Source: Vicinamibacteria bacterium
GTDB lineage: Bacteria > Acidobacteriota > Vicinamibacteria > Marinacidobacterales > Marinacidobacteraceae
DNA: 64,000 bases
Reading direction: 5' to 3'
Assembly (NCBI GenBank): GCA_963668695.2
Contig: CAXXLQ010000004.1
Span: 192,001 to 256,000, forward strand
The notes under the pieces are model-generated. The model made no database searches and had not been told where the DNA came from. It saw only the letters and a program-made list of their open reading frames with translations. This document shows positions 1 to 64,000 of this stretch, in pieces; positions within the stretch are counted from its first letter, which is position 1, and every line of letters begins with the position of its first letter. The translations under genes were made by a program, and so were the position numbers.

Positions 1-651
1 CCCGGCGTCTTCCCGATCGGCGGCCCGCCAGAGTTCCTCCCAGATAGCGTGGGCCTCCCACCAGTACCCGGCGCGAAACAACTGCTCCCCATACCGGAAG
101 AGCGGGGCCTCCGGCAGCGCGGACAGTGGGACCGGTGGGGCCGGAAGGAGACCTCTCGGAAGATGCTCGAGGAAGCGGTGACCGCCCGGGTCCCGTTCGG
201 GATGGGGAGTGCGGCCGGGCCGGTGCCGATAGGGAGGAACTGGAAGACCCGGTAGGCCAGCAGCCGGTGATGGAACCCCCGTGGCGTTCGGCCGGCGATC
301 CATCCCGGCCAAACAGCCGGTAGTGGAACCCACGGGGCGTTCGGCCGGCGATCCATCCCGGCTGAACCGCGTCGCTTCGCGCCGCTCATCGTTGCCTTTC
401 GGTCGAAATACACTCGGTATTCCTCCCTCACGCGCCTTGTCAGCCGGACCCCCACCGGGAGAACTGGGCCTCGCCGACCTCGGCGCTCCCGCGGGTTCCA
501 CCACCGGCTGTTCACCGCGTCGCTTCGCGTCGCTCATCGTTGCGTTTCGGTCGAAATAAACACGGTATTCCTCCCTCACGCGCCTTGTCAGCCGGGCGCC
601 TCACCGACCTCGGCGCTCACGCGGGTTCCACCACCGGCCGCTACCGCTCAC
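1..651 (-). CDS. DUF309-family protein (3' end beyond window start), interrupted near its start by an in-frame 384-bp repeat that contains one TGA
   Basis: Not in the ORF track. Manual minus-strand translation gives PPYRHRPGRTPHPERDPGGH...LFRYGEQLFRAGYWWEAHAIWEELW (DUF309-type motif). GTG at 651 overlaps the upstream gene's TGA; in-frame TGA at 603-601; in-frame ATGs at 537 and 303. Confidence 0.7.
261..640. mobile_element. Composite palindromic MITE/RPE-like repeat, family A
   Basis: Ends CAGCCGGTGATGGAACC...GGTTCCACCACCGGCCG; internal modules shared with copies at 4617, 24540, 38098, 48412 and 50504. Confidence 0.85.
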
Positions 652-1658
652 CGCTCGCGCCAGATCACGAATTCGGCAAGCGCTTCCAGACCGTCCCGGT
701 AGGACGAAGGCGGGACCGGGGCGAGGGCCTCCCGAGCGGAAGTTGCGAAACCTTCCGCAACCCGCCGCGCCTCGTCGAGCCCGCCCTGACGCTCGACCAG
801 CGTGAGGATTTCCTTCTGCTGATCGGGAGTCAGGTCGCCACTGTCGAGCACTTCCTCAACGAGGGACGCCGCCGCCGGTTCCCGCTCGAGGGCGTGGAGG
901 ATCGGCAGGGTCAGGTGCCCTTCTTTCAGGTCGCTGAGCACAGGTTTGCCCACCATGGCAGCGCTGGCCGTGAAGTCGAAGAGGTCGTCAGCTACCTGGA
1001 ACGCCATCCCAAGATTCATGCAGTAGTCGCCGAGGGCCCCTTCCACCTCGGGCGGCGCTCCGACCATCATCGCCCCCATCTTGCCGCAGCCATGGAAGAG
1101 GTAGGCCGTCTTGAGCCGCAGGATCCGCAGGTGCTCCTCGCGGGTCAGGCCCAGGATCCCACCTCGCGCCTTCTCGAGCAGCATCCCTTCGATCATGCGC
1201 ATCGTGAGGTCGCACATCGTCGCGACGATCCGCGGATTCCCCTGCTCCACGGCCAGCGCCATGGACTGGATGTAGAGGAAATCACCGATCAGGACCGTGA
1301 GGTCGTTGCCAAGCAGGCTGTTCAGCGAGTCCTGCCCCCGGCGGGTATCCGCCTCGTCGACGATGTCGTCGTGGACGAGCGTCGCGGTGTGCATGATCTC
1401 GACCATCGCCCCGTAGTAGGGGGCTCTGGTGGCCGGCTGCCGGCTCTCGGGGCTGCCCGCGGCGCGCGCCGCGATCAGCAGCAGCATGGGGCGGAGGCGT
1501 TTGCCCCCGCTCCGGTAGAGGTACTGACTGGTCAGCTTCACGAGCTCCAGGTCGCTTTCCACCCGGGCGGCCAGGATGCGCTCGACTGCGGCCAGATCCG
1601 GAGCCAGTTCGGCCTCCAACTCGGAGAGCAGGCTCCCGGGGCTCGAAACGGACAGCAT
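648..1658 (-). CDS. ispB: Polyprenyl diphosphate synthase (IspB-like)
   Basis: GGKRLRP, HDDIVDEADTRRG (FARM), KTA and FQVADDLFD (SARM) motifs. Confidence 0.9.
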   Translation of the reverse strand: MLSVSSPGSLLSELEAELAPDLAAVERILAARVESDLELVKLTSQYLYRSGGKRLRPMLLLIAARAAGSPESRQPATRAPYYGAMVEIMHTATLVHDDIVDEADTRRGQDSLNSLLGNDLTVLIGDFLYIQSMALAVEQGNPRIVATMCDLTMRMIEGMLLEKARGGILGLTREEHLRILRLKTAYLFHGCGKMGAMMVGAPPEVEGALGDYCMNLGMAFQVADDLFDFTASAAMVGKPVLSDLKEGHLTLPILHALEREPAAASLVEEVLDSGDLTPDQQKEILTLVERQGGLDEARRVAEGFATSAREALAPVPPSSYRDGLEALAEFVIWRER

Positions 1659-1681
1659 TACCGGATTTGCTTGCGATTATC

Positions 1682-2530
1682 TCACGCGGTGCGCTCTGCC
1701 GGGCTCGCGTCCGGTGATCGCCGGCGGCTGAAGAAAAAGCGCCGGAAGTTGGCGTCGGTAGCCGCCTCAATTGCCTCGAGCCCGGCCGAGCGCACCGCAG
1801 CGAGGCACCGGGCGGTCTCCACCACCATGGCGGGTTCCCCGCGCCGCCCGCGGTGCGGCACCGGGGCCAGGTAGGGACAGTCGGTTTCGACAAGGAGATG
1901 CTCCAGTGGCACCAGGGCGGCCGTCCGCCGGAGCTCTTCGGCGTTCTTGAAGGTGAGGATTCCGGAAAAGGAAATCAGGAAACCGCGTTCCCAAGCGGCG
2001 CGGGCAAGCCGTTCGCTCCCCGTGAAGCAATGCAGGATGGCCCCGCATTCCGCGAGTTCTTCCTCGTCGGCGATCTGCAGGAAGTCATCCTCCGCATCGC
2101 GGTGGTGCACCACGACCGGGAGTCCCAGCTCCCGCGCCACCCGGATCTGGCGCCGGAACACATCCTGCTGTTCGGGGCGCGGGCTCAGGTCGTAGTGGTA
2201 GTCGAGCCCCACTTCGCCGATGGCCAGCAGCCGCGGCCGGCGAGCGAGGCCGGCGAGACGCTCCTCCCCGCCAAGCTCGCCGAAAAGCCGGGCATCGTGG
2301 GGATGGCAACCCAGGGTCGTGAAGAGCTGCGGCAGGTCCGCGTCGGCGTGATCTTCCCCGTTCGGGTGGACATCATCCACGAGCGAAAAGGTCTGCTTCC
2401 AGGAGGCCTCCTCATCCAGCATTCCGATGGAGACGATGGTGGAGACGCCCGCCCGCCTGGCCCGCTCCAGCACTGCCCGTCGATCGGGGTTGAAGGCCGG
2501 CTGGTCGAGATGACCGTGGGAGTCGGTCAT
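1682..2530 (-). CDS. tatD: TatD family hydrolase
   Basis: DSHGHLD, GCHPH, IGEVGLDY, HCFTG and ETDCPYLAP motifs. Confidence 0.93.
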   Translation of the reverse strand: MTDSHGHLDQPAFNPDRRAVLERARRAGVSTIVSIGMLDEEASWKQTFSLVDDVHPNGEDHADADLPQLFTTLGCHPHDARLFGELGGEERLAGLARRPRLLAIGEVGLDYHYDLSPRPEQQDVFRRQIRVARELGLPVVVHHRDAEDDFLQIADEEELAECGAILHCFTGSERLARAAWERGFLISFSGILTFKNAEELRRTAALVPLEHLLVETDCPYLAPVPHRGRRGEPAMVVETARCLAAVRSAGLEAIEAATDANFRRFFFSRRRSPDASPAERTA

Positions 2531-3756
2531 CGCGAGCCATCCGGCGCGGCAGACTCAGGCGGGTCCGGCGCGCCTCCTTCGCTGGTCGGATTCCCGAACG
2601 CGGGAAGGGGCGCCCCCAGGGCCTCCCGGTGAATCTCTTTCAGGGGGACCCCGGTGCGCTCGGCCAACCGACGGCAGTCCTCGAATTCCGGAGCGCGGTT
2701 GATCACCCTTCCGTTGCGCAGGCCCACCTTCACACCCACCGGGCCCCACGGAGTCTCCACCCGCAGCGTCCGTCGTTCAAGGGTCTCCCGCTCCGCCTCC
2801 CTGATCCGGACTCCGAGCGTCGTGCTCTCCCGGAACAGCGTGGCTACCACCGCTTCGCGGCGCCCGGGATCGGCGAGCGCGGTAAGGGTCAGGCCCGGGC
2901 GGCCTTTTTTCATCTGCACCGGGGTGAAGAAGGCGTCCCGGGCTCCGGCGGCGAGCAGCCGGTCCAGGAGATGCGGCGCGATTTCGGGCGGCAGATCGTC
3001 GAGGGTCGCTTCCACGACGACCACCGCGTTCCCGGAACCGTCGGGCGCTGACCCGAGGACGGCGCGGAGCGCGTTGGGGCGCCCTTGCTTGGGATCGGCC
3101 GAGCCGAGGCCGTATCCGATCCGTTCCGGGGCAATCGCCGGCCAACCGCCGAAGGAGTCGGCGAGACCGGTCAGTACGGCTCCCGTGGGGGTCGTGCGCT
3201 CAAAGCCGGAACCGTCCGCAAAGGTGGGTATCCCCCGCAGCAACAGGGCCGTCGCCGGGGCCGGAATCTCCAGGGTTCCGTGCTCCGCCTCGACCGAACC
3301 GCTTCCCACATTCACGGGTGAGCCCACCACCGCATCGGGAGCCAGATACGCCACTCCCGCCACCGCTCCCACGATGTCGACCAGAGTGTCGAGAGATCCC
3401 AGTTCGTGCAGGTGCACCGATTCCGCCGACTTGCCGTGGATCTGCCCTTCGGCTTCGAAGATGCGCCGGAGGAGCTCTGCCGCCCGCCTCGAAACCTCGT
3501 CCGGCAGCCCGCTCCGGTCCAGCACGTTCAGGAAGTCCTTGAGATGGCGATGCCCGCGATCGTCGGCGGCCTCAACACGCGCCTTGATCCCGCGAAGTCC
3601 TCCCCGGGAACTCTCATCGAAGGAGACGGAAACCGGGGACCGAAGCGCCGCAACGGTACTGGAGAGCACCTCGCGCGGCACTCCCACATCCACCAGCGCG
3701 CCGAGCAACATGTCCCCCGAAACGCCGGCGGACAGGTCAAGGTAGAGGATGCGCAC
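2527..3756 (-). CDS. larC: Nickel pincer cofactor biosynthesis protein LarC
   Basis: YLDLSAGVSGDMLLGAL, HLHELGSLD, TTPTGA, MKKGRPG, ESTTLGVR, PEFEDC; start placed at GTG 3756 (MRILYLD). Confidence 0.92.
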   Translation of the reverse strand: MRILYLDLSAGVSGDMLLGALVDVGVPREVLSSTVAALRSPVSVSFDESSRGGLRGIKARVEAADDRGHRHLKDFLNVLDRSGLPDEVSRRAAELLRRIFEAEGQIHGKSAESVHLHELGSLDTLVDIVGAVAGVAYLAPDAVVGSPVNVGSGSVEAEHGTLEIPAPATALLLRGIPTFADGSGFERTTPTGAVLTGLADSFGGWPAIAPERIGYGLGSADPKQGRPNALRAVLGSAPDGSGNAVVVVEATLDDLPPEIAPHLLDRLLAAGARDAFFTPVQMKKGRPGLTLTALADPGRREAVVATLFRESTTLGVRIREAERETLERRTLRVETPWGPVGVKVGLRNGRVINRAPEFEDCRRLAERTGVPLKEIHREALGAPLPAFGNPTSEGGAPDPPESAAPDGSR

Positions 3757-3774
3757 GGGAACGGCGGATTTTAG

Positions 3775-3980
3775 GAGCCTGTGGACCAGGTCAGGCGGCC
3801 CAGTTGCTGTGAAAATGCAGTCGCGCCGGGACGCCAACAGCCCGGATGCCGCGACCGCTCACCGCTCCCCCACCCTGAGGCCGCGCCTTTTTCATGACCG
3901 GCGGGGCGTGTGGGCGGACCCGATCATGGGGGTTTCTCCCGCGGGGGCCTCGGCGCCCGCCGCACTTTGTCTACCGGCTC
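3775..3980. mobile_element. MITE-like element with family-A-type ends but a different interior
   Basis: TTAG|GAGCCTGTGGACCA...TTTGTCTACCGGCTC|CTGG; part of the interior recurs at 31464-31523. Confidence 0.6.
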
Positions 3981-4133
3981 CTGGAAGCGGGACGCCGCGC
4001 GGCGTCGTCCGACCGCGCCACGGACCGGCCGGCGAGGCGTCAGCAGGTCCTGAACTCGAAGCAGGTACTCTTGGCAGTGCAGGACGCCCCAAGCCGGATC
4101 GGCGTGACGGCGCGGCAACGACGGATTCCGCTG

Positions 4134-4616
4134 ATGAGTACTTTCGTAACCACGCCAGAGAGCCCGGCTTCGATGCGTGAAGAAGCGTTTCGACGCCTGC
4201 AGGAGTTCACCCGGGAACGCGGTTTGAAGAAATCCCGGCAGCGGGACCTCATTCTGGACCGTTTCCTCGGTCTCGGCGGACATGTCTCCGCCGACGACCT
4301 CCATGGCGACGTGCGGGAGGCGGACGCCTCCATCGGCCGGACAACCGTCTACCGGGCTCTCCGCCTCTTTTGCGAAGCCCGCATCGCGACCTCGATTGAC
4401 CTCAAGGACGGTCTCACCCGGTTCGAGCCGGCGCTTTCGCGGGGACATCACGATCACCTCATCTGTGTCCGTTGCGGCCGGATTGACGAGTTCCTGTCGC
4501 CGGAAGTGGAGCAGCGGCAAGAGGAGATCGCAATCGAACACGGCTACCGGCTCGTCTGGCACCGGCACCAGCTCTACGGGGTCTGCTCGCACTGCCAAGG
4601 AGCCGCCCGAGACTAA
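4134..4616 (+). CDS. fur: Fur family transcriptional repressor
   Basis: SRQRDLIL, HVSADDL, IGRTTVYRAL, HHDHLICVRCG and YGVCSHC motifs. Confidence 0.92.
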   Translation: MSTFVTTPESPASMREEAFRRLQEFTRERGLKKSRQRDLILDRFLGLGGHVSADDLHGDVREADASIGRTTVYRALRLFCEARIATSIDLKDGLTRFEPALSRGHHDHLICVRCGRIDEFLSPEVEQRQEEIAIEHGYRLVWHRHQLYGVCSHCQGAARD

Positions 4617-5229
4617 CAGCCTGTGGCAAAACCCACGCGGCCCAGTTCTCCCGGTGGGGCTCGACGGGCGATCCATCCCGCCCAAACAACCGGTGATGAA
4701 ACCCACGCGGCCCAGTTCTCCCGGTGGGGGCTCGGCCGGCGATCCATCCCGGCTGAACCGCCTGTAGTGAAACCCGCGCGGCCCAGTTCTCCCGGTGGGG
4801 GCTCGGCCGGCGATCCATCCCGGCTGAACAACCGGTGATGAAACCCACGCGGCCCAGTTCTCCCGGTGGGGGCTCGGCCGGCGATCCATCCCGGCTGAAC
4901 CGCGTCGCTTTCGCGCCGCTCATCGTTGCGCTTCGGTCGGAATACACTCGGGCCAGTTCTCCCGGTGGGGGCTCCTCCCTCACGCGCCTTGTCAGCCGGG
5001 CGCCTCGCCCCCACCGGGAGAACTGGCCAGCCTCGGCGCTCACCCGGGTTCCACCACCGGCTGTTCACCGCGTCGCTTCGCGCCGCTCATCGTTGCGTTT
5101 CGGTCGAAATACACCTGGGCCAGTTCTCCCGGTGGGGGCTCCTCCCTCGCGCGCCTTGTCAGCCGGGCCCCCACCCCCACCGGGAGAACTGGCCGGCCTC
5201 GGCGCTCACGTGGGTTTCACCACAAGCTG
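4617..5229. mobile_element. Composite family-A repeat (613 bp, internally amplified modules)
   Basis: CTAA|CAGCCTGTGG...CCACAAGCTG|TTAA; the left flank is the fur stop codon; ~70-bp internal tandem units. Confidence 0.9.
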
Positions 5230-5247
5230 TTAACGGCGCCCGGCGCT

Positions 5248-5928
5248 TCAGAGCGCGCCCGCTTCGCTGAAGCTATGCCATTTCCCGGCGCCGATCACCA
5301 GATGATCGAGTACCGGGATTCCCATGATCGCTCCGGCTTCCTGAAGGCGCCGGGTGAGTTGACGGTCCGCCTCCGAGGGCTCGGGATCTCCCGAGGGGTG
5401 ATTGTGGAACAGGATCACCGATACCGCCTGATAGGCGGCGGCAAGCCGGAATAGATCCCGGGGATGGACCGGGGCTCCGGTAAGCGAGCCTCGCGAGATG
5501 ATTTCGGCCCGGCGCAGACAGCCCCGACTGTCGAGCATCAGGATCCCGAACTCCTCGACTTCGCAGTTCCCGAAGCGGGCGATGAGATAGCGCGCCACCT
5601 CCGCCGGGTTTCGGAAGCACGGCACCTGACCGTCCGCCGGATAGCCCGCCCGGCGCCCTAGCTCGAGGGCGGCGGCCAAGCGGATGAGCCGCGCCCGTGA
5701 AAGCCTCTCAGCCAATTGGCCAAGCGGAGTCTGGCTGAGACGCGCGACACCCCCCACGTCCTCGAGCAGGCCGCGGGCCAGATCGTTTCGACCCGGACCG
5801 AGCACGAGACCGAGCAACTCGGCGCTGGTCAGGGATCGCGCCCCGTTCTCCAGGAGCCGGTCGGCGGGGCCGTCCCCCGGCAGCGCCCGGCGGCGCGCCG
5901 GAACCCGAACGGAGTAACGCGGCCTCAC
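5248..5928 (-). CDS. radC: RadC/JAB-domain protein
   Basis: GARSLTSAELLGLVLG, AALELGRR, VHPRD and HNHPSGDPEPSEAD...LDHLVIG; start approximate (GTG 5928). Confidence 0.9.
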   Translation of the reverse strand: MRPRYSVRVPARRRALPGDGPADRLLENGARSLTSAELLGLVLGPGRNDLARGLLEDVGGVARLSQTPLGQLAERLSRARLIRLAAALELGRRAGYPADGQVPCFRNPAEVARYLIARFGNCEVEEFGILMLDSRGCLRRAEIISRGSLTGAPVHPRDLFRLAAAYQAVSVILFHNHPSGDPEPSEADRQLTRRLQEAGAIMGIPVLDHLVIGAGKWHSFSEAGAL

Positions 5929-5981
5929 CGGCCCTTTGGCGGTGGGCCGGCGAGATCCCGGACGGGGAGAGCGGGGAGGCG

Positions 5982-6635
5982 TCAAGACCGAGGGGACGGG
6001 CGCCGGCGGAAAGCGCGGGCCGTAGCGCAGAGCCCGTTCATCCAGGGTGCGTAGCGGGTGGAGTCTCCCGCCGGTTCGAAGCCGGCCCGGAGTAGCACCC
6101 GCTCGGAAGCAACATTGCCCGGGACCACCAATCCGAACAATTCCGCCCCGTCGAAGCGGGCCACTGCGAAACGGACGGCGCCCTGCACGGCCTCGGTCGC
6201 GTAGCCAAGCCCCCAGACCGGCCTCGCGAAGCAATAGCCGATCTCCACCAGGCCGGGCGCCTTTTCTTCGAGGCTGAGACCGCCGCGTACCCGCACGCTC
6301 TTCCGCTCCACGACGGCCAGGTCGAGGCGCGACCCGTCGGGAGACCGGGTGTGCGCGATGGCTTGTCGCAGGAAACGAAGCGTTTCGGATGCGGGATTCG
6401 GCCCCCAACGAAGGAAACGGGTGACCTCGGGATCGCTCGCGTACTCATGGACGTCCGAAAAGTCCGCCTCGCGAAAGGGCCGAAGGATGAGGCGCTCGCT
6501 ACGGAGCGGGAGCCCCGCCGGGCGAGCCCCTTCCCTATCCACGCTGAATCGTGCTCCGTCGGCTCGTTTCAGCGAGCCCATCTGCTCCTCCGGATCCACG
6601 ACGGATGGAGATTGGGGCCCCTCATCGGCTGACAA
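5982..6635 (-). CDS. GNAT family N-acetyltransferase (RimJ/RimL-like)
   Basis: LRSERLILRPF, EIGYCF..WGLGYATEAV, NVASERVL; start uncertain (TTG 6635 or ATG 6581). Confidence 0.85.
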   Translation of the reverse strand: MSADEGPQSPSVVDPEEQMGSLKRADGARFSVDREGARPAGLPLRSERLILRPFREADFSDVHEYASDPEVTRFLRWGPNPASETLRFLRQAIAHTRSPDGSRLDLAVVERKSVRVRGGLSLEEKAPGLVEIGYCFARPVWGLGYATEAVQGAVRFAVARFDGAELFGLVVPGNVASERVLLRAGFEPAGDSTRYAPWMNGLCATARAFRRRPSPRS

Positions 6636-6745
6636 TCTGTGGATGGAGCGACGTGAGCGCAGCGAGCGGCCAGTCCTCCCGGTGGGGGGCAGTTCAGCAG
6701 GGATGCATCGCCGCTCGGACGCCGCGTGACTTTGTCCACAGGCTG
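6633..6745. mobile_element. Short (113 bp) family-A repeat
   Basis: CTGA|CAATCTGTGGA...TGTCCACAGGCTG|CTAG, containing the 20-bp module. Confidence 0.8.
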
Positions 6746-6789
6746 CTAGGGAGCGAGGTCGCGTCAGGCAGGGAATTCAGGCGGGGGAT

Positions 6790-7239
6790 TCAGGCAGGGG
6801 ATTCAGCCGCCTGTTTCAAATCCTCAAGATCTTGCTCGATCATCTTACGGAGGCTTCGGAGCATGACGGCGCTGAAGAGAGCGAAGAGCCGGGCGAGGAA
6901 GGTCACCGGACGGGCGGCGAAGACCATGGTGACCCGGGTGCCGTTGCTCTCGGGTTCGAAGGTCATTTCGGTGCGGTAGTGCGCGCCGTGCGACTCCGCC
7001 TCCACCACAAACCGCCGGGGCGCCTCGAACGCTGTCACCCACATCTCTTCGGTGGCCGGTCGGCCCATCATGGTCCGGGTTTCCCGCCAGCGGCTGCCTT
7101 CTCCGACCGGCCCTTCGGTCAACACCTCGACGCTATCGATGCCGGACACGGTCGCCGCAAGGTTCTCGAGGTCGGTCGCGATCCGGAATACCCGATCGGG
7201 CGGCGCCGCGATGGTCCTTTGAACTTCTACGCTGGGCAC
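6790..7239 (-). CDS. SRPBCC family protein
   Basis: VQRTIAAPPDRVF...DLE, GPVGEGSRWRETR, IEQDLEDLKQAAE pattern. Confidence 0.85.
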   Translation of the reverse strand: MPSVEVQRTIAAPPDRVFRIATDLENLAATVSGIDSVEVLTEGPVGEGSRWRETRTMMGRPATEEMWVTAFEAPRRFVVEAESHGAHYRTEMTFEPESNGTRVTMVFAARPVTFLARLFALFSAVMLRSLRKMIEQDLEDLKQAAESPA

Positions 7240-7251
7240 GAGGGCGGCAGT

Positions 7252-8685
7252 CTAGCCCCCACCAGACGGTGGCCGGGAAGCGCCAACCCGGGGGTAGCGG
7301 GTGCTCACCCCACCACCGGAAACCGTGAGGGCGGGGGCAGCGCCACCCTCCGGGCCCGGTTCGCAGACCACCCGGGTGAAGGGATCGTCTTCCGGATGGA
7401 ACAGGCCATCGCCGACCGGCACCAGGCGCTCACCGAAACCGAGGAGCGCCCCGTCCTCGAAGCGGATGGTGACCGGCGCGCGGCCGGGATCGTAGGTGCC
7501 GGCGCAGCGCTGGAGTTCGGACTCGGGAAGTTCGACCTCCGCAATCTCGGGCTGCTCCATTCCCAGCACCACGCGGGCGATCCGGTTCTCGAGCAGACCG
7601 GGCCGTCCCGAGCCCGAATTGATGAGGACCGCAATGCCGAGCTCGGCCTCGGGATAGAACGCGAGCTCGGTGCGGAAGCCGTTGATGCCCCCGCCGTGGG
7701 AAATCTGGGCGAGACCGTGTTCCTCCCCCAGGCGGAGCCCGTATCCGTATTGGACCGGATCGCCGTTCACGAGGCTGCCCTGAGCCGTCATCGCCTGGTA
7801 GCTGGCGAGACTCACTACCTGCCCCGACACCAGCGCCCGCTGCCAGGCGAGGAGATCCAGGACGCTCGCCCCCAGGGAGCCGGCCGCGTAGGGCAGTTCC
7901 ATGCTCAGCGGCTCATCGTTCACGAAGCCGTTCCCTTCTCCGACTTCATAGCCTTCGGCGCGGCCGGGGATGAGGGGGCGGTTGCTGAGGTAGTGCGTCC
8001 GCTCCAGACCCAGCGGCTCGAACAGCCGCGCCGCGAGAAACGCGGGGTAGCTCATTCCCGAGAGCTGCTCGATGAGGACTCCGAGCAGGTAATAGCCCGA
8101 GTTGTTGTACTGGTAGCGGTCCCCGGGTTCGAACTCGAAGGGCGGCGCGGAGAACAGTTCCAGCATGGCCTCGTGACCGAGGTCCAGGCGGGACCGCTCC
8201 CAAAACTCGGGCATCTCCGTATAGCCCTTGATCCCCGACGTGTGGTTGAGGAGCCGCTCGACCGACACCTCGAAGCCGTGCGTGTCGTAGTCCGGCAGGT
8301 AATCGCGCAGGTCGGCGGACAAATCCAGTTTGCCCTCCTCGACGAGCAGCATGGCGGCCGCGGCGGTGAACTGCTTGGTAACCGAACCGATGCGATACAC
8401 CGTGTCCGCCGTCGCGGGCACCTCGTTCTCGAGGTCCGCGTAGCCGAATCCTCCGGCGAAAACGATCTCGCCGTCCCGCTGCACGGCCACGGAAATCCCG
8501 GGGGCGGGGTGGTTCCGGAGGGCGTCCTGGACGACGGGGTAAATCCGAGCGGCAAGTTCGCCGTCCGCCGCCATGTCGTAGTGCGCGGGGGAATCCTGGG
8601 GCTCCGGCGTACACGCAAGGAGCTGCACGGCGGCCAACAGAACGGGAATCCGGAGGAAGCGCTTTCCTGTCATGGTCCCGATCAT
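7252..8685 (-). CDS. Serine hydrolase, beta-lactamase class C-like, probable lipoprotein
   Basis: IGSVTKQF (SxxK), LLNHTSG, YQYNNSGY, HGGGINGF; LLAC lipobox. Confidence 0.9.
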   Translation of the reverse strand: MIGTMTGKRFLRIPVLLAAVQLLACTPEPQDSPAHYDMAADGELAARIYPVVQDALRNHPAPGISVAVQRDGEIVFAGGFGYADLENEVPATADTVYRIGSVTKQFTAAAAMLLVEEGKLDLSADLRDYLPDYDTHGFEVSVERLLNHTSGIKGYTEMPEFWERSRLDLGHEAMLELFSAPPFEFEPGDRYQYNNSGYYLLGVLIEQLSGMSYPAFLAARLFEPLGLERTHYLSNRPLIPGRAEGYEVGEGNGFVNDEPLSMELPYAAGSLGASVLDLLAWQRALVSGQVVSLASYQAMTAQGSLVNGDPVQYGYGLRLGEEHGLAQISHGGGINGFRTELAFYPEAELGIAVLINSGSGRPGLLENRIARVVLGMEQPEIAEVELPESELQRCAGTYDPGRAPVTIRFEDGALLGFGERLVPVGDGLFHPEDDPFTRVVCEPGPEGGAAPALTVSGGGVSTRYPRVGASRPPSGGG

Positions 8686-8838
8686 AGGTCACCATCGAGC
8701 GGTCGGCGGAGAGGCTACGGGCGGGGCTCGAGCTCGAGGCCGACCCGCGTGAGTTGATCCTCGATTACCCGCAACGAGCGTCGAGCACGGCAGGGTCCGG
8801 CCACGGCAGGGTCCGGTAAGACCACGCGAGGCGCGAAT

Positions 8839-11319
8839 CTAAAACCGATACCGAAAACCCAGTGCTGCGACCTGCGTCTCCAGCAGGTTCTGGTAGACAG
8901 CCGTGAATCCTTGGCCGTCGATTTCCTGCTCGACCGCGAAGTTGTTGAACGCGTCGGTGAGCGTGAACACCAGCTCCGCACGGTCGCCCAGGATCGGGCG
9001 CTGGAGCGCGACATCGAATGACGACCGCGCGCGCGCGCGGCCCTGGGGCACGTTGCGGGCCCCGTAGTAGATGTAGCTCAACTGCAACTCGATGCCACCC
9101 GGCGTCTGCACCCGATTGTTGACCGTCAGATCCCAGGTGTCATCGGTCGAGGCACCCAGTACGAAGGGGCGCGGCGTCGGAAACCGGAGCGTCGTCTCGA
9201 ACGCGTCGATCGCGTTCCGGTACCAGTTGAGGCTGCCGGACACCTCCCAGGGGGCAGCGATGTCCTGATCGAAGAGAATCTCGATCCCGCGCTGCGTCGA
9301 ATTGCCGGCATTCTCGTAGACCCGGTTCACCACATCGTAGTTCGCGTTGGAATTGTCGATGGCAAAGACGCGGAAGAATGAGTCCGAAATCTGGCGAACA
9401 TACAGGGCCGCGCTTGCCGAGCCGCTCGTCCAGGAGCGTCCGTACCCGAGTTCCCCCGCGTGCGTGAACTGCGGCCGCAGGAACGGATTGCCGACCTTCA
9501 ACAGCTCAGGGTCGTCATACTTCGGAAAGATGCGTAGTTCGGCCTCGCCCGGGCGGTCGACTCGCCGATTGTAGGCGGCGATCACGCGATTGGTCGCGTT
9601 CAGGCGGTACGTCAGCCGCAGATTCGGAAACACCTCGAAGGTGTCGTACCGGTCGCTCCCGGTGTAGTAGAGGTTTTCGGTGGGAATGAGGTACGACACA
9701 TTCGTCTGCTCGACGCGGACACCCGCTTCGAACGAATAGCGAGCCCGTTCTCGGACGAGATTGCCGTACAGCGCGACAATATTTTCATTCCACTCCGACG
9801 TATCGCCCAGGCCTTCGTAGATGACGCTTTGGACGCCGCGATCCACCGTGTAGGTGACCGGGATCCAGCGGCGCTGCAGCCGGGTCCCGAGTTCCAGACG
9901 TCCGGCGCTCAACGGACGGACATAGTCGATGCTCAAGGGAAGCGTGTTCTCTTGAGCGATCAGATGCGTCATGTCGGTGCCCTGACGGACCCGCGACTCC
10001 TCGTTGAGGAAATAGGCTTCGTCCTCCCAACCTCGCGTGTATTGCAGGTTGACCCTCATCTCGTGACCCGGCGCGGCGAACTTCCGCTTCCAGTCGACGC
10101 TGATATTGGCGAAGCCGGTGTCCTCCTTCTCCCGCCAGAACCAGTAGCGCTCGCGCTCACCGGTCGACCGCAGGATGAACGGCACCTGCGCGCGGTCGGT
10201 GTGGGTCTCGAAGTCGTAGACGCCAGACACCGACAGCACGTTCGAGGCGTCGAGGGTCCAGTCGGACCCGGCGCGGACGACGTAGTGCGACTGCTCGCGA
10301 TTCTCCGGCACCTGCGACTCGATGACTCGACCGTCGTCGTAAAACCGCGTCGTGAACTCGTTGTTCGGCAGATCGTCCTGCAGAGTTAGCTCGCCCTGCA
10401 GGAAAGTGCGGACGGTGCCCGTGTTGTAGTTCAGGTTCAGACTTGGAATGCCCTTCGGGTTGTTCGCGTAGCTCCCGAGTTCGGTCGGCAGGTCGTTCCG
10501 CTGCCTCGACAACCGTCCGAGACCCAGCGACGCTCCTACGTCACCAGACAGCCCCAGTTCCTGCTCTTGTCGGTAGATGATGTTGATGATCCCGGCCATC
10601 CCGGCAGCATCGAAACGCGCGGAGGGATTGTTGATGATCTCGACGGCCTCGATGTTCGCCGCCGAGACGCTATCGAGTCCCCGCTGGTTGCCAAACCCGG
10701 TCAGACTCGACTGGCGCCCATCGATAAGAATCGCGACCCGATCGCTGCCACGCAGCGAGACCACGCCGTCCTGGTCGACGGTCACACCAGGCAGGTTCCG
10801 CATCGCGTCCAGCAAGGAACCGGTCGTCTGCGCGGCACCGTCGTCCAGGCGAAAGACCTGCGTGTCGATGCCAGCAGCCCGAGTCGCCTCCGCCGTGACG
10901 GTCACCTCTTCGGCGAACGTCTCGAAGCGGTCCAACCGGATGTCACCCAAATCGAAGACCTGGTTCAGTTCTCCGACGAAGAGCGCAACCTCCACCACGT
11001 AGTAGCCGGGAAACGACGTGGCCACCGTGTAGGTGTCCGGGGGAAGACCCTGGATGACGAAACGGCCATCCTCGTCGGTAAGCGTGCCGGTGAGCTGCAC
11101 TCCAGAGTCGACAACCTGCACAACCACGGACACGAAGCCGACCGGAGCGCCGTCCGCGGCGTCCAGAATGCGCCCGGAGACGATGGTGCCTTCCTCCTGC
11201 GCCAGGGCCAACGCCGGCAGGGACAGGAGAATGAGCAGCATCCCTGGCAGAAGGGAGTGGAGAAAGCGGAACGTCTTCAATTGAACAGTGCCTTCGTTAC
11301 CGGCGTGATTACTACCCAC
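8839..11319 (-). CDS. TonB-dependent receptor with N-terminal carboxypeptidase-regulatory-like domain
   Basis: Signal peptide, VSGRILDA, plug motif IEAVEIINNPSARFDAAGMAGIINI, GNPFLRPQ, C-terminal FRYRF. Confidence 0.9.
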   Translation of the reverse strand: MGSNHAGNEGTVQLKTFRFLHSLLPGMLLILLSLPALALAQEEGTIVSGRILDAADGAPVGFVSVVVQVVDSGVQLTGTLTDEDGRFVIQGLPPDTYTVATSFPGYYVVEVALFVGELNQVFDLGDIRLDRFETFAEEVTVTAEATRAAGIDTQVFRLDDGAAQTTGSLLDAMRNLPGVTVDQDGVVSLRGSDRVAILIDGRQSSLTGFGNQRGLDSVSAANIEAVEIINNPSARFDAAGMAGIINIIYRQEQELGLSGDVGASLGLGRLSRQRNDLPTELGSYANNPKGIPSLNLNYNTGTVRTFLQGELTLQDDLPNNEFTTRFYDDGRVIESQVPENREQSHYVVRAGSDWTLDASNVLSVSGVYDFETHTDRAQVPFILRSTGERERYWFWREKEDTGFANISVDWKRKFAAPGHEMRVNLQYTRGWEDEAYFLNEESRVRQGTDMTHLIAQENTLPLSIDYVRPLSAGRLELGTRLQRRWIPVTYTVDRGVQSVIYEGLGDTSEWNENIVALYGNLVRERARYSFEAGVRVEQTNVSYLIPTENLYYTGSDRYDTFEVFPNLRLTYRLNATNRVIAAYNRRVDRPGEAELRIFPKYDDPELLKVGNPFLRPQFTHAGELGYGRSWTSGSASAALYVRQISDSFFRVFAIDNSNANYDVVNRVYENAGNSTQRGIEILFDQDIAAPWEVSGSLNWYRNAIDAFETTLRFPTPRPFVLGASTDDTWDLTVNNRVQTPGGIELQLSYIYYGARNVPQGRARARSSFDVALQRPILGDRAELVFTLTDAFNNFAVEQEIDGQGFTAVYQNLLETQVAALGFRYRF

Positions 11320-11576
11320 GGCACGATCGACAACATCGATGAAAAAGACCGCTTGGCCGTCGAGTAGCTCCGTTTCGAGACGCGAAATGTCAAAGCCGCG
11401 GCACTGAAACCTCTGCTGAAGGCCCCCCTGTGCTGACGAGCCTCCTTGACCTTGATATGAGCCACCTGCCTGGTGATCTCTCCATCTTTCGATTCGGTGG
11501 CGAGGTCAGGGCAGAGGCCTATGACCCGACACTTCCGATTTGGCTTCCGCAGACTGGCCACATCCTACACGTGCTC

Positions 11577-11934
11577 GACCCGGCCGGTAAGAACAGTCTG
11601 AATCCCGAACTGGCCAGCACCGAAGGCGGAAGGACCAGCGCCGCAGACGGAAGGACCAGCGCTGCAGACGGAAGGAACTGCCGGCGTCGAACCGGAAGGT
11701 TCGGCGCCCGCCTGACGGGGGGGAAAGTGTGAAAGGGGAAACTCCCCCTTTCACAAAAAGACAGCTCCGAAGTCGGAACTCGCCGCCCATGCCGCCATCT
11801 TGAGATCACGTCGTGGACCGGCCTGGTGACAGGGCGGGAGTTCCGACTTCAGGCGCGAAGCGCCGAGCGGCTTCCGGGCGGGGTCCTTTCAGCCTGACAC
11901 AGGGATCAGCCGGACCGCGAGTACGGGCTGACCC
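11577..11934. repeat. Structured repeat family C, copy 1 (358 bp, three 21-bp internal units)
   Basis: Near-identical to 12151-12466 apart from two extra 21-bp units (CCAGCRCYG.AG.CGGAAGGA). Confidence 0.9.
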
Positions 11935-11949
11935 TTTCTGGGAACCCAG

Positions 11950-12147
11950 CAGCCGGTGGACAAAGTCGCGCGGCGTTCAAGCGGCGATGCATCCCGGCTG
12001 AGACGCCCCGCTTCGCGCGGCTCATCGTTGCGCTTCGGTCGAAATACACCCGGTATTCCTCCCTCGCGCGCCTTGTCAGCCGGGCGCCTCGCCCCCACCG
12101 GGAGAACTGGCCGCTCTCGGCGCTCACGCCACTTTGCCCACCGGCCG
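11950..12147. mobile_element. Family-A repeat (198 bp)
   Basis: CCAG|CAGCCGGTGGACAAAG...CTTTGCCCACCGGCCG|CTAG. Confidence 0.88.
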
Positions 12148-12150
12148 CTA

Positions 12151-12466
12151 GACCCGGCCGGTAAGAACAGTCTGAATCCCGGACTGGCCAGCGCTGCAGA
12201 CGGAAGGAACTGCCGGCGTCGAACCGGAAGGTTCGGCGCCCGCCTGACCGGGGGGAAAGTGTGAAAGGGGGAACTCCCCCTTTCACAAAAAGACAGCTCC
12301 GAAGTCGGAACTCGCCGCCCATGCCGCCGTCTTGAGATCACGTCGTGGACCGGCCTGGTGACAGGGCGGGAGTTCCGACTTCAGGCGCGAAGCGCCGAGC
12401 GGCTTCCGGGCGGGGTCCTTTCAGCCTGACACAGGGATCAGCCGGACCGCGAGTACGGGCTGACCC
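12151..12466. repeat. Structured repeat family C, copy 2 (316 bp)
   Basis: Direct repeat of 11577-11934; long stem GAAGTCGGAACTC...GAGTTCCGACTTC. Confidence 0.9.
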
Positions 12467-12493
12467 CGCCCGGGAGCCGCTAGACCCGGAGCG

Positions 12494-14911
12494 CTAGACC
12501 CGGAGCGCGTGACTTGGGGGGACGCGAGCGGCGCGGCGCGCAGGCAGCCAGCTCGCGAGGAGCGACACCCCGAACAGCAAAGCGGCCACCCCGAGGGCGG
12601 CTGCCGGCGCCGGCAGCGCGAAGCCGGTCAGGAGGTTGCGAACGAAGACCACCATCAGAACCATGAACGGAGCGCCGATCAGGAACCCCAATCCGGCCAG
12701 AATCGCCGCCTCGCGCATCACCAAACGCAGCAGCAACCGCGGTGAGGCGCCCAAGGCCGCCCGGACGCCGAACTCGCGGGTGCGCCGGGACACCGAATAC
12801 CGGGTGACCCCGTAGACCCCGGAACCCGCCAGACCGAGCGCGAGCAGTCCGAAGCCGACGAGGAGGACACTGATAGCGTCCAGGCCGACGCGGAACTCGG
12901 CGAGCATCTCGGGGAGCGGGCGCACGTTCGAGGTGGCGATGCTCCGGTCCACTCCGGCGATGGCTCGCCGGACATCCTCTCGAAGGCTGCCCGGGTTCAC
13001 CGTAGAGCGCGCCAGCCCCACGAACACTGGAGACGGATTCTGGGTATAGGGCAGATATACGACGCGCTCCCCCCCGAGGGTGGCGTCAAGGAAAGCGTCC
13101 TGCTTGATGCCGCCTGTGATCCCCACCACCTGCCGGATCTCTCCCGCCACCTCCAGTTGCCGCCCGAGCGCATCCTCGCCCGGCCACGCGGCCGCCGCAA
13201 AGCCGGCGCTCACGAGCAACACCGCCGGCGTCCCCGGGCGGTCGCCAGTCTCGAAGGCGCGCCCCTGGAGCAGCGGGCTCCGCAGGGTTTCGAAATAGGC
13301 CGGCGAGGCGGCAACCACCGTGGCGGTGCGCGCCGGTTGGTCCTCGCTCACCGCCTCCCCGGGCAGTGACCAAGGCAACTTCGGGGAGAAGTAGGTATAG
13401 GGAACGTGGTTCGTGAAAGCGACCGAGGTCACCCCGGGAAGCGCCCGAATCGCTTCCTCCAGCCGCTCGGCGACATCGGCCTGAGCGTCTTGGTCGAGAT
13501 ACCGGCGCTCTGGAAGGTTTACCGTGAACACCAGCAGACCTTCGGGATCGAAGCCGGGATCGGTGTTCGCAACGGACTGGAAGGCGCGCATCAGCGATCC
13601 CGCGCCGCCGAGCAGCACCAGGGCGAGCGCCAGTTGCCCGACCACCAATCCCTTGGCGATGACCCGCCGGCGCCGGCCGAGTTCCCCGCCCCGTCCCTGT
13701 TCCGAGAGTCCTCCCGACAGCGCGGCCCGCGAGGCCTGGAGCGAAGGCGCAAGCCCGAACGTCAGGGCCGCGATCACGGTGACCAGCAGCGTGAAACCAA
13801 CGACGCTGGCGTCTACGACCGGGAGGAAGTGCCGCGGCACCAGATCCGTCCCCGACATGGCTTGCCGGAGCAGGAACACCAGGCCCCAGGCGATCGCGAA
13901 GCCTGCCAGCCCGCTGCCCGCGGCCAGCAGCGCGGATTCCAGCAGGAGTTGCCGCAGCACCCGGGTCGGCGTGGCCCCGACCGCCGCCCGGACCGCGATC
14001 TCTCCCCGGCGGTCCAGCGCGCGGGCGAGGAGCAGGTTGGCCAGATTGGCGCAGGCGATCATCAGGATGAAGAAGATCGTCCCCTGCAGCAGATAGAAGA
14101 AGGTCTCCCGCGGCCCGTAGGTGAGGAGTTCGGCGAGGGTGAGCACGCGGACGCCGAAACCGCGGTTGGCGTCCGGGTAGGCCGCGGCGAGGCGATCATT
14201 CAGGACCTCCATTTCCCGTTGGGCGTCGGTGCTCGAAAGGCCCGCCCTGAGCCGCCCGACCACCATGAGGTCGCGGCGCTCCCGGCTGAGAATGGCCGGA
14301 GAAAGCTCCATCGGCGTCCACACCGCGACCCCGGCCTGAAGGAACTCGAATCCTTCCTCGAGCACGCCGACGACCTCGTGCGGCTCGCCCTCCAGCTGGA
14401 TCTGCCCGCCCACGAGAGCCGGATCGCCTCCCCAGCGGTTCTGCCAATGAAAATGGGACAGGACGGCGAGCCGCAGACCGGCCTCCGCCTCTTCCGGCCG
14501 GAACACCCGCCCGAGATGGAGGCGAGCGCCGAGCAGCGGGAAGAACTCCGCGGTCACTTCGGCGCCGCTGATCGGTTCCGGCAGGTCGCCTCCCGTGATG
14601 CTCATCGGGCGGATGCGCTGCGCGGCGAGCACCTCGAAGGACTCGGCGGTCCGCCGCCAATCGTCGAAGTTGGCCGACGCCACGGGGATGAGATCGATCG
14701 CCGGGTTCGCCGGATCGGTCTGCCAGAGCATGACCACGCGCTCCGGATCCGGATAGGGCATCGGCCGCAGCAGCAAGGCGTTCATGAAGGAAAACTGCGC
14801 GCCGTTCCCGGCGATGGCGAGCGCGAGGGAAGCCGCCGCGAGCCCGGTCAGGAGGGGACGGCTGCGCAGCGAGCGGATCGCGAACCGCAGATCGGCGACC
14901 CACTGGTTCAT
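12494..14911 (-). CDS. ABC transporter permease, MacB/FtsX type (ADOP duplicated permease family)
   Basis: [67 protein letters not shown]; ATG overlaps the selB TGA (ATGA). Confidence 0.92.
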   Translation of the reverse strand: MNQWVADLRFAIRSLRSRPLLTGLAAASLALAIAGNGAQFSFMNALLLRPMPYPDPERVVMLWQTDPANPAIDLIPVASANFDDWRRTAESFEVLAAQRIRPMSITGGDLPEPISGAEVTAEFFPLLGARLHLGRVFRPEEAEAGLRLAVLSHFHWQNRWGGDPALVGGQIQLEGEPHEVVGVLEEGFEFLQAGVAVWTPMELSPAILSRERRDLMVVGRLRAGLSSTDAQREMEVLNDRLAAAYPDANRGFGVRVLTLAELLTYGPRETFFYLLQGTIFFILMIACANLANLLLARALDRRGEIAVRAAVGATPTRVLRQLLLESALLAAGSGLAGFAIAWGLVFLLRQAMSGTDLVPRHFLPVVDASVVGFTLLVTVIAALTFGLAPSLQASRAALSGGLSEQGRGGELGRRRRVIAKGLVVGQLALALVLLGGAGSLMRAFQSVANTDPGFDPEGLLVFTVNLPERRYLDQDAQADVAERLEEAIRALPGVTSVAFTNHVPYTYFSPKLPWSLPGEAVSEDQPARTATVVAASPAYFETLRSPLLQGRAFETGDRPGTPAVLLVSAGFAAAAWPGEDALGRQLEVAGEIRQVVGITGGIKQDAFLDATLGGERVVYLPYTQNPSPVFVGLARSTVNPGSLREDVRRAIAGVDRSIATSNVRPLPEMLAEFRVGLDAISVLLVGFGLLALGLAGSGVYGVTRYSVSRRTREFGVRAALGASPRLLLRLVMREAAILAGLGFLIGAPFMVLMVVFVRNLLTGFALPAPAAALGVAALLFGVSLLASWLPARRAARVPPSHALRV

Positions 14912-16857
14912 CTGGGGGAAACTCCCGGCGCCGCGCCAGTGCGGATCTTTCGCAGGTTCCCCACCCGCACCGTCACCCGCTCGCGGTCGAGCCACTCCAG
15001 CAGCGGGATGGCGTGCTTGCGGCTCAGCCCAAAGTTCTGCTTGAACCAGGCAACATCGATCTCGGGATTCACCGTGGCCCGTTCCGCTACGGCTTGGCGA
15101 AGTCTGGCGAGCCGGGCGGCATCGAAGTAGAGGTCGGGACTTACGTCCACGGCGCGGCCTTCCCGGAGCAGCAGGCGCCTTAGGGCATCCACGAGTTCCG
15201 GCGGAACCCCGAGTTCTTCCGCCGCTTCCCCGAGGGTAGGCGGAGTGAATCCGCCTTCGTCGAGCAGCCCCGCCAGACCGTCGAGAGCGCGCTGCTCGGA
15301 ATCCGAGAGCTGGATCTGCCGGCCCGCGGTGCCGACCGTGTGGCGGGTGAGCTCGAGGGCGCCGGCGCTTGCGAGACGCGCCAGCGCGCCGTCCGCCACT
15401 ACCGCGGGGACGCCGGTCTGTTCCCGGAGTTGTTCCACCGGCATCCCGGCCCGCAGCCGGTTTTCGGTTTCCCAGGCGGTGAGCAGCGAGGTCATCCGCT
15501 CCTGCACCGCTCGCAGACTGGGCGGCGACAGGAGAACCCGTCCAGCCGCGCTGGCCGGAGCGCCGTCGCCTACCGCTTCGATCTCGCCCCGTTCGCGGAG
15601 TTCCCGAAGCACCCGTGCGGCAGCCGGCGCGCGAATTCCGAGTCGGGTGCGCAGCAACCCTTCGCTCAATCCGCGGACCCCCGCCTCGTCCACGAACGCG
15701 ACCGCGGCACGGGCGTCGGTCGCGCGATCGAGGGCGAGAACCCGCTCGTGAGCCGCCGGGCTTCTCGGAGAGCGTTTGGGGGGCAGCGCATCCAGGATGG
15801 CCCCACCGCCAATGGTGATGACCGGCGAATAACGCCGGATGATGAATCGATCGCCGCGCACCGCCGTCAACGGGGTCTCCAGGCGCAACTGGACGAGGCC
15901 GGAATCTCCGGGAGCGAGCTGCGCCAGCCCGCCGAGAACCCGCACCCGGGCGAGTGCGGTGGCGGTGCCGACGTGCAGGTGCACCCGGTTCTCGTCCTGG
16001 ACCGGTCCGGCGGCCCACGCCAGCACCTCCAGCCGGGCGTCCACCATCCGGGTGGAAGCCAGTTCGCCGGGCGCCGCGATCACCGACCCCCGCTCAGCCC
16101 GGAAACGGCCGGCTCCGGAGAGGTTGACAGCGACCCGCTGGCCGGCTTGAGCCGACTCGACGGGGGCTCCGTGTACCTGCAGGCCCCGGACCCGGGCGCG
16201 CTCCCCACCGGGGAGGATTTCCACGTCGCCACCGACCCTGACCTGGCCGGCGACGAGCGTGCCGGTGACGACCGCGCCGAAACCGCGCATGGTGAAGGCG
16301 CGGTCGACGGGCAACCGGAAGAGACCCGAGACGTCCCGGGGCCCGGCGGCGGCTGCCGCCGCTGCGAGTGCCTCCCTGAGTTCACCGAGTCCCTCGCCGG
16401 TCTTCGACGAGACGGGCACCAGCGGCGCCCCAGCCATCGCCGACCCTTCAAGCAACTCGCGCACTTCGAGGGCCGCAATCTCGATGAACTCCCGGTCCTC
16501 CACGAGATCAATCCGGGTGAGCACCACTACGGCGGACCGAACCCCAAGCAGCCGGCAGATCTCGATGTGCTCGCGGGTCTGGGGCATGACGGATTCGTCG
16601 GCAGCCACCACCAGCAGCACCACGTCGAAACCGGACGCGCCCGCGAGCATGTTGCGCACGAAGCGCTCGTGGCCCGGCACGTCCACGAAGCCGTAGGTCA
16701 CTCCCTCGTGCTCGAGATGGGCGAACCCGAGGTCCACGGTGATGCCGCGAGCCTTCTCTTCCTTCAGCCGGTCGGGATCGGTCCCGGTGAGCGCGAGGAC
16801 CAGCGAACTCTTCCCGTGGTCGATGTGGCCGGCGGTGCCGACCACCACGTGGCGCAT
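14908..16857 (-). CDS. selB: Selenocysteine-specific elongation factor SelB
   Basis: [45 protein letters not shown] and C-terminal [14 protein letters not shown]. Confidence 0.96.
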
Positions 16858-16865
16858 GGTCTCAA

Positions 16866-17086
16866 CCACCCGGGGGAAAAGCACCCCGCCCCGCTCTCAG
16901 GGTGACGCCTGCGCCGCATCTGGAGGTTTGTGCGCGGGCGGAGCACTTTTCCCACGGGTGGATGGCTCGGATCGCTGCGCGATCCGAGCCATCGTTTCTC
17001 GTGGGGAGGGGAAACCCCTCCCCACGCCCCACCCCCGCGGCGCTACGCGCCGCGAACGGACACGGGGAGACTTTCTCCACAGCCTG
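16866..17086. mobile_element. MITE-like repeat family B
   Basis: TCAA|CCACCCGGGGGAAAAGCACCCCGC...TTTCTCCACAGCCTG|CCAA; hairpin GTGGGGAGGGGAAACCCCTCCCCAC; similar to 18108 and 60373. Confidence 0.8.
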
Positions 17087-17184
17087 CCAAGTGTACGGAG
17101 TAGAGAACGCCGCGAGCCAGCCGCACAACCCCTGATAATCCCCCTGACGCCTGACGCTTCCATTCCGAACGGAGGATCGAGACC

Positions 17185-18057
17185 ATGCGACGCACACGTT
17201 TCTGGAACCCCACGCTACTCACCGCCGGGCTCTCCTTGGCGCTTCCTGGCGCCGCGGCGGCCCAGCAGGGGCCCGAGAAGGGCTCCTTGGTCATCGTCGG
17301 CGGAGCGCTCCGCGACGAAGCGATCCTCGAGCGCTTCATCAGCCTCGCAGGCGGTCCCGAAGCCGCCATCGTGATCATTCCCACGGCCGGCGGCGAAGAC
17401 GACTACGACGACTGGTACGCGGGGGCGCGCCGGTTCCGGGAACTGGGCGCCACCGACATCACCGTGATCCACACCTGGGACCGGGAAGAGGCCGAGAGCG
17501 AGGAGTTCGCGGCGCCGATCACGAAGGCCCGCGGCGTGTGGTTCCCCGGCGGACGGCAATGGCGGCTGGTGGACGCCTACGCCGACACCCGCACCGAGCG
17601 TGAGCTCCACGCCCTGCTGGCCCGCGGCGGGGTGATCGGCGGTTCTTCGGCCGGTGCGACGATCCAGGGCGAATATCTCGCCCGCGGCGACACGAGCGGC
17701 AACACCATCATGATGGGAGACCACGAAGAGGGATTCGCCTTCGTTCGCGGGGTGGCCATCGACCAGCACCTGCTGGTGCGGAACCGGCATTTCGACCTGC
17801 TCGAAATCACCGCCGCGAAACCCGAGCTTCTCGGGATCGGAATCGACGAAGACACCGCCATCGTGGTGCGCGGAAACGGATTCGAGGTCATCGGACAGGG
17901 CTACGTGGCCATCTACGACAACACGCGGGTCCTGCCGAACGGCGGCGGGTTCTACTTCCTGATGCCCGGCGACCGCTACGACCTCGAGACCCGGGAACCG
18001 ATGCGCCTCCAGTTGGGGGACAGCGCGTTCCAGACCACCGTCAAGAAGAAGCGCTGA
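17185..18057 (+). CDS. Secreted cyanophycinase-like peptidase (S51 family)
   Basis: Signal peptide; [40 protein letters not shown]. Confidence 0.88.
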
Positions 18058-18107
18058 TTCCGGCGTCCCGGCGCCGCCGGCCGGGGGTTGGTGTGTTCAC
18101 GGGTCAA

Positions 18108-18314
18108 CAGCCCGTGGAAAAAGCACCCCGCACTGTGCCGAGGACGAAAGGCGAACCGAATCTGGGTTTTGCGCGCGTGCGGGGCGCTTTCCCCCCGGGG
18201 TGAGGGCGCGATTCGCGCCCTCGTCTTTCGCGAGGAGGGGAAACCCCTCCCCGCACCCCTCCCCCGCGGCGCTCCGCGCCGCGAATGGACAGCGGCAGAT
18301 TTCCCCACCGGCCG
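18108..18314. mobile_element. MITE-like repeat family B
   Basis: TCAA|CAGCCCGTGGAAAAAGCACCCCGC...TTTCCCCACCGGCCG|TTGA; same orientation as the 16866 copy. Confidence 0.8.
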
Positions 18315-18355
18315 TTGATATCGCAAATGTCTTTGAAATGTAATATTTTGTTCAT

Positions 18356-18908
18356 ATGCGGTGGCAAGAGGCGATTCGGACGCCCGGGCTGGGGCGGCGA
18401 GTGGCTCCCCTGATCCTCGCCGCCGCGGCTGTCGCGGCTCTCGCCGGAGCCGACGAGCCTGAAGTCCTCCCACGGAGCATCTATGTTCCGGTGCGTATCG
18501 AGGTTGCCTCCTGTCTTCGGGACGTCGTGATTCGCAACGAAGAAGGCACGGTGCGGGCCGTGGCGCCGGGACGGCTGGTCAGCCAGTTCACCTTTTTACG
18601 ACTCCAAACCCGGCTCCAAACCGGAATGGGAACGCCTTACGGTTGAGGGCTGGGTCGAGGCAACACCCGGCGACAGCGGCGAAAACGCGGACCCCAAACC
18701 GTTTCGCGCCGGGATCGTCATCACCCCGGCCAGCATCTACGTCGGCCGGAAACGGCTCGATCTGGAACTCGAGAACCGCTTACAGGCATTCCGGTGGCGG
18801 ACCGATCTCCGGTTCCCCGAGCGCACCCTTCGTCTGCGCCCAGCCGGAAAATGTGACAAAGAGGTTACAGAGGCTGACCGTCACCCTCGGCCGCCGGCTG
18901 GACCATAA
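18356..18908 (+). pseudogene. Secreted hypothetical protein with an apparent frameshift at T5 (18593-18597)
   Basis: Signal-peptide ORF 18356-18646; after the T run the +1 frame reads YDSKPGSKPEWERLTVEGWVE...FRAGIVITPASIYVGRKRLDL to TAA 18908. Confidence 0.55.
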
Positions 18909-19719
18909 AGGCGCCGTCTTCCAGGCGCAGCGCCGTCAGCGAGCCGTTCCAGACGCAACCCGAATCCAGGCACACCGCCCGCTCCGAAACCATGAGGCCC
19001 AGTGCGGCCCAGTGGCCGAAGAGCACGGTCATTCCCGCGGGTAGCGAAACGCTTTCGAACCACGGCCGATGACCCGGCGGGATGGTTTCGGGAACCCCGT
19101 CGAACGTGAACGACGGCGTTCCCTCGGCGTCCACGATGCGTATCCGCGTGAACACCGATGCGGCCGTCGCGCCCGCCAGGTGCCGCCCGCCGGCCGGACC
19201 GTTCGGGCCCGGCGCTTCCTCAGGGTTCTTCTTCCGCCGCGGGCTGTCGCCCCTTACCGAATAGAGAGCGCGCAAGAAACCGCCGCGGTCCTCGGTGAGG
19301 GCGCCCTTGGCGTCCCCCGCCGCGGCTTCGATATCGGAGAGATCCCATCGAGGGAGCGTTCCGGCGTGCACGAGGAGGAAGCCGTCCTCCCGGTGGACAA
19401 AGGGGAGTCCCGCGACCCAATCGCAGAGCTCATCGGCGTCGGGCGCGGCCAGCACCGGCGCGAGGGTGTCGCGGCGGCGGGCGGGGATCACACCCTCCCG
19501 CTGGGCCAGGAGGTGCAGCTCGTGATTCCCGAGCACGCAGACGATCGAGTCCCGGTGCCGGTACGCCCAGCGCAGCATGCCGAGGGAATCCGGACCCCGA
19601 TTGACCAAGTCCCCGACGAACCACATTCGGTCCCGGCCGGGCCGGAACGGGAGGCGATCCAGGAGACGCTCGAACGTGCTAAAACACCCCTGCACATCGC
19701 CGACGACCCAGATTGCCAC
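18865..19719 (-). CDS. apaH: Symmetrical diadenosine tetraphosphatase ApaH
   Basis: VVGDVQGC, VGDLVNRGPDSL, LGNHE, VHAG, FGHWAALG and LDSGCVW motifs. Confidence 0.95.
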   Translation of the reverse strand: MAIWVVGDVQGCFSTFERLLDRLPFRPGRDRMWFVGDLVNRGPDSLGMLRWAYRHRDSIVCVLGNHELHLLAQREGVIPARRRDTLAPVLAAPDADELCDWVAGLPFVHREDGFLLVHAGTLPRWDLSDIEAAAGDAKGALTEDRGGFLRALYSVRGDSPRRKKNPEEAPGPNGPAGGRHLAGATAASVFTRIRIVDAEGTPSFTFDGVPETIPPGHRPWFESVSLPAGMTVLFGHWAALGLMVSERAVCLDSGCVWNGSLTALRLEDGAFMVQPAAEGDGQPL

Positions 19720-19864
19720 AGGCGGTGATGCTATCCCCGATTGCGCACGCCGACCGACCGCGAACCACGACGAAGGGTCCCGTAACGTCTTGCCCGTAAC
19801 CTCTTGACGGTACGCGGGCTATTCGTGAGCCTGGGACCCTCGCTTTCTTGACGGCGCCGAGGCA

Positions 19865-19932
19865 CGGGAACGCCGGCCCGTCCTCCCGGTGGGTGCCTTC
19901 AGACCGGCGCCGCTCGGCGACCGCGCAGCGAA
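19865..19932. repeat. REP-like GGGAACGCCGG..TTCAGACCGGC element carrying the 20-bp module
   Basis: Matches GGGAACGCCGGTCTTCAGACCGGC at ~31286 but with CCCGTCCTCCCGGTGGG inserted. Confidence 0.55.
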
Positions 19933-19980
19933 ACCGCACGATTCCCGGCACCCGGATGGCCCGACCGTGAATAACCGTTC

Positions 19981-21492
19981 ATGACCACTAAACGACGCCT
20001 TCCGATGGGGCTCTTCGCGGCGGTGGACCTCGGTTCCCGCAGCTTCCACCTCACCGTCGCCCGGGTCCACGGCGAGAACATCGAAGTGGTGGACCGGGTG
20101 AAGGAGCCGGTGCGGCTCGCCGCCGGCATCCGGAACAAGGCCGTCGAACCCGCGACGTGGGGGCGCGCCGCAGCCGCGCTCGCCCGAATCGGGGAACGCA
20201 TCCGGGATATCCCGGCCGGCCAGGCGCGCGCGGTGGGTACCAACGCCTTCCGGCAGGTGAAGGACCAGAAGGCATTGCTCGGCGATGCGACGAAGGCTCT
20301 CGGGCATCGGGTGGAGATCATCTCCGGCGTGGAGGAAGCGCGGCTCATCTATGTGGGAGTCAACACCCTCCTTCCGGAGGAGAACGGCCGCCGGCTGGTG
20401 CTGGATATCGGGGGCGGCAGCACCGAATTGGTCGTTGGACAGGGGGAGGAGCCGCTCCGGGCGGCAAGCCTCTATATGGGGTGTGTTTCCTTCACGCGCC
20501 GCTTCTTCCCGGGCGGCGTGATCACCGAGCCGGCCTTCGTCGCCGCCGAGACCGAGGCCCGCCGCGAACTCGAGACCGTGGAGGAAGGATTTCTGGCGCT
20601 CGGATGGTCCCGGGTGTTCGGATCTTCCGGCACGGTGCTGGCCACCGCCGAGCTTCTGCGTGCAAACGGCGGCCTGACCCGGGCGGCGCTGGCGGGGCTC
20701 AGAGACCGGATGATCCGCGGCGCCCACGTCGAAGCCCTCGCCCGCGGACCCGATGCGATTCCGGGGTTTCCCGCCGATCGGGCATTGGATTTCCCCGGCG
20801 GCATCGCGGTCCTGCGCGCGGCCATGGAGACCTTCGACATCGAAAGGATCGAGCCGGCCGAGGGAGCGCTCCGCGAGGGGGTGCTCTTCGACCTGATCGG
20901 CCGGCGCCGGAGACAGGATGTCCGGGAGAGCACGATCCGCAACCTCATGACCCAGTACCGGGTGGACCGCGAACAGGCGGAGCGGGTCAAGGCCACCGCG
21001 CTGGTCGGCCTGAGACAGCTAAAGCGGCCGTGGGGCCTCGAACACGAGGCGCACGAACGGTTTCTGCGCTGGGCGGCCGAGCTGCATGAGGTCGGCCTCT
21101 CCGTCTCCTTCAGCGGCCATCACCACCACGGCGCCTACATCGTGCGCAACACGGACATGCCGGGCTTTTCGCGGGACGACCAGGAACTGCTCGCCGCGCT
21201 GATCGAGACCCACCGGCAGAGGCTGCCGCCCGGGCGCTTCGAGAAATTGACTGCCGCCGATCCCGTCACCAGCGGCCGACTGGCCGCCATCCTGCGGATC
21301 GCGGTCCTGCTCTGCCGGCGCCGCAGTCGCGAGCGCCTGCCCCTTATTGAGGCCAGCGCGCCCGACGGTCAGCTTGAGCTCGCGTTCCCCCCGGGCTGGC
21401 TCGACCACCACCCCCTGACTCGCGCCGGCATCGCGGAGGAGGCGGAGCAACTCGCGGCCATCGGAATCGAACTCCGCGTCCGGGATCGCTGA
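19981..21492 (+). CDS. ppx: Exopolyphosphatase Ppx/GppA family
   Basis: AAVDLGSRSFHL, ISGVEEARLIY, DIGGGSTE, ALREG and LHEVG..HHHHGAYI. Confidence 0.94.
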   Translation: MTTKRRLPMGLFAAVDLGSRSFHLTVARVHGENIEVVDRVKEPVRLAAGIRNKAVEPATWGRAAAALARIGERIRDIPAGQARAVGTNAFRQVKDQKALLGDATKALGHRVEIISGVEEARLIYVGVNTLLPEENGRRLVLDIGGGSTELVVGQGEEPLRAASLYMGCVSFTRRFFPGGVITEPAFVAAETEARRELETVEEGFLALGWSRVFGSSGTVLATAELLRANGGLTRAALAGLRDRMIRGAHVEALARGPDAIPGFPADRALDFPGGIAVLRAAMETFDIERIEPAEGALREGVLFDLIGRRRRQDVRESTIRNLMTQYRVDREQAERVKATALVGLRQLKRPWGLEHEAHERFLRWAAELHEVGLSVSFSGHHHHGAYIVRNTDMPGFSRDDQELLAALIETHRQRLPPGRFEKLTAADPVTSGRLAAILRIAVLLCRRRSRERLPLIEASAPDGQLELAFPPGWLDHHPLTRAGIAEEAEQLAAIGIELRVRDR

Positions 21493-21524
21493 AGGGGCGG
21501 CGCCGGCCGCCGCCGGAAAGTCGC

Positions 21525-22153
21525 TCAGTCGGTGACGAAGCTGAAGATCTGGTAGCGGCCGCCCTGCCGAGCATCGAGCCGAAGATCCGCAGGGTTCCGC
21601 GTTCGCCGTCCGGGGCGCGGACGGTGAGCACCGCCTCTCGGTGGACCTGGAAGGGTCCGTAGTCGGTGCTCTCTCCCACGAAGTCCACCGCAACCAGTTC
21701 GAAGCTGCGTCCCTGGTAGCGGTCCATCGTGGAGGCCAACGAGTTCCGGCTGCGCTGATGCAGCATCTCCCAGAGAAACTCGGCCGACGTGTTCCGTTCG
21801 GGGCGACTCGCCGGCAGCCGGAGGTACACCGCTTCGCGGAACTCGACTTCGCTGATGGCCAGCCTCGAAAGGGAGTCGGTGTCCCCCGCTTTGATCAGCG
21901 CCAGCGCCGCGCGCGCCGCTTCTTCGGGCGAATCGAAGAGCACTCGACCCACGGGCAGGGTGACGAGATCAGCTGCCCCGGCCGCCTTCCCCGCTTTGTC
22001 CGGAGATTCGTTGGGAGATTCCTTGGGAGATTCCTTGCCGGGCGGGGGATTCGCGCCTCGGCACCCGGTACCGAAGATGGCGACCGCCGCGAAGACGGCA
22101 GCGAAGCCTGATAGAGAGGGGCCGCAGCGGAAGCGGCGCGGCCCCATTTCCAT
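21525..22153 (-). CDS. Hypothetical lipoprotein with an apparent 1-bp frameshift near its 3' end (~21569)
   Basis: Lipobox-like IFGTGC. After IFGSML the shifted frame reads RQGGRYQIFSFVTD*, which removes a 149-bp overlap with ppx. Confidence 0.6.
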
Positions 22154-22164
22154 TCGTCCGGGAA

Positions 22165-22790
22165 TCAGTTCCGGGCGAAGGTGGTCCAGCCGAGGAATCA
22201 GTCGTCGTCCAGGCCGCAGGCGCCCGCGTAGGTGACCGGATCGAAGAATCCGTCGGCCGGCGGCAGAGCGTCCGGGCCAAGCAGCGCGAGCAGGAGCGCC
22301 GGGGAACCTGCCATCGGCCGGCAGTCGAGCGCCTCGTGGTTGTAGGGATCGGCGAGCATGGGATCCAGCTCCCGGAGTTGCTGGGAGGCCATTGCGAAGT
22401 CCCGGGTGGAGAAGGTCGGCGCCGGGTCCTCGCCGGAGTCGTCGTCGAAGCTGCCCTCGAGGTTGCCGTAGAAGATCGAGTTCTTCACCACCAAAAACCC
22501 ATCCTCGGCGAGCCGGTAGGTGGCGGCGTTGTCGATGTCGAGTCCGGTCTCCTTGAAGCCGAGCACGATGGAATTGGCGATCTCGGCGGAGGTGCCCTCG
22601 CGGAGCAGGATGCCAATGTCGCTCTCGTCGCCCTGGTCGGTATCCGGGTCGCCGATCAGGGTGAGGTTGTAGAGCGTCGGATCGGAGCGCGGGGTGAGGT
22701 CGTTGTTCTCACCGTTGTTGTCCGCCTCGATCCCCTGATCGGCGTCGTCGCCGCGCTGCTGAGCGATCCAGAACTGGCCGCGCGGACGAA
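22165..22790 (-). pseudogene. 5'-truncated remnant of an acidic (D/N-rich) secreted protein with an internal TGA
   Basis: GQFWIAQQRGDDADQGIEADNN..PTLYNLTLIG..GILLREGT; ends DDD*FLGWTTFARN*; no credible start or signal peptide. Confidence 0.65.
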
Positions 22791-22929
22791 ACGGATCAGA
22801 AAGTTGAGACGGGAATGACCGCCCCGAGGGCAAAAGTGCGGCTCAGGCATCGAGGGCGGATTGTGGTTGTCCCTTGTTGCCTAGCCGTGAAGCGTGCGAA
22901 AACTCACCGCCAAATCCTGCGCAGCGCGA

Positions 22930-22956
22930 TGAACCCGGTTTGAACCGCGTGTGAAC
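22930..22956 (-). promoter_or_regulatory. Putative PHO-box-like site: three GTTCA at 11-bp spacing
   Basis: Plus-strand TGAAC at 22930, 22941 and 22952; lies within the phoB/phoR locus. Confidence 0.6.
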
Positions 22957-23093
22957 GCCGGTCCCGAGGGAGGTCTCGTGACGCCGGGGCGATCCCCGCG
23001 GAAACGGCGCGGGGGCTCCGGCCCCTTCCGCTACCGAGCTAGCGCACCACCCGCTACCCGGCAGCCGCCGCCCGGCCCCGAATCGAGGGAGGG

Positions 23094-24374
23094 TCAGTTG
23101 CGCCGGGGGTTCTGGAAGTCGAAGAGCCACTGGAAGAGAAGCAGTAGCTCGTGGTCGCCGGTGGCGCCGAACCGCCAACGGTAGTCGGCGGAAAGATGGG
23201 TCCTGTTCCACGGGAGTTCGTATCGAGCTCCGGCGATCACGTAGCTGGAGTGCCCCGGGTTGGCCAGCGGGCCATGGTTCGTTTCCGTCCCGAGCTCCGC
23301 GGCGGCCCAGATGCCCTGGGGAAGACGATGGCGGAGCCGGGCGAAACCGCCAAGGTGTTCCCTGCCGTGCTGCTCCCGGCGGAAGGCGGCGCCGCGAAAC
23401 ACCTGGCCGGAGCCGAGCACACCATCCACATGGACCCCCGTCTGCCGCCGCGGCACGAGGGCGTCGTCCGGTCCGTCGCGGCCTTCATAGTGGCCGGCGT
23501 CCACCAACCAGGAGCTCCCGGCAACGTCGAACGTGCGGCCCACGCTCGCCAGCACGTCCTTCGACGAGTTGTTCTCTGCCTCATTTCCACTGCCCTGCAC
23601 CACATGAAGCCGGGCGTTATAAGGACCCTGGTCAGCGAAAAGGAAGACTCCCACCTCCCTCGACCGGGTCAGGCTGGAGCCGACCGCGGCGTACACCATC
23701 TGGCGGGAATGTGACGACTCGGTGAACTCTCCGAGCCAGGCAAGCGAACTGCGCCCTGCGCGTACCTGGAGCCCTCCGCCGACGTCGAACTGCACCCAGA
23801 AGTCATGCATGCGGGTCTTGCCCAGGTCGTAGGTGATGTTCGTGACGATGCGGTCCCCGATCTTGGTCTTGCTCCAGATCGAAAAACTGCTGATCTCCGC
23901 GTCGCCGAGTTCCTGGAACTCATCCAGGACCCGGCCGCGAAACCGCACGTTGAAATCCACGAGCGACGCCGCTCCGGCGCTGCCCTGGGCGGCCACGTCC
24001 GAATCCGATTCCCCGTTCGCTGCCTCTTCCGCGGCGAGGGCCTTCTCGTCGTCGGCGAGTTGAATCTCGCGCGTACGCGGTTCCGGTTCGATCGCTGCGG
24101 ACTCGCCGGCGGCCACCGCAGCCTCGGACGAACTTCTTCCGGTCGCCGGTTGCCTGGCCGCTTCCTGGATTTCCGTCTCGGGGGTTTCCGTCTCGGGGGT
24201 TTCGGTCTCGGGCAGAACTGCGCCCGCACCCGCGAACACGCTCCCGGCCACCGCCCAGAGCGTCAGCGACAAAGAGACCGAAGGGAAAAACGACCGACGC
24301 CGGAAGATTGGGAAGGCGGGTGAAGCGGAGCCGTCGGAGCGGCCGCGCTCGAACCGCGTAGGTGCCCCCAACAT
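23094..24374 (-). CDS. Outer membrane porin, phosphate-selective porin O/P-like
   Basis: Signal peptide, low-complexity linker, then beta-barrel pattern MHDFWVQF..LQVRAGR..REVGVF..GNEAENNSSKD; pho context. Confidence 0.65.
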   Translation of the reverse strand: MLGAPTRFERGRSDGSASPAFPIFRRRSFFPSVSLSLTLWAVAGSVFAGAGAVLPETETPETETPETEIQEAARQPATGRSSSEAAVAAGESAAIEPEPRTREIQLADDEKALAAEEAANGESDSDVAAQGSAGAASLVDFNVRFRGRVLDEFQELGDAEISSFSIWSKTKIGDRIVTNITYDLGKTRMHDFWVQFDVGGGLQVRAGRSSLAWLGEFTESSHSRQMVYAAVGSSLTRSREVGVFLFADQGPYNARLHVVQGSGNEAENNSSKDVLASVGRTFDVAGSSWLVDAGHYEGRDGPDDALVPRRQTGVHVDGVLGSGQVFRGAAFRREQHGREHLGGFARLRHRLPQGIWAAAELGTETNHGPLANPGHSSYVIAGARYELPWNRTHLSADYRWRFGATGDHELLLLFQWLFDFQNPRRN

Positions 24375-24399
24375 GAGGCGCCATGTTGTTTCTCCGGCA

Positions 24400-24480
24400 T
24401 GACGGGTCCTTGAACCATTCGTGAAACAAGGTTTAAGATCGAGTGAATATTCAGGGACTCAAAATGAATTCAATGTGAAC
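24400..24480 (-). promoter_or_regulatory. Putative PHO-box array upstream of the porin
   Basis: Plus-strand TGAC/TGAA/TTAA at 24400, 24411, 24422, 24433, 24444, (24455), 24465 and 24476 in an AT-rich patch. Confidence 0.65.
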
Positions 24481-24539
24481 GCAGATTTGCGCAACGTTAC
24501 GGCTTCGAAAATCCGCGTGCCCGCGACCCCGAGCGTTAA

Positions 24540-24754
24540 CAGCCTGTGGACAGAGTGGCGTGAGCGCCGAGAGCGGCGAGGCGCCCGGCTGACAAGGCGC
24601 GCGAGGGAGGAGCCCCCACCGGGAGAACTGGCCCGGGTGTATTTCGACCGAAGCGCAACGATGAGCGACGCGAAGCGGCGCGGTTCAGCCGGGATGCATC
24701 GCCGCTCGAGCCCCCACCGGGAGAACTGGGCCGCGTGATTTTGTCTACAGGCTG
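24540..24754. mobile_element. Family-A repeat, unit copy (215 bp) with TTAA duplication
   Basis: TTAA|CAGCCTGTGGACAGA...TTTGTCTACAGGCTG|TTAA; the right TTAA contains the pheA stop. Confidence 0.92.
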
Positions 24755-25594
24755 TTAATGTGAGGTGCGCACCGGATCGGCCGGATAGACCCCCAGGATC
24801 CTGACCGACCGGGAGAAGAAGCGGAGTTCTTCGAACGCCTTCGCCACCCCGGAGTGCTCGGGATGGCCGGCCACGTCACAGTAGAACTGGGTCGAAGTGA
24901 ACGAGCCGTCCAGCATGTAGCTTTCGAGCTTCTGCATGTTCACTCCATTGGTCGCGAACCCACCGAGCGCCTTGTAGAGGGCGCCCGGGAGATTCCGCAC
25001 CTGGAACACGAACGTAGTGATCGCGTCGGCGTCGCGCGGAACCGTAACCGGCTCCCGGGCCATGACGAGGAACCGGGTGATGTTCAGCGAGATGTCCGCG
25101 ATGTCCGGCGCCAGAATCGAGAGTCCGTGAATCCCAGCGGCAAGCGCCGAGGCGATCGCCGCTTTCGTGGGGTCTCCGCTTCTCGCGATCATTATCGCGG
25201 CCCCGGCGGTATCCGCCTCCGCCACTGGGCGGAGGCGTCGGCCGCGGATGAATTGCCGGCACTGGGCGAGCGCGTGCGGGTGGCTGTGGACGGTCCGGAG
25301 TCCGCCGAGCCTGGCTCCGGGCAGCCCGAGGAGCTGGTGCCGCACCCGGTGAAAGGCTTCACCGACGATTTGCAGACGGGATTCGGGCAGGAGGCGATGG
25401 ATGTCGGCGACTCGTCCGGCGACCGAATTCTCGATGGGGATCATCGCGAGTTCCGCGCTCCCCTCGGCCACTGCCGCGAACGCGTCCTCAAAGCCCTCGA
25501 AGGACAGCGGCTCATGATCCGGATGCCGGTCCCGACAGGTCAGGTCGGAGTAGGAGCCGGGGTGTCCCTGAAACGCGATTTTCGGTCCGGACAT
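24755..25594 (-). CDS. pheA: Prephenate dehydratase
   Basis: IAFQGHPGSYS, IPIENS, SHPHALAQC, NITRF and ACT domain PGALYKALGGFATNGVNMQKLES. Confidence 0.94.
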   Translation of the reverse strand: MSGPKIAFQGHPGSYSDLTCRDRHPDHEPLSFEGFEDAFAAVAEGSAELAMIPIENSVAGRVADIHRLLPESRLQIVGEAFHRVRHQLLGLPGARLGGLRTVHSHPHALAQCRQFIRGRRLRPVAEADTAGAAIMIARSGDPTKAAIASALAAGIHGLSILAPDIADISLNITRFLVMAREPVTVPRDADAITTFVFQVRNLPGALYKALGGFATNGVNMQKLESYMLDGSFTSTQFYCDVAGHPEHSGVAKAFEELRFFSRSVRILGVYPADPVRTSH

Positions 25595-25641
25595 AGACCG
25601 CGGGAGCATATGCGCCAACTGTGTGTACGATTTCTCCGGCC

Positions 25642-26346
25642 GTGAAACACATCCTGGTCATCGAAGACGATCCGGACATCGTCGAGTTGCTCCGCTACAA
25701 CCTGGAGCGCGAGTCCTACCGCGTGACCTCCGCCGTCACCGGCGCGGAGGGATGGGCCCAATTGGAGCGGGAGCGACCGGATCTCTTGATCCTGGATCTG
25801 ATGCTGCCGGAGATCAGCGGGTTCGATCTGTGCCGGCGCCTGCGCCGGGACTCCGAATATCAGAGCCTCCCGGTGATCATGCTGAGCGCGCGGAGCGAAG
25901 AGGCCGACGTGATCGCGGGCATCGAACTCGGGGCGGACGACTACATCACGAAGCCGTTCAGCCCCCGGGAGCTGGTGGCGCGGGTCGGGGCGGTGCTCCG
26001 CCGTACCGGAAGGACCGAGCAGCCGGCCCCGTCGCCCGACGAGGGCGCCCTCCAGTTCGGTGACTTGGTGATTGACCCGACGTCGCACCGGGTGCAGCGG
26101 GGCGGAGACGACCTTCCGGTGACGCACCTGGAGTTCAAACTGCTCCACTATCTGGCGTCCCACCCGCGACGCGTCTTCTCCCGGGAGCAGCTCCTCGACC
26201 GGGTGTGGGGACATGAGAAATACATCACGCTGCGCAGCGTGGATGTCTATGTTCGGCGGCTGCGCCAGAAGGTTGACGTATCGGGGGATTCCTCGTTCCT
26301 GAAGACGGTTCGGGGCGCCGGGTATCGCTTCGAACCTCCACCTTGA
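25642..26346 (+). CDS. phoB: OmpR-family response regulator, PhoB-like
   Basis: ILVIEDD, LDLMLPEISG, GADDYITKPFSPRELVAR, RSVDVYVRRLR, TVRGAGY; coupled to the kinase; ppx/porin context. Confidence 0.85.
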   Translation: MKHILVIEDDPDIVELLRYNLERESYRVTSAVTGAEGWAQLERERPDLLILDLMLPEISGFDLCRRLRRDSEYQSLPVIMLSARSEEADVIAGIELGADDYITKPFSPRELVARVGAVLRRTGRTEQPAPSPDEGALQFGDLVIDPTSHRVQRGGDDLPVTHLEFKLLHYLASHPRRVFSREQLLDRVWGHEKYITLRSVDVYVRRLRQKVDVSGDSSFLKTVRGAGYRFEPPP

Positions 26347-28295
26347 ATCCCCGGACGACCGACGACCCAGCGCGACCCTGGCGGGGCCGCCGGCCGTCGC
26401 GGCTTGCGCTCCGGCTGACGGCGGCAAGCCTGCTGGTCGCGCTGGCGGCGCTGTTCGCGGTGCTCGCGACCACGGCGCAGGTCGTGAGAGAAAGCGCCGT
26501 CGCTTCCACCTTCGCCAACCTGGACGGAGTTGCCGAGGTGGGGCTCGCCAACCCGCCGGTGGAACCCTCCGCGGAGGCTCTTCGGGAGTGGGCCATGGCG
26601 CTCGCCTCCTTCGAGGCGGACGCCAGGGCCGAGGGAGCCACTCCGACGCGGCCCGAGCGGCGGGTCACGCTCATTGCGCTCGATGGGACTGTGCTCGCGG
26701 ATTCCCACGAAGACGCCCGGACCATGGACAACCATCGGGACCGCCCTGAAATAAGCGCCGCCTTTGCCACCGGCTATGGCCGCTCGCAGCGCTTCAGCGA
26801 CACTCGCGGCGAGGACCTCACCTACGTGGCGGTGAGGATCCCGGAGCGTGAAGCGACGGTGCTGCGCCTCTCGGAACCGGTTGTCCAACTGGAAGAAACC
26901 GTGAGCACCATCCTGACTCCGGTGGTCGTGGTGACGCTCCTCGCCTTCATCGTTGCCGCCGGGTTCTCCTTCTGGTATGCGGCCCGCTTCGGCAAGCGCG
27001 TGGCGCGGCTCCGCCGGTTCTCGGAACGGGTGGCCCGAGGTGATTTCACACCGGAGGCCGCGCCTCTCAAGATGGACGAACTCGACCAGTTGCTGGCTTC
27101 CCTCAACCGGACGGCGCGGGAACTGCAGCGCAGTTTCCAGTCCCTGACCGCCGAGAAGAACCAGGGCGCCACGATCCTGTCAAGCGTGGCCGAGGGCGTC
27201 GCGGTCTTCGACGAGGAACTCCGGATCCAGTATGTGAACGGCGCCTTTCGCGAGGTGCTTTCCCTTCCGGGCGAGTCGTGGCGGGACTATCGGGGGCGCG
27301 ACGCCCGGAACGTCCTCGAGAAAAAGCGCCTCCTGAAGATGGTCCGAGCCGCGATGAAGGGCAAGTCTCGTGAACGCGAGATCTCCCTGAACGGAAGGGA
27401 GGTTCTGGTCCGCGCGGCCCCCATCCGTTCCGCCGAGCCCGAAGTGCCGATGGCTTCCCAGCTCGAAGGAAACGGTCTCGAAGGAAACGGTTCTGCGGGG
27501 TCCGAGCCGGCGGGGGCGGTACTGGTGCTCTTGGACGTGACCCAACTCCACGCGCTGGAGCGGATGCGGCGCGACTTCGTGGCCAATCTCTCCCACGAAC
27601 TCAGAACGCCCCTGACCGCGATTCGGGGTTTTTCGGAAACGCTACTGGACGGAGACCTGGAAGACGTGCCGGAGCAAAAGCGTTTCCTCGGGATCATTCG
27701 GCGGCATTCCGTCCGGCTTTCACATCTCACGGACGACCTGCTGCAGCTCGCCCGGATCGAGGCAGGCAAACAGGAGACCGAAACCGTTCCCGTCCAAGTG
27801 GACGCGCTGGTCGAGTCGGTCGTGGAATCGGCGCGAGTGAAGGCGGGGGCGCGGAAGCTCACAACGGCGGGTTCCCGAGAGCCGGTGCAGATCTACACCG
27901 ACCCAACCCTGCTGACGGAGATCCTGCAAAACCTGGTGGACAACGCCATCCAGTACTCCGGGGAAAACGGACGGGTCGAGGTCGCGACCGAGTGCTCGGC
28001 GGGCGAAGCCTTGATCTCGGTCACTGACAACGGCGTGGGAATCCCCAAGGCCCACCAAAGCCGGATCTTCGAACGCTTTTACCGGGTGGATCCGGCTCGC
28101 TCGCGTGAAGTGGGCGGCACGGGACTCGGCCTCGCCATCGCCAAGCACACCGCGGACCTCCTGGGTGGGCGCATCGAGGTCGAGAGTGCGCCGGACCGCG
28201 GCTCGCGGTTCACCGTCGCCTTGCCGGTCGGCGGCCCGAACGCTCCGCCTCACGAGGTGAGCGCCGACGACGACCCCGGCCACCTTCTGGCCTAG
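26343..28295 (+). CDS. phoR: Sensor histidine kinase, PhoR-like
   Basis: MDNHRDRPEI, HAMP and PAS regions, RRDFVANLSHELRTPLT, FERFYRVDPARSREVGGTGLGLAI. Confidence 0.9.
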   Translation: MNPRTTDDPARPWRGRRPSRLALRLTAASLLVALAALFAVLATTAQVVRESAVASTFANLDGVAEVGLANPPVEPSAEALREWAMALASFEADARAEGATPTRPERRVTLIALDGTVLADSHEDARTMDNHRDRPEISAAFATGYGRSQRFSDTRGEDLTYVAVRIPEREATVLRLSEPVVQLEETVSTILTPVVVVTLLAFIVAAGFSFWYAARFGKRVARLRRFSERVARGDFTPEAAPLKMDELDQLLASLNRTARELQRSFQSLTAEKNQGATILSSVAEGVAVFDEELRIQYVNGAFREVLSLPGESWRDYRGRDARNVLEKKRLLKMVRAAMKGKSREREISLNGREVLVRAAPIRSAEPEVPMASQLEGNGLEGNGSAGSEPAGAVLVLLDVTQLHALERMRRDFVANLSHELRTPLTAIRGFSETLLDGDLEDVPEQKRFLGIIRRHSVRLSHLTDDLLQLARIEAGKQETETVPVQVDALVESVVESARVKAGARKLTTAGSREPVQIYTDPTLLTEILQNLVDNAIQYSGENGRVEVATECSAGEALISVTDNGVGIPKAHQSRIFERFYRVDPARSREVGGTGLGLAIAKHTADLLGGRIEVESAPDRGSRFTVALPVGGPNAPPHEVSADDDPGHLLA

Positions 28296-30252
28296 CACTG
28301 GTGCTGCGGGCAGGCTCGGCGCCGAGCCCGAATTCCAGATCGCCAAGAAGCGTATCCACCCGGACCAGTTGGGCTTCGAGAGAATCACCGATCCGGAAAC
28401 TCCGGCCGGTCGCCGGACACCGGAGCGAATAGTCCTGCCGGTGGAAGCGGAAGCGCCCGCCCGGTAGCAGCTCCATCGGGACGGTACCGCGGGCGGGAAT
28501 GCCCTCGAGTTCGATCGCGAGACCAAAACGGCCGGTCTCGGAAACGCGGGCGGCGAAGGTGTCCCCGAGCCGCCCCGCGAGGAGGCGGGCGATCCGGCGT
28601 TCCACCAGGTCCCTCTCGGCGGCCTCGGCGCTTCGCTCGGCCCCGGAACAGGTGGCCGCCAGCGCCGGCAGCGCCTGGAGGTGCAGATGCCCGGCAAGAT
28701 CCGTCCCGGCGGCCAGCGCCCGGTGGGCGATGAGGTCCGGGTACCGCCGGATGGGTGAAGTGAAATGGGTGTAATCCGGCAGCGCCAGCGCAAAGTGCCC
28801 CTCGCCGCGGGGCGAGTACTCCGCCTTCTTCATGGCCCGGAGAAGCCTCCGGCGGAGGAAGGGCGCTTCCGGGCGGTCTTTGATGCGCGCCAGCAGCCGG
28901 GCGCAGTGCACGGGCCGGAGCGGCTCTGAGGGAACACGCAATCGTTCTCCAAAGCCGGTCAGGAGATCCTCGAAGGCGTCGATCCGGGTTTCGTCGGGAG
29001 ATCCGTGGACGCGGTGGAGAGCTGCCGTTTTGGTGGTTCGGAGGTGCTCGGCTACCGCCTGGTTGGCCAGGAGCATGAAATCCTCTACCAGGCGGTGTGC
29101 GTCGTTTCGCTCGGCGTAGCGGGCGTCCACCAGGTTGCCCGCCGCGTCGGAGGTGACCACCGGTTCGGGCAGGTCGAGATCCATCGCACCGCGCTGGAGG
29201 CGCGCTCTTCCCAACAAAGCGGCGGCGCGGCCCATCGTCCGGACGGCCGTTCCGATCGGACCGGCATCGTCCCCGTCCCCCGCGAGCAGGCGCGCCCCGT
29301 CCTCGTAGGACAGCCGGGCAACGCTTCGGATCAGGCTTCGGGAAAAACGCGCCTCACGAAGCCGCCCCTCCGAGTCGATCCGCAGGTTCGCCGACTGCAC
29401 CAGCCGGTCAACCTCGGGAAACAGCGAGCAGATGCCCGAGGAGAGCGCTTCGGGCAGCATCGGGATGGCGCGCTCGGGGAAGTACACCGAGGTCCCCCGC
29501 CGCGCCGCCTCCTCGTCCACCGGACTGCCGGGCGGAACGTAGTGGCTGACGTCGGCGATGTGGACACCGATCTCGAAGCCGCCGTCGGGAAGCTCGGTCG
29601 CCTCGATCGCGTCGTCGTGGTCGCGCGCGTCTTCCGGATCCATCGTCAGGATCAGGCGGCCGCGGAGGTCCTGGCGCCCGCCGAGTTCGCTTGCGGAGAC
29701 CGCACCCGGAGCGGCCGCCGCCTGGGCGAGGGCCGCTGGGGGAAACTCGTCCCGGATACCGTGCCGCGCGAGCACCGCGAGGAGCTCCGCCCCCGGGTCG
29801 TCGGCGGCGCCGAATACTGCCGTTATTTCTCCGACCACCGGCTTCCCGGGTGCCGGGAAGCGGCGAATCCGGACCTCCACCAGGTCCCCGGGGCGAGCGC
29901 CGCCGGAAGGCACGAGAATCTCGCGCGCCCACTGCCGATCCCACACCGCGACGGTCCGCTCCGCGGTGAACAGCCCGACAACCCGAGCGGTCTTTCGGGT
30001 GAGTACCCGCACGACCGCACCCTCAAGCCGGCCGCGCCGGGTCCGAAAAGAAACCTCGGCCTCGACCAGATCCCCCGGCAGAGCCCCACCAACCCGGCTG
30101 CCGGTGACGTGGATGTCTTCCAGCGATTCACGGCCCTCCGGCACAACCCAGCCGTCGCCCTGAGATCGTCCCTGAAAACGCCCCCGGACCATACGGGACG
30201 GATCGCGCTCGCCCCTCCGGCGCCGCCTCGCGCCGTGACTCGATCTGGCCAC
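28210..30252 (-). CDS. rnr: Ribonuclease R (RNB family)
   Basis: TMDPEDARDHDDA, VHIADVSHYV, RGTSVYFP, HFTSPIRRYPDL and C-terminal S1 domain. Confidence 0.93.
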   Translation of the reverse strand: MARSSHGARRRRRGERDPSRMVRGRFQGRSQGDGWVVPEGRESLEDIHVTGSRVGGALPGDLVEAEVSFRTRRGRLEGAVVRVLTRKTARVVGLFTAERTVAVWDRQWAREILVPSGGARPGDLVEVRIRRFPAPGKPVVGEITAVFGAADDPGAELLAVLARHGIRDEFPPAALAQAAAAPGAVSASELGGRQDLRGRLILTMDPEDARDHDDAIEATELPDGGFEIGVHIADVSHYVPPGSPVDEEAARRGTSVYFPERAIPMLPEALSSGICSLFPEVDRLVQSANLRIDSEGRLREARFSRSLIRSVARLSYEDGARLLAGDGDDAGPIGTAVRTMGRAAALLGRARLQRGAMDLDLPEPVVTSDAAGNLVDARYAERNDAHRLVEDFMLLANQAVAEHLRTTKTAALHRVHGSPDETRIDAFEDLLTGFGERLRVPSEPLRPVHCARLLARIKDRPEAPFLRRRLLRAMKKAEYSPRGEGHFALALPDYTHFTSPIRRYPDLIAHRALAAGTDLAGHLHLQALPALAATCSGAERSAEAAERDLVERRIARLLAGRLGDTFAARVSETGRFGLAIELEGIPARGTVPMELLPGGRFRFHRQDYSLRCPATGRSFRIGDSLEAQLVRVDTLLGDLEFGLGAEPARSTSARPEGGRGRRRRSPREAERSGRRPARRR

Positions 30253-30280
30253 CAGCCTGCTAAACTCGCGCGCTCCGCGG

Positions 30281-30364
30281 GCCGAAGTGGCGGAACGGCA
30301 GACGCGCTGCGTTCAGGGCGCAGTACTCCTTGCGAGTGTCAGGGTTCAAATCCCTGCTTCGGCA
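30281..30364 (+). tRNA. tRNA-Leu(CAG)
   Basis: Acceptor GCCGAAG/CTTCGGC, anticodon arm CTGCG-TTCAGGG-CGCAG, long variable arm, GGTTCAAATCC; full CCA not encoded. Confidence 0.95.
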
Positions 30365-30368
30365 CCGC

Positions 30369-31280
30369 GCGCTGGTCGGCGTAGGGGTGGGGCGCACCGG
30401 CGTGGTCCGGGGCAGAAACACAATCATTGGTCAGGCGGGCGCCCCACCCCTACGCCGAACGGCACTTCGTGCCTCCGAATCGGAACTCGCCGCATCTGTG
30501 CGGGGAAAGTCTGAACCATCAAGCACGATCCCTACGCGGCGAGTTCCGATTCGCGCTGTCTGTCTTGTGAACGGGGGGCAGGCCCCCCTTTCACTCTTTC
30601 CCCCCGATACCGGCGGGCAGCGAACAAAGTTCGCTGCCATTGTTTTCCCGTGGGTCAGCACACCTCCACCCGGACAGAACGAGCCGCCGCTCAGGGAACA
30701 CCAGCGCTGGTCGGCGTAGGGGTGGGGCGCACCGGCGTGGTCCGGGGCAGAAACACAATCATTGGTCAGGCGGGCGCCCCACCCCTACGCCGAACGGCAC
30801 TTCGTGCCTCCGAATCGGAACTCGCCGCATCTGTGCGGGGAAAGTCTGAACCATCAAGCACGATCCCTACGCGGCGAGTTCCGATTCGCGCTGTCTGTCT
30901 TGTGAACGGGGGGCAGGCCCCCCTTTCACTCTTTCCCCCCGATACCGGCGGGCAGCGAACAAAGTTCGCTGCCATTGTTTTCCCGTGGGTCAGCACACCT
31001 CCACCCGAACAGAACGAGCCGCCGCTCAGGGAACACCAGCGCTGGTCGGCGTAGGGGTGGGGCGCACCGGCGTGGTCCGGGGCAGAAACACAATCATTGG
31101 TCAGGCGGGCGCCCCACCCCTACGCCGAACGGCACTTCGTGCCTCCGAATCGGAACTCGCCGCATCGTGCTTGTAAAGTCTGAACCATAAGCACGATCTA
31201 GCCGCAGGCGAGTTCCCTTTCGCGCTGTCCTTCTTGTGAACGGGGGAGTACCCCCGCCCACACCCACCCCCCGTTCACGC
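30369..31280. repeat. Tandem array of 335-bp structured units (two near-identical units plus a diverged partial third)
   Basis: Units start at 30369, 30704 and 31039; each has the inverted pair CGTAGGGGTGGGGCGC/GCGCCCCACCCCTACG and the family-C core. Confidence 0.92.
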
Positions 31281-31283
31281 CGT

Positions 31284-31447
31284 GCGGGAACGCCGGTCTT
31301 CAGACCGGCACCGCTGCCCACAGGGCAGCGAAAGGGAAAGACGCCAAACACCGGCATGGCTCCCGTCTCGGCACGTACCCCCGTGGGAGGAGTGGCCCGC
31401 AGGCACGGGAACGCCGGACCTCCGGTCGGCATCGCGCGGGAGCGCGA
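31284..31447. repeat. Two REP-like GGGAACGCCGG...CGGCA palindromic units
   Basis: GGGAACGCCGGTCTTCAGACCGGCA (~31286) and GGGAACGCCGGACCTCCGGTCGGCA (~31407); related to 19865. Confidence 0.55.
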
Positions 31448-31825
31448 AACCAGCGTCGATGAACGCCTTTCATGACCCGCGGGGTGGCCAGGAGGATCCG
31501 ATCATGGGTTTCTCCCGATGGGGACCGGCGTCGCAGCACGCAGCGCAGCGACAACCGTGACACCCCTCGGACTTTCACAGTGAGAAGAAATCGCCGGGAA
31601 TTCCGTCAATAGATGGTGGCGGGGAGTCTTCCGGTGCTCTCCGCATTGCGACCCGGCCGCTCGTGAACCCGAGGAGGTTCCCCCAAGCAGGACCATCTGG
31701 CAGGCGAAGCCATTGCGGAATCGACCGCGGACCGGCCAGGGCCGGTTGCTCCCGCCCACGACGCGGAGTACTCTCGTTCCCGGCGGACAAAAGGGGAAGT
31801 GCCCGACACCGGACCGGCGACGGAA

Positions 31826-32119
31826 ATGCGGCAGGCCGTTGGCGGAAACGGTCGCGAGCCCACCATCCGCGAGTTGCAGAGCGGCATCCAGGCAAACCGG
31901 CGGCGGATCGTCCGGCTGGAGAAACAGACAAGGAAGGGATTCAAACGGCAGCACCGGGAAACGAGGGAACTGCGCGATCTCCAGAATCAGCTGCTGGGTC
32001 AGATGCGGGCCATGATGTGGATCATGGGGGTGATCGGGGGAGTCACCGTCCTCTCTCTGCTGGGAGGCGTGCTTGTTCCGGCGGTTGCCCGCCTGGTCAC
32101 GCCTCTCGCTGGCGGCTGA
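31826..32119 (+). CDS. Small hypothetical protein: coiled coil plus C-terminal transmembrane helix
   Basis: Charged heptad-like region followed by hydrophobic MMWIMGVIGGVTVLSLLGGVLVP. Confidence 0.6.
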   Translation: MRQAVGGNGREPTIRELQSGIQANRRRIVRLEKQTRKGFKRQHRETRELRDLQNQLLGQMRAMMWIMGVIGGVTVLSLLGGVLVPAVARLVTPLAGG

Positions 32120-32186
32120 CCCTCTCACCACCTCGGATCCGGCACTGGAGCGCCCGAGTCGCACCTCGGGCGCACGGGCCCGACCG

Positions 32187-33788
32187 TCAGTTCTGCGGCT
32201 CTTCCGCCTCCGGGCGGACCGTGGGGTACTCGATGCCCAACTGCTCGAGATAGCTGTCGTAGTTGTCCGGGTCGTAGTAAAGGGGCCGCATCGCTTCCCG
32301 GAACGAGTCCATCCGGTCCTCGTTCAGGTGAATCCCGGGAGGATCGTCGGGGCCGATCAGCGGGGTGTACTGGTGCTCGGCCGTCTGCTCAGCGAAGTAC
32401 TCCTTCGCCGCCGGGACGAGTTCGGGATCGAGCAAGAGATCCATGAGGGTCATGGCAATCACCCGCGCCCCGGCGGACGCTCCCTTGTGAGCAATTGGAG
32501 TCGCCATCGCCACCGCGTTCGCCCAGTGGTGCCCCGGGCCGCCCGGAATGTTCGACGGGAAGCGCAGGGTCACCGTCGGAACGGCCCAGGAAATGTCGCC
32601 GATGTCGTCGGAGCCGCCTCCGAGACGCGGTTCCTGTACGGGGCCGCCCATCTCGCCGAGTTCGGTTGCGAGGCCCTGTTCCTCGACTCCGAGTTCGCGC
32701 TGGAGCCCCTTGGCGAGCGCCTGATCGGCCTCGCTCCACTCCGGAAGCCCCACCCGCTCGACGTTCGCCCAGGCCGCTTCGGCGACCGGCTTGTTGAAGT
32801 GGCGCGGGTACGCGTGCCCCAGAATGCGCCAGGACACGTCGGTCGACGTCATCGCGGCGGCGGACTGCGCCATCGTGTTACCGAGATCGAAGAGCTCCTT
32901 CATCCCGGGCTGTTCGAGTTCGCGGAAGTAGTACCAGACCGACGCGAGCTGGGGCACCACGTTCGGCTGGTCGCCCCCGTTCGTGATCACGTAGTGCGAA
33001 CGATGCGGCAGGCGTAGATGCTCGCGCTTGACGTTCCACGCCATGTTCATGATCTCCACCGCGTCGAGCGCGCTTCGGCCCCGCCACGGCGCTCCCGCGG
33101 AGTGCGCCGATTCGCCCCGGAAGGTGTATTCGACCGACACCAGGCCATTGCCCCTGCCCTGTCCCCAGCTCACCCCGAACCGGTTGGAGACATGGGTGAA
33201 GATGCAGATGTCCACATCCTCGAAATAGCCGTCCCGGATGAACCAGGCCTTGGTGCCCACGAGTTCTTCTGCCACTCCGGGCCAGATGACGATCGTCCCG
33301 GAAATGCCTTCCCGCTCCATGACTTCCTTGGCGGCAAGCGCTCCCACGACGATCACGGCCTGCCCCGAGTTGTGCCCCTCGCCGTGGCCCGGGGCGCCGT
33401 CCACCAGGGGATCGTGATACGCCACCCCGGGCTTTTGGGACGCCTTCGGAATCCCGTCGATGTCGCTGCCGAGCGCGATCACCGGTGAGCCGGACCCCCA
33501 CCGCGCCATCCAGGCGGTGGGGATGCCGGCGATCCCCTCCTCCACCTCGAACCCGTTCTCCCGCAGGATGTCCGTGATGTAACGGGAGGTCTCGAACTCC
33601 TGGAAGCCCAGTTCGCCGAAGCTGAAGATGGAATCCACCATCACCTGGACCAGCTTGGCCCGCTCGGCGGCGCCCTGATCGGCGACCGGACGCAGGGTTT
33701 CGAGATCCTGGGCCGCGAGCGGCGCGGCGAGCAGGAGAGCGAGAAGGGCGGCCGGCAGGGACCGCAAGAGCTGTGACAGTGCGCGCAT
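32187..33788 (-). CDS. Secreted M20 amidohydrolase (AbgB-like), paralog 1
   Basis: Signal peptide; ELGFQEFETS, GHGEGHNSG, GVAEE, RSALDAVE, GGDQPNVVP, GGGSDDIGDISW. Confidence 0.9.
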   Translation of the reverse strand: MRALSQLLRSLPAALLALLLAAPLAAQDLETLRPVADQGAAERAKLVQVMVDSIFSFGELGFQEFETSRYITDILRENGFEVEEGIAGIPTAWMARWGSGSPVIALGSDIDGIPKASQKPGVAYHDPLVDGAPGHGEGHNSGQAVIVVGALAAKEVMEREGISGTIVIWPGVAEELVGTKAWFIRDGYFEDVDICIFTHVSNRFGVSWGQGRGNGLVSVEYTFRGESAHSAGAPWRGRSALDAVEIMNMAWNVKREHLRLPHRSHYVITNGGDQPNVVPQLASVWYYFRELEQPGMKELFDLGNTMAQSAAAMTSTDVSWRILGHAYPRHFNKPVAEAAWANVERVGLPEWSEADQALAKGLQRELGVEEQGLATELGEMGGPVQEPRLGGGSDDIGDISWAVPTVTLRFPSNIPGGPGHHWANAVAMATPIAHKGASAGARVIAMTLMDLLLDPELVPAAKEYFAEQTAEHQYTPLIGPDDPPGIHLNEDRMDSFREAMRPLYYDPDNYDSYLEQLGIEYPTVRPEAEEPQN

Positions 33789-33918
33789 CGGGAGCAACCT
33801 CATTCTTCGCCGGCGCTCCCCATCCCGAGGAGCGCCGGGCGCACGATTCTAGTGGCCCGCGGGTGGTCTCCTGACCGCCGTTTTAGGGCCGCCTTAGGGC
33901 CGCCAAGCGCGACTTCCG

Positions 33919-35511
33919 TCAGTTCTCCGGGTTTTCCCGAACCGTCGGGTACTCGATACCGAGCTGTTCCAGGTAGCTGTCGTAGCGATCCGGGTCGTAG
34001 TAGAACGGCCGCATCGCCTCCCGGAAAGAGTTCATCCGATCCTTGTTCAGGTGAATCGCCGGAGGATCGTCCGGGCCGATCAGCGGGGTGTACTGGTGTT
34101 CCGCAGTCTGCTCGGCAAAGTACTCCTTGGCTGCCGTCACCAGCGACGGATCGAGGAGCAGGTCCATCAGCGTCATCGCGATGACCCGGGCGCCGGCGAG
34201 CACTCCCTTGTGCGCGATCGGGGTCGCCATCGCCACGGCGTTCGCCCAGTGGTGACCCGGGCCGCCCGGGATGTTCGACGGGTAGCCCAGGGTCACGGTC
34301 GGGACATTCCAGGAGATGTCGCCGATGTCGTCGGAGCCGCCGCCGAGCCGTGGCTCACGCGCCGGACCGCGTATCTCGCCGAGTTCGGTCGCGAGGCCCC
34401 GCTCCTCGACTCCCAACTCGCGTTGGAGGCCGTTGGCGAGCGCCTGGTCCGCGTCGCTCCACTCGGGAAGCCCCACTCGCTCGATGTTCGCCCACACCGC
34501 CTCGGCCACCGGTTTGTTGAAGTGGCGCGGATAGGCATGGCCCAGGATGCTCCATGAGGCCTCGGTGGAGGTCATCGCCGCCGCGGCATTGGCCATCGTG
34601 TTTCCGAGATCGAAGAGTTCCTTGATGTGGGGCTGGTCGAGTTCGCGGAAGAAGTACCAGACCGACGCGAGCTGCGGCACCACGTTCGGCTGGTCGCCAC
34701 CGTTCGTGATCACGTAGTGCGAGCGGTGCGGAAGGCGCAGGTGCTCGCGCTTGATGTTCCAGGCGGCGTTCATGATTTCGACGGCGTCAAGCGCGCTCCG
34801 GCCCCGCCAGGGCGCCCCCGCCGAGTGCGCCGACTCGCCCACGAACGTGTATTCCACCGACACCAGGCCGCTGCCGCCGCCCTGTCCCCAACTCACCCCG
34901 AACCGGGAGGAGACGTGGGTGAAGATGTTGATGTCCACGTCGTTGAAATAGCCGTCCCGGATGAACCAGGCCTTCGTGGCCAGCAGCTCCTCAGCCACCC
35001 CCGGCCAGATCACCAGAGTTCCGGGGATGCCCTCGCGTTCCATGATCTCCTTGGCCGCGAGCGCTCCCACGACGATCACGGCCTGCCCCGAGTTGTGGCC
35101 TTCGCCATGGCCCGGGGCGCCCTCGACCAGGGGATCGTGATACGCCACCCCGGGCTTCTGGGACGCCTTCGGAATGCCGTCGATGTCGCTGCCGAGCGCG
35201 ATGACGGGCGAACCCGACCCCCAGCGCGCCATCCAGGCGGAGGGGATGCCGGCGATCCCCTCCTCGATCTCGAACCCGTTCTCCCGCAGGATGTCGGTGA
35301 TGTAGCGCGAGGTCTCGAATTCCTGAAAGCCGAGTTCCCCGAAGCTGAAGATGGAGTCCACCATCACCTGGACCAGCTTGGCCCGCTCAGCAGCGCCCTG
35401 GTCGGCGACCGGCCGCAGGGTTTCAAGATCCTGCGCCGCGAGGGGCGCGGCGAGCAACACGGCGAGAAGGACGACCGGCAGGGACCGCAAGAGCTTGGTC
35501 AGGGTGCGCAT
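33919..35511 (-). CDS. Secreted M20 amidohydrolase (AbgB-like), paralog 2
   Basis: Same motifs; colinear with and highly similar to paralog 1; start MRTLTKLLRS at 35511. Confidence 0.9.
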   Translation of the reverse strand: MRTLTKLLRSLPVVLLAVLLAAPLAAQDLETLRPVADQGAAERAKLVQVMVDSIFSFGELGFQEFETSRYITDILRENGFEIEEGIAGIPSAWMARWGSGSPVIALGSDIDGIPKASQKPGVAYHDPLVEGAPGHGEGHNSGQAVIVVGALAAKEIMEREGIPGTLVIWPGVAEELLATKAWFIRDGYFNDVDINIFTHVSSRFGVSWGQGGGSGLVSVEYTFVGESAHSAGAPWRGRSALDAVEIMNAAWNIKREHLRLPHRSHYVITNGGDQPNVVPQLASVWYFFRELDQPHIKELFDLGNTMANAAAAMTSTEASWSILGHAYPRHFNKPVAEAVWANIERVGLPEWSDADQALANGLQRELGVEERGLATELGEIRGPAREPRLGGGSDDIGDISWNVPTVTLGYPSNIPGGPGHHWANAVAMATPIAHKGVLAGARVIAMTLMDLLLDPSLVTAAKEYFAEQTAEHQYTPLIGPDDPPAIHLNKDRMNSFREAMRPFYYDPDRYDSYLEQLGIEYPTVRENPEN

Positions 35512-35699
35512 GGAGGAACCTCTTTCGCGGCGGCGCGGCCCATCTCCGGCGCGCCGGGTGCGCGATTCTACCGGTGGGGGAGACGAATTCCGGTGATGAG
35601 GCACGCATTCACCCAGCGTTTCGCCCACCTCGGGTGGATGATGCGGCCGGAGGCTGGCCGGCTGCTAAGCTGCCGCCGCCAGGTGGCTACGGCGCCGCT

Positions 35700-35784
35700 G
35701 CGAAAGTGGCGGAACTGGCAGACGCGCTGGATTTAGGATCCAGTGGGGTAACCCGTGGGGGTTCGAGTCCCCCCTTTCGCACCA
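35700..35784 (+). tRNA. tRNA-Leu(TAG)
   Basis: Acceptor GCGAAAG/CTTTCGC followed by ACCA, anticodon arm CTGGA-TTTAGGA-TCCAG, GGTTCGAGTCC; usual position before tig. Confidence 0.96.
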
Positions 35785-35823
35785 GCGCGCCCCTCCCCAC
35801 CACCGAGTCTGAGTAGCGAGTTC

Positions 35824-37227
35824 GTGGACAACAGCACCCCTTTGGAACCCGAGAACGAACCCGCGGACCCGGGCGCTGCCGGCGCGTCCCCCCGCCCGCC
35901 CTTCCCGAAGAAGGACCGCATTCCGGACCTCGCCTTCCGGCTGACCGAAGAAGGCCAATCCCGCCGCGCGATCGAAGTGACAATTCCGGCTTCGGTCTTC
36001 GAGGAAGCGGTCCAGCAGGAACTGCGGCGTATTCGGCAGCGGGCTCATCTACGAGGCTTCCGCAAGGGGAAGGCGCCCAAGGAGCGAATCGAACTCCTGT
36101 ACGGGAGCGAGGCCACCGAAGAGGCCATGAGCCGCCTGCTCGCCCGGGCCACGCAGCAGAGTCTGCACGAGCTCGATGTCCATCCGCTGGATGTTCCGAA
36201 GGCAACCCCCGAGGAAGCGACGCGCGGCAAACCGCTTACCGCGCGGCTCCGCTTCAGCGTCTGGCCGGACATCGGAACGGTCGATTTCGAGGGAATCAAG
36301 GTCACCACCCGGGAACACTCGGTGACGGAATCCGACATCGGCGAGACTCTGGAACATCTGCGGATGGAGCGGGCGCAGCCGGGGCCGATCGAGGGGCGGG
36401 GCCTCCAGGACGGCGATTCCGTGATGGGTGATCTCCAGGAATCCGACCTTGTCGAGACGGATCGGCGGGCTACTCCACGCGTCACGAAGGATCTGCCCTT
36501 GCGGGTGGGGAGCGAGACCTATCACCCCGCACTCCACGAGGCCCTCCAGGGCGCCTCTGAAGGAGACACGGTGGTGGCAACGACCAGCTTCGGAAACGAG
36601 TCCCCCGATCCCGAACGGGCCGGGCGAACGATCCGGGCCGCCTTCACGGTCAAACAGGCACGGACTCCGGTGCTCCCCGCTCTCGACGATTCCTTCGCGC
36701 GGGAAGTCGGGGCGGCGTCGCTGCTGGCCCTTCGCGGCGACATCCGGGACCGGCTGCGGAAGCGGGCAGACCAGAGCGCACGGCGGGACGTCGCGGAGCA
36801 ACTCGTCGGAGCACTGCGCGAAAAGAACCCGGTGGAACCTCCGGAGCCGCTCGTCGAGAGGGATCTGGACAACCGCGTGAAACTGCTCGCAAACAGCATG
36901 ATCCAGGGTGGGATGCCCACCGAACAAGTGCGTTCCGAACTCGAAAAGCACCTCGACACGTTGCGCTCCGAGTGCGAAAAGACGGTCGCTTCAACGATCC
37001 TGGTGGACTCCTTGGCTAATCAACAAGGGATCGAGACGACGGAGGAGGCTCTCGAGGAGCGACTCGCAGAGGAAGCCTCAGCCTCCGGCAAGACCCCGGC
37101 TGCGCTTCGGGCCGCCATGGAAAAGGACGGCCAGCTGGAACGGATTCGCACCCAACTCCGCCGGGACGCCGCAATCGATTTCCTGCGAGAACACGCAGAG
37201 CTGACCCCGTCCCAGGAACAGGAATAG
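35824..37227 (+). CDS. tig: Trigger factor
   Basis: [10 protein letters not shown] ribosome-binding motif, [13 protein letters not shown]; tRNA-Leu-tig-clpP synteny; start approximate. Confidence 0.9.
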
Positions 37228-37318
37228 GGGAGGATCAAGGGCGACGATTCCTGACCAAGCGAAGTCGTATGCTGACCGAAGCCTCCAGAACCCAGAATTA
37301 CCACGAGGGACGAACACC

Positions 37319-37912
37319 GTGATTCGAGACCAGATTCTCATTCCGCACGTAATCGAGCAGACCGGGCGTGGGGAACGCGCCTACGACATCTATTCCCGAC
37401 TGCTCAAGGACAACATCGTCTTTATCGGGCAAGAGATCAGCGATGGGCTCGCGAACACCGTGGTCGCCCAACTCCTGTTCCTGGAATCCGAAGACCCGGA
37501 AAAAGAAGTCTCGCTCTATATCAACTGCCCGGGTGGCTCCGTGAGCGCCGGCCTCGCGATCTACGACACACTGCAGTTCATTCGACCGGACGTGACCACC
37601 TATTGCCTGGGTCAGGCGTCCAGCATGGGAGCGATCCTGCTCGCCGCCGGGGCCCACGGAAAGCGATTCGCACTCCCGAACGCCACCGTCATGATCCACC
37701 AGCCACTCGGCGGCGCCCGGGGTCAAGCGACCGACATCCAGATCCAGGCCAACGAGATCATGCGGGTCCGCGCGCGCCTCACCGAAATCCTCGCCCACCA
37801 CACCGGCCGTTCGTCGGAAGAGATCGCGCGCGACATCGAACGGGACCGCTACATGACCGCGGAGGAAGCGAAGGCCTACGGGATCGTGGACTCCGTCATC
37901 GAGCACCGCTAG
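37319..37912 (+). CDS. clpP: ATP-dependent Clp protease proteolytic subunit
   Basis: [42 protein letters not shown]. Confidence 0.97.
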
Positions 37913-38074
37913 CAGCGGCGGACTCGCTCGCCGGATGAATTCGGCACGGTCGCGGCTCGGCGGGAAGACCCGCCGGGTGGGGCCGCGGCCGCTTGCATCC
38001 TGACCCCAAAACGGGCACACTGGCTCGTCACACCGGCGCTGCTTCTGCGCCCGGATTCCGTCTGCGAATCGCCC

Positions 38075-40714
38075 ATGAAATCACAAACTGCCGTTAACAG
38101 CCTGTGGTGGAACCCGGGTGAGTGCCGAGAGCGGCGAGGCGCCCGGCTGACAAGGCGCGTGAGGGAGGAATACCGGGTGTATTTCGACCGAAACGCAACG
38201 CAGAACGGAGCGGAGCGGAGTGGTTCAGCCGGGATGGATCGCCGCTCGAGCCCCCACCGGGAGAACTGGGCCGCCTGGGTTTCACCACAGGCTGTTAAGA
38301 CGGGGCTCTCGCTCCTGCTCTTGGTGGCGGGCGCCGCTTTCGGGGCGGCGGCCGCGGGTTCTGCCGCTATCGCAGAGCCCCCGCGCGTGGCGGAAACCAC
38401 ACCATCCGACGCCGCGGCGAACCGCGTCGTGCGCAGCACCTGCGTCATGTGCCACAACGATCGGCTCCGGACCGGCAACCTGTCGCTCCAGGAGTTCGAC
38501 GTGACGAACGCGGCCGAGCACGCCGACGTCGCCGAGGAGATGGTCCGGAAGCTGCGGGCCGGCATGATGCCGCCGCCCGGCGCGCGCCGGACGGGCAGCG
38601 AGGCGCTCCTGACGCTGGTCGAGACCCTGGAACACCGTCTCGATGAGGCCGCCGCCCTGGCCCCCGACCCGGGCAACCGGCCCTTCCAGCGCCTCAACCG
38701 CTCGGAATACGAGAAGGCGATTCGCGACCTGCTCGGGCTCGAGGTGGACGCCGGAAACTGGCTGCCGCTCGATCCGGTGAGCCACAACTTCGACAACATC
38801 GCCGAGGCCCAGACACTTTCGGCCACGCTGCTCGAGGCCTACCTGAATGCGGCCAGCTCCATCAGCCGCCTCGCGGTCGGCCAGCGAAGCGGGAAGGCGG
38901 TGGATTCAACCTACACCAACTCGCAGTACCTGTCGCAGCATCCGTGGGACCATGTCGAGGGCGCTCCGTACGGCACCCGGGGCGGGCTGGTCGTGAACCA
39001 TGTGTTCCCGGCCGATGCCGAGTACACCTTCGGGGTGACGTTCACCTCCGGGGACAACACCCGCATCGAGGACATCGACGTCTCGATCGATGGTGAGCGG
39101 GTCGCGCTGCTGGCCTACGACACCAACCGCGTGACCGGTGCTGACGGTCGGGGAAGCGTGATCACCCTGACCCCGCGCGTCTCCGTCCGGGCCGGAGCGC
39201 GGCGCATCGCAGCCGCTTTCATCCGGCACCAGGATGGGCCCTACGAGGATCTGATCCGCCCCCACGACTGGTCGTACGCCGGAGGCGGCTCGGGCGGCGC
39301 GGGCATCACAACGCTCCCGCACGTCCGCGACGTCATCATTACCGGCCCCTACAACGCGACCGGCCTGTCGGATACGGCCAGCCGGCACCGCATCTTCACC
39401 TGCCGTCCGACCGCTGCCGACGAGGCGCGGCCCTGCGCCAGCCGGATTCTCGCCCGGCTGGGCCGCGAAGCCTACCGGCGGACCCTCGACGACCGCGAGG
39501 TCGAAGACCTGCTCGCTTTCTTCGAAGAGGGCGCCGACGACGGCGGCTTCGAGGTTGGAGTGCGAACGGCGCTCGAGGCGATGCTCGCGAGCCCGCATTT
39601 CGTGCTGCGGCTGGAACGGGAACCGCTGGACGCCCCGGAGCGGGGCTACCGGTTGAGTGACGTGGACATCGCCTCGCGGCTCTCGTTCTTCCTGTGGGGG
39701 ACGCCCCCGGATGACGAGCTCCAAGTGCTCGCGGACGAGGGCCTGTTGACGCCAGAGGAACTGGATCGGCAGGCGCTGCGCATGCTCGCCGATCCGCGCG
39801 CCGCGGCGCTCGGCCCCCGCTTCGCCGCGCAGTGGTTCCGGCTACAGGACATGGACAAGGTCCGGCCCGACCCGAACTTCTTCCCCAATTTCGACGAAAA
39901 CCTGGCGGAGGCGATGCGGAGCGAGACCGAGTTGTTCTTCGCCAACCTGGTCCAGGAAGACCGGAGCCTGTTTGACCTCTTCCAGGCCGACTACACGTTC
40001 GTCAACGAGCGGCTCGCGCGCCACTACGGCCTTCCGGGAGTGGCCGGACGGCACTTCCGGCGCGTCCGCTACCCCGACGATACCCGCCGCGGGATCCTCG
40101 GCCACGGCAGCGTGCTGGTGCTTACCTCGCTCGCCAACCGCACCTCACCGGTGCTGCGCGGCAAGTGGGTGATGGAGGTGCTGCTCGGCACTCCGCCGCC
40201 CCCACCGCCGCCCGACATCCCCGCGCTCGAGGACATCGAAGAAGTGAACGAGGGCCGGCGGCTCACCACCCGCGAGCGGATGGAGATGCACGCCGCCAAC
40301 CCGAGTTGCAACTCCTGTCACCGGCTGATCGATCCGATCGGGCTCGCCCTCGACAACTTCGACGTGACAGGCAAATGGCGCCTACGCGAGAACGGCGGCC
40401 CACTGGATACGCTCGGCGACTTTTACGACGGCACGCCGGTTTCCTCGCCAAGCGAGTTGGTGGACGCCCTGCTGGTGCGGCCCATTCCGCTGGCGCGCAC
40501 TTTCACGGAAAACCTGTTGGCCTTCGCGGTCGGCCGGCCGATCGAAGCGTTTGATCAGCCGACCATCCGCAACATCGTTCGAGAGGCCGAGGCGAACGAT
40601 TCCCGCATGGCGTCGTTCATCATGGGCGTCGTCCGAAGCGACGCCTTCCAGCGCAAACGGTCGACCGAACGCGCAAGCCAGACAACAGCAGCACCAGAGA
40701 GCAGCAGCAACTGA
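38075..40714 (+). CDS. Exported c-type-heme DUF1592-family protein (DUF1587/1595/1592/1588/1585 architecture) with an in-frame repeat insertion in the signal peptide
   Basis: CVMCH and CNSCH heme motifs, MMPP, RLNRSEY..IRDLLG, ASRLSFFLW, RTSPVLRGKWV, IDPIGLALDNFD. Confidence 0.88.
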   Translation: MKSQTAVNSLWWNPGECRERRGARLTRRVREEYRVYFDRNATQNGAERSGSAGMDRRSSPHRENWAAWVSPQAVKTGLSLLLLVAGAAFGAAAAGSAAIAEPPRVAETTPSDAAANRVVRSTCVMCHNDRLRTGNLSLQEFDVTNAAEHADVAEEMVRKLRAGMMPPPGARRTGSEALLTLVETLEHRLDEAAALAPDPGNRPFQRLNRSEYEKAIRDLLGLEVDAGNWLPLDPVSHNFDNIAEAQTLSATLLEAYLNAASSISRLAVGQRSGKAVDSTYTNSQYLSQHPWDHVEGAPYGTRGGLVVNHVFPADAEYTFGVTFTSGDNTRIEDIDVSIDGERVALLAYDTNRVTGADGRGSVITLTPRVSVRAGARRIAAAFIRHQDGPYEDLIRPHDWSYAGGGSGGAGITTLPHVRDVIITGPYNATGLSDTASRHRIFTCRPTAADEARPCASRILARLGREAYRRTLDDREVEDLLAFFEEGADDGGFEVGVRTALEAMLASPHFVLRLEREPLDAPERGYRLSDVDIASRLSFFLWGTPPDDELQVLADEGLLTPEELDRQALRMLADPRAAALGPRFAAQWFRLQDMDKVRPDPNFFPNFDENLAEAMRSETELFFANLVQEDRSLFDLFQADYTFVNERLARHYGLPGVAGRHFRRVRYPDDTRRGILGHGSVLVLTSLANRTSPVLRGKWVMEVLLGTPPPPPPPDIPALEDIEEVNEGRRLTTRERMEMHAANPSCNSCHRLIDPIGLALDNFDVTGKWRLRENGGPLDTLGDFYDGTPVSSPSELVDALLVRPIPLARTFTENLLAFAVGRPIEAFDQPTIRNIVREAEANDSRMASFIMGVVRSDAFQRKRSTERASQTTAAPESSSN
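38098..38294. mobile_element. Family-A repeat (197 bp plus TTAA duplication) inserted in frame in a CDS
   Basis: TTAA|CAGCCTGTGGTGGAACCCGGG...CCTGGGTTTCACCACAGGCTG|TTAA; 21-bp terminal inverted repeats with 2 mismatches. Confidence 0.95.
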
Positions 40715-40724
40715 GGAGTAGATC

Positions 40725-42140
40725 ATGTCCCTGATTACCGGAAAGCACCTGCCCCGCCGGACCTTCCTGCGTGGCGTGGGGGCCTCTGTCGCCCTCCCGT
40801 TCCTGGATGCAATGGCGCCGGCCGGCCGCTCGGGCCGCAACGTCGCGTCAGCGGCGGAGGCCAAGGACGTGACCCGCCTCGTCTGCATCGAGGAGGTGCA
40901 CGGGCTGCCCGGCTGCAACAAGTGGGGCGCCAGCCGTCACCTGTTCGCGCCGGCCACGGAGGGTCGCGACTTCGAGCTGCTACCCGAGAACGCCTTGAAG
41001 CCTCTGGAGCCGTTCCAGGACTACCTGACGATCGTCAGCAACACCGATGTCAGGATGGCCGAGGCGTTCACCGGGCCGGAGATCGGCGGGGACCACTTCC
41101 GGTCCTCCGCAGTCTTCCTGACCCAGTCCCACCCGAAGCAGACACAGGGTTCCGACATCTGGTGCGGCACTTCGCTCGACCAGCTCTACGCGCAGCGGTT
41201 TGGCCAGGCCACGCCGATGCCGTCGCTACAGCTCTGCATCGAGAACCTGGATCAGGCCGGCGGCTGCACCTACAACTACTCCTGCGCCTATACCGACTCG
41301 ATCAGCTGGGCGTCGCCGAACGACCCCCTGCCGATGATCCGCGACCCGCGCATTGCCTTCGAGATGCTCTTCGGGGCGGGCAGCAGTCCGGAGGAGCGCG
41401 CCGAGCGCCGGGCTACCCGCCGCAGCATCCTCGACTGGATCCTCAGCGACGTGGCCGAGGTCCGAAACGAACTCGGCAATCTGGACCGCCTCCGGATGGA
41501 TCGCTATCTCGACCACGTCCGCGAGGTCGAACGGCGCATCCAGATGGTCGAGGGCCACAACGAGAGCGGGGAGGCGCGGGATCTGCCTGACGCCCCACCC
41601 GGCGTGCCGGACTCGTTCTCCGAGCACATGCGGCTCATGTTCGATCTCCAGGTACTGGCGCTGGAGACCGATATGACCCGGGTGGTCGCGTTCAAGACGG
41701 GGCGCGATGCCCAGAACCGCTCGTTCCCGGACAGCGGCACGAACTCACCCTTCCATCCCGCCTCGCACCACGGAAACAACGAAGAGCGGATCATGGACTT
41801 CAATTCGATCTGCCAGTACCGCGTGGGCCAGCTCCCCTACTTCCTCGAGCAGCTCAAGAACACCACGGAAGGCGGCGTCTCCCTGCTCGACAAGACCGCG
41901 ATCATCTGGGGCTCGCCGATGGCCGACTCCAACATCCACAACCACCGGCGCGCGCCGCTGATCTTCTTGGGCCGGGCCAACGGGCATCTCACCGGAAACC
42001 TTCACGTGAAGGCGCCGGACGAGACGCCGATGGCCAACGCGATGCTCGCGCTTATGCAGTCGCTGGGCCTCGAGACGGATTCCTTCGGCGACAGCAACGG
42101 CATCCTTCCGGTGTCGGCGTCGCCGCTGGACACCGATTAG
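40725..42140 (+). CDS. DUF1552 (HXXSHH) family protein with Tat-like signal
   Basis: LPRRTFLRGVGASVALPFLDAM, YSCAYTDSISW and FHPASHHG; GAGGAG ribosome-binding site. Confidence 0.88.
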   Translation: MSLITGKHLPRRTFLRGVGASVALPFLDAMAPAGRSGRNVASAAEAKDVTRLVCIEEVHGLPGCNKWGASRHLFAPATEGRDFELLPENALKPLEPFQDYLTIVSNTDVRMAEAFTGPEIGGDHFRSSAVFLTQSHPKQTQGSDIWCGTSLDQLYAQRFGQATPMPSLQLCIENLDQAGGCTYNYSCAYTDSISWASPNDPLPMIRDPRIAFEMLFGAGSSPEERAERRATRRSILDWILSDVAEVRNELGNLDRLRMDRYLDHVREVERRIQMVEGHNESGEARDLPDAPPGVPDSFSEHMRLMFDLQVLALETDMTRVVAFKTGRDAQNRSFPDSGTNSPFHPASHHGNNEERIMDFNSICQYRVGQLPYFLEQLKNTTEGGVSLLDKTAIIWGSPMADSNIHNHRRAPLIFLGRANGHLTGNLHVKAPDETPMANAMLALMQSLGLETDSFGDSNGILPVSASPLDTD

Positions 42141-42172
42141 CCGTCCGGGGCTCGCGGACAGGGGGAAAACCA

Positions 42173-44035
42173 GTGCGCCTGAAAGGAACTTCAAGTCGTC
42201 TCTGCGCCGTCGCCGCGGCGCTGCTGATCGCCGGCGGCGCGATTTCGGCTCCGCCCGTGGCGGCGCCGGTCGCCGACGCCGCGCGCCTCGGCGACCTCGC
42301 TGCGGTACGGGCCCTGCTTGCCCAGGGTGAGGACGCCAACGCCGCGCACGGAGACGGCATGTCGGCCCTGCACTGGGCCGCCGAGCGGGGTGACACGGAA
42401 CTCGTCGAAACGCTCCTGCAGGGCGGCGCCAGCGTGGACGCGGTAACCCGCATCGGGAACTACGCGCCGCTGCACGTGGCGAGCGCCGCCGGCCAGGCGG
42501 AGGTCGTCGAATTGCTGCTTCGAGCGGGATCCGACGCGACCAGCGCCACGAGCACGAGCGGAGCGACGCCGCTGCACCTTGCCGCCAATTCCGGGAGCGT
42601 CGCGACGATCACCGCACTGATCGACCACGGGGCCGCGGTGGACGCGCCGGAGAAGACGTGGGGGCACACGCCGCTGATCTTCGCGGCGGCGCGCAACCGC
42701 GTGGATGCGATCCGTGCGCTGCTGGAGCGCGGGGCAGACCCGGCGGCCACTGCAAAGAAGGTGGACCTGTTGGCCGATTACAAGTTGGCCGAGGCGGCCA
42801 AGAAGCGGCAACAGGCCGTGCTGGAGGCGTTCGCCGTGGGGGACGCCGAGCCGACTTCCAGCCAGGTGCAGGCCGCGGTGCTCGCGGCCCGTGATCTCTA
42901 CCTTGCCGGGGAGGCCCCCGAAGATGAGAGCGAGGACGACGATCCGTTTGCCCGCTTCCGCCGGCCGCAACTGGAGGCCAAGGGCGGCATGACGGCTCTG
43001 CTGCATGCGGCTCGGCAGGGGTACCACGACGCCGCGACGGCGCTCCTCGACGGCGACGCCGACATCAATCAGGTCTCGGAAGGGGACGGCACCAGCCCGC
43101 TGCTGATGGCCACGATCAATGGGCAGTTCGATCTGGCGCTCCAGCTCCTCGAGCGCGGCGCCGATCCCAATATCGCGGACCACACGAATGGGGTGACCCC
43201 GCTATGGGCCGCCGTCAACGCCGAGTGGCAGCCTCGCACCCGGTTTCCGCAACCGCAGGAACACGGTTTCCAGAAGGCGAACTATCTGGACGTGATGCGA
43301 GCGCTACTCGATGCCGGCGCGGATCCGAATGTCCGAATCAAGAAGCATCCCTGGTACATGGTCTATAGCGGCTGCGGCAACGCCAACTGCGGGCTCGTGA
43401 ACACCGCGGGCGCGACCGCGTTCTGGCGGGCCGCCTATGCGACCGACGTGCCGGCGATGCGCCTGCTCGCGGAACACGGCGCCGATCCGAACATCCCTAC
43501 CACGGCGCCGGAGCCGCGTCGGAGGCGGGGCGGTACGACGGCCGTAAACGACGAAAAAAAGGGTTCGCTCTCGGCCCTGCCCGCCGCGCCCGGCCTGTGG
43601 ATCCCGACCGACTTGACCTCCATGGGACCCGACCCATCCGGCCTGCCGCCGTACAAGGCCGGGGATCCGGGGGTTTATCCGATCCACGCCGCCTCGGGGG
43701 TTGGCTACGGCGAGGGCTTCGCGGGGAATGCGCATCGTCACGTAAAGGACGCCTGGCTGGCGTCAGTCCAGTACCTGGTCGAACTGGGCGCCGACATCAA
43801 ACAGCGGGACTTCAAGGGCTACAACGCTCTCCACCACGCGGCCGCCCGCGGCGACAACGACCTGATCCTCTATCTGGTCGAGAATGGAGGAGATGTCACC
43901 GCCGTGAGCCGGCTCGGCCAGACGACGGCTGACATGGCGAATGGTCCGGTACAGCGGGTCTCGCCGATTCCCGCGACCGTGGCGCTGCTGGAGAGCCTGG
44001 GCTCGAAGAACAACCACAACTGCGTCTCTTGCTAA
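42173..44035 (+). CDS. Secreted ankyrin-repeat protein
   Basis: Signal peptide; repeated G.TPLH.AA..G units; C-terminal NNHNCVSC. Confidence 0.92.
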   Translation: MRLKGTSSRLCAVAAALLIAGGAISAPPVAAPVADAARLGDLAAVRALLAQGEDANAAHGDGMSALHWAAERGDTELVETLLQGGASVDAVTRIGNYAPLHVASAAGQAEVVELLLRAGSDATSATSTSGATPLHLAANSGSVATITALIDHGAAVDAPEKTWGHTPLIFAAARNRVDAIRALLERGADPAATAKKVDLLADYKLAEAAKKRQQAVLEAFAVGDAEPTSSQVQAAVLAARDLYLAGEAPEDESEDDDPFARFRRPQLEAKGGMTALLHAARQGYHDAATALLDGDADINQVSEGDGTSPLLMATINGQFDLALQLLERGADPNIADHTNGVTPLWAAVNAEWQPRTRFPQPQEHGFQKANYLDVMRALLDAGADPNVRIKKHPWYMVYSGCGNANCGLVNTAGATAFWRAAYATDVPAMRLLAEHGADPNIPTTAPEPRRRRGGTTAVNDEKKGSLSALPAAPGLWIPTDLTSMGPDPSGLPPYKAGDPGVYPIHAASGVGYGEGFAGNAHRHVKDAWLASVQYLVELGADIKQRDFKGYNALHHAAARGDNDLILYLVENGGDVTAVSRLGQTTADMANGPVQRVSPIPATVALLESLGSKNNHNCVSC

Positions 44036-44805
44036 GCACGTTCAAGGCAAGGCGCTGGGCGCCGGCCGCGCTTGTGCTGGCCGGCGCCCTTCCGGCGGCG
44101 GCCCCGGCGCAGGATGCGCCGGAAGCGGCACCGTGGACGGAAATGACCCTCGTCGGGGTGGCACCCGGCCAAGTGGACGAGTTCCTGGCGGCGCAGCGCG
44201 AGCTGTCGGCCCTCGAAAAAGCGGCGGACGTGCCCTGGCGCAGCGTCAGCCGGACCGCGGCGTTTGGCGACACCTACCGCTTTGTGATCATGACGCCGCT
44301 CGCCAACTTCGCCCGGCTCGATCAGCCCGAGCGCCCCGATCCTGCGCGCGCGAGCATCGAGAATCGCATCCAGCGCACCGTGACCAGCTACCGGACCTAC
44401 GCGCTGCGGACGACGCCCGACCTCGACAATCCGCTCCCTGACGACGAGGACCCCGCCCTGACGCTCGTCCAGTTGATCACCGTCGTTCCCGGACGCGAAC
44501 AGGACTACATTCGGGTCATGGCCGAGGACGTGCTGCCGCACTTCAAGGAAGCGGAGATGCACCACTCCTCCGGCGCCCTGACTTTCGGCGGTGACAGTGG
44601 GTATGTCCACTTCTTCCACGTCGGGAACTTCGCCGCGCTCGACCAGGGTTCGCCGCTGGCCCGCGCCCTTGGTGCGGAGGGCGCGCTGAAGATCACTTCG
44701 AAGCTCGCGGGCGTCCTGTCGCGTACGGAGCAGTGGCTCGTCCGGTACCTTCCGGACACCAGCTTCCGGCCGGAAGCGGAATCAAAAGCCGAGAACCGAG
44801 ACTGA
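44029..44805 (+). CDS. Secreted hypothetical protein, probably two dimeric alpha+beta barrel (NIPSNAP/ABM-like) repeats
   Basis: Signal peptide ending APA-Q; two halves with V.PG...EF/DY and NFA.LDQ motifs. Confidence 0.7.
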   Translation: MLSTFKARRWAPAALVLAGALPAAAPAQDAPEAAPWTEMTLVGVAPGQVDEFLAAQRELSALEKAADVPWRSVSRTAAFGDTYRFVIMTPLANFARLDQPERPDPARASIENRIQRTVTSYRTYALRTTPDLDNPLPDDEDPALTLVQLITVVPGREQDYIRVMAEDVLPHFKEAEMHHSSGALTFGGDSGYVHFFHVGNFAALDQGSPLARALGAEGALKITSKLAGVLSRTEQWLVRYLPDTSFRPEAESKAENRD

Positions 44806-44952
44806 TCCGACCGGGGAAGTGTCCCGGGCGGCTTCGATAGCGCTCCTGCGGCGGCGTGTCGTAGCGCGCTATGGCGCTCCGCCACCCGGGTCGAGAGTGG
44901 ATGGCATGACTTTCGCTGCCCCAGCGGGCGGCCCCGCTACAATGGCCGACGC

Positions 44953-46227
44953 GTGCCTGGTAAAGGGAAGAGTCGGAACGGCGGTCCCGCCGACAGCCTG
45001 AGTTGCTCGTTCTGTAACAAGCACCAGGGTGCGGTCGGCAAGCTGATCGCCGGACCTGACCGCATTTTCATCTGCGATGAATGCGTCGCAATCTGCAACG
45101 ACATCATCGCGGACAAGGGCAAGCCCGCGACTCAGGGGGCGGACAGCAAACGTCACCTCACGCCGAGCGAAATCAAGAACCGCCTCGACGAGTACGTGGT
45201 CGGCCAGGAAGAGGCGAAGAAGAAGCTGGCGGTCGCGGTGTACAACCACTACAAACGGATTCGGCTCACCCGCAACACCGCGCAAGAGCCCGAAGCCGTA
45301 GAACTGAGCAAGAGCAATGTGCTCCTGCTCGGGGAGACCGGCACCGGCAAGACGCTACTCGCGCAGACGCTTGCACGCATTCTGGACGTGCCCTTCACGA
45401 TCGTGGACGCCACCACGCTTACCGAAGCGGGATACGTCGGGGAAGACGTAGAGAACATCATCCTGAAACTGCTCCAGGCTGCGGACGGAGACATCGCCCG
45501 CGCCCAGGAGGGCATCATCTACGTGGACGAGATCGACAAGGTCTGCCGCAAGGACGAAAACCCTTCGATCACCCGGGATGTCTCGGGAGAGGGGGTTCAG
45601 CAGGCGCTCCTGAAGATCGTCGAAGGAACGCTTGCCAGCGTTCCACCCCAGGGGGGACGCAAGCATCCCCACCAGGAGTTCCATCAGGTGGACACCACGA
45701 ACATCCTGTTCATCTGCGGCGGCGCTTTCGTGGGTCTTGAATCGATTATCGAGCGCCGCGTCGGAACCAAGGCACTCGGCTTCGCGGCCGAGGTGCCGGA
45801 GAGCGCCAAGGCCCGGCGGGAGGCCACCCTCGATCAGCAGCGACCCTCGGATCTGATCCGTTACGGACTGATTCCCGAATTCGTCGGTCGGATGCCGGTT
45901 GTCGCGACCCTTCACAGTCTCGGCAAGCCGGAGCTGATCCGGATCATGACCGAGCCGAAGAACGCTATCGTGAAGCAGTATCAGACGCTTCTGCGCGACG
46001 AGGGAGTCGAGTTGACGTTCACCGCCGAGGCTCTCGACGCTATTGCCGCCCAGGCCTCCGAGCGCGACCTCGGGGCCCGAGGCCTCCGCATGATTATCGA
46101 GAACCTGATGCTGGATCTCATGTATGACCTCCCCTCCCGAAAGCAGGTGCGTGAGGTCGTGATCACCAGGAAATTCGCTACCGGACAGGCTGATCCGGTG
46201 ACCGTTCTTTCCCAAAAGGCCGGCTAA
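44953..46227 (+). CDS. clpX: ATP-dependent Clp protease ATP-binding subunit ClpX
   Basis: [13 protein letters not shown] zinc finger, [44 protein letters not shown]. Confidence 0.97.
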
Positions 46228-46230
46228 GCT

Positions 46231-46358
46231 CGACCGAAGCGCAACAACGAGCGACGCAAAGCGCCAGTTCTCCCGGTGGGGGGGCGGTTCAGCCGGGATG
46301 GATCGCCGGTCGAGCCCCCACCGGGAGAACTGGGCCGCGTGACTTCATCTACCGGCTG
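46231..46358. repeat. Partial (right-half) family-A repeat
   Basis: CGACCGAAGCGCAAC...CTACCGGCTG|CTAA with two 20-bp modules. Confidence 0.8.
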
Positions 46359-46395
46359 CTAAGTCCGTCCGGACCCTTCCTGCCACTTCTCATCC

Positions 46396-47025
46396 ATGCC
46401 GAAAGCGCCCCGCGAACGCGCCGTGTTCTCTACCAGCGCCGTCACCCGGGCCGGTTTTCCACCCCCCGCGCTTCCCGAGGTGTCGTTTGTCGGCAGATCG
46501 AACGTCGGGAAGTCGAGTCTTCTGAACCGGCTTGTTGGCCAGCGGGGTCTGGCTCACGTTTCCAAGACACCCGGCCGCACCCGGATGATCAACTTCTTTG
46601 AGATCGGCGGGCGTTACCGGCTGGTGGATCTTCCTGGCTATGGCTATGCGCGAGTGCCCGAGGCGCTGCGTGCGGGCTGGGAGGATCTGGTGCTGTCCTA
46701 CCTGACTGCCAGGGACAGTCTCGTGCTGAATCTTCTCCTCGTTGACTGCCGGCGCGATCCCCTGGAGAACGACCTCAGAGTGCTCGAGTTGCTCATCTTG
46801 AGCGAACGCCCGGTGGCGGTCGTGGCCACCAAGGCAGACAAACTCAAGAGCGGCGAGGCCGCCTCGCGCCTGCGGCTGCTTTCTCAGGCGTTCGGCGCCG
46901 GCGGACGTTTTCCGGTCGTCGCCTGCTCGAGTGTCGCGAACACAAAGCGGCCCCGAACTCCCGGTCGCGATGGGGTCGGCCAGATCCAGCGACTGATCGC
47001 CGAAAGGGTGAACGCATGGCGCTGA
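46396..47025 (+). CDS. engB: Ribosome biogenesis GTPase YihA/YsxC
   Basis: GRSNVGKSSLLN, SKTPGRT, DLPGYGYA, TKADK. Confidence 0.95.
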   Translation: MPKAPRERAVFSTSAVTRAGFPPPALPEVSFVGRSNVGKSSLLNRLVGQRGLAHVSKTPGRTRMINFFEIGGRYRLVDLPGYGYARVPEALRAGWEDLVLSYLTARDSLVLNLLLVDCRRDPLENDLRVLELLILSERPVAVVATKADKLKSGEAASRLRLLSQAFGAGGRFPVVACSSVANTKRPRTPGRDGVGQIQRLIAERVNAWR

Positions 47026-48377
47026 GCTCGGGCGCCGGCACGATCCGGCGCCGCTCCCGCAAGGTCTTTCGGGCCGGTCCCCGGGTACTCGAGAAGACGC
47101 CACCTCCGTCCGGGCCAGTGCTTTACACCGCGGAACTGGCGCGGATGAGTCCGCCCGATCTACAGCAGGTTGCGGCCGATCTCGGAGTCGAGTCTCCCGA
47201 CGCACTTACCCGGCAGGATCTTCTCTACGGTGTGCTCGGCGCCCACACCAGCCAGGGAGGACGGGTCGTGGCCCAGGGAACCCTGCACCGCCTGGTGGAA
47301 GGCTTCGGGTTCCTCCGCTCGCCGATCAACTCCTATCTCCCCGGCCCCAACGACGTCTACGTCTCACCCACGCAGATTCGGCGCTTCAACCTCAGAAACG
47401 GCGACATGCTGCTCGGAGATGTCCGCAGACCGCGGCGCGGGGAACGGTATTTCGGATTGCGGGACCTCGAGATGGTGAACGGCGAGCCGGCGGTGGAGAA
47501 CCCGGATCGCCCGGAATTCGAATCTCTCACGCCACTTCATCCTGACCGCATCATCCGACTCGAGAACGACTCGGGGGATCTGGCTGCCAGAGTGGTGGAT
47601 CTCGTGGCGCCCATCGGAGCCGGACAGCGCGGACTCATCGTGGCTCCTCCGCGCGCGGGAAAAACCGTTCTCCTGCAGTCCATCGCGGCCGGAATCCAGC
47701 GGAACCATCCGGACATCGAACTGATGGTGCTCCTCGTGGACGAGCGGCCGGAGGAAGTCTCGGACATGGTCAAGAACGTCCGGGGCGAAATCCTGAGTTC
47801 GACCTTTGACGAACGAGGAATCCGGCACATCCAGGTCGCCGAAGCGGCGCTCGACCGGGCCAAGCGCAAGGTCGAGTTGGGCAAGGACGTTGTCATCCTG
47901 CTCGACTCGTTGACCCGATTGGCGCGGGCCTACAACCAAACCAAGGCCTCCGCCCAGGGCAGACTGCTTTCCGGGGGCATGGACGCGACCGCCATCCAGT
48001 ACCCGAAGAAGTTCTTCGGCGCCGCCCGGAACATCGAACACGGAGGTTCCCTCACCATTCTGGCCACCGCGCTGGTGGACACCGGCAGCCGTCTTGACGA
48101 CCTCGTGTACGAAGAGTTCAAGGGCACCGGGAACATGGAGATCCACCTCGACCAGCGGCTCCTGGAGCAACGCCTTTTCCCCGCAATCGACTTGCATCAG
48201 AGCGGAACGCGGCGGGAAGAGCTGCTGCTGTCCCCCTCAGAGCTGCAGCGGATGGTCGTTCTCCGAAGGGTGCTCGCGTCGCTCGACGCGGTGGAGGCGA
48301 TGGCGCTCGTGATCGAGAGAATGAGACAAACCGCATCCAACGCGGATTTCCTGAGGGCGATGACGGACTCCGGCTGA
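47016..48377 (+). CDS. rho: Transcription termination factor Rho
   Basis: [53 protein letters not shown]. Confidence 0.97.
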
Positions 48378-48411
48378 TCGCCGCCGCGCAACCTTCGCCA
48401 CCGACTGCTGG

Positions 48412-48951
48412 CAGCCCGTGGACAACGTGGTGTGAGCGCCGAGAGCGGCCAGTCCTCCCGGTGGGGGCGAGGCGCCCGGCTGACAAGGCGCGCGAGGGAG
48501 GAGCCCCCACCGGGAGAACTGGCCCGGGTGTATTGCGACCGAAACGCAACGATGAGCGGCGCGCAGCGACGCGGTTCAGCCGGTGGTGGAACCCACGTGA
48601 GCGCCGAGGCCGGCGAGGCCCAGTTCTCCCGGTGGGGCCAGTTCTCCCGGTGGGGGCCCGGCTGACAAGGCGCGTGAGGGAGGAGCCCCCACCGGGAGAA
48701 CTGGCCCGGGTGTATTGCGACCGAAACGCAACGATGAGCGGCGCGCAGCGACGCGGTTCAGCCGGGATGGATCGCCGGCCGAGCCCCCACCGGGAGAACT
48801 GGGCCGCGCGGGTTTCATCACCGGCTGTTTGGCCGGGATGGATCGCCGGCCGAACGCCGCGTCGGTTTCATCAGCGGTTGTTTGGCCGGGATGCATCGCC
48901 GCTCGAGCCCCCACCGGGAGAACTGGGCCGCACAACTTTGTTCACCGGCTG
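48412..48951. mobile_element. Composite family-A repeat (540 bp)
   Basis: CTGG|CAGCCCGTGGACAA...TTGTTCACCGGCTG|CTAT; duplicated internal modules. Confidence 0.9.
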
Positions 48952-48970
48952 CTATTATTTGCGCCCTCAA

Positions 48971-49210
48971 ATGCGCGCCGGTATCCACCCCGATTACCAG
49001 GAAATCAACGTTACTTGTGCCTGCGGCACCAGTTTCGTGACCCGTTCCACCCGGGGAAGCGATCTTCGGCTCGAAATCTGTTCCGCCTGCCATCCGTTTT
49101 TCACCGGAAAACACCGAATCGTGGACTCGACCGGACGGGTTGAACGATTCCGCCAGAAATACGGCGAGGTTCGTTCGCGGCGGGCAGAGCAGACGGGCGC
49201 TCAGTCGTAG
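48971..49210 (+). CDS. rpmE: 50S ribosomal protein L31 (zinc-binding type)
   Basis: [31 protein letters not shown]. Confidence 0.96.
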
Positions 49211-49397
49211 CAATCCCCCATTCGGGGCCGAGCCATCACAAAGCCTCCATGCGGGGGTCTGGACGTTCGGTTGCGGAATCGACCCCGGTTCAAAGGCGCG
49301 CCCGCTACCATGACGCGTAGCCCGTTCGGGGATCCCGAGTAGCGTCGCGGGGGCATCCCGAGTCCCAACCAACCGGAGCCTCCCAAGAAGAAACGCC

Positions 49398-50513
49398 ATG
49401 ACCAGGAAGACCGCGACCGGAACCGGAACCGTCGGCGCGGGGATCGAAGCCGCGCTCGCCGCCGCCAGAGAGCGGTACCAGGAGGTAACCGAGCGGCTCG
49501 CAAACCCCGCGGTCCTCGCGGATCCGGCAGAGCTCAGACGTCTCTCCACCGTTCATTCCGAACTCGAGCCACTCATCGAGGCCGGGAGCCGTCACCGGGA
49601 ACTCGGCGAGCAGCTCGAAGAAGCGCTCGAGATGGAGCGAGACCCCGATCCGGAAATGGCGGAGTTCGCAGCCGGAGAAGCCACGGAGACCCGCGCCAAA
49701 CTGGATCGGGTCGCCGACGAGATTCGGCGCCGGCTGCTTCCGAAAGATCCGAACGACGACCGCAACGTGTTGCTCGAAGTGCGGGCCGGCACCGGCGGCG
49801 AGGAGGCGGCTCTATTCGCCCGCGAGGTCTTCCGGATGTACGAGCAGTACGCAAGGTCCAACGGGTTCCGGGTGGACGTGGTATCCAGTCAGGAATCCCC
49901 AGTGGGGGGCATCAAGGAAATCGTCTCGGTCATCGAGGGAAAGGGCGCTTTCAGCCGGCTCAAGTTCGAAAGCGGCGTGCACCGGGTGCAGCGGGTGCCG
50001 GCTACCGAAGCGTCGGGGCGGATTCACACCTCCGCGGTCACCGTAGCCGTGCTCCCGGAGGCGGAAGACGTGGAGATTCAGATCGATCCCAAGGATCTCC
50101 GGGTGGACACTTTCTGCTCTTCCGGCCCCGGCGGTCAGAGCGTGAACACCACCTACTCCGCGGTGCGCATCACCCACCTCCCCTCCGGTCTCGTGGTCAG
50201 TTGCCAGGACGAAAAGTCCCAGATCAAGAACAAGGCGAAGGCGCTGAGGGTGCTGAAATCCCGGCTGCTCGAACTGGCGCGCCAGGAGCAGCAGGACCAG
50301 GTTGCCGAGGCGCGGCGCGGACAGATAGGCCGCGGTGACCGGAGCGAGAAGATCCGAACCTACAACTTCAAGGAAAACCGGATCACCGACCACCGGATCG
50401 CGCTCACCCTGCATTCCCTCCCGAACGTTCTGAGAGGAGAGCTCGATCCCCTGATCGAGCCGCTCCACGCCCGCGAACAGGCGGACCGTCTAAAGGCGCT
50501 GAACGGCCCGTGA
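49398..50513 (+). CDS. prfA: Peptide chain release factor 1
   Basis: EVRAGTGGEEA, ESGVHRVQRVPATE (PxT), GPGGQSVN, RSEKIRTYNF. Confidence 0.97.
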   Translation: MTRKTATGTGTVGAGIEAALAAARERYQEVTERLANPAVLADPAELRRLSTVHSELEPLIEAGSRHRELGEQLEEALEMERDPDPEMAEFAAGEATETRAKLDRVADEIRRRLLPKDPNDDRNVLLEVRAGTGGEEAALFAREVFRMYEQYARSNGFRVDVVSSQESPVGGIKEIVSVIEGKGAFSRLKFESGVHRVQRVPATEASGRIHTSAVTVAVLPEAEDVEIQIDPKDLRVDTFCSSGPGGQSVNTTYSAVRITHLPSGLVVSCQDEKSQIKNKAKALRVLKSRLLELARQEQQDQVAEARRGQIGRGDRSEKIRTYNFKENRITDHRIALTLHSLPNVLRGELDPLIEPLHAREQADRLKALNGP

Positions 50514-51046
50514 CCAAAGTCACGCGGCCCAGTTCTCCCGGTGGGGGCTCGAGCGGCGATGCATCCCAGCCAAACAGCCTGTGATGAAACCCGCGCGGCG
50601 TTCGGCCGGCGATCCATCCCGGCCAAACAACCGGTGATGAAACCCACGCGGCCCAGTTCTCCCGGTGGGGGCTCGGCCGGCGATCCATCCCGGCTGAACC
50701 GCGTCGCTTCGCGCCGCTCATCGTTGCGCTTCGGTCGCAATACACCCGGGCCAGTTCTCCCGGTGGGGGCTCCTCCCTCACGCGCCTTGTCAGCCGGACC
50801 CCCACCGGGAGAACTGGGCCTCGCCCCCACCGGGAGGACTGGCCGCTCTCGGCGCTCACGTGGGTTCCACCACCGGCTGTTCACCGCGCCGCTTCGCGCC
50901 GCTCATCGTTGCGCTTCGGTCGCAATACACCCTGTATTCCTCCCTCACGCGCCTTGTCAGCCGGACCCCCACCGGGAGAACTGGGCCTCGCCCCCACCGG
51001 GAGGACTGGCCGCTCTCGGCGCTCATGTCACTGTGCCCGCGGGCCG
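50504..51046. mobile_element. Composite family-A repeat (543 bp) supplying the prfA stop codon
   Basis: CGGCCCGTGACCAAAG...GTGCCCGCGGGCCG|TTAG; similar to the 48412 copy in the opposite orientation. Confidence 0.9.
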
Positions 51047-51071
51047 TTAGGCACCTTAAGGCACTGAACCT

Positions 51072-51968
51072 CTGAGCGAACAGACGGTCCAGGCGGCGCT
51101 GCGCGACGGCGCGGAGCGCCTCGCGGCAGCCGGTGTGGCGTCTCCGGGATTTGACGCCGGTCTCCTGCTTCGCACCGCGGCCGGGTGGTCGGCTGCCGAG
51201 TTGATCGCGCGGGCGGGGGATCTGCTCCCCTTCCGCGTGAGGCGTGCTTTCGACGAACTGATCGACGGGCGGGCGGCCCGGCGGCCGCTCCAGCATCTCG
51301 TCGGCGAGGTCGAATTCTTCGGTCTGACCCTTTGCACTGGTCCCGGTGCGCTGATCCCCCGCCCGGATACGGAAACTCTCGTGGAAGCCGCACTCACCCG
51401 GTTCTCGAGGAGCGGCGCGGGCCCACTCCGGATCGCTGATGTGGGCTGTGGGTCAGGAGCCATTGCCCTCGCGCTTGCCTCGCGCCTGCCGTCCGCCCGT
51501 ATCGTCGCCCTCGACAACGCGCGGGGAGCGCTCGACCTCGCCGCCGGGAACATCCGGAGATGCAACCTGGGCTCGCGAATCCAACTGGTAGCGGGCAACC
51601 TGTTGACCGCCCTCGCGCCCGGCACCCTGGACGGAGTCGTTGCGAACCTGCCCTATATCCCGGACCGGGAGATCGATCAGCTCGAGCCCGAAGTGCGCGA
51701 CCACGAACCCCGCGCCGCCCTCGCCGGAGGCCCGGACGGCTTGGATCCGCTCCGGCAGCTGGCGCCAATGGCCGCGTGCGTGCTCCGCTCCGGCGGCCAT
51801 GTTCTAGTCGAAATCGGCGCCGGCCAACGGGAGCAGGGTACGGCCATCCTCCAGCGAGCCGGCTTCCAAGCCGTGGCGTCGCATCCGGACCTCGCCGGAT
51901 TTCCGAGAGTGCTGGCCGCCTCGCGAACCAGTCCCGACTCAGGGATCGGGCGCGGTTTCGTGGGATAG
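51072..51968 (+). CDS. prmC: Release factor glutamine methyltransferase PrmC/HemK
   Basis: RPLQHLVG..EFFG, LIPRPDTETLVE, DVGCGSGAI, NLPYI, EPRAALAGG.DG; PrmC-like sequence extends upstream of GTG 51135 to CTG 51072. Confidence 0.92.
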   Translation: MSEQTVQAALRDGAERLAAAGVASPGFDAGLLLRTAAGWSAAELIARAGDLLPFRVRRAFDELIDGRAARRPLQHLVGEVEFFGLTLCTGPGALIPRPDTETLVEAALTRFSRSGAGPLRIADVGCGSGAIALALASRLPSARIVALDNARGALDLAAGNIRRCNLGSRIQLVAGNLLTALAPGTLDGVVANLPYIPDREIDQLEPEVRDHEPRAALAGGPDGLDPLRQLAPMAACVLRSGGHVLVEIGAGQREQGTAILQRAGFQAVASHPDLAGFPRVLAASRTSPDSGIGRGFVG

Positions 51969-51977
51969 GATCGAAAC

Positions 51978-53462
51978 GTGATCTACGTCGTCACGGTTCT
52001 CGGATACCTCGGCCTGCTGGTGTTCATCGCGCTCCGGCGGGCGCGGAGCGTCACCACCCAGGACGACTTCATGGTCGCCGGCCGTTCGGTCCCCTGGCAG
52101 ATCCTGGTCGGAACCCTGGTGTGCACCTGGATTGGCTCCGGGAGCCTCTTCGGCGGCGCCGGCCGGGCATTCCGCGAAGGGTTCTCGGCGCTCTGGATGA
52201 GCGCGGGAGCCTGGGTCGGAATCGTAGTGGTCTTCTTTCTCGCGGCCCGGGTTCGGCGCATCGCCGAATACACCGTTCCGGACCTGCTGGAGCGCCGTTA
52301 CCACCCCGCGGCGCGCCTCCTTGGAACCACCGCGATCGCGATCGCCTATCTCACGATCGCGGGATACCAATTCGTGGGTGGCGGACGGCTGCTCGCCATC
52401 CTCTTCCCCGAACTCGACCCGAAGGTGGGGATGGCCATCGTCGCGGTGCTGGTTACCCTGTTCGCGGTGAGCGCCGGGATGATCTCCGTGATCAGCCTCG
52501 ACATGGTGAACGGAATCATCATCATCGTCAGCATCGTCATCGCGGCGCCACTCGCCTTCGCCGGCGCCGGGGGCGTCGAGGGCCTCACCAGCGTCCTGCC
52601 GGAAACCCACTTCACCCTTACCGGCCGCCTCGGTCTTTCAGCGGCGATCGGCCTCTTCCTGCCCACCATGCTGCTCCTGCTGGGGGAGAGCGGCATGTAT
52701 CAGAAGTTCTACGCCGCCCGGTCCGGGTCCGCAGCCCGCAAGGCGGTGGTCGGGATGATCGTTGGCGTCATCGTTATCGAAGTGCTGATCGACGCCACCG
52801 CGGTCTTCGCGGCCGCCAGCTACTGGGACGATCCGGCCTTCCGGACCGCGGCGGGGTTCAACACCGGAGCCACCGAGACCGTGCTCCTCGAGTTCGCGCG
52901 CCAGAAGCTTCCGGTGTTCGCGGGGTGCCTCCTGCTCGCCGGCGCAGTGGCCATCATCTTTTCCACGGCGACCACCTTCCTGCTCGTCCCGTCGACCGGG
53001 ATGGCCAGGGACATCTACCAACGCTTCCTGCGGCCGGATGCCGACTCCCGGGCCGTGATCCGGTTCCAGCGGTTCGCCATGGTGGGCCTATCGGCGCTCG
53101 CCCTTGTCATCACTACCCGTTTCGAGAGCATCCTGGACATGGCGCTCTACGCCTACACCATGGTGGGGGCTGCGGTGACCCCCGCGCTGCTCGCGGCATT
53201 CCTATGGCGCCGGGCGAGCCCGCTTGGCGGCGTTATTTCCATCTCCGCCGGGATGGTGACCACCCTCATCTTCGGGGTACTGAACTCCGCCGGAGTCGAA
53301 AGGGTGCTCTTCCTTCCCACCGACTATGACTACGTGATCTACCCCGCCGCGGCGGCCTCCATCTCGGGGTTGATCGTCGGCAGTCTGCTCACGGCGCCAG
53401 CGCGGCCTGAGCAGTTGGAGGGATTCTTCGTGGGAAGCGGGAGTTCCGATGCCGGAAGCTGA
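51978..53462 (+). CDS. Sodium:solute symporter family protein
   Basis: DFMVAGRS, TWIGSGSLFG, TVPDLLERRY, YQKFYAAR; multiple TM segments. Confidence 0.92.
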   Translation: MIYVVTVLGYLGLLVFIALRRARSVTTQDDFMVAGRSVPWQILVGTLVCTWIGSGSLFGGAGRAFREGFSALWMSAGAWVGIVVVFFLAARVRRIAEYTVPDLLERRYHPAARLLGTTAIAIAYLTIAGYQFVGGGRLLAILFPELDPKVGMAIVAVLVTLFAVSAGMISVISLDMVNGIIIIVSIVIAAPLAFAGAGGVEGLTSVLPETHFTLTGRLGLSAAIGLFLPTMLLLLGESGMYQKFYAARSGSAARKAVVGMIVGVIVIEVLIDATAVFAAASYWDDPAFRTAAGFNTGATETVLLEFARQKLPVFAGCLLLAGAVAIIFSTATTFLLVPSTGMARDIYQRFLRPDADSRAVIRFQRFAMVGLSALALVITTRFESILDMALYAYTMVGAAVTPALLAAFLWRRASPLGGVISISAGMVTTLIFGVLNSAGVERVLFLPTDYDYVIYPAAAASISGLIVGSLLTAPARPEQLEGFFVGSGSSDAGS

Positions 53463-54231
53463 GGTCGCGGTCCTCCGCCGGGGACCCGCCGCCCGGGTGG
53501 AGATGCGCTGGCCCGAAAAGCGGAACGCCCTGTCCGTGGCCATGATGGACCGGCTGTCGGCGGCGCTTCGGGAGGCGGCCGGGGAAGAAGGCGCACGCGC
53601 CATCGTCCTGGCCGGCGCCGGTCCCGCTTTTTCCGCCGGCCACTACCTGCCGGAGATGGTGGGGGCAAGTCCCGAGGAACAGCGCCAGGTCTTTCTCGCG
53701 TGCTCGGCTCTCATGGAGACCATTCGCGTCCTGCCTTTGCCAGTGATCGCGGAGGTGCGCGGCATCGCAACCGCCGCCGGATGTCAACTGGTTGCGGCCT
53801 GCGATCTGGCGGTCGCCGCCGAGACCGCCCGCTTCGCTACCCCGGGGGTCCGCATCGGGCTCTTCTGCTCCACTCCGATGGTTCCAGTGAGCCGTGCCGT
53901 CGGCCGCAAGCGCGCCATGGAGATGTTGCTCACCGGGGATTTCGTGGACGCCCCGACGGCGCTGGACTGGGGGCTCGTGAACCGGGTGGTTCCGGAAGAC
54001 CGACTGGAAGCGGAGAGCCAGACGTTCGTGGAACGGATTGCCGAGGCAAGTCCCTTCGTGGTCGCCCTCGGGAAGCGCGCGTTCCACCGGCAGGCCGGCC
54101 TCAGCGTAGAAGACGCCTACGCCCAGATGTCCGAAGTCATGTGCGGTAACGCGGTCGAACCCGACGCCCAGGAAGGGATGCGCGCCTTCCTCGAGAAACG
54201 GCGGCCTCGCTGGACGCAAGGCGCGTCCTGA
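53449..54231 (+). CDS. Enoyl-CoA hydratase/isomerase family protein
   Basis: PEKRNALS, AFSAGH, ATAAGCQLVAACDL, GLFCSTPMV, WGLVNRV. Confidence 0.92.
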   Translation: MPEAEVAVLRRGPAARVEMRWPEKRNALSVAMMDRLSAALREAAGEEGARAIVLAGAGPAFSAGHYLPEMVGASPEEQRQVFLACSALMETIRVLPLPVIAEVRGIATAAGCQLVAACDLAVAAETARFATPGVRIGLFCSTPMVPVSRAVGRKRAMEMLLTGDFVDAPTALDWGLVNRVVPEDRLEAESQTFVERIAEASPFVVALGKRAFHRQAGLSVEDAYAQMSEVMCGNAVEPDAQEGMRAFLEKRRPRWTQGAS

Positions 54232-54261
54232 ACTGACGGCCGGACGGGAATCCGGCCCGGA

Positions 54262-55089
54262 TTACCTGGCTCTCGGCCGCAACCGGTAAGCGGCGGCGCG
54301 GCCTTCCCGGTGGAAACGGACGACCTCGTAGTCGCTTTCGAACAGTGCGGTCAGAGCTTCACGGCTCTTCAGCCTCCAGTCCATGGCAAGGTCGATGTCC
54401 GCTCGCATGACCGCGTTGAAGTCGCTCGGGATGCCGAAGAGGACGTCGCTCCCCCTTGCCTTGTCCGGTGGCACTGCGAAGTCGGCCATTTCCGGCAGCC
54501 CACTCGCCCGGAACGCGATCCGGTTGGCCCACGGCAGGTCCGGGATTCCAGGCGTCGGGATCAGCTCTCCCCGGCGGGCTCGGGCCACCCGCTCGGAGTC
54601 GAGCTGCCAGTCTGGTTCCAGTCGATCGGTCGGAATCCCGCCATGGAGAGGGCTCTCGCTCTCCCCGTATACGTTCAGGCGGTACACCGAAGACACGCAC
54701 CCCAGGTGGTTGACATTCAGGTTCGCGTTCCGCGCCTGGAGCGGATCGAAGGTCCAGTTCATTCGGCGAATTCCCTGGGCGAGCACCCGGTCGGCCTGCG
54801 CCCACTTGAGCGCGAGCCCGATCCCGGCACCCTGGTACTCCGGCCGCACCGCGAGCATGTGGGAGTGATGGAACGGCTCCCCTACCCCGCACCCGGGAAA
54901 ACCGCACACGAACCCCGCCATCCGCTCTCCTACAAACGCTCCGGCGGTGACCGCGCCGTAGTGACCCATGACGGCGATGAGCCCCGCCGGAACGATGTCG
55001 AGGTCCACGAAGCCCCACACCTCTTTCTGGATCGCCTCGCACTCCTTCATATCGGCCATGCCGGCGAGGTCGCGGATCGCGAGGTTCAT
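54262..55089 (-). CDS. GNAT family acyltransferase (COG3375-like)
   Basis: IQKEVWG, HSHMLAVRPEYQGAGIGLALK, WTFDPLQARNANLN, PTDRL. Confidence 0.85.
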   Translation of the reverse strand: MNLAIRDLAGMADMKECEAIQKEVWGFVDLDIVPAGLIAVMGHYGAVTAGAFVGERMAGFVCGFPGCGVGEPFHHSHMLAVRPEYQGAGIGLALKWAQADRVLAQGIRRMNWTFDPLQARNANLNVNHLGCVSSVYRLNVYGESESPLHGGIPTDRLEPDWQLDSERVARARRGELIPTPGIPDLPWANRIAFRASGLPEMADFAVPPDKARGSDVLFGIPSDFNAVMRADIDLAMDWRLKSREALTALFESDYEVVRFHREGRAAAYRLRPRAR

Positions 55090-55214
55090 GGGGGCGTCGG
55101 GAAGAAGGGGCCGCAAGTGTAAGGAAGACGCGACCGGATCGCGCCATCCAACCAGAGGCGGGGGCGGCTGCTCCCGGAAGGCGACCCGGCGGTGCTCGCT
55201 AGAATCCGGGCTCG

Positions 55215-55745
55215 TTGACCGACCTCCTGCGAGGGTGCCGTCCCCAGCTGTTCGCCCTCTTCGCGGGGATTCTGATCGCCGACCGGATCACGAAAGTCCT
55301 CGCGGAGCACTCGCTCTCGATGGGAAACCCGGTGGAAGTGATCCCCGGGTTCTTCCAACTCACCCTGGTGCACAACACCGGAATGGCGTTCGGGCTGCTC
55401 GGCGGAGTTGCCTTTCCCGGGAAGGCGTGGCTGCTCACCGCAGTTTCAGCCGGACTGCTGATCGCGATCGTGTGGTTCGCGTGGCGCGCCGGGCCCCTTT
55501 CGATGATGACCGTGGTCGGGATCGCCGCGATGCTGTCGGGTGCCGTTGGCAACATCCTGGACCGGGTTCTCTATGGATACGTAGTGGACTTCCTCGACGT
55601 CTACATCGGCAGCGCCCATTGGCCCGCCTTCAACATCGCGGACGCCATGATCTGCACCGGGGTCGGCCTGCTCGTGCTGGAGAGCGTTCGAGATCTCCGC
55701 CGGAAATCCGCCGGTGCCGGTCAGGAAGACCTGAGCGGAACCTGA
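55215..55745 (+). CDS. lspA: Lipoprotein signal peptidase
   Basis: DRITK, NTGMAFG, GAVGNILDR, VVDF, WPAFNIAD. Confidence 0.95.
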   Translation: MTDLLRGCRPQLFALFAGILIADRITKVLAEHSLSMGNPVEVIPGFFQLTLVHNTGMAFGLLGGVAFPGKAWLLTAVSAGLLIAIVWFAWRAGPLSMMTVVGIAAMLSGAVGNILDRVLYGYVVDFLDVYIGSAHWPAFNIADAMICTGVGLLVLESVRDLRRKSAGAGQEDLSGT

Positions 55746-55749
55746 ACAT

Positions 55750-56541
55750 ATGTTTCCGCGTCTCGCGGACTTCGGGTCCATCGAGCTCCTCGGGAGGACC
55801 TTCCACCCGATCCTCCACACCTACGGGATCCTCATGTTCGCCGGGTTTCTGCTCGGCCTCTACGTGGCGGCGAAACGCGCTCCGCGCTACGGCATTCAGC
55901 CGCAGAACATCTACGACCTCGGGCTTTATCTGGTGATCGGGGCGCTGGTCGGCGCCAAGGTGCTCCTGATCCTGCTGGATCCGGCGCGATTTCTGGCCAA
56001 TCCGTGGGGTTTCATCACCGCCGGGGGCGTCTTCTTCGGCGGCCTCCTGGGAGCGGTCGGGGCCACCATCTGGTTCTTCCGGAAGCGCGGGATCCCCGTC
56101 TGGCACGGCGGGGACCTCATGGCGCCCTCTGTCGCGCTCGGGCACGGAATCGGCCGGCTCGGGTGCTTCGCCGCGGGCTGCTGCTACGGGATCCCGGCGG
56201 ACGGCCTTGCGTCCGTCACCTTCACCGACGTGTACGCGAACTCGGTCACCGGGGTTCCTCTCCACACCCCGCTCCACCCGACCCAGCTCTATGAAGCGGG
56301 CATCGAGTTCGCACTCTTTTTCTTCCTGCTGTGGCTCGCGCCGCGCCGCCGGTTCGCGGGCCAGCTCTTCGTGACCTGGGCGCTCGTCTATCCGATCGCG
56401 CGCTTCATCGTCGAGTTCTACCGGGGCGACCCCCGCGGATTCGTCTTCGACGGGCTGCTCAGCACCTCGCAGTTCGTCGGGATCTGGATCGTCGCGGCGG
56501 CGGCGATCTCTCTCCTTGTCCTCCGAAGGCGTACCGCCTGA
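55750..56541 (+). CDS. lgt: Prolipoprotein diacylglyceryl transferase
   Basis: GGVFFGG, IGRLGCFAAGCCYG, HPTQLYE, RFIVEFYRGD. Confidence 0.95.
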   Translation: MFPRLADFGSIELLGRTFHPILHTYGILMFAGFLLGLYVAAKRAPRYGIQPQNIYDLGLYLVIGALVGAKVLLILLDPARFLANPWGFITAGGVFFGGLLGAVGATIWFFRKRGIPVWHGGDLMAPSVALGHGIGRLGCFAAGCCYGIPADGLASVTFTDVYANSVTGVPLHTPLHPTQLYEAGIEFALFFFLLWLAPRRRFAGQLFVTWALVYPIARFIVEFYRGDPRGFVFDGLLSTSQFVGIWIVAAAAISLLVLRRRTA

Positions 56542-57553
56542 GTCGCCGGAATCCGCCGGCGAGACGACTCTCGAATTCGAGGTCGGCGCAGCCGGTGATG
56601 GCCAGCGGCTCGACTTGATCGCCTCGGAGCGCCTCCCCGACATCAGCCGCAGCGAGGCGGCACGCTGGGTGGAGGCGGGATTTGTACGGCTCGACGGTCG
56701 GACCCGGCGTCCGGGTCACCGCTGCCGCGCAGGCCAGCGAGTGCACATCGCGGCGCCGGGCGACGGGCGCAGTCCGCTGTTCGGCGCACCGGGAGAGCAG
56801 GATCCGCTGTCACCAGAGCCCGTACCGCTCGAAATCCTCCATGAAGACCCCTGGCTGGTTGTCGTCGACAAACCGGCGGGACTCGTGGTGCATCCCGGGC
56901 CGGGCCACCATGGGGGCACGCTCGCCAACGGGCTGATCCACCACTACCCCGAGATCCGGAGGGTGGGCCCGCCCGGACGCCCGGGGCTCGTGCACCGGCT
57001 CGACCGCGGGACGAGCGGAGTCCTGATTGCCGCCCGCACCGAACCGGTTCGGCTCCGGCTCGCGGAGGCCTTCGCAGAGCGGCGGATAGAAAAGCAATAC
57101 CTGGCCTTGGTAATGGGTCGTTTCGGTGAACACCGACAGATCGCCGAGCCCATCGGACGCGACCCGAAGAACGGGCACCGCTACCGCTGCCGGGGAAGGC
57201 ACGCCCGGGAGGCCGAGACCGAAGCCTGGCCCCTGGAGGAGCTTCCACTCAGCACCTTCGTCGGTATTCGCCTGCACACCGGACGCACCCACCAGGCCCG
57301 CGTCCACCTGGCCCACGCCGGCTACCCCATCGCCGGCGACGTGATGTACGGGCCCGGGGCCCCCCGCCGCGGAGGCGGACAGGCGGGAGCCGCTCTTCGC
57401 CGCCTCGAGCGCCCCGCCCTCCACGCCGCCGAGATCGCCTTCACCCATCCTGGCACGGGGGAGCCGGTCCGGTTTCGGGCGCCGCTCGCGGGGGACTTCG
57501 AGATGACGCTGGCCGCACTCCGCGCAGCAACGGCGGGCGAGAGCGCGTCATAG
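56516..57553 (+). CDS. rluD: RluA-family pseudouridine synthase (RluD-like)
   Basis: S4 domain QRLD..SRS, DKPAGLVVHP, VHRLDRGTSG, TGRTHQ.RVH, ALHA. Confidence 0.9.
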   Translation: MSSEGVPPESPESAGETTLEFEVGAAGDGQRLDLIASERLPDISRSEAARWVEAGFVRLDGRTRRPGHRCRAGQRVHIAAPGDGRSPLFGAPGEQDPLSPEPVPLEILHEDPWLVVVDKPAGLVVHPGPGHHGGTLANGLIHHYPEIRRVGPPGRPGLVHRLDRGTSGVLIAARTEPVRLRLAEAFAERRIEKQYLALVMGRFGEHRQIAEPIGRDPKNGHRYRCRGRHAREAETEAWPLEELPLSTFVGIRLHTGRTHQARVHLAHAGYPIAGDVMYGPGAPRRGGGQAGAALRRLERPALHAAEIAFTHPGTGEPVRFRAPLAGDFEMTLAALRAATAGESAS

Positions 57554-57621
57554 GACAAACCCCTCCTCCCTCCCCCATTCGCTCCATCCGTCGCATAGGA
57601 TTCGCGCGGTCAGCGGCAAGC

Positions 57622-58155
57622 ATGGACACGGTTCTCGGAAGCCAGGAATTCCGGGAGGCGCTTTCCCGGCTCGGGGATCTGGTGGCAGCCGGAGTTCCCG
57701 ACCCGCTTGCCATTCTCGGGGTCCGGCGGCGGGGCGTCCCGCTCGCAGCGCGGATTCGCCGCCACCTCGAGGAATCCGGGCGCAGGGACATCCCGGCGGG
57801 CGAGTTGGACATCAATCTCTACCGCGACGATGTCCACGACCGCGGCATCCCCCGGGTGGGCGAAACGCGCATTCCTTTTGCCCTTGAACAGCACCACATC
57901 CTGCTGGTGGACGACGTGCTGTTCACCGGACGGACGGTCCGGGCGGCGCTCACCGCCCTCAGCAATTTCGGCCGGCCAAAGAGCGTTCGGCTCGCCGTGA
58001 TGGTGGACCGGGGCGGCAGGGAACTGCCCATCGCACCCGATTTCGTGGGGCTGCACGTTGAAGCCGGTCGCGGCGACATGGTCCGCGTTCGGGTTCAGGA
58101 GGAGGACGGCGAAGACGGAGTCGTCAGGATCCCCCGGGGGGAGGTTGCCGAGTGA
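57622..58155 (+). CDS. pyrR: Bifunctional pyr operon regulator / uracil phosphoribosyltransferase
   Basis: RRGVPLA, LDINLYRDD, LVDDVLFTGRTVRAA, DRGGRELPI. Confidence 0.95.
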   Translation: MDTVLGSQEFREALSRLGDLVAAGVPDPLAILGVRRRGVPLAARIRRHLEESGRRDIPAGELDINLYRDDVHDRGIPRVGETRIPFALEQHHILLVDDVLFTGRTVRAALTALSNFGRPKSVRLAVMVDRGGRELPIAPDFVGLHVEAGRGDMVRVRVQEEDGEDGVVRIPRGEVAE

Positions 58156-59084
58156 GGCATCTCCTCGGAATCCGCGGACTCACCCCCGAAGAGGCGCTGG
58201 GCATTCTCGACGAGGCGCCTCGTTACCAGGACGTGGCCAACCAGCCGGTACCGCGCGTCCCGATCCTCATGGGCCGCACCGTCACGCACCTCTTCATGGA
58301 GCCTTCGACGCGCACCCAGGCGTCATTCCAGCTCGCCGCCAAACGGCTCTCGGCGGAACCCCTCGCTTTCGTCCCCAAGTCCTCCTCGTTGTCGAAGGGA
58401 GAAACCTTCCTCGACACCGCCCGAACTCTTGCCTCGATGGCGCCCGACATCATCGTGGTCCGGAGCCGGGAATCGGGAGCCCCTCACGTGCTGGCGCGCG
58501 AGATTCCAGCGGCGCAGATCGTCAACGCGGGGGACGGGATCAGCGAGCATCCCACGCAGGCCCTGCTGGACGCGTTCACCATTCGCGAACGCCTCGGACG
58601 AATCGCCGGCGTCCGGGTAACAATCATCGGCGACCTGCTGCACAGCCGGGTATTCCGATCGAACGCCCGCCTGCTGACGATGTTGGGGGCCGAGGTGCGG
58701 TGCTGCGGTCCGCCGACGCTCGTCCCTCCCGGCCTCGACCGGCTCGGGGTCCGGTCGCTGCTTCACATCGCGGAGGCCCTCGAAGGCGCCGAGGCGGTCA
58801 TGGTGCTCCGCATCCAGCACGAGCGAATGCACGCTTCCTACATCCCGACGGAACGCGAGTACTACCGGGAGTTCGGCCTCACCAGCGAACGACTCGCCCT
58901 GACCGATCGCGCCATCGTGCTGCACCCGGGGCCGCTTAACCGGGGCGTCGAAATCTCCTCCGAGGTCGCGGACGGCCCGCAATCGGTGATCTTGGACCAG
59001 GTGCGCAACGGGGTGGCGGTCCGGATGGCGGTGCTCGCGGAAATCGCCCGCAGCAGTCCCAGGAGCCAGAAGACCGATGGCTGA
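58152..59084 (+). CDS. pyrB: Aspartate carbamoyltransferase catalytic subunit
   Basis: EPSTRT, NAGDG..EHPTQALLD, LRIQHER, HPGPLNRG. Confidence 0.96.
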   Translation: MRHLLGIRGLTPEEALGILDEAPRYQDVANQPVPRVPILMGRTVTHLFMEPSTRTQASFQLAAKRLSAEPLAFVPKSSSLSKGETFLDTARTLASMAPDIIVVRSRESGAPHVLAREIPAAQIVNAGDGISEHPTQALLDAFTIRERLGRIAGVRVTIIGDLLHSRVFRSNARLLTMLGAEVRCCGPPTLVPPGLDRLGVRSLLHIAEALEGAEAVMVLRIQHERMHASYIPTEREYYREFGLTSERLALTDRAIVLHPGPLNRGVEISSEVADGPQSVILDQVRNGVAVRMAVLAEIARSSPRSQKTDG

Positions 59085-60372
59085 GCGTCCGGTGATCCTG
59101 CGAGGCGCCCGGGTTGTCGATCCGGTAGCCGGGCTTGACGCGGTCAGGGACCTGCGGCTTGTCGAGGGACGAATCGCCGCCGTCGGTGAGGGGATCCGCG
59201 AACCGGGGGACCGCGTCGTGGACGTGGCAGGACTGGTGGCAGCGCCCGGGTTTTGCGACATGCACGTCCACTTCCGGGAGCCGGGACTCGAATACAAGGA
59301 GACGGTAGCGAGCGGAGCGGCAGCCGCGGTCGCCGGTGGTTTCACGGCGGTGGCATGCATGGCGAACACCGACCCGGTGAACGACAGCCCTTCCGTTACC
59401 GCGCACATTCGCCAGCTCGCGAAACAGGCTGGCCTGGCCCGGGTCCATCCGATCGCCGCCACCACCCAGGGAATGAAGGGGGAACGGATTTCCGAGTTCG
59501 GCGCCCTCAAGGAGGCCGGCGCGGTGGCGGTCTCCGATGACGGCCTCCCGGTGGGCGATCCGGCGGTGATGCGGCGGGCCCTCGAGTACTCGAGGCTGCA
59601 CGACCTGCCGGTGATCGAACACTGCGAGACGCTGGAACTGACCGGTGAGGGCGCCATGCGCGAAGGCGCCTACGCCGCCCAGATCGGCCTTCCCGGGATC
59701 CCGGCGGCGTCGGAGTTCATCGCCGTCGAGCGGAACATCGCACTCGCGGAGATCACCGGCGCCCGTCTCCACATCGCTCACCTCTCGACCGCCCGCTCGG
59801 CCGCCGCGGTGCGCCGGGCCAAAGCCGCCGGAATCCGGGTCACCGCCGAGGTGACGCCGCACCACCTGATCCTGACGGACGAGGCGGTGGGCGACTACGA
59901 CACCGCGGCCAAGATGAAACCGCCGCTCGCCGCGGAGGCGGACCGCGAAGCGCTCCTGACCGCCGTCGCCGACGGCACGGCGGACGCCATCGCCACGGAC
60001 CACGCACCCCACCACGAGGACGAGAAGAAACTCTGTTTCCAGAGCGCCCCCTTCGGGATCGTCGGACTCGAGACGGCGGTGCCGCTGGTTCTCGAGCGCC
60101 TCGTGGCGTCGGGCGTCATTCCCCTCGCCCAGGCAATTCGACTCCTTTCGACCGGCCCGCGCCGGATTCTCGGTCTGCCCGGCGGCGATCTCCGACCCGG
60201 AAGCCCGGCAGACATCACGCTCCTCGATCTCGAGGCCACCAGCACCATTAGCCCGGCCTCTTTCCGGAGCCGCGGCAGAAGCACTCCGTTCGCGGGACTC
60301 TCCCTCCGGGGGCAGGTCGTTGCGACCTGGGTCGGCGGCCGGGAGGTTTATTCGCAAAGCGCCAACCGCTGA
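59077..60372 (+). CDS. pyrC: Dihydroorotase
   Basis: DMHVHFREPG, SDDG, EVTPHHL, KMKPPL, IATDHAPH. Confidence 0.96.
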   Translation: MAERPVILRGARVVDPVAGLDAVRDLRLVEGRIAAVGEGIREPGDRVVDVAGLVAAPGFCDMHVHFREPGLEYKETVASGAAAAVAGGFTAVACMANTDPVNDSPSVTAHIRQLAKQAGLARVHPIAATTQGMKGERISEFGALKEAGAVAVSDDGLPVGDPAVMRRALEYSRLHDLPVIEHCETLELTGEGAMREGAYAAQIGLPGIPAASEFIAVERNIALAEITGARLHIAHLSTARSAAAVRRAKAAGIRVTAEVTPHHLILTDEAVGDYDTAAKMKPPLAAEADREALLTAVADGTADAIATDHAPHHEDEKKLCFQSAPFGIVGLETAVPLVLERLVASGVIPLAQAIRLLSTGPRRILGLPGGDLRPGSPADITLLDLEATSTISPASFRSRGRSTPFAGLSLRGQVVATWVGGREVYSQSANR

Positions 60373-60593
60373 TCGGCCGTGGCGAAACTCTGCTGGCGCC
60401 AGCCCGTGGCGCGGAGCGCCGCGTGGGAGGGGCGTGGGGAGGGGTCTCCCCTCCCCACGAAAAACGATGGTGCGGATCGCGGAGCGATTCGCGACATCAC
60501 CCGGTGGGCAAAGCGCCCCGCCTGGATAGAACCCGCCGGACGCAGCGCGCGGATCCCCTCGGGAACGGTGCGGGGCGCTTTTCCCGCAGGCTG
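60373..60593. mobile_element. MITE-like repeat family B, inverted relative to 16866 and 18108
   Basis: CTGA|TCGGCCGTGGCGAAA...TTTTCCCGCAGGCTG|CTAA; hairpin CGTGGGGAGGGGTCTCCCCTCCCCACG. Confidence 0.8.
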
Positions 60594-60596
60594 CTA

Positions 60597-61493
60597 ATGC
60601 CGCCGCGCGGCTGGGAGGATGCCGTAGAGAGCGTCTTCTCGAGGCACGGCGCCGGCAGCCTCAGCTCCGATCCGCTCCAGTTTCCCCGCCGCTTCCAGCG
60701 GCGCGACGACCAGGAAATCGCGGCGCTGATCGCTGCTTCGCTGTCGTACGGAAATGCTCGGGCCGTGTGCTCTTCGCTGGAGCGCGTCTTCGCCTGGACC
60801 GGCCCGCATCCCGCCCGCTTCGTGCGTGAATTCGACGCGGGCCGCCGCGCCCCCGGCCTCGCCGGATTTAGGCACCGCTGGACGAGCGCAGGGGATCTCG
60901 TCCGCCTCGCGATCATGCTGCGGCGCATCCTCGAAGAGCACGGGAGCGTGGAGGCACTCTTCCGGAAGGGCGTCGTGCTCGAGGCCCGCGGACGGGTGGA
61001 CCTCGGCGTCAGCATCGGGAGGTTTCGGGAGGCCGCACTCATCTACGACGAGGTCCCCTCGGAGTTTCCTGAAAGTCGCACCCGGCCCGGCCCCCGATAC
61101 TTCTTCCCGGATCCGCGTACCTCTGCCGCCAAGCGGACGGCGATGTTCCTGCGGTGGGTGGTCCGTCCGGAGGACGGCCTCGACCTGGGGCTCTGGGACT
61201 GCCTCCAGCCACGGGATCTGGTGGCGCCGCTCGACACCCACATGTTCCTGATCGCCCACCGGCTTCGGCTGACACAAAGAAAAACCCCGGGCTGGCGGGC
61301 GGCGCTGGATCTGACCAGGGGTCTTCGCCGGTTGGACCCGGAGGATCCGGTGAAGTACGACTTCGCCCTCAGCCGGCTGGGAATCGTGGAGGGCTGCCCG
61401 CGGCACCGTCGCAGCGATCCGTGCGAGTTGTGCGCGCTACTGGCGCGCCGGCCGGCGAGAAAGCGATCTCGCGCCGGCGCCGCCAACCAATAG
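60597..61493 (+). CDS. TIGR02757/DUF2400 family protein
   Basis: DPLQFPRRF..DQEIAALIAASLSYGN, KR..MFLRWVVR, DLGLW, PLDTH, DPEDPVKYDFAL. Confidence 0.9.
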   Translation: MPPRGWEDAVESVFSRHGAGSLSSDPLQFPRRFQRRDDQEIAALIAASLSYGNARAVCSSLERVFAWTGPHPARFVREFDAGRRAPGLAGFRHRWTSAGDLVRLAIMLRRILEEHGSVEALFRKGVVLEARGRVDLGVSIGRFREAALIYDEVPSEFPESRTRPGPRYFFPDPRTSAAKRTAMFLRWVVRPEDGLDLGLWDCLQPRDLVAPLDTHMFLIAHRLRLTQRKTPGWRAALDLTRGLRRLDPEDPVKYDFALSRLGIVEGCPRHRRSDPCELCALLARRPARKRSRAGAANQ

Positions 61494-61566
61494 CCGCGCG
61501 CGTTTCGCCCCCCTTTCGGGGGCGATGCCGGTCCCCTCGGGATGGGCGGACCGGATCTCCCTGCCC

Positions 61567-63123
61567 CTACCGCACCGTCACCCGGGAGCGCTCGGCCAAA
61601 GTCCCCTGCGCGCGCTCTACCGCCACGATGGCCTTGTTGTAGTCGATGATCGCCTGCAGCTCGTTCGCCCGGGCCTGAGCGAGGTCGCGCTGGGCCTGAA
61701 CGATGAAATAGCTGGTGGTCATCCCCACCTCGAACTTCTTCTGCTCCGCATCGAGGCGCTGTTCCTCCAGCCCGCGGGCGACCCGGCTGGCATCGATCCG
61801 TCTCCGGTTGGTCTGCACTTGCCGCACCGCCGTGCGGACTTCCTGGGCGATCTGGATTTCCTGCTGCCGGATCGTTTCGCGCTGCCGGGTGACATCGGTC
61901 TGCGCCTGGGCCTGGTTCGCGTGGGCCTGATTGGGCCCGATGGGATAGGAGAAGGAGAGACCCAGTCGCCAGTCGCGGAAGTCAAACCCGCCCATCTGGG
62001 AGAGCGCATCCGCGTACCCCCCGGGAATCGTCGCGGTCGCGGGCCCGAAGAACCCGTCGCGGATCAGTTCGGTCCCGCCGACTCCGGTGAGCTGGACGAG
62101 GCCCACCAGATCCACCTGGGGGAGGGTCTGGTTGCGGAAGAACCGGACGTCGTATTCATTGCTGTCGAGCTGGACGCGCTGGGAGCGCACCTCGGGACGG
62201 CGCTGCAGCGCCACCCGGATTGCGTCATCGAAGTTCACCTCGTAATCCTCGACGGAGGGCGCGTCCAGCGGCCGGATTTCGTCATCCCAGAATCCGGGGC
62301 CGTCCGGGTCGCGGATCAGCACCTTCAGAGCGTCTTCGGTCTGGCGGATCTGCTCTTCGGCAATGATGAGCGCCTCCTCGCGGGCCGCCACCTCGGCCTC
62401 CGCCTGCAGCACGTCGATGGGCGCCATCGTCCCCACTTCCACCTGCACCTGGTTGTTCCGTAGCAGATCGCGCGCCAGGTCGAGCGACTGCACCTCCACC
62501 TCGTAGATCCGGATCGCGAAGACGAGATCCCAGTAGGCGTTCTGAACGTCCCGCAGTACATCGAGCACACTCCGTTCAAAGTCGTGCCCGGCCTGACGCT
62601 CCCCGTTTTGGGAAACCGTGATCTGCCGCCGCTGCGGGTCGGCGCGGAAGTTCTGGAGCAGCGGCTGGGTGACCTGGGCGTTCAACGTGCTCCGGTAGCG
62701 CGGGTTGAAGGTGGAGAAGGCGCTGTTCGTGGCGAAGCGGTTGTTGTTGAACTGGACCGAATAGTTGGCCCCGAAGGGAAGCAGCTGCTGGAACTGCAGG
62801 TTGTAGTTCATCGTGTCGCGCTCGTTCTGGTCCGCGCCGTCCAACTGGGTTTCCGAGGGCGACAGGCTCTGCTGGAGGTTCGTGTCCAGCACCAGACTCG
62901 GGGTGTACACCCGCCGGGCCGCCGAGAGCGCGAAGCCGGAAGACTGCCGGGCCAACCGCGAAATTTGAATGCTCAGGTTGTTCTCGAGCGCCTGCTGGAC
63001 GGCGTCGTCGAGGCTCAGCTCGAGTGGCGCCTGCTGGCCGCTGCCGTCCTCCTCGGGAGGACCGGCGAAGGCCATGCCGGCGAGGCCCAGCGAAAGGACA
63101 AGAATCGCGGTGGTGGTGCGCAT
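61567..63123 (-). CDS. TolC family outer membrane protein
   Basis: Start MRTTTAILV with GGAG RBS; LSLDDAVQQALENN, VQNAYWDL, ALQRRPE, AEQKKFEVG. Confidence 0.9.
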   Translation of the reverse strand: MRTTTAILVLSLGLAGMAFAGPPEEDGSGQQAPLELSLDDAVQQALENNLSIQISRLARQSSGFALSAARRVYTPSLVLDTNLQQSLSPSETQLDGADQNERDTMNYNLQFQQLLPFGANYSVQFNNNRFATNSAFSTFNPRYRSTLNAQVTQPLLQNFRADPQRRQITVSQNGERQAGHDFERSVLDVLRDVQNAYWDLVFAIRIYEVEVQSLDLARDLLRNNQVQVEVGTMAPIDVLQAEAEVAAREEALIIAEEQIRQTEDALKVLIRDPDGPGFWDDEIRPLDAPSVEDYEVNFDDAIRVALQRRPEVRSQRVQLDSNEYDVRFFRNQTLPQVDLVGLVQLTGVGGTELIRDGFFGPATATIPGGYADALSQMGGFDFRDWRLGLSFSYPIGPNQAHANQAQAQTDVTRQRETIRQQEIQIAQEVRTAVRQVQTNRRRIDASRVARGLEEQRLDAEQKKFEVGMTTSYFIVQAQRDLAQARANELQAIIDYNKAIVAVERAQGTLAERSRVTVR

Positions 63124-63266
63124 GGGGTGTCTCCTGCGGAAAGAACGGGGGAGCGGCCCGGCGAGGATCTCATCTACAAGACGCGCCCAGCCCGAATTTT
63201 CTACGGTCGTTCCATGAATACGAACCTGCCCCTCGTGGGGTTTCCCCACTGAGGCCGGAACGCGCG

Positions 63267-64000
63267 ATGGGGACACCGGTTCGCGTCCGATTGGATCTCG
63301 CGTACGACGGGACGGACTTCGCCGGCTGGCAGCACCAACCGGACCGGGACACCATACAACGCCGGATCGAGGCAGCGGCACGCCGACTCTACCGGCTGGC
63401 TCCGGACGAAAGGACACCCGTGGTCGGTGCGGGGAGGACTGACGCGGGAGTCCATGCCGAGCGACAGGTAGCCCACTTCGACGCCCCTTTGGTGATTCCG
63501 CCGGCCGGGATTCGGGCGGGTTTGAATGGCCTGCTCCCGGACTCGATTCGAGTCCTCGCCGCCGCCGAGACGGCACCGGACTTCCACGCCCGGTTCGATG
63601 CAACGGGCAAGACCTATCGATATCACCTGCTCACCGAACCGGTGGTCACTCCGCTTCAGACCCGGTACGCCTGGCCCGTGGGTGACAGGCTCTCCCGGGA
63701 GGCCATGGAAGAGGCCGCCGCCGCCTTGGTGGGCCGCCACGACTTCCGGGCGTTTTTCACCGCTCCACCCGGGGAAGAGCCACGGACTCCAGTTCGGAAC
63801 ATCTTCACGGCGCGCTTTGACCAAAGAGAGAACATGCTGGTCTTCGAGGTCGCAGCGGACGGATTCCTGCGCTACATGGTTCGCCGGATGGTCGGAACCC
63901 TGGTGGCGGTCGGGCGGGGGCAGCTTCCTCCGGATCGGGTGGGTGCGTTACTCCGCGACCCGGAGCTGCCGGGCCCCCGGTTCCGGGCGCCCGCCGCCGG
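63267..64000 (+). CDS. truA: tRNA pseudouridine(38-40) synthase TruA (3' end beyond window)
   Basis: Manual translation: LDLAYDGTDFAGWQ, GAGRTDAGVHA..Q, FHARFDA, GRHDFRAF, GFLRYMVRRMVG. Confidence 0.93.
   Translation, partial: MGTPVRVRLDLAYDGTDFAGWQHQPDRDTIQRRIEAAARRLYRLAPDERTPVVGAGRTDAGVHAERQVAHFDAPLVIPPAGIRAGLNGLLPDSIRVLAAAETAPDFHARFDATGKTYRYHLLTEPVVTPLQTRYAWPVGDRLSREAMEEAAAALVGRHDFRAFFTAPPGEEPRTPVRNIFTARFDQRENMLVFEVAADGFLRYMVRRMVGTLVAVGRGQLPPDRVGALLRDPELPGPRFRAPAA

Follow-up and report, generated by a model that had tools for sequence, protein, structure and literature searches.

In-frame palindromic elements ahead of predicted signal-peptide cores in a vicinamibacterial lineage

A 201-bp non-autonomous hairpin has inserted at codons 7-8 of a gene for a predicted exported DUF1592 protein, at a site that is empty in orthologs, and it is probably tolerated there because its 67 residues would extend only the cytoplasmic n-region of a predicted cleaved signal peptide, with read-through that would be followed by cleavage. 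In a hand-curated census of two genomes, open copies of the same element family were concentrated in n-regions beyond the expectation from target sites, a result that is statistically supported, and the best reading of these data is that n-regions are a tolerated niche for the family. If true, n-regions would be a predictable refuge for selfish DNA inside genes, and the natural filled, empty and excised allele pairs would probe the n-region length and charge tolerated by Sec and lipoprotein signals, up to 176 extra residues.

The element and its host gene

The window analyzed was the whole 64,000-nucleotide stretch of contig CAXXLQ010000004.1, and coordinates are counted from its first base. 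The following features bear on the insertion.

37319..37912, + strand: clpP (Pfam PF00574), the upstream synteny anchor, which adjoins the ortholog in 13 genus members
37993..38021, + strand: putative promoter-like pair TTGCAT, 17 bp, CACACT, conserved in 5 aligned genomes and not matching the consensus (consensus scan, 0 sites)
38075..40714, + strand: intact 879-aa gene (ORF, Pfam) with DUF1587/1595/1592/1588/1585 domains and two CxxCH motifs, predicted exported; dN/dS 0.18
38075..38095, + strand: native start and n-region codons 1-7, without a Shine-Dalgarno (SD) motif; the same 19 nt in G001, G004 and G008, and a matching Met in 12 empty orthologs
38094..38097, no strand: left flanking 4-mer TTAA (sequence)
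38098..38294, + strand: MITE core, 197 bp, a rod-like hairpin of a several-hundred-copy family (sequence, fold, family search)
38098..38118, + strand: left terminal inverted repeat (TIR), 19/21 matching (arm comparison)
38164..38179, + strand: GGAGG, 8 nt, in-frame GTG of the element, a possible internal start (sequence; anti-SD at the 16S end; gene-caller starts of P0184, P0232, P0243 and P0245)
38234..38236, + strand: second possible in-frame internal start (ATG), without a well-spaced SD (sequence; gene-caller starts of P0238 and P0242)
38252..38269, + strand: optional 18-nt module (6 codons), missing from the 61-aa alleles at the DUF1592 site (18-bp length steps; P0232, P0238 and P0241 lack it)
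38274..38294, - strand: right TIR (arm comparison)
38295..38298, no strand: right flanking 4-mer TTAA, with Val-Lys restored ahead of the hydrophobic core (sequence)
38306..38356, + strand: hydrophobic core and small-residue c-region of the predicted Sec signal peptide (sequence; character conserved in orthologs)
38441..38455, + strand: first CxxCH haem-c-type motif of the mature protein (sequence), kept in 23/23 top orthologs
40725..44035, + strand: downstream operon partners, a DUF1552 gene and an ankyrin-repeat gene, both intact (ORFs, Pfam)

The earlier note, made from the sequence alone, had described an element with 21-bp TIRs and a perfect TTAA duplication lying exactly in frame inside the gene. 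The insert was confirmed: the 197-bp core and 4 bp make up 201 bp, or 67 stop-free codons, placed after codon 7, and the 879-aa ORF at 38075-40714 is open. The terminal arms are present and are imperfect, with 19 matches in the first 21 positions, 12 contiguous. TTAA stands on both sides and the net gain is that of the core plus 4 bp, but a palindromic TTAA cannot demonstrate duplication. The exact frame is true here and is by itself unremarkable, because lengths that are multiples of 3 are common in the family (198 of 349 clusters add one) and a random family member leaves the frame open in 18% of cases overall; by orientation, 51% of reverse copies in the Leu phase and 16% of forward copies in the phase seen here are open.

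The element is a MITE, being short, bounded by TIRs, devoid of a transposase, present in high copy number, dispersed, and found with both filled and empty orthologous sites. It has no long ORF and no transposase coding capacity, and its RNA folds as a single rod (-117.8 kcal/mol, z = -8.5, with 0 of 200 shuffles as good). A search of Rfam with the element returned no match at E <= 1, and a scan for sigma-70 promoters and terminators gave 0 sites. An assembly artefact was rejected on the grounds that both junctions occur with 0 mismatches in the X4 and X5 contigs and that G001, another genome of the genus, carries the same insert as the source genome (G000).

When the 201 bp were removed in silico, the resulting N-terminus was the one given in the earlier note, and it is also the real N-terminus of database protein P0233. 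The view that the element lengthens an Arg-rich n-region did not hold, since the native n-region is not Arg-rich and the Arg-rich part is the insert itself (13 R, 8 D/E). The signal has the features of a Sec signal peptide, namely, a basic residue, a hydrophobic core and a small-residue cleavage region, as judged by inspection and ortholog conservation, and the Lys beside the hydrophobic core is retained in the filled allele. CxxCH motifs imply export before haem attachment. Rerouting to Tat was rejected; a Tat signal has RRxFLK just ahead of the hydrophobic core (PMC9360617), and no FLK accompanies the Arg pairs of the insert, which stand 18 or more residues ahead of that core. The dN/dS of the mature region between G000 and G001 was 0.18 (dS 0.21), with 0.14-0.20 for the other nine pairs, no decay was seen downstream of the insert, and G000 has 6 matches to the DUF1592 family. 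A dN/dS of 0.18 points to a working gene and need not reflect time spent with the insert; it says nothing of long tolerance, because the insert may be recent or recombined and empty alleles exist in the same species.

Filled, empty and probably excised alleles

The ortholog adjoining clpP was found in 13 of the 15 other genus genomes, with G001 filled and 12 empty. All 12 empty orthologs begin with Met-Lys/Arg shortly ahead of the hydrophobic core; their starts lie upstream, at the matching ATG, and not downstream of 38298, in agreement with the short N-terminus expected earlier. The first seven residues of the G004 and G008 orthologs are exactly those of G000, and the empty site reads TTAG in G004 and TCAG in G008. 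Among the 15 listed of the 33 members of the gene's protein cluster, 7 were filled and 8 empty. The filled alleles among them comprise 67-aa and 61-aa variants in three sequence backgrounds, and for 6 of these 7 the gene caller placed the start inside the element. Six of the listed empty alleles have Arg at position 8, while P0233, whose sequence is otherwise G000-like, and the divergent P0240 have Lys.

The contigs of runs X10 and X11, from two studies, lack exactly 201 bp at the site and show 1-2 mismatches in the 610 bp that follow it. They read GCT GTT AAG, compared to GCC GTT AGG in G004, and both differing bases are those of the element's right junction. Since these contigs skip 201 bp yet keep two bases typical of that junction, secondary in-frame excision likely occurred in some strains. 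Lys at the position of the excision scar is also common in more distant orthologs, which tempers this reading. Strains carry filled, ancestral-empty and likely excision-scarred alleles. The earlier note had suggested empty-site reads as a check. Empty joints were present in contigs of X10, X11 and, weakly, X12; those of X4 and X5 (depth 63-180) had filled junctions only and no empty joint, contigs being prone to drop rare variants. In X12, a filled left junction at depth 26 stood beside an empty joint with weak support at depth 20; one side of that joint spans just 25 nt, and a second strain may be its source.

Filled junctions were found in DNA contigs of two studies (X4, X5), and the right junction was found with 0 mismatches in RNA-library contigs of one study (X8, X9), which shows presence in the library only. 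The upstream contig of X8 ends at 38029, and 38030-38092 is without cover in X8 and X9, for which there are contigs from that one study. X13 had no cover beyond the element at 97% likeness. A scan of JGI metagenomes gave one ortholog, which was empty (L270), 15 matches to the element frame and one distant homolog.

Between G000 and G001 the element is identical at 204 of 205 positions, and its flanks are 91-96% identical. Because near-identical strains are empty and the element is more alike than its flanks, the insert may be a recent arrival in this lineage or a product of recombination. Orthologous elements in G004 are likewise often more alike than their flanks.

The element family and its insertions within genes

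The family comprises 711 merged loci in G000, 172 of them full-length copies, and G000 has 1,223 TIR-like ends, compared to none in a shuffled megabase. Of 41 genomes searched, 32 had matches, among them all 15 other genus members, and core lengths step by 18 bp (179/197/215/233/251/269). For the 357 clusters, 108 orthologous sites were resolved in the 2.8 of 3.67 Mb of G004 covered: 52 were empty, 50 were filled, often with another module count, and 6 were other. Exactly one 4-mer stood at 39 of about 52 empty G004 sites, giving a net gain of core plus 4 bp, and the targets are mostly YTAR. The flanks of 144 informative copies were identical 4-mers in 12, had mirror-complementary inner dinucleotides in 108 and were neither in 24. 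A classical 4-bp duplication was rejected as proof of origin because identical flanks occur in just those 12 copies. We infer that insertion duplicates 4 bp and that the flanks are afterwards corrected on the hairpin, although the element may instead insert without any duplication.

G000 has one full-length IS1182 transposase gene (NF033551), and the part of G004 that was covered has at least 8. The IS1182 copies of both genomes have CTAG flanks, and their first 7 terminal bases are common with the element ends. On the strength of these bases and flanks, a transposase of the IS1182 family is the putative mover of the element. No autonomous element with the full TIR was found among the six TIR pairs of G000 that lie 0.5-4 kb apart. 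A REPIN/RAYT system was rejected, with a strong TIR hit at 0 of 21 Y1 loci and no PF01797 match in G000 or G004.

We surveyed insertions within genes on C4 of G000 and in 2.8 of 3.67 Mb (76%) of the G004 chromosome. Candidates with an open frame were screened from all clusters (31 in G000, 18 in G004), together with 74 broken-frame rows. The census was curated by hand after the data had been seen, using our own gene and signal heuristics, and all tests are post hoc. Uncertain cases were excluded: G000 C4:1295844, G004 L206 (open), L153, stop-codon insertions and copies with a conserved downstream start. Of 18 open intragenic insertions, 13 were in signal-peptide, lipoprotein or N-tail positions, 0 were clear at the N-termini of other genes and 5 were elsewhere in genes, two of the last in apparently broken genes; six broken insertions lay elsewhere. 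At N-termini of non-exported proteins no clear open insertion was found, three uncertain candidates having been set aside. The 13 open n-region insertions are as follows.

G000 C4: 230098 (the DUF1592 gene), 109306, 510899, 3015502, 3367059, 3176529 and 3231061
G000 and G004 in common: 2374662/L221
G004: L142, L185, L201, L209 and L228 (BamA)

In G004 the BamA ATG (L228) overlaps the stop of an upstream clpC-like gene. An empty ortholog was found for 10 of the 13 sites, and in two of these cases its N-terminus is divergent. For C4:3176529 and C4:3231061, no N-terminus of an ortholog was seen. Nine of the 13 listed sites are in reverse orientation.

An N-terminal hydrophobic stretch is present in 41% of the 2,489 modelled genes. 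The share of target sites was 3-6% for n-regions, 4-9% for other N-termini and 86-93% for the rest, with YTAR density 4-fold higher at N-termini (0.76-0.79 versus 0.18 per kb). Compared to this share, 13 of 18 open insertions in n-regions gave a P of about 5e-13, and the 13:0 ratio of signal to other N-termini gave a P of 7e-6, or 3e-4 with two doubtful cases added. Of 17 n-region insertions, 13 were open and four frame-broken, compared to 0.18-0.27 open by chance (P 2e-7 to 3e-5); the difference in openness between n-region and internal insertions reached only a Fisher P of 0.05-0.12. The earlier suggestion that the family survives in coding DNA at signal peptides is thus upheld in these hand-curated counts, in which in-frame recurrence in n-regions is far above target-site prediction.

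Protein searches with the two open frames of the element gave 120 listed of 198 matches and 111 of 111. Among 42 listed proteins bearing Pfam domains, the insert was N-terminal before a hydrophobic core in 10, N-terminal without a core in 6, internal in 18 and C-terminal in 8. Internal fusions therefore outnumber N-terminal ones with a core in this listed set (18 versus 10 of 42), mostly in small clusters, and this counts against the n-region niche. Filled and empty n-region alleles occur together in the protein clusters of five further genes, for a beta-lactamase-like lipoprotein, an ankyrin protein, an amidohydrolase, a peptidase and a HEAT-repeat protein. Insert lengths across proteins were 61-176 residues.

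Possible routes to tolerance and comparison with known systems

In Sec export, the n-region remains cytoplasmic and is removed along with the signal. For the DUF1592 gene, ribosomes would start at the ATG at 38075 and read through the hairpin, after which Sec and signal peptidase I would process a signal of about 95-100 residues. The hairpin begins 20 nt past the A of the AUG, and its presence leaves the predicted unpaired fraction of the native start region unchanged (0.52 either way). Sec signals with N-terminal extensions (ESPR, about 25 residues) are exported (PMC8151025). The gene-caller starts inside the element and the length of the ESPR, about 25 residues versus 67 here, count against read-through. 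Before these steps, an IS1182-family transposase would insert the element at one of the rare YTAR sites, the flanks would be repaired with the hairpin as template, and open copies would then accumulate in n-regions, as the hand-curated counts indicate statistically; the near-neutral element would sometimes be deleted in frame by slippage between its flanks.

It is unlikely that the DUF1592 gene is instead translated mainly from the element's GGAGG-8nt-GTG (38177) or ATG (38234), with the openness back to the ATG at 38075 being incidental. The GGAGG-GTG spacing is canonical and the native ATG has no SD, an anti-SD is present at the 16S end, and gene callers choose GTG or ATG within the element, but an SD of GGAG or better precedes just about 28% of called genes, so a missing native SD is normal, and accessibility is lower around the GTG than at the native start (0.41 versus 0.52 unpaired). 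The motif is present in 109 of 205 simple copies, 86 of them open to the element end, and in cluster 6 the forward frame substitutes for the native n-region. However, all filled alleles readable as far as the native ATG (G000, G001 and P0241) have a frame open from it, compared to 16% for a random forward copy, and an internal start leaves the nine reverse-oriented sites unexplained; their orientation favors read-through, since the GGAGG-GTG start belongs to the forward frame. The element's GTG sits 42 residues ahead of the hydrophobic core, and in the forward-oriented DUF1592 copy, part of the protein may start there and give the same mature product.

Still less probable is that the insertion is harmful or inactivating, recent and buffered by paralogs, with the clustering in n-regions produced by rare YTAR sites near gene starts and by annotation bias. 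The six family matches in the genome and the empty and likely excised alleles within the same species would fit this, as would the 4-fold YTAR density at N-termini, yet non-exported N-termini have the same density and no clear open insertion. The absence of downstream decay also argues against harm, as do the occurrence of filled alleles in three backgrounds, two lengths and samples of three studies and the presence of an insertion in the BamA gene. We give almost no credence to a domesticated switch or rheostat that adjusts export or expression of the protein through excision, through restart or through RNase III cutting the hairpin. Hairpin MITEs of Neisseria act via RNase III (PMC2229807), and the exact 201-bp skip with its two retained junction bases in X10 and X11 and the filled and empty joints of X12 could be taken the same way, although the short X12 joint may come from a second strain, the deep X4 and X5 contigs, which drop rare variants, hold no empty joint, and no dedicated recombinase adjoins the site. 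The earlier note had proposed excision or internal re-initiation as an export switch: excision is likely in some strains, but a regulated switch is unsupported, given that the predicted mature protein is identical for both alleles and each keeps an in-frame, intact hydrophobic core.

Read-through followed by cleavage can be set beside several known systems. RPE is a Rickettsia-specific palindromic element of 105-146 bp (PMC2229807). Like RPEs, the present element is a hairpin repeat in the 100-200 bp range whose frame is open; both occur as in-frame fusions within conserved genes and both seem nearly neutral (PMC10969869, PMC2229807). For gmk, an RPE insert is translated and the protein active (PMC2229807). 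The present element differs in its apparently unrelated sequence, in occurring in Acidobacteriota (Vicinamibacteria), in being longer (core, 179-269 bp) and modular in 18-bp steps, in its IS1182-like ends, and in the concentration of its survivors in n-regions, a bias not reported in the available text of PMC10969869 and PMC2229807. By analogy, then, it works like an RPE but is not one; the term RPE-like, used in the earlier note, suits its in-frame palindromic behavior, while the other phylum, the longer core and the lack of an Rfam match set it apart.

Intragenic fusions of enterobacterial RU-2/YPAL and ERIC are also known, such as YPO1552, in which a single predicted signal peptide contains RU-2 (PMC2759123). 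At that one locus, proposed to be a new gene, hydrophobic residues come from the repeat (PMC2759123), whereas here a hydrophilic Arg-rich insert precedes the existing hydrophobic cores of many conserved genes with known empty alleles. MITEs of the IS1182/IS5 type that depend on DDE transposases likewise lack transposase coding and have TIRs, YTAR targets and a net 4-bp gain; in contrast, G000 yielded no transposase gene bounded by the full TIR, and the flanks are mostly mirror-complementary and not duplicated. The ESPR of type 5 secretion proteins is, similarly, an N-terminal extension ahead of a canonical Sec signal that is compatible with export (PMC8151025), but it is a conserved functional module of roughly 25 residues (PMC8151025), while the insert here is mobile and varies from 61 to 176 residues. 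In-frame MITE fusions are already known. Our literature search, with most subscription journals outside it, found no paper describing an n-region bias of MITEs and, among the papers listed, no bacterial test of internalized signals and none naming the host genus.

It is possible, though we would not yet count on it, that n-regions are a general safe harbor for bacterial mobile DNA, in which inserts of 60-180 residues would be read through and then shed by Sec and lipoprotein export, even in essential BamA. Signal peptidase would then act as de facto protein-level excision, an intein-like truce without splicing, and the modular lengths in multiples of 3 and the basic C-terminal frame may be shaped for the niche. 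The inserts shift the hydrophobic core 60-180 residues from the start, which leads gene callers to move the start codon, and signal-peptide predictors would likely miss exported proteins carrying them. Several of the runs that hold the element carry the label sponge metagenome.

Module number and arm co-variation

The copy in the n-region of the DUF1592 gene holds an optional module that is variably present among alleles of this site:

window 38252-38269: optional module, 18 nt, reading frame kept

The lengths of family members change in 18-bp steps because of this module. Family-wide, filled orthologous sites in the source genome (G000) and a second genome of the genus (G004) often differed in module number (for example, at G000 C4:509559, 718010, and 1339443), and within a copy one arm co-varied with the other, with 3.2 mismatches versus 4.6 when shuffled. 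Taken together, these sequence comparisons suggest gene conversion or hairpin repair.

Upstream of the DUF1592 gene, the spacer separating it from clpP (window 37924) was 12 bases longer in the strains represented by two sequencing runs, X10 and X11; this gain resembles a short tandem duplication in G001, another genome of the genus.

Copies at the starts of other exported proteins

The BamA gene of G004 (L228:5890-8526), whose ATG overlaps the stop codon of an upstream ClpC-like gene, carries a reverse copy of 61 codons inserted after codon 4. A second ATG lies downstream of the element, and a shortened signal starting there is therefore also possible. Elsewhere in G004, a copy at L140:12810-12988 breaks the native n-region and contains an in-frame ATG 30 codons upstream of the hydrophobic core, so the element itself possibly supplies the start codon. 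Two composite elements throw the reading frame out of register with the point at which an exported protein appears to begin:

G000 C4:2867135-2867804: composite element, 674 bp
L242:14113-14728 (G004): composite element, 620 bp

One frame was open through the entire composite element in both genomes. A frame-breaking insertion directly 3' of a lipobox was common to G000 (C4:1813561-1813758) and G004 (L196:11854), and the part downstream of it was 98% identical between the genomes.

Other repeats and Y1/RAYT-like genes

The window holds further family copies (single, tandem, and nested) and long direct repeats:

window 254-646, 4607-5235, 6628-6748, 11945-12153, 24535-24758, 46230-46362, 48407-48955, 50506-51028: family copies
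window 11648-12478: direct repeat, 299-nt pair
window 30369-31338: direct repeat spaced at 335 bp, with 300 nt of identity between two copies
window 32215-34237: direct repeat, 82% pair

On a larger scale, C4 at approximately 3.79-3.91 Mb, C1, and C3 of the G000 assembly duplicate other parts of C4, as at 109306 and 3883324. This redundancy agrees with the contamination value of 9%; most counts excluded the tail of C4.

Y1/RAYT-like genes were not found in G000 or G004. One or two per genome were present in 13 of the 15 other genus genomes (L249-L269), and one such locus, L254, was flanked by a tandem repeat of a different kind.
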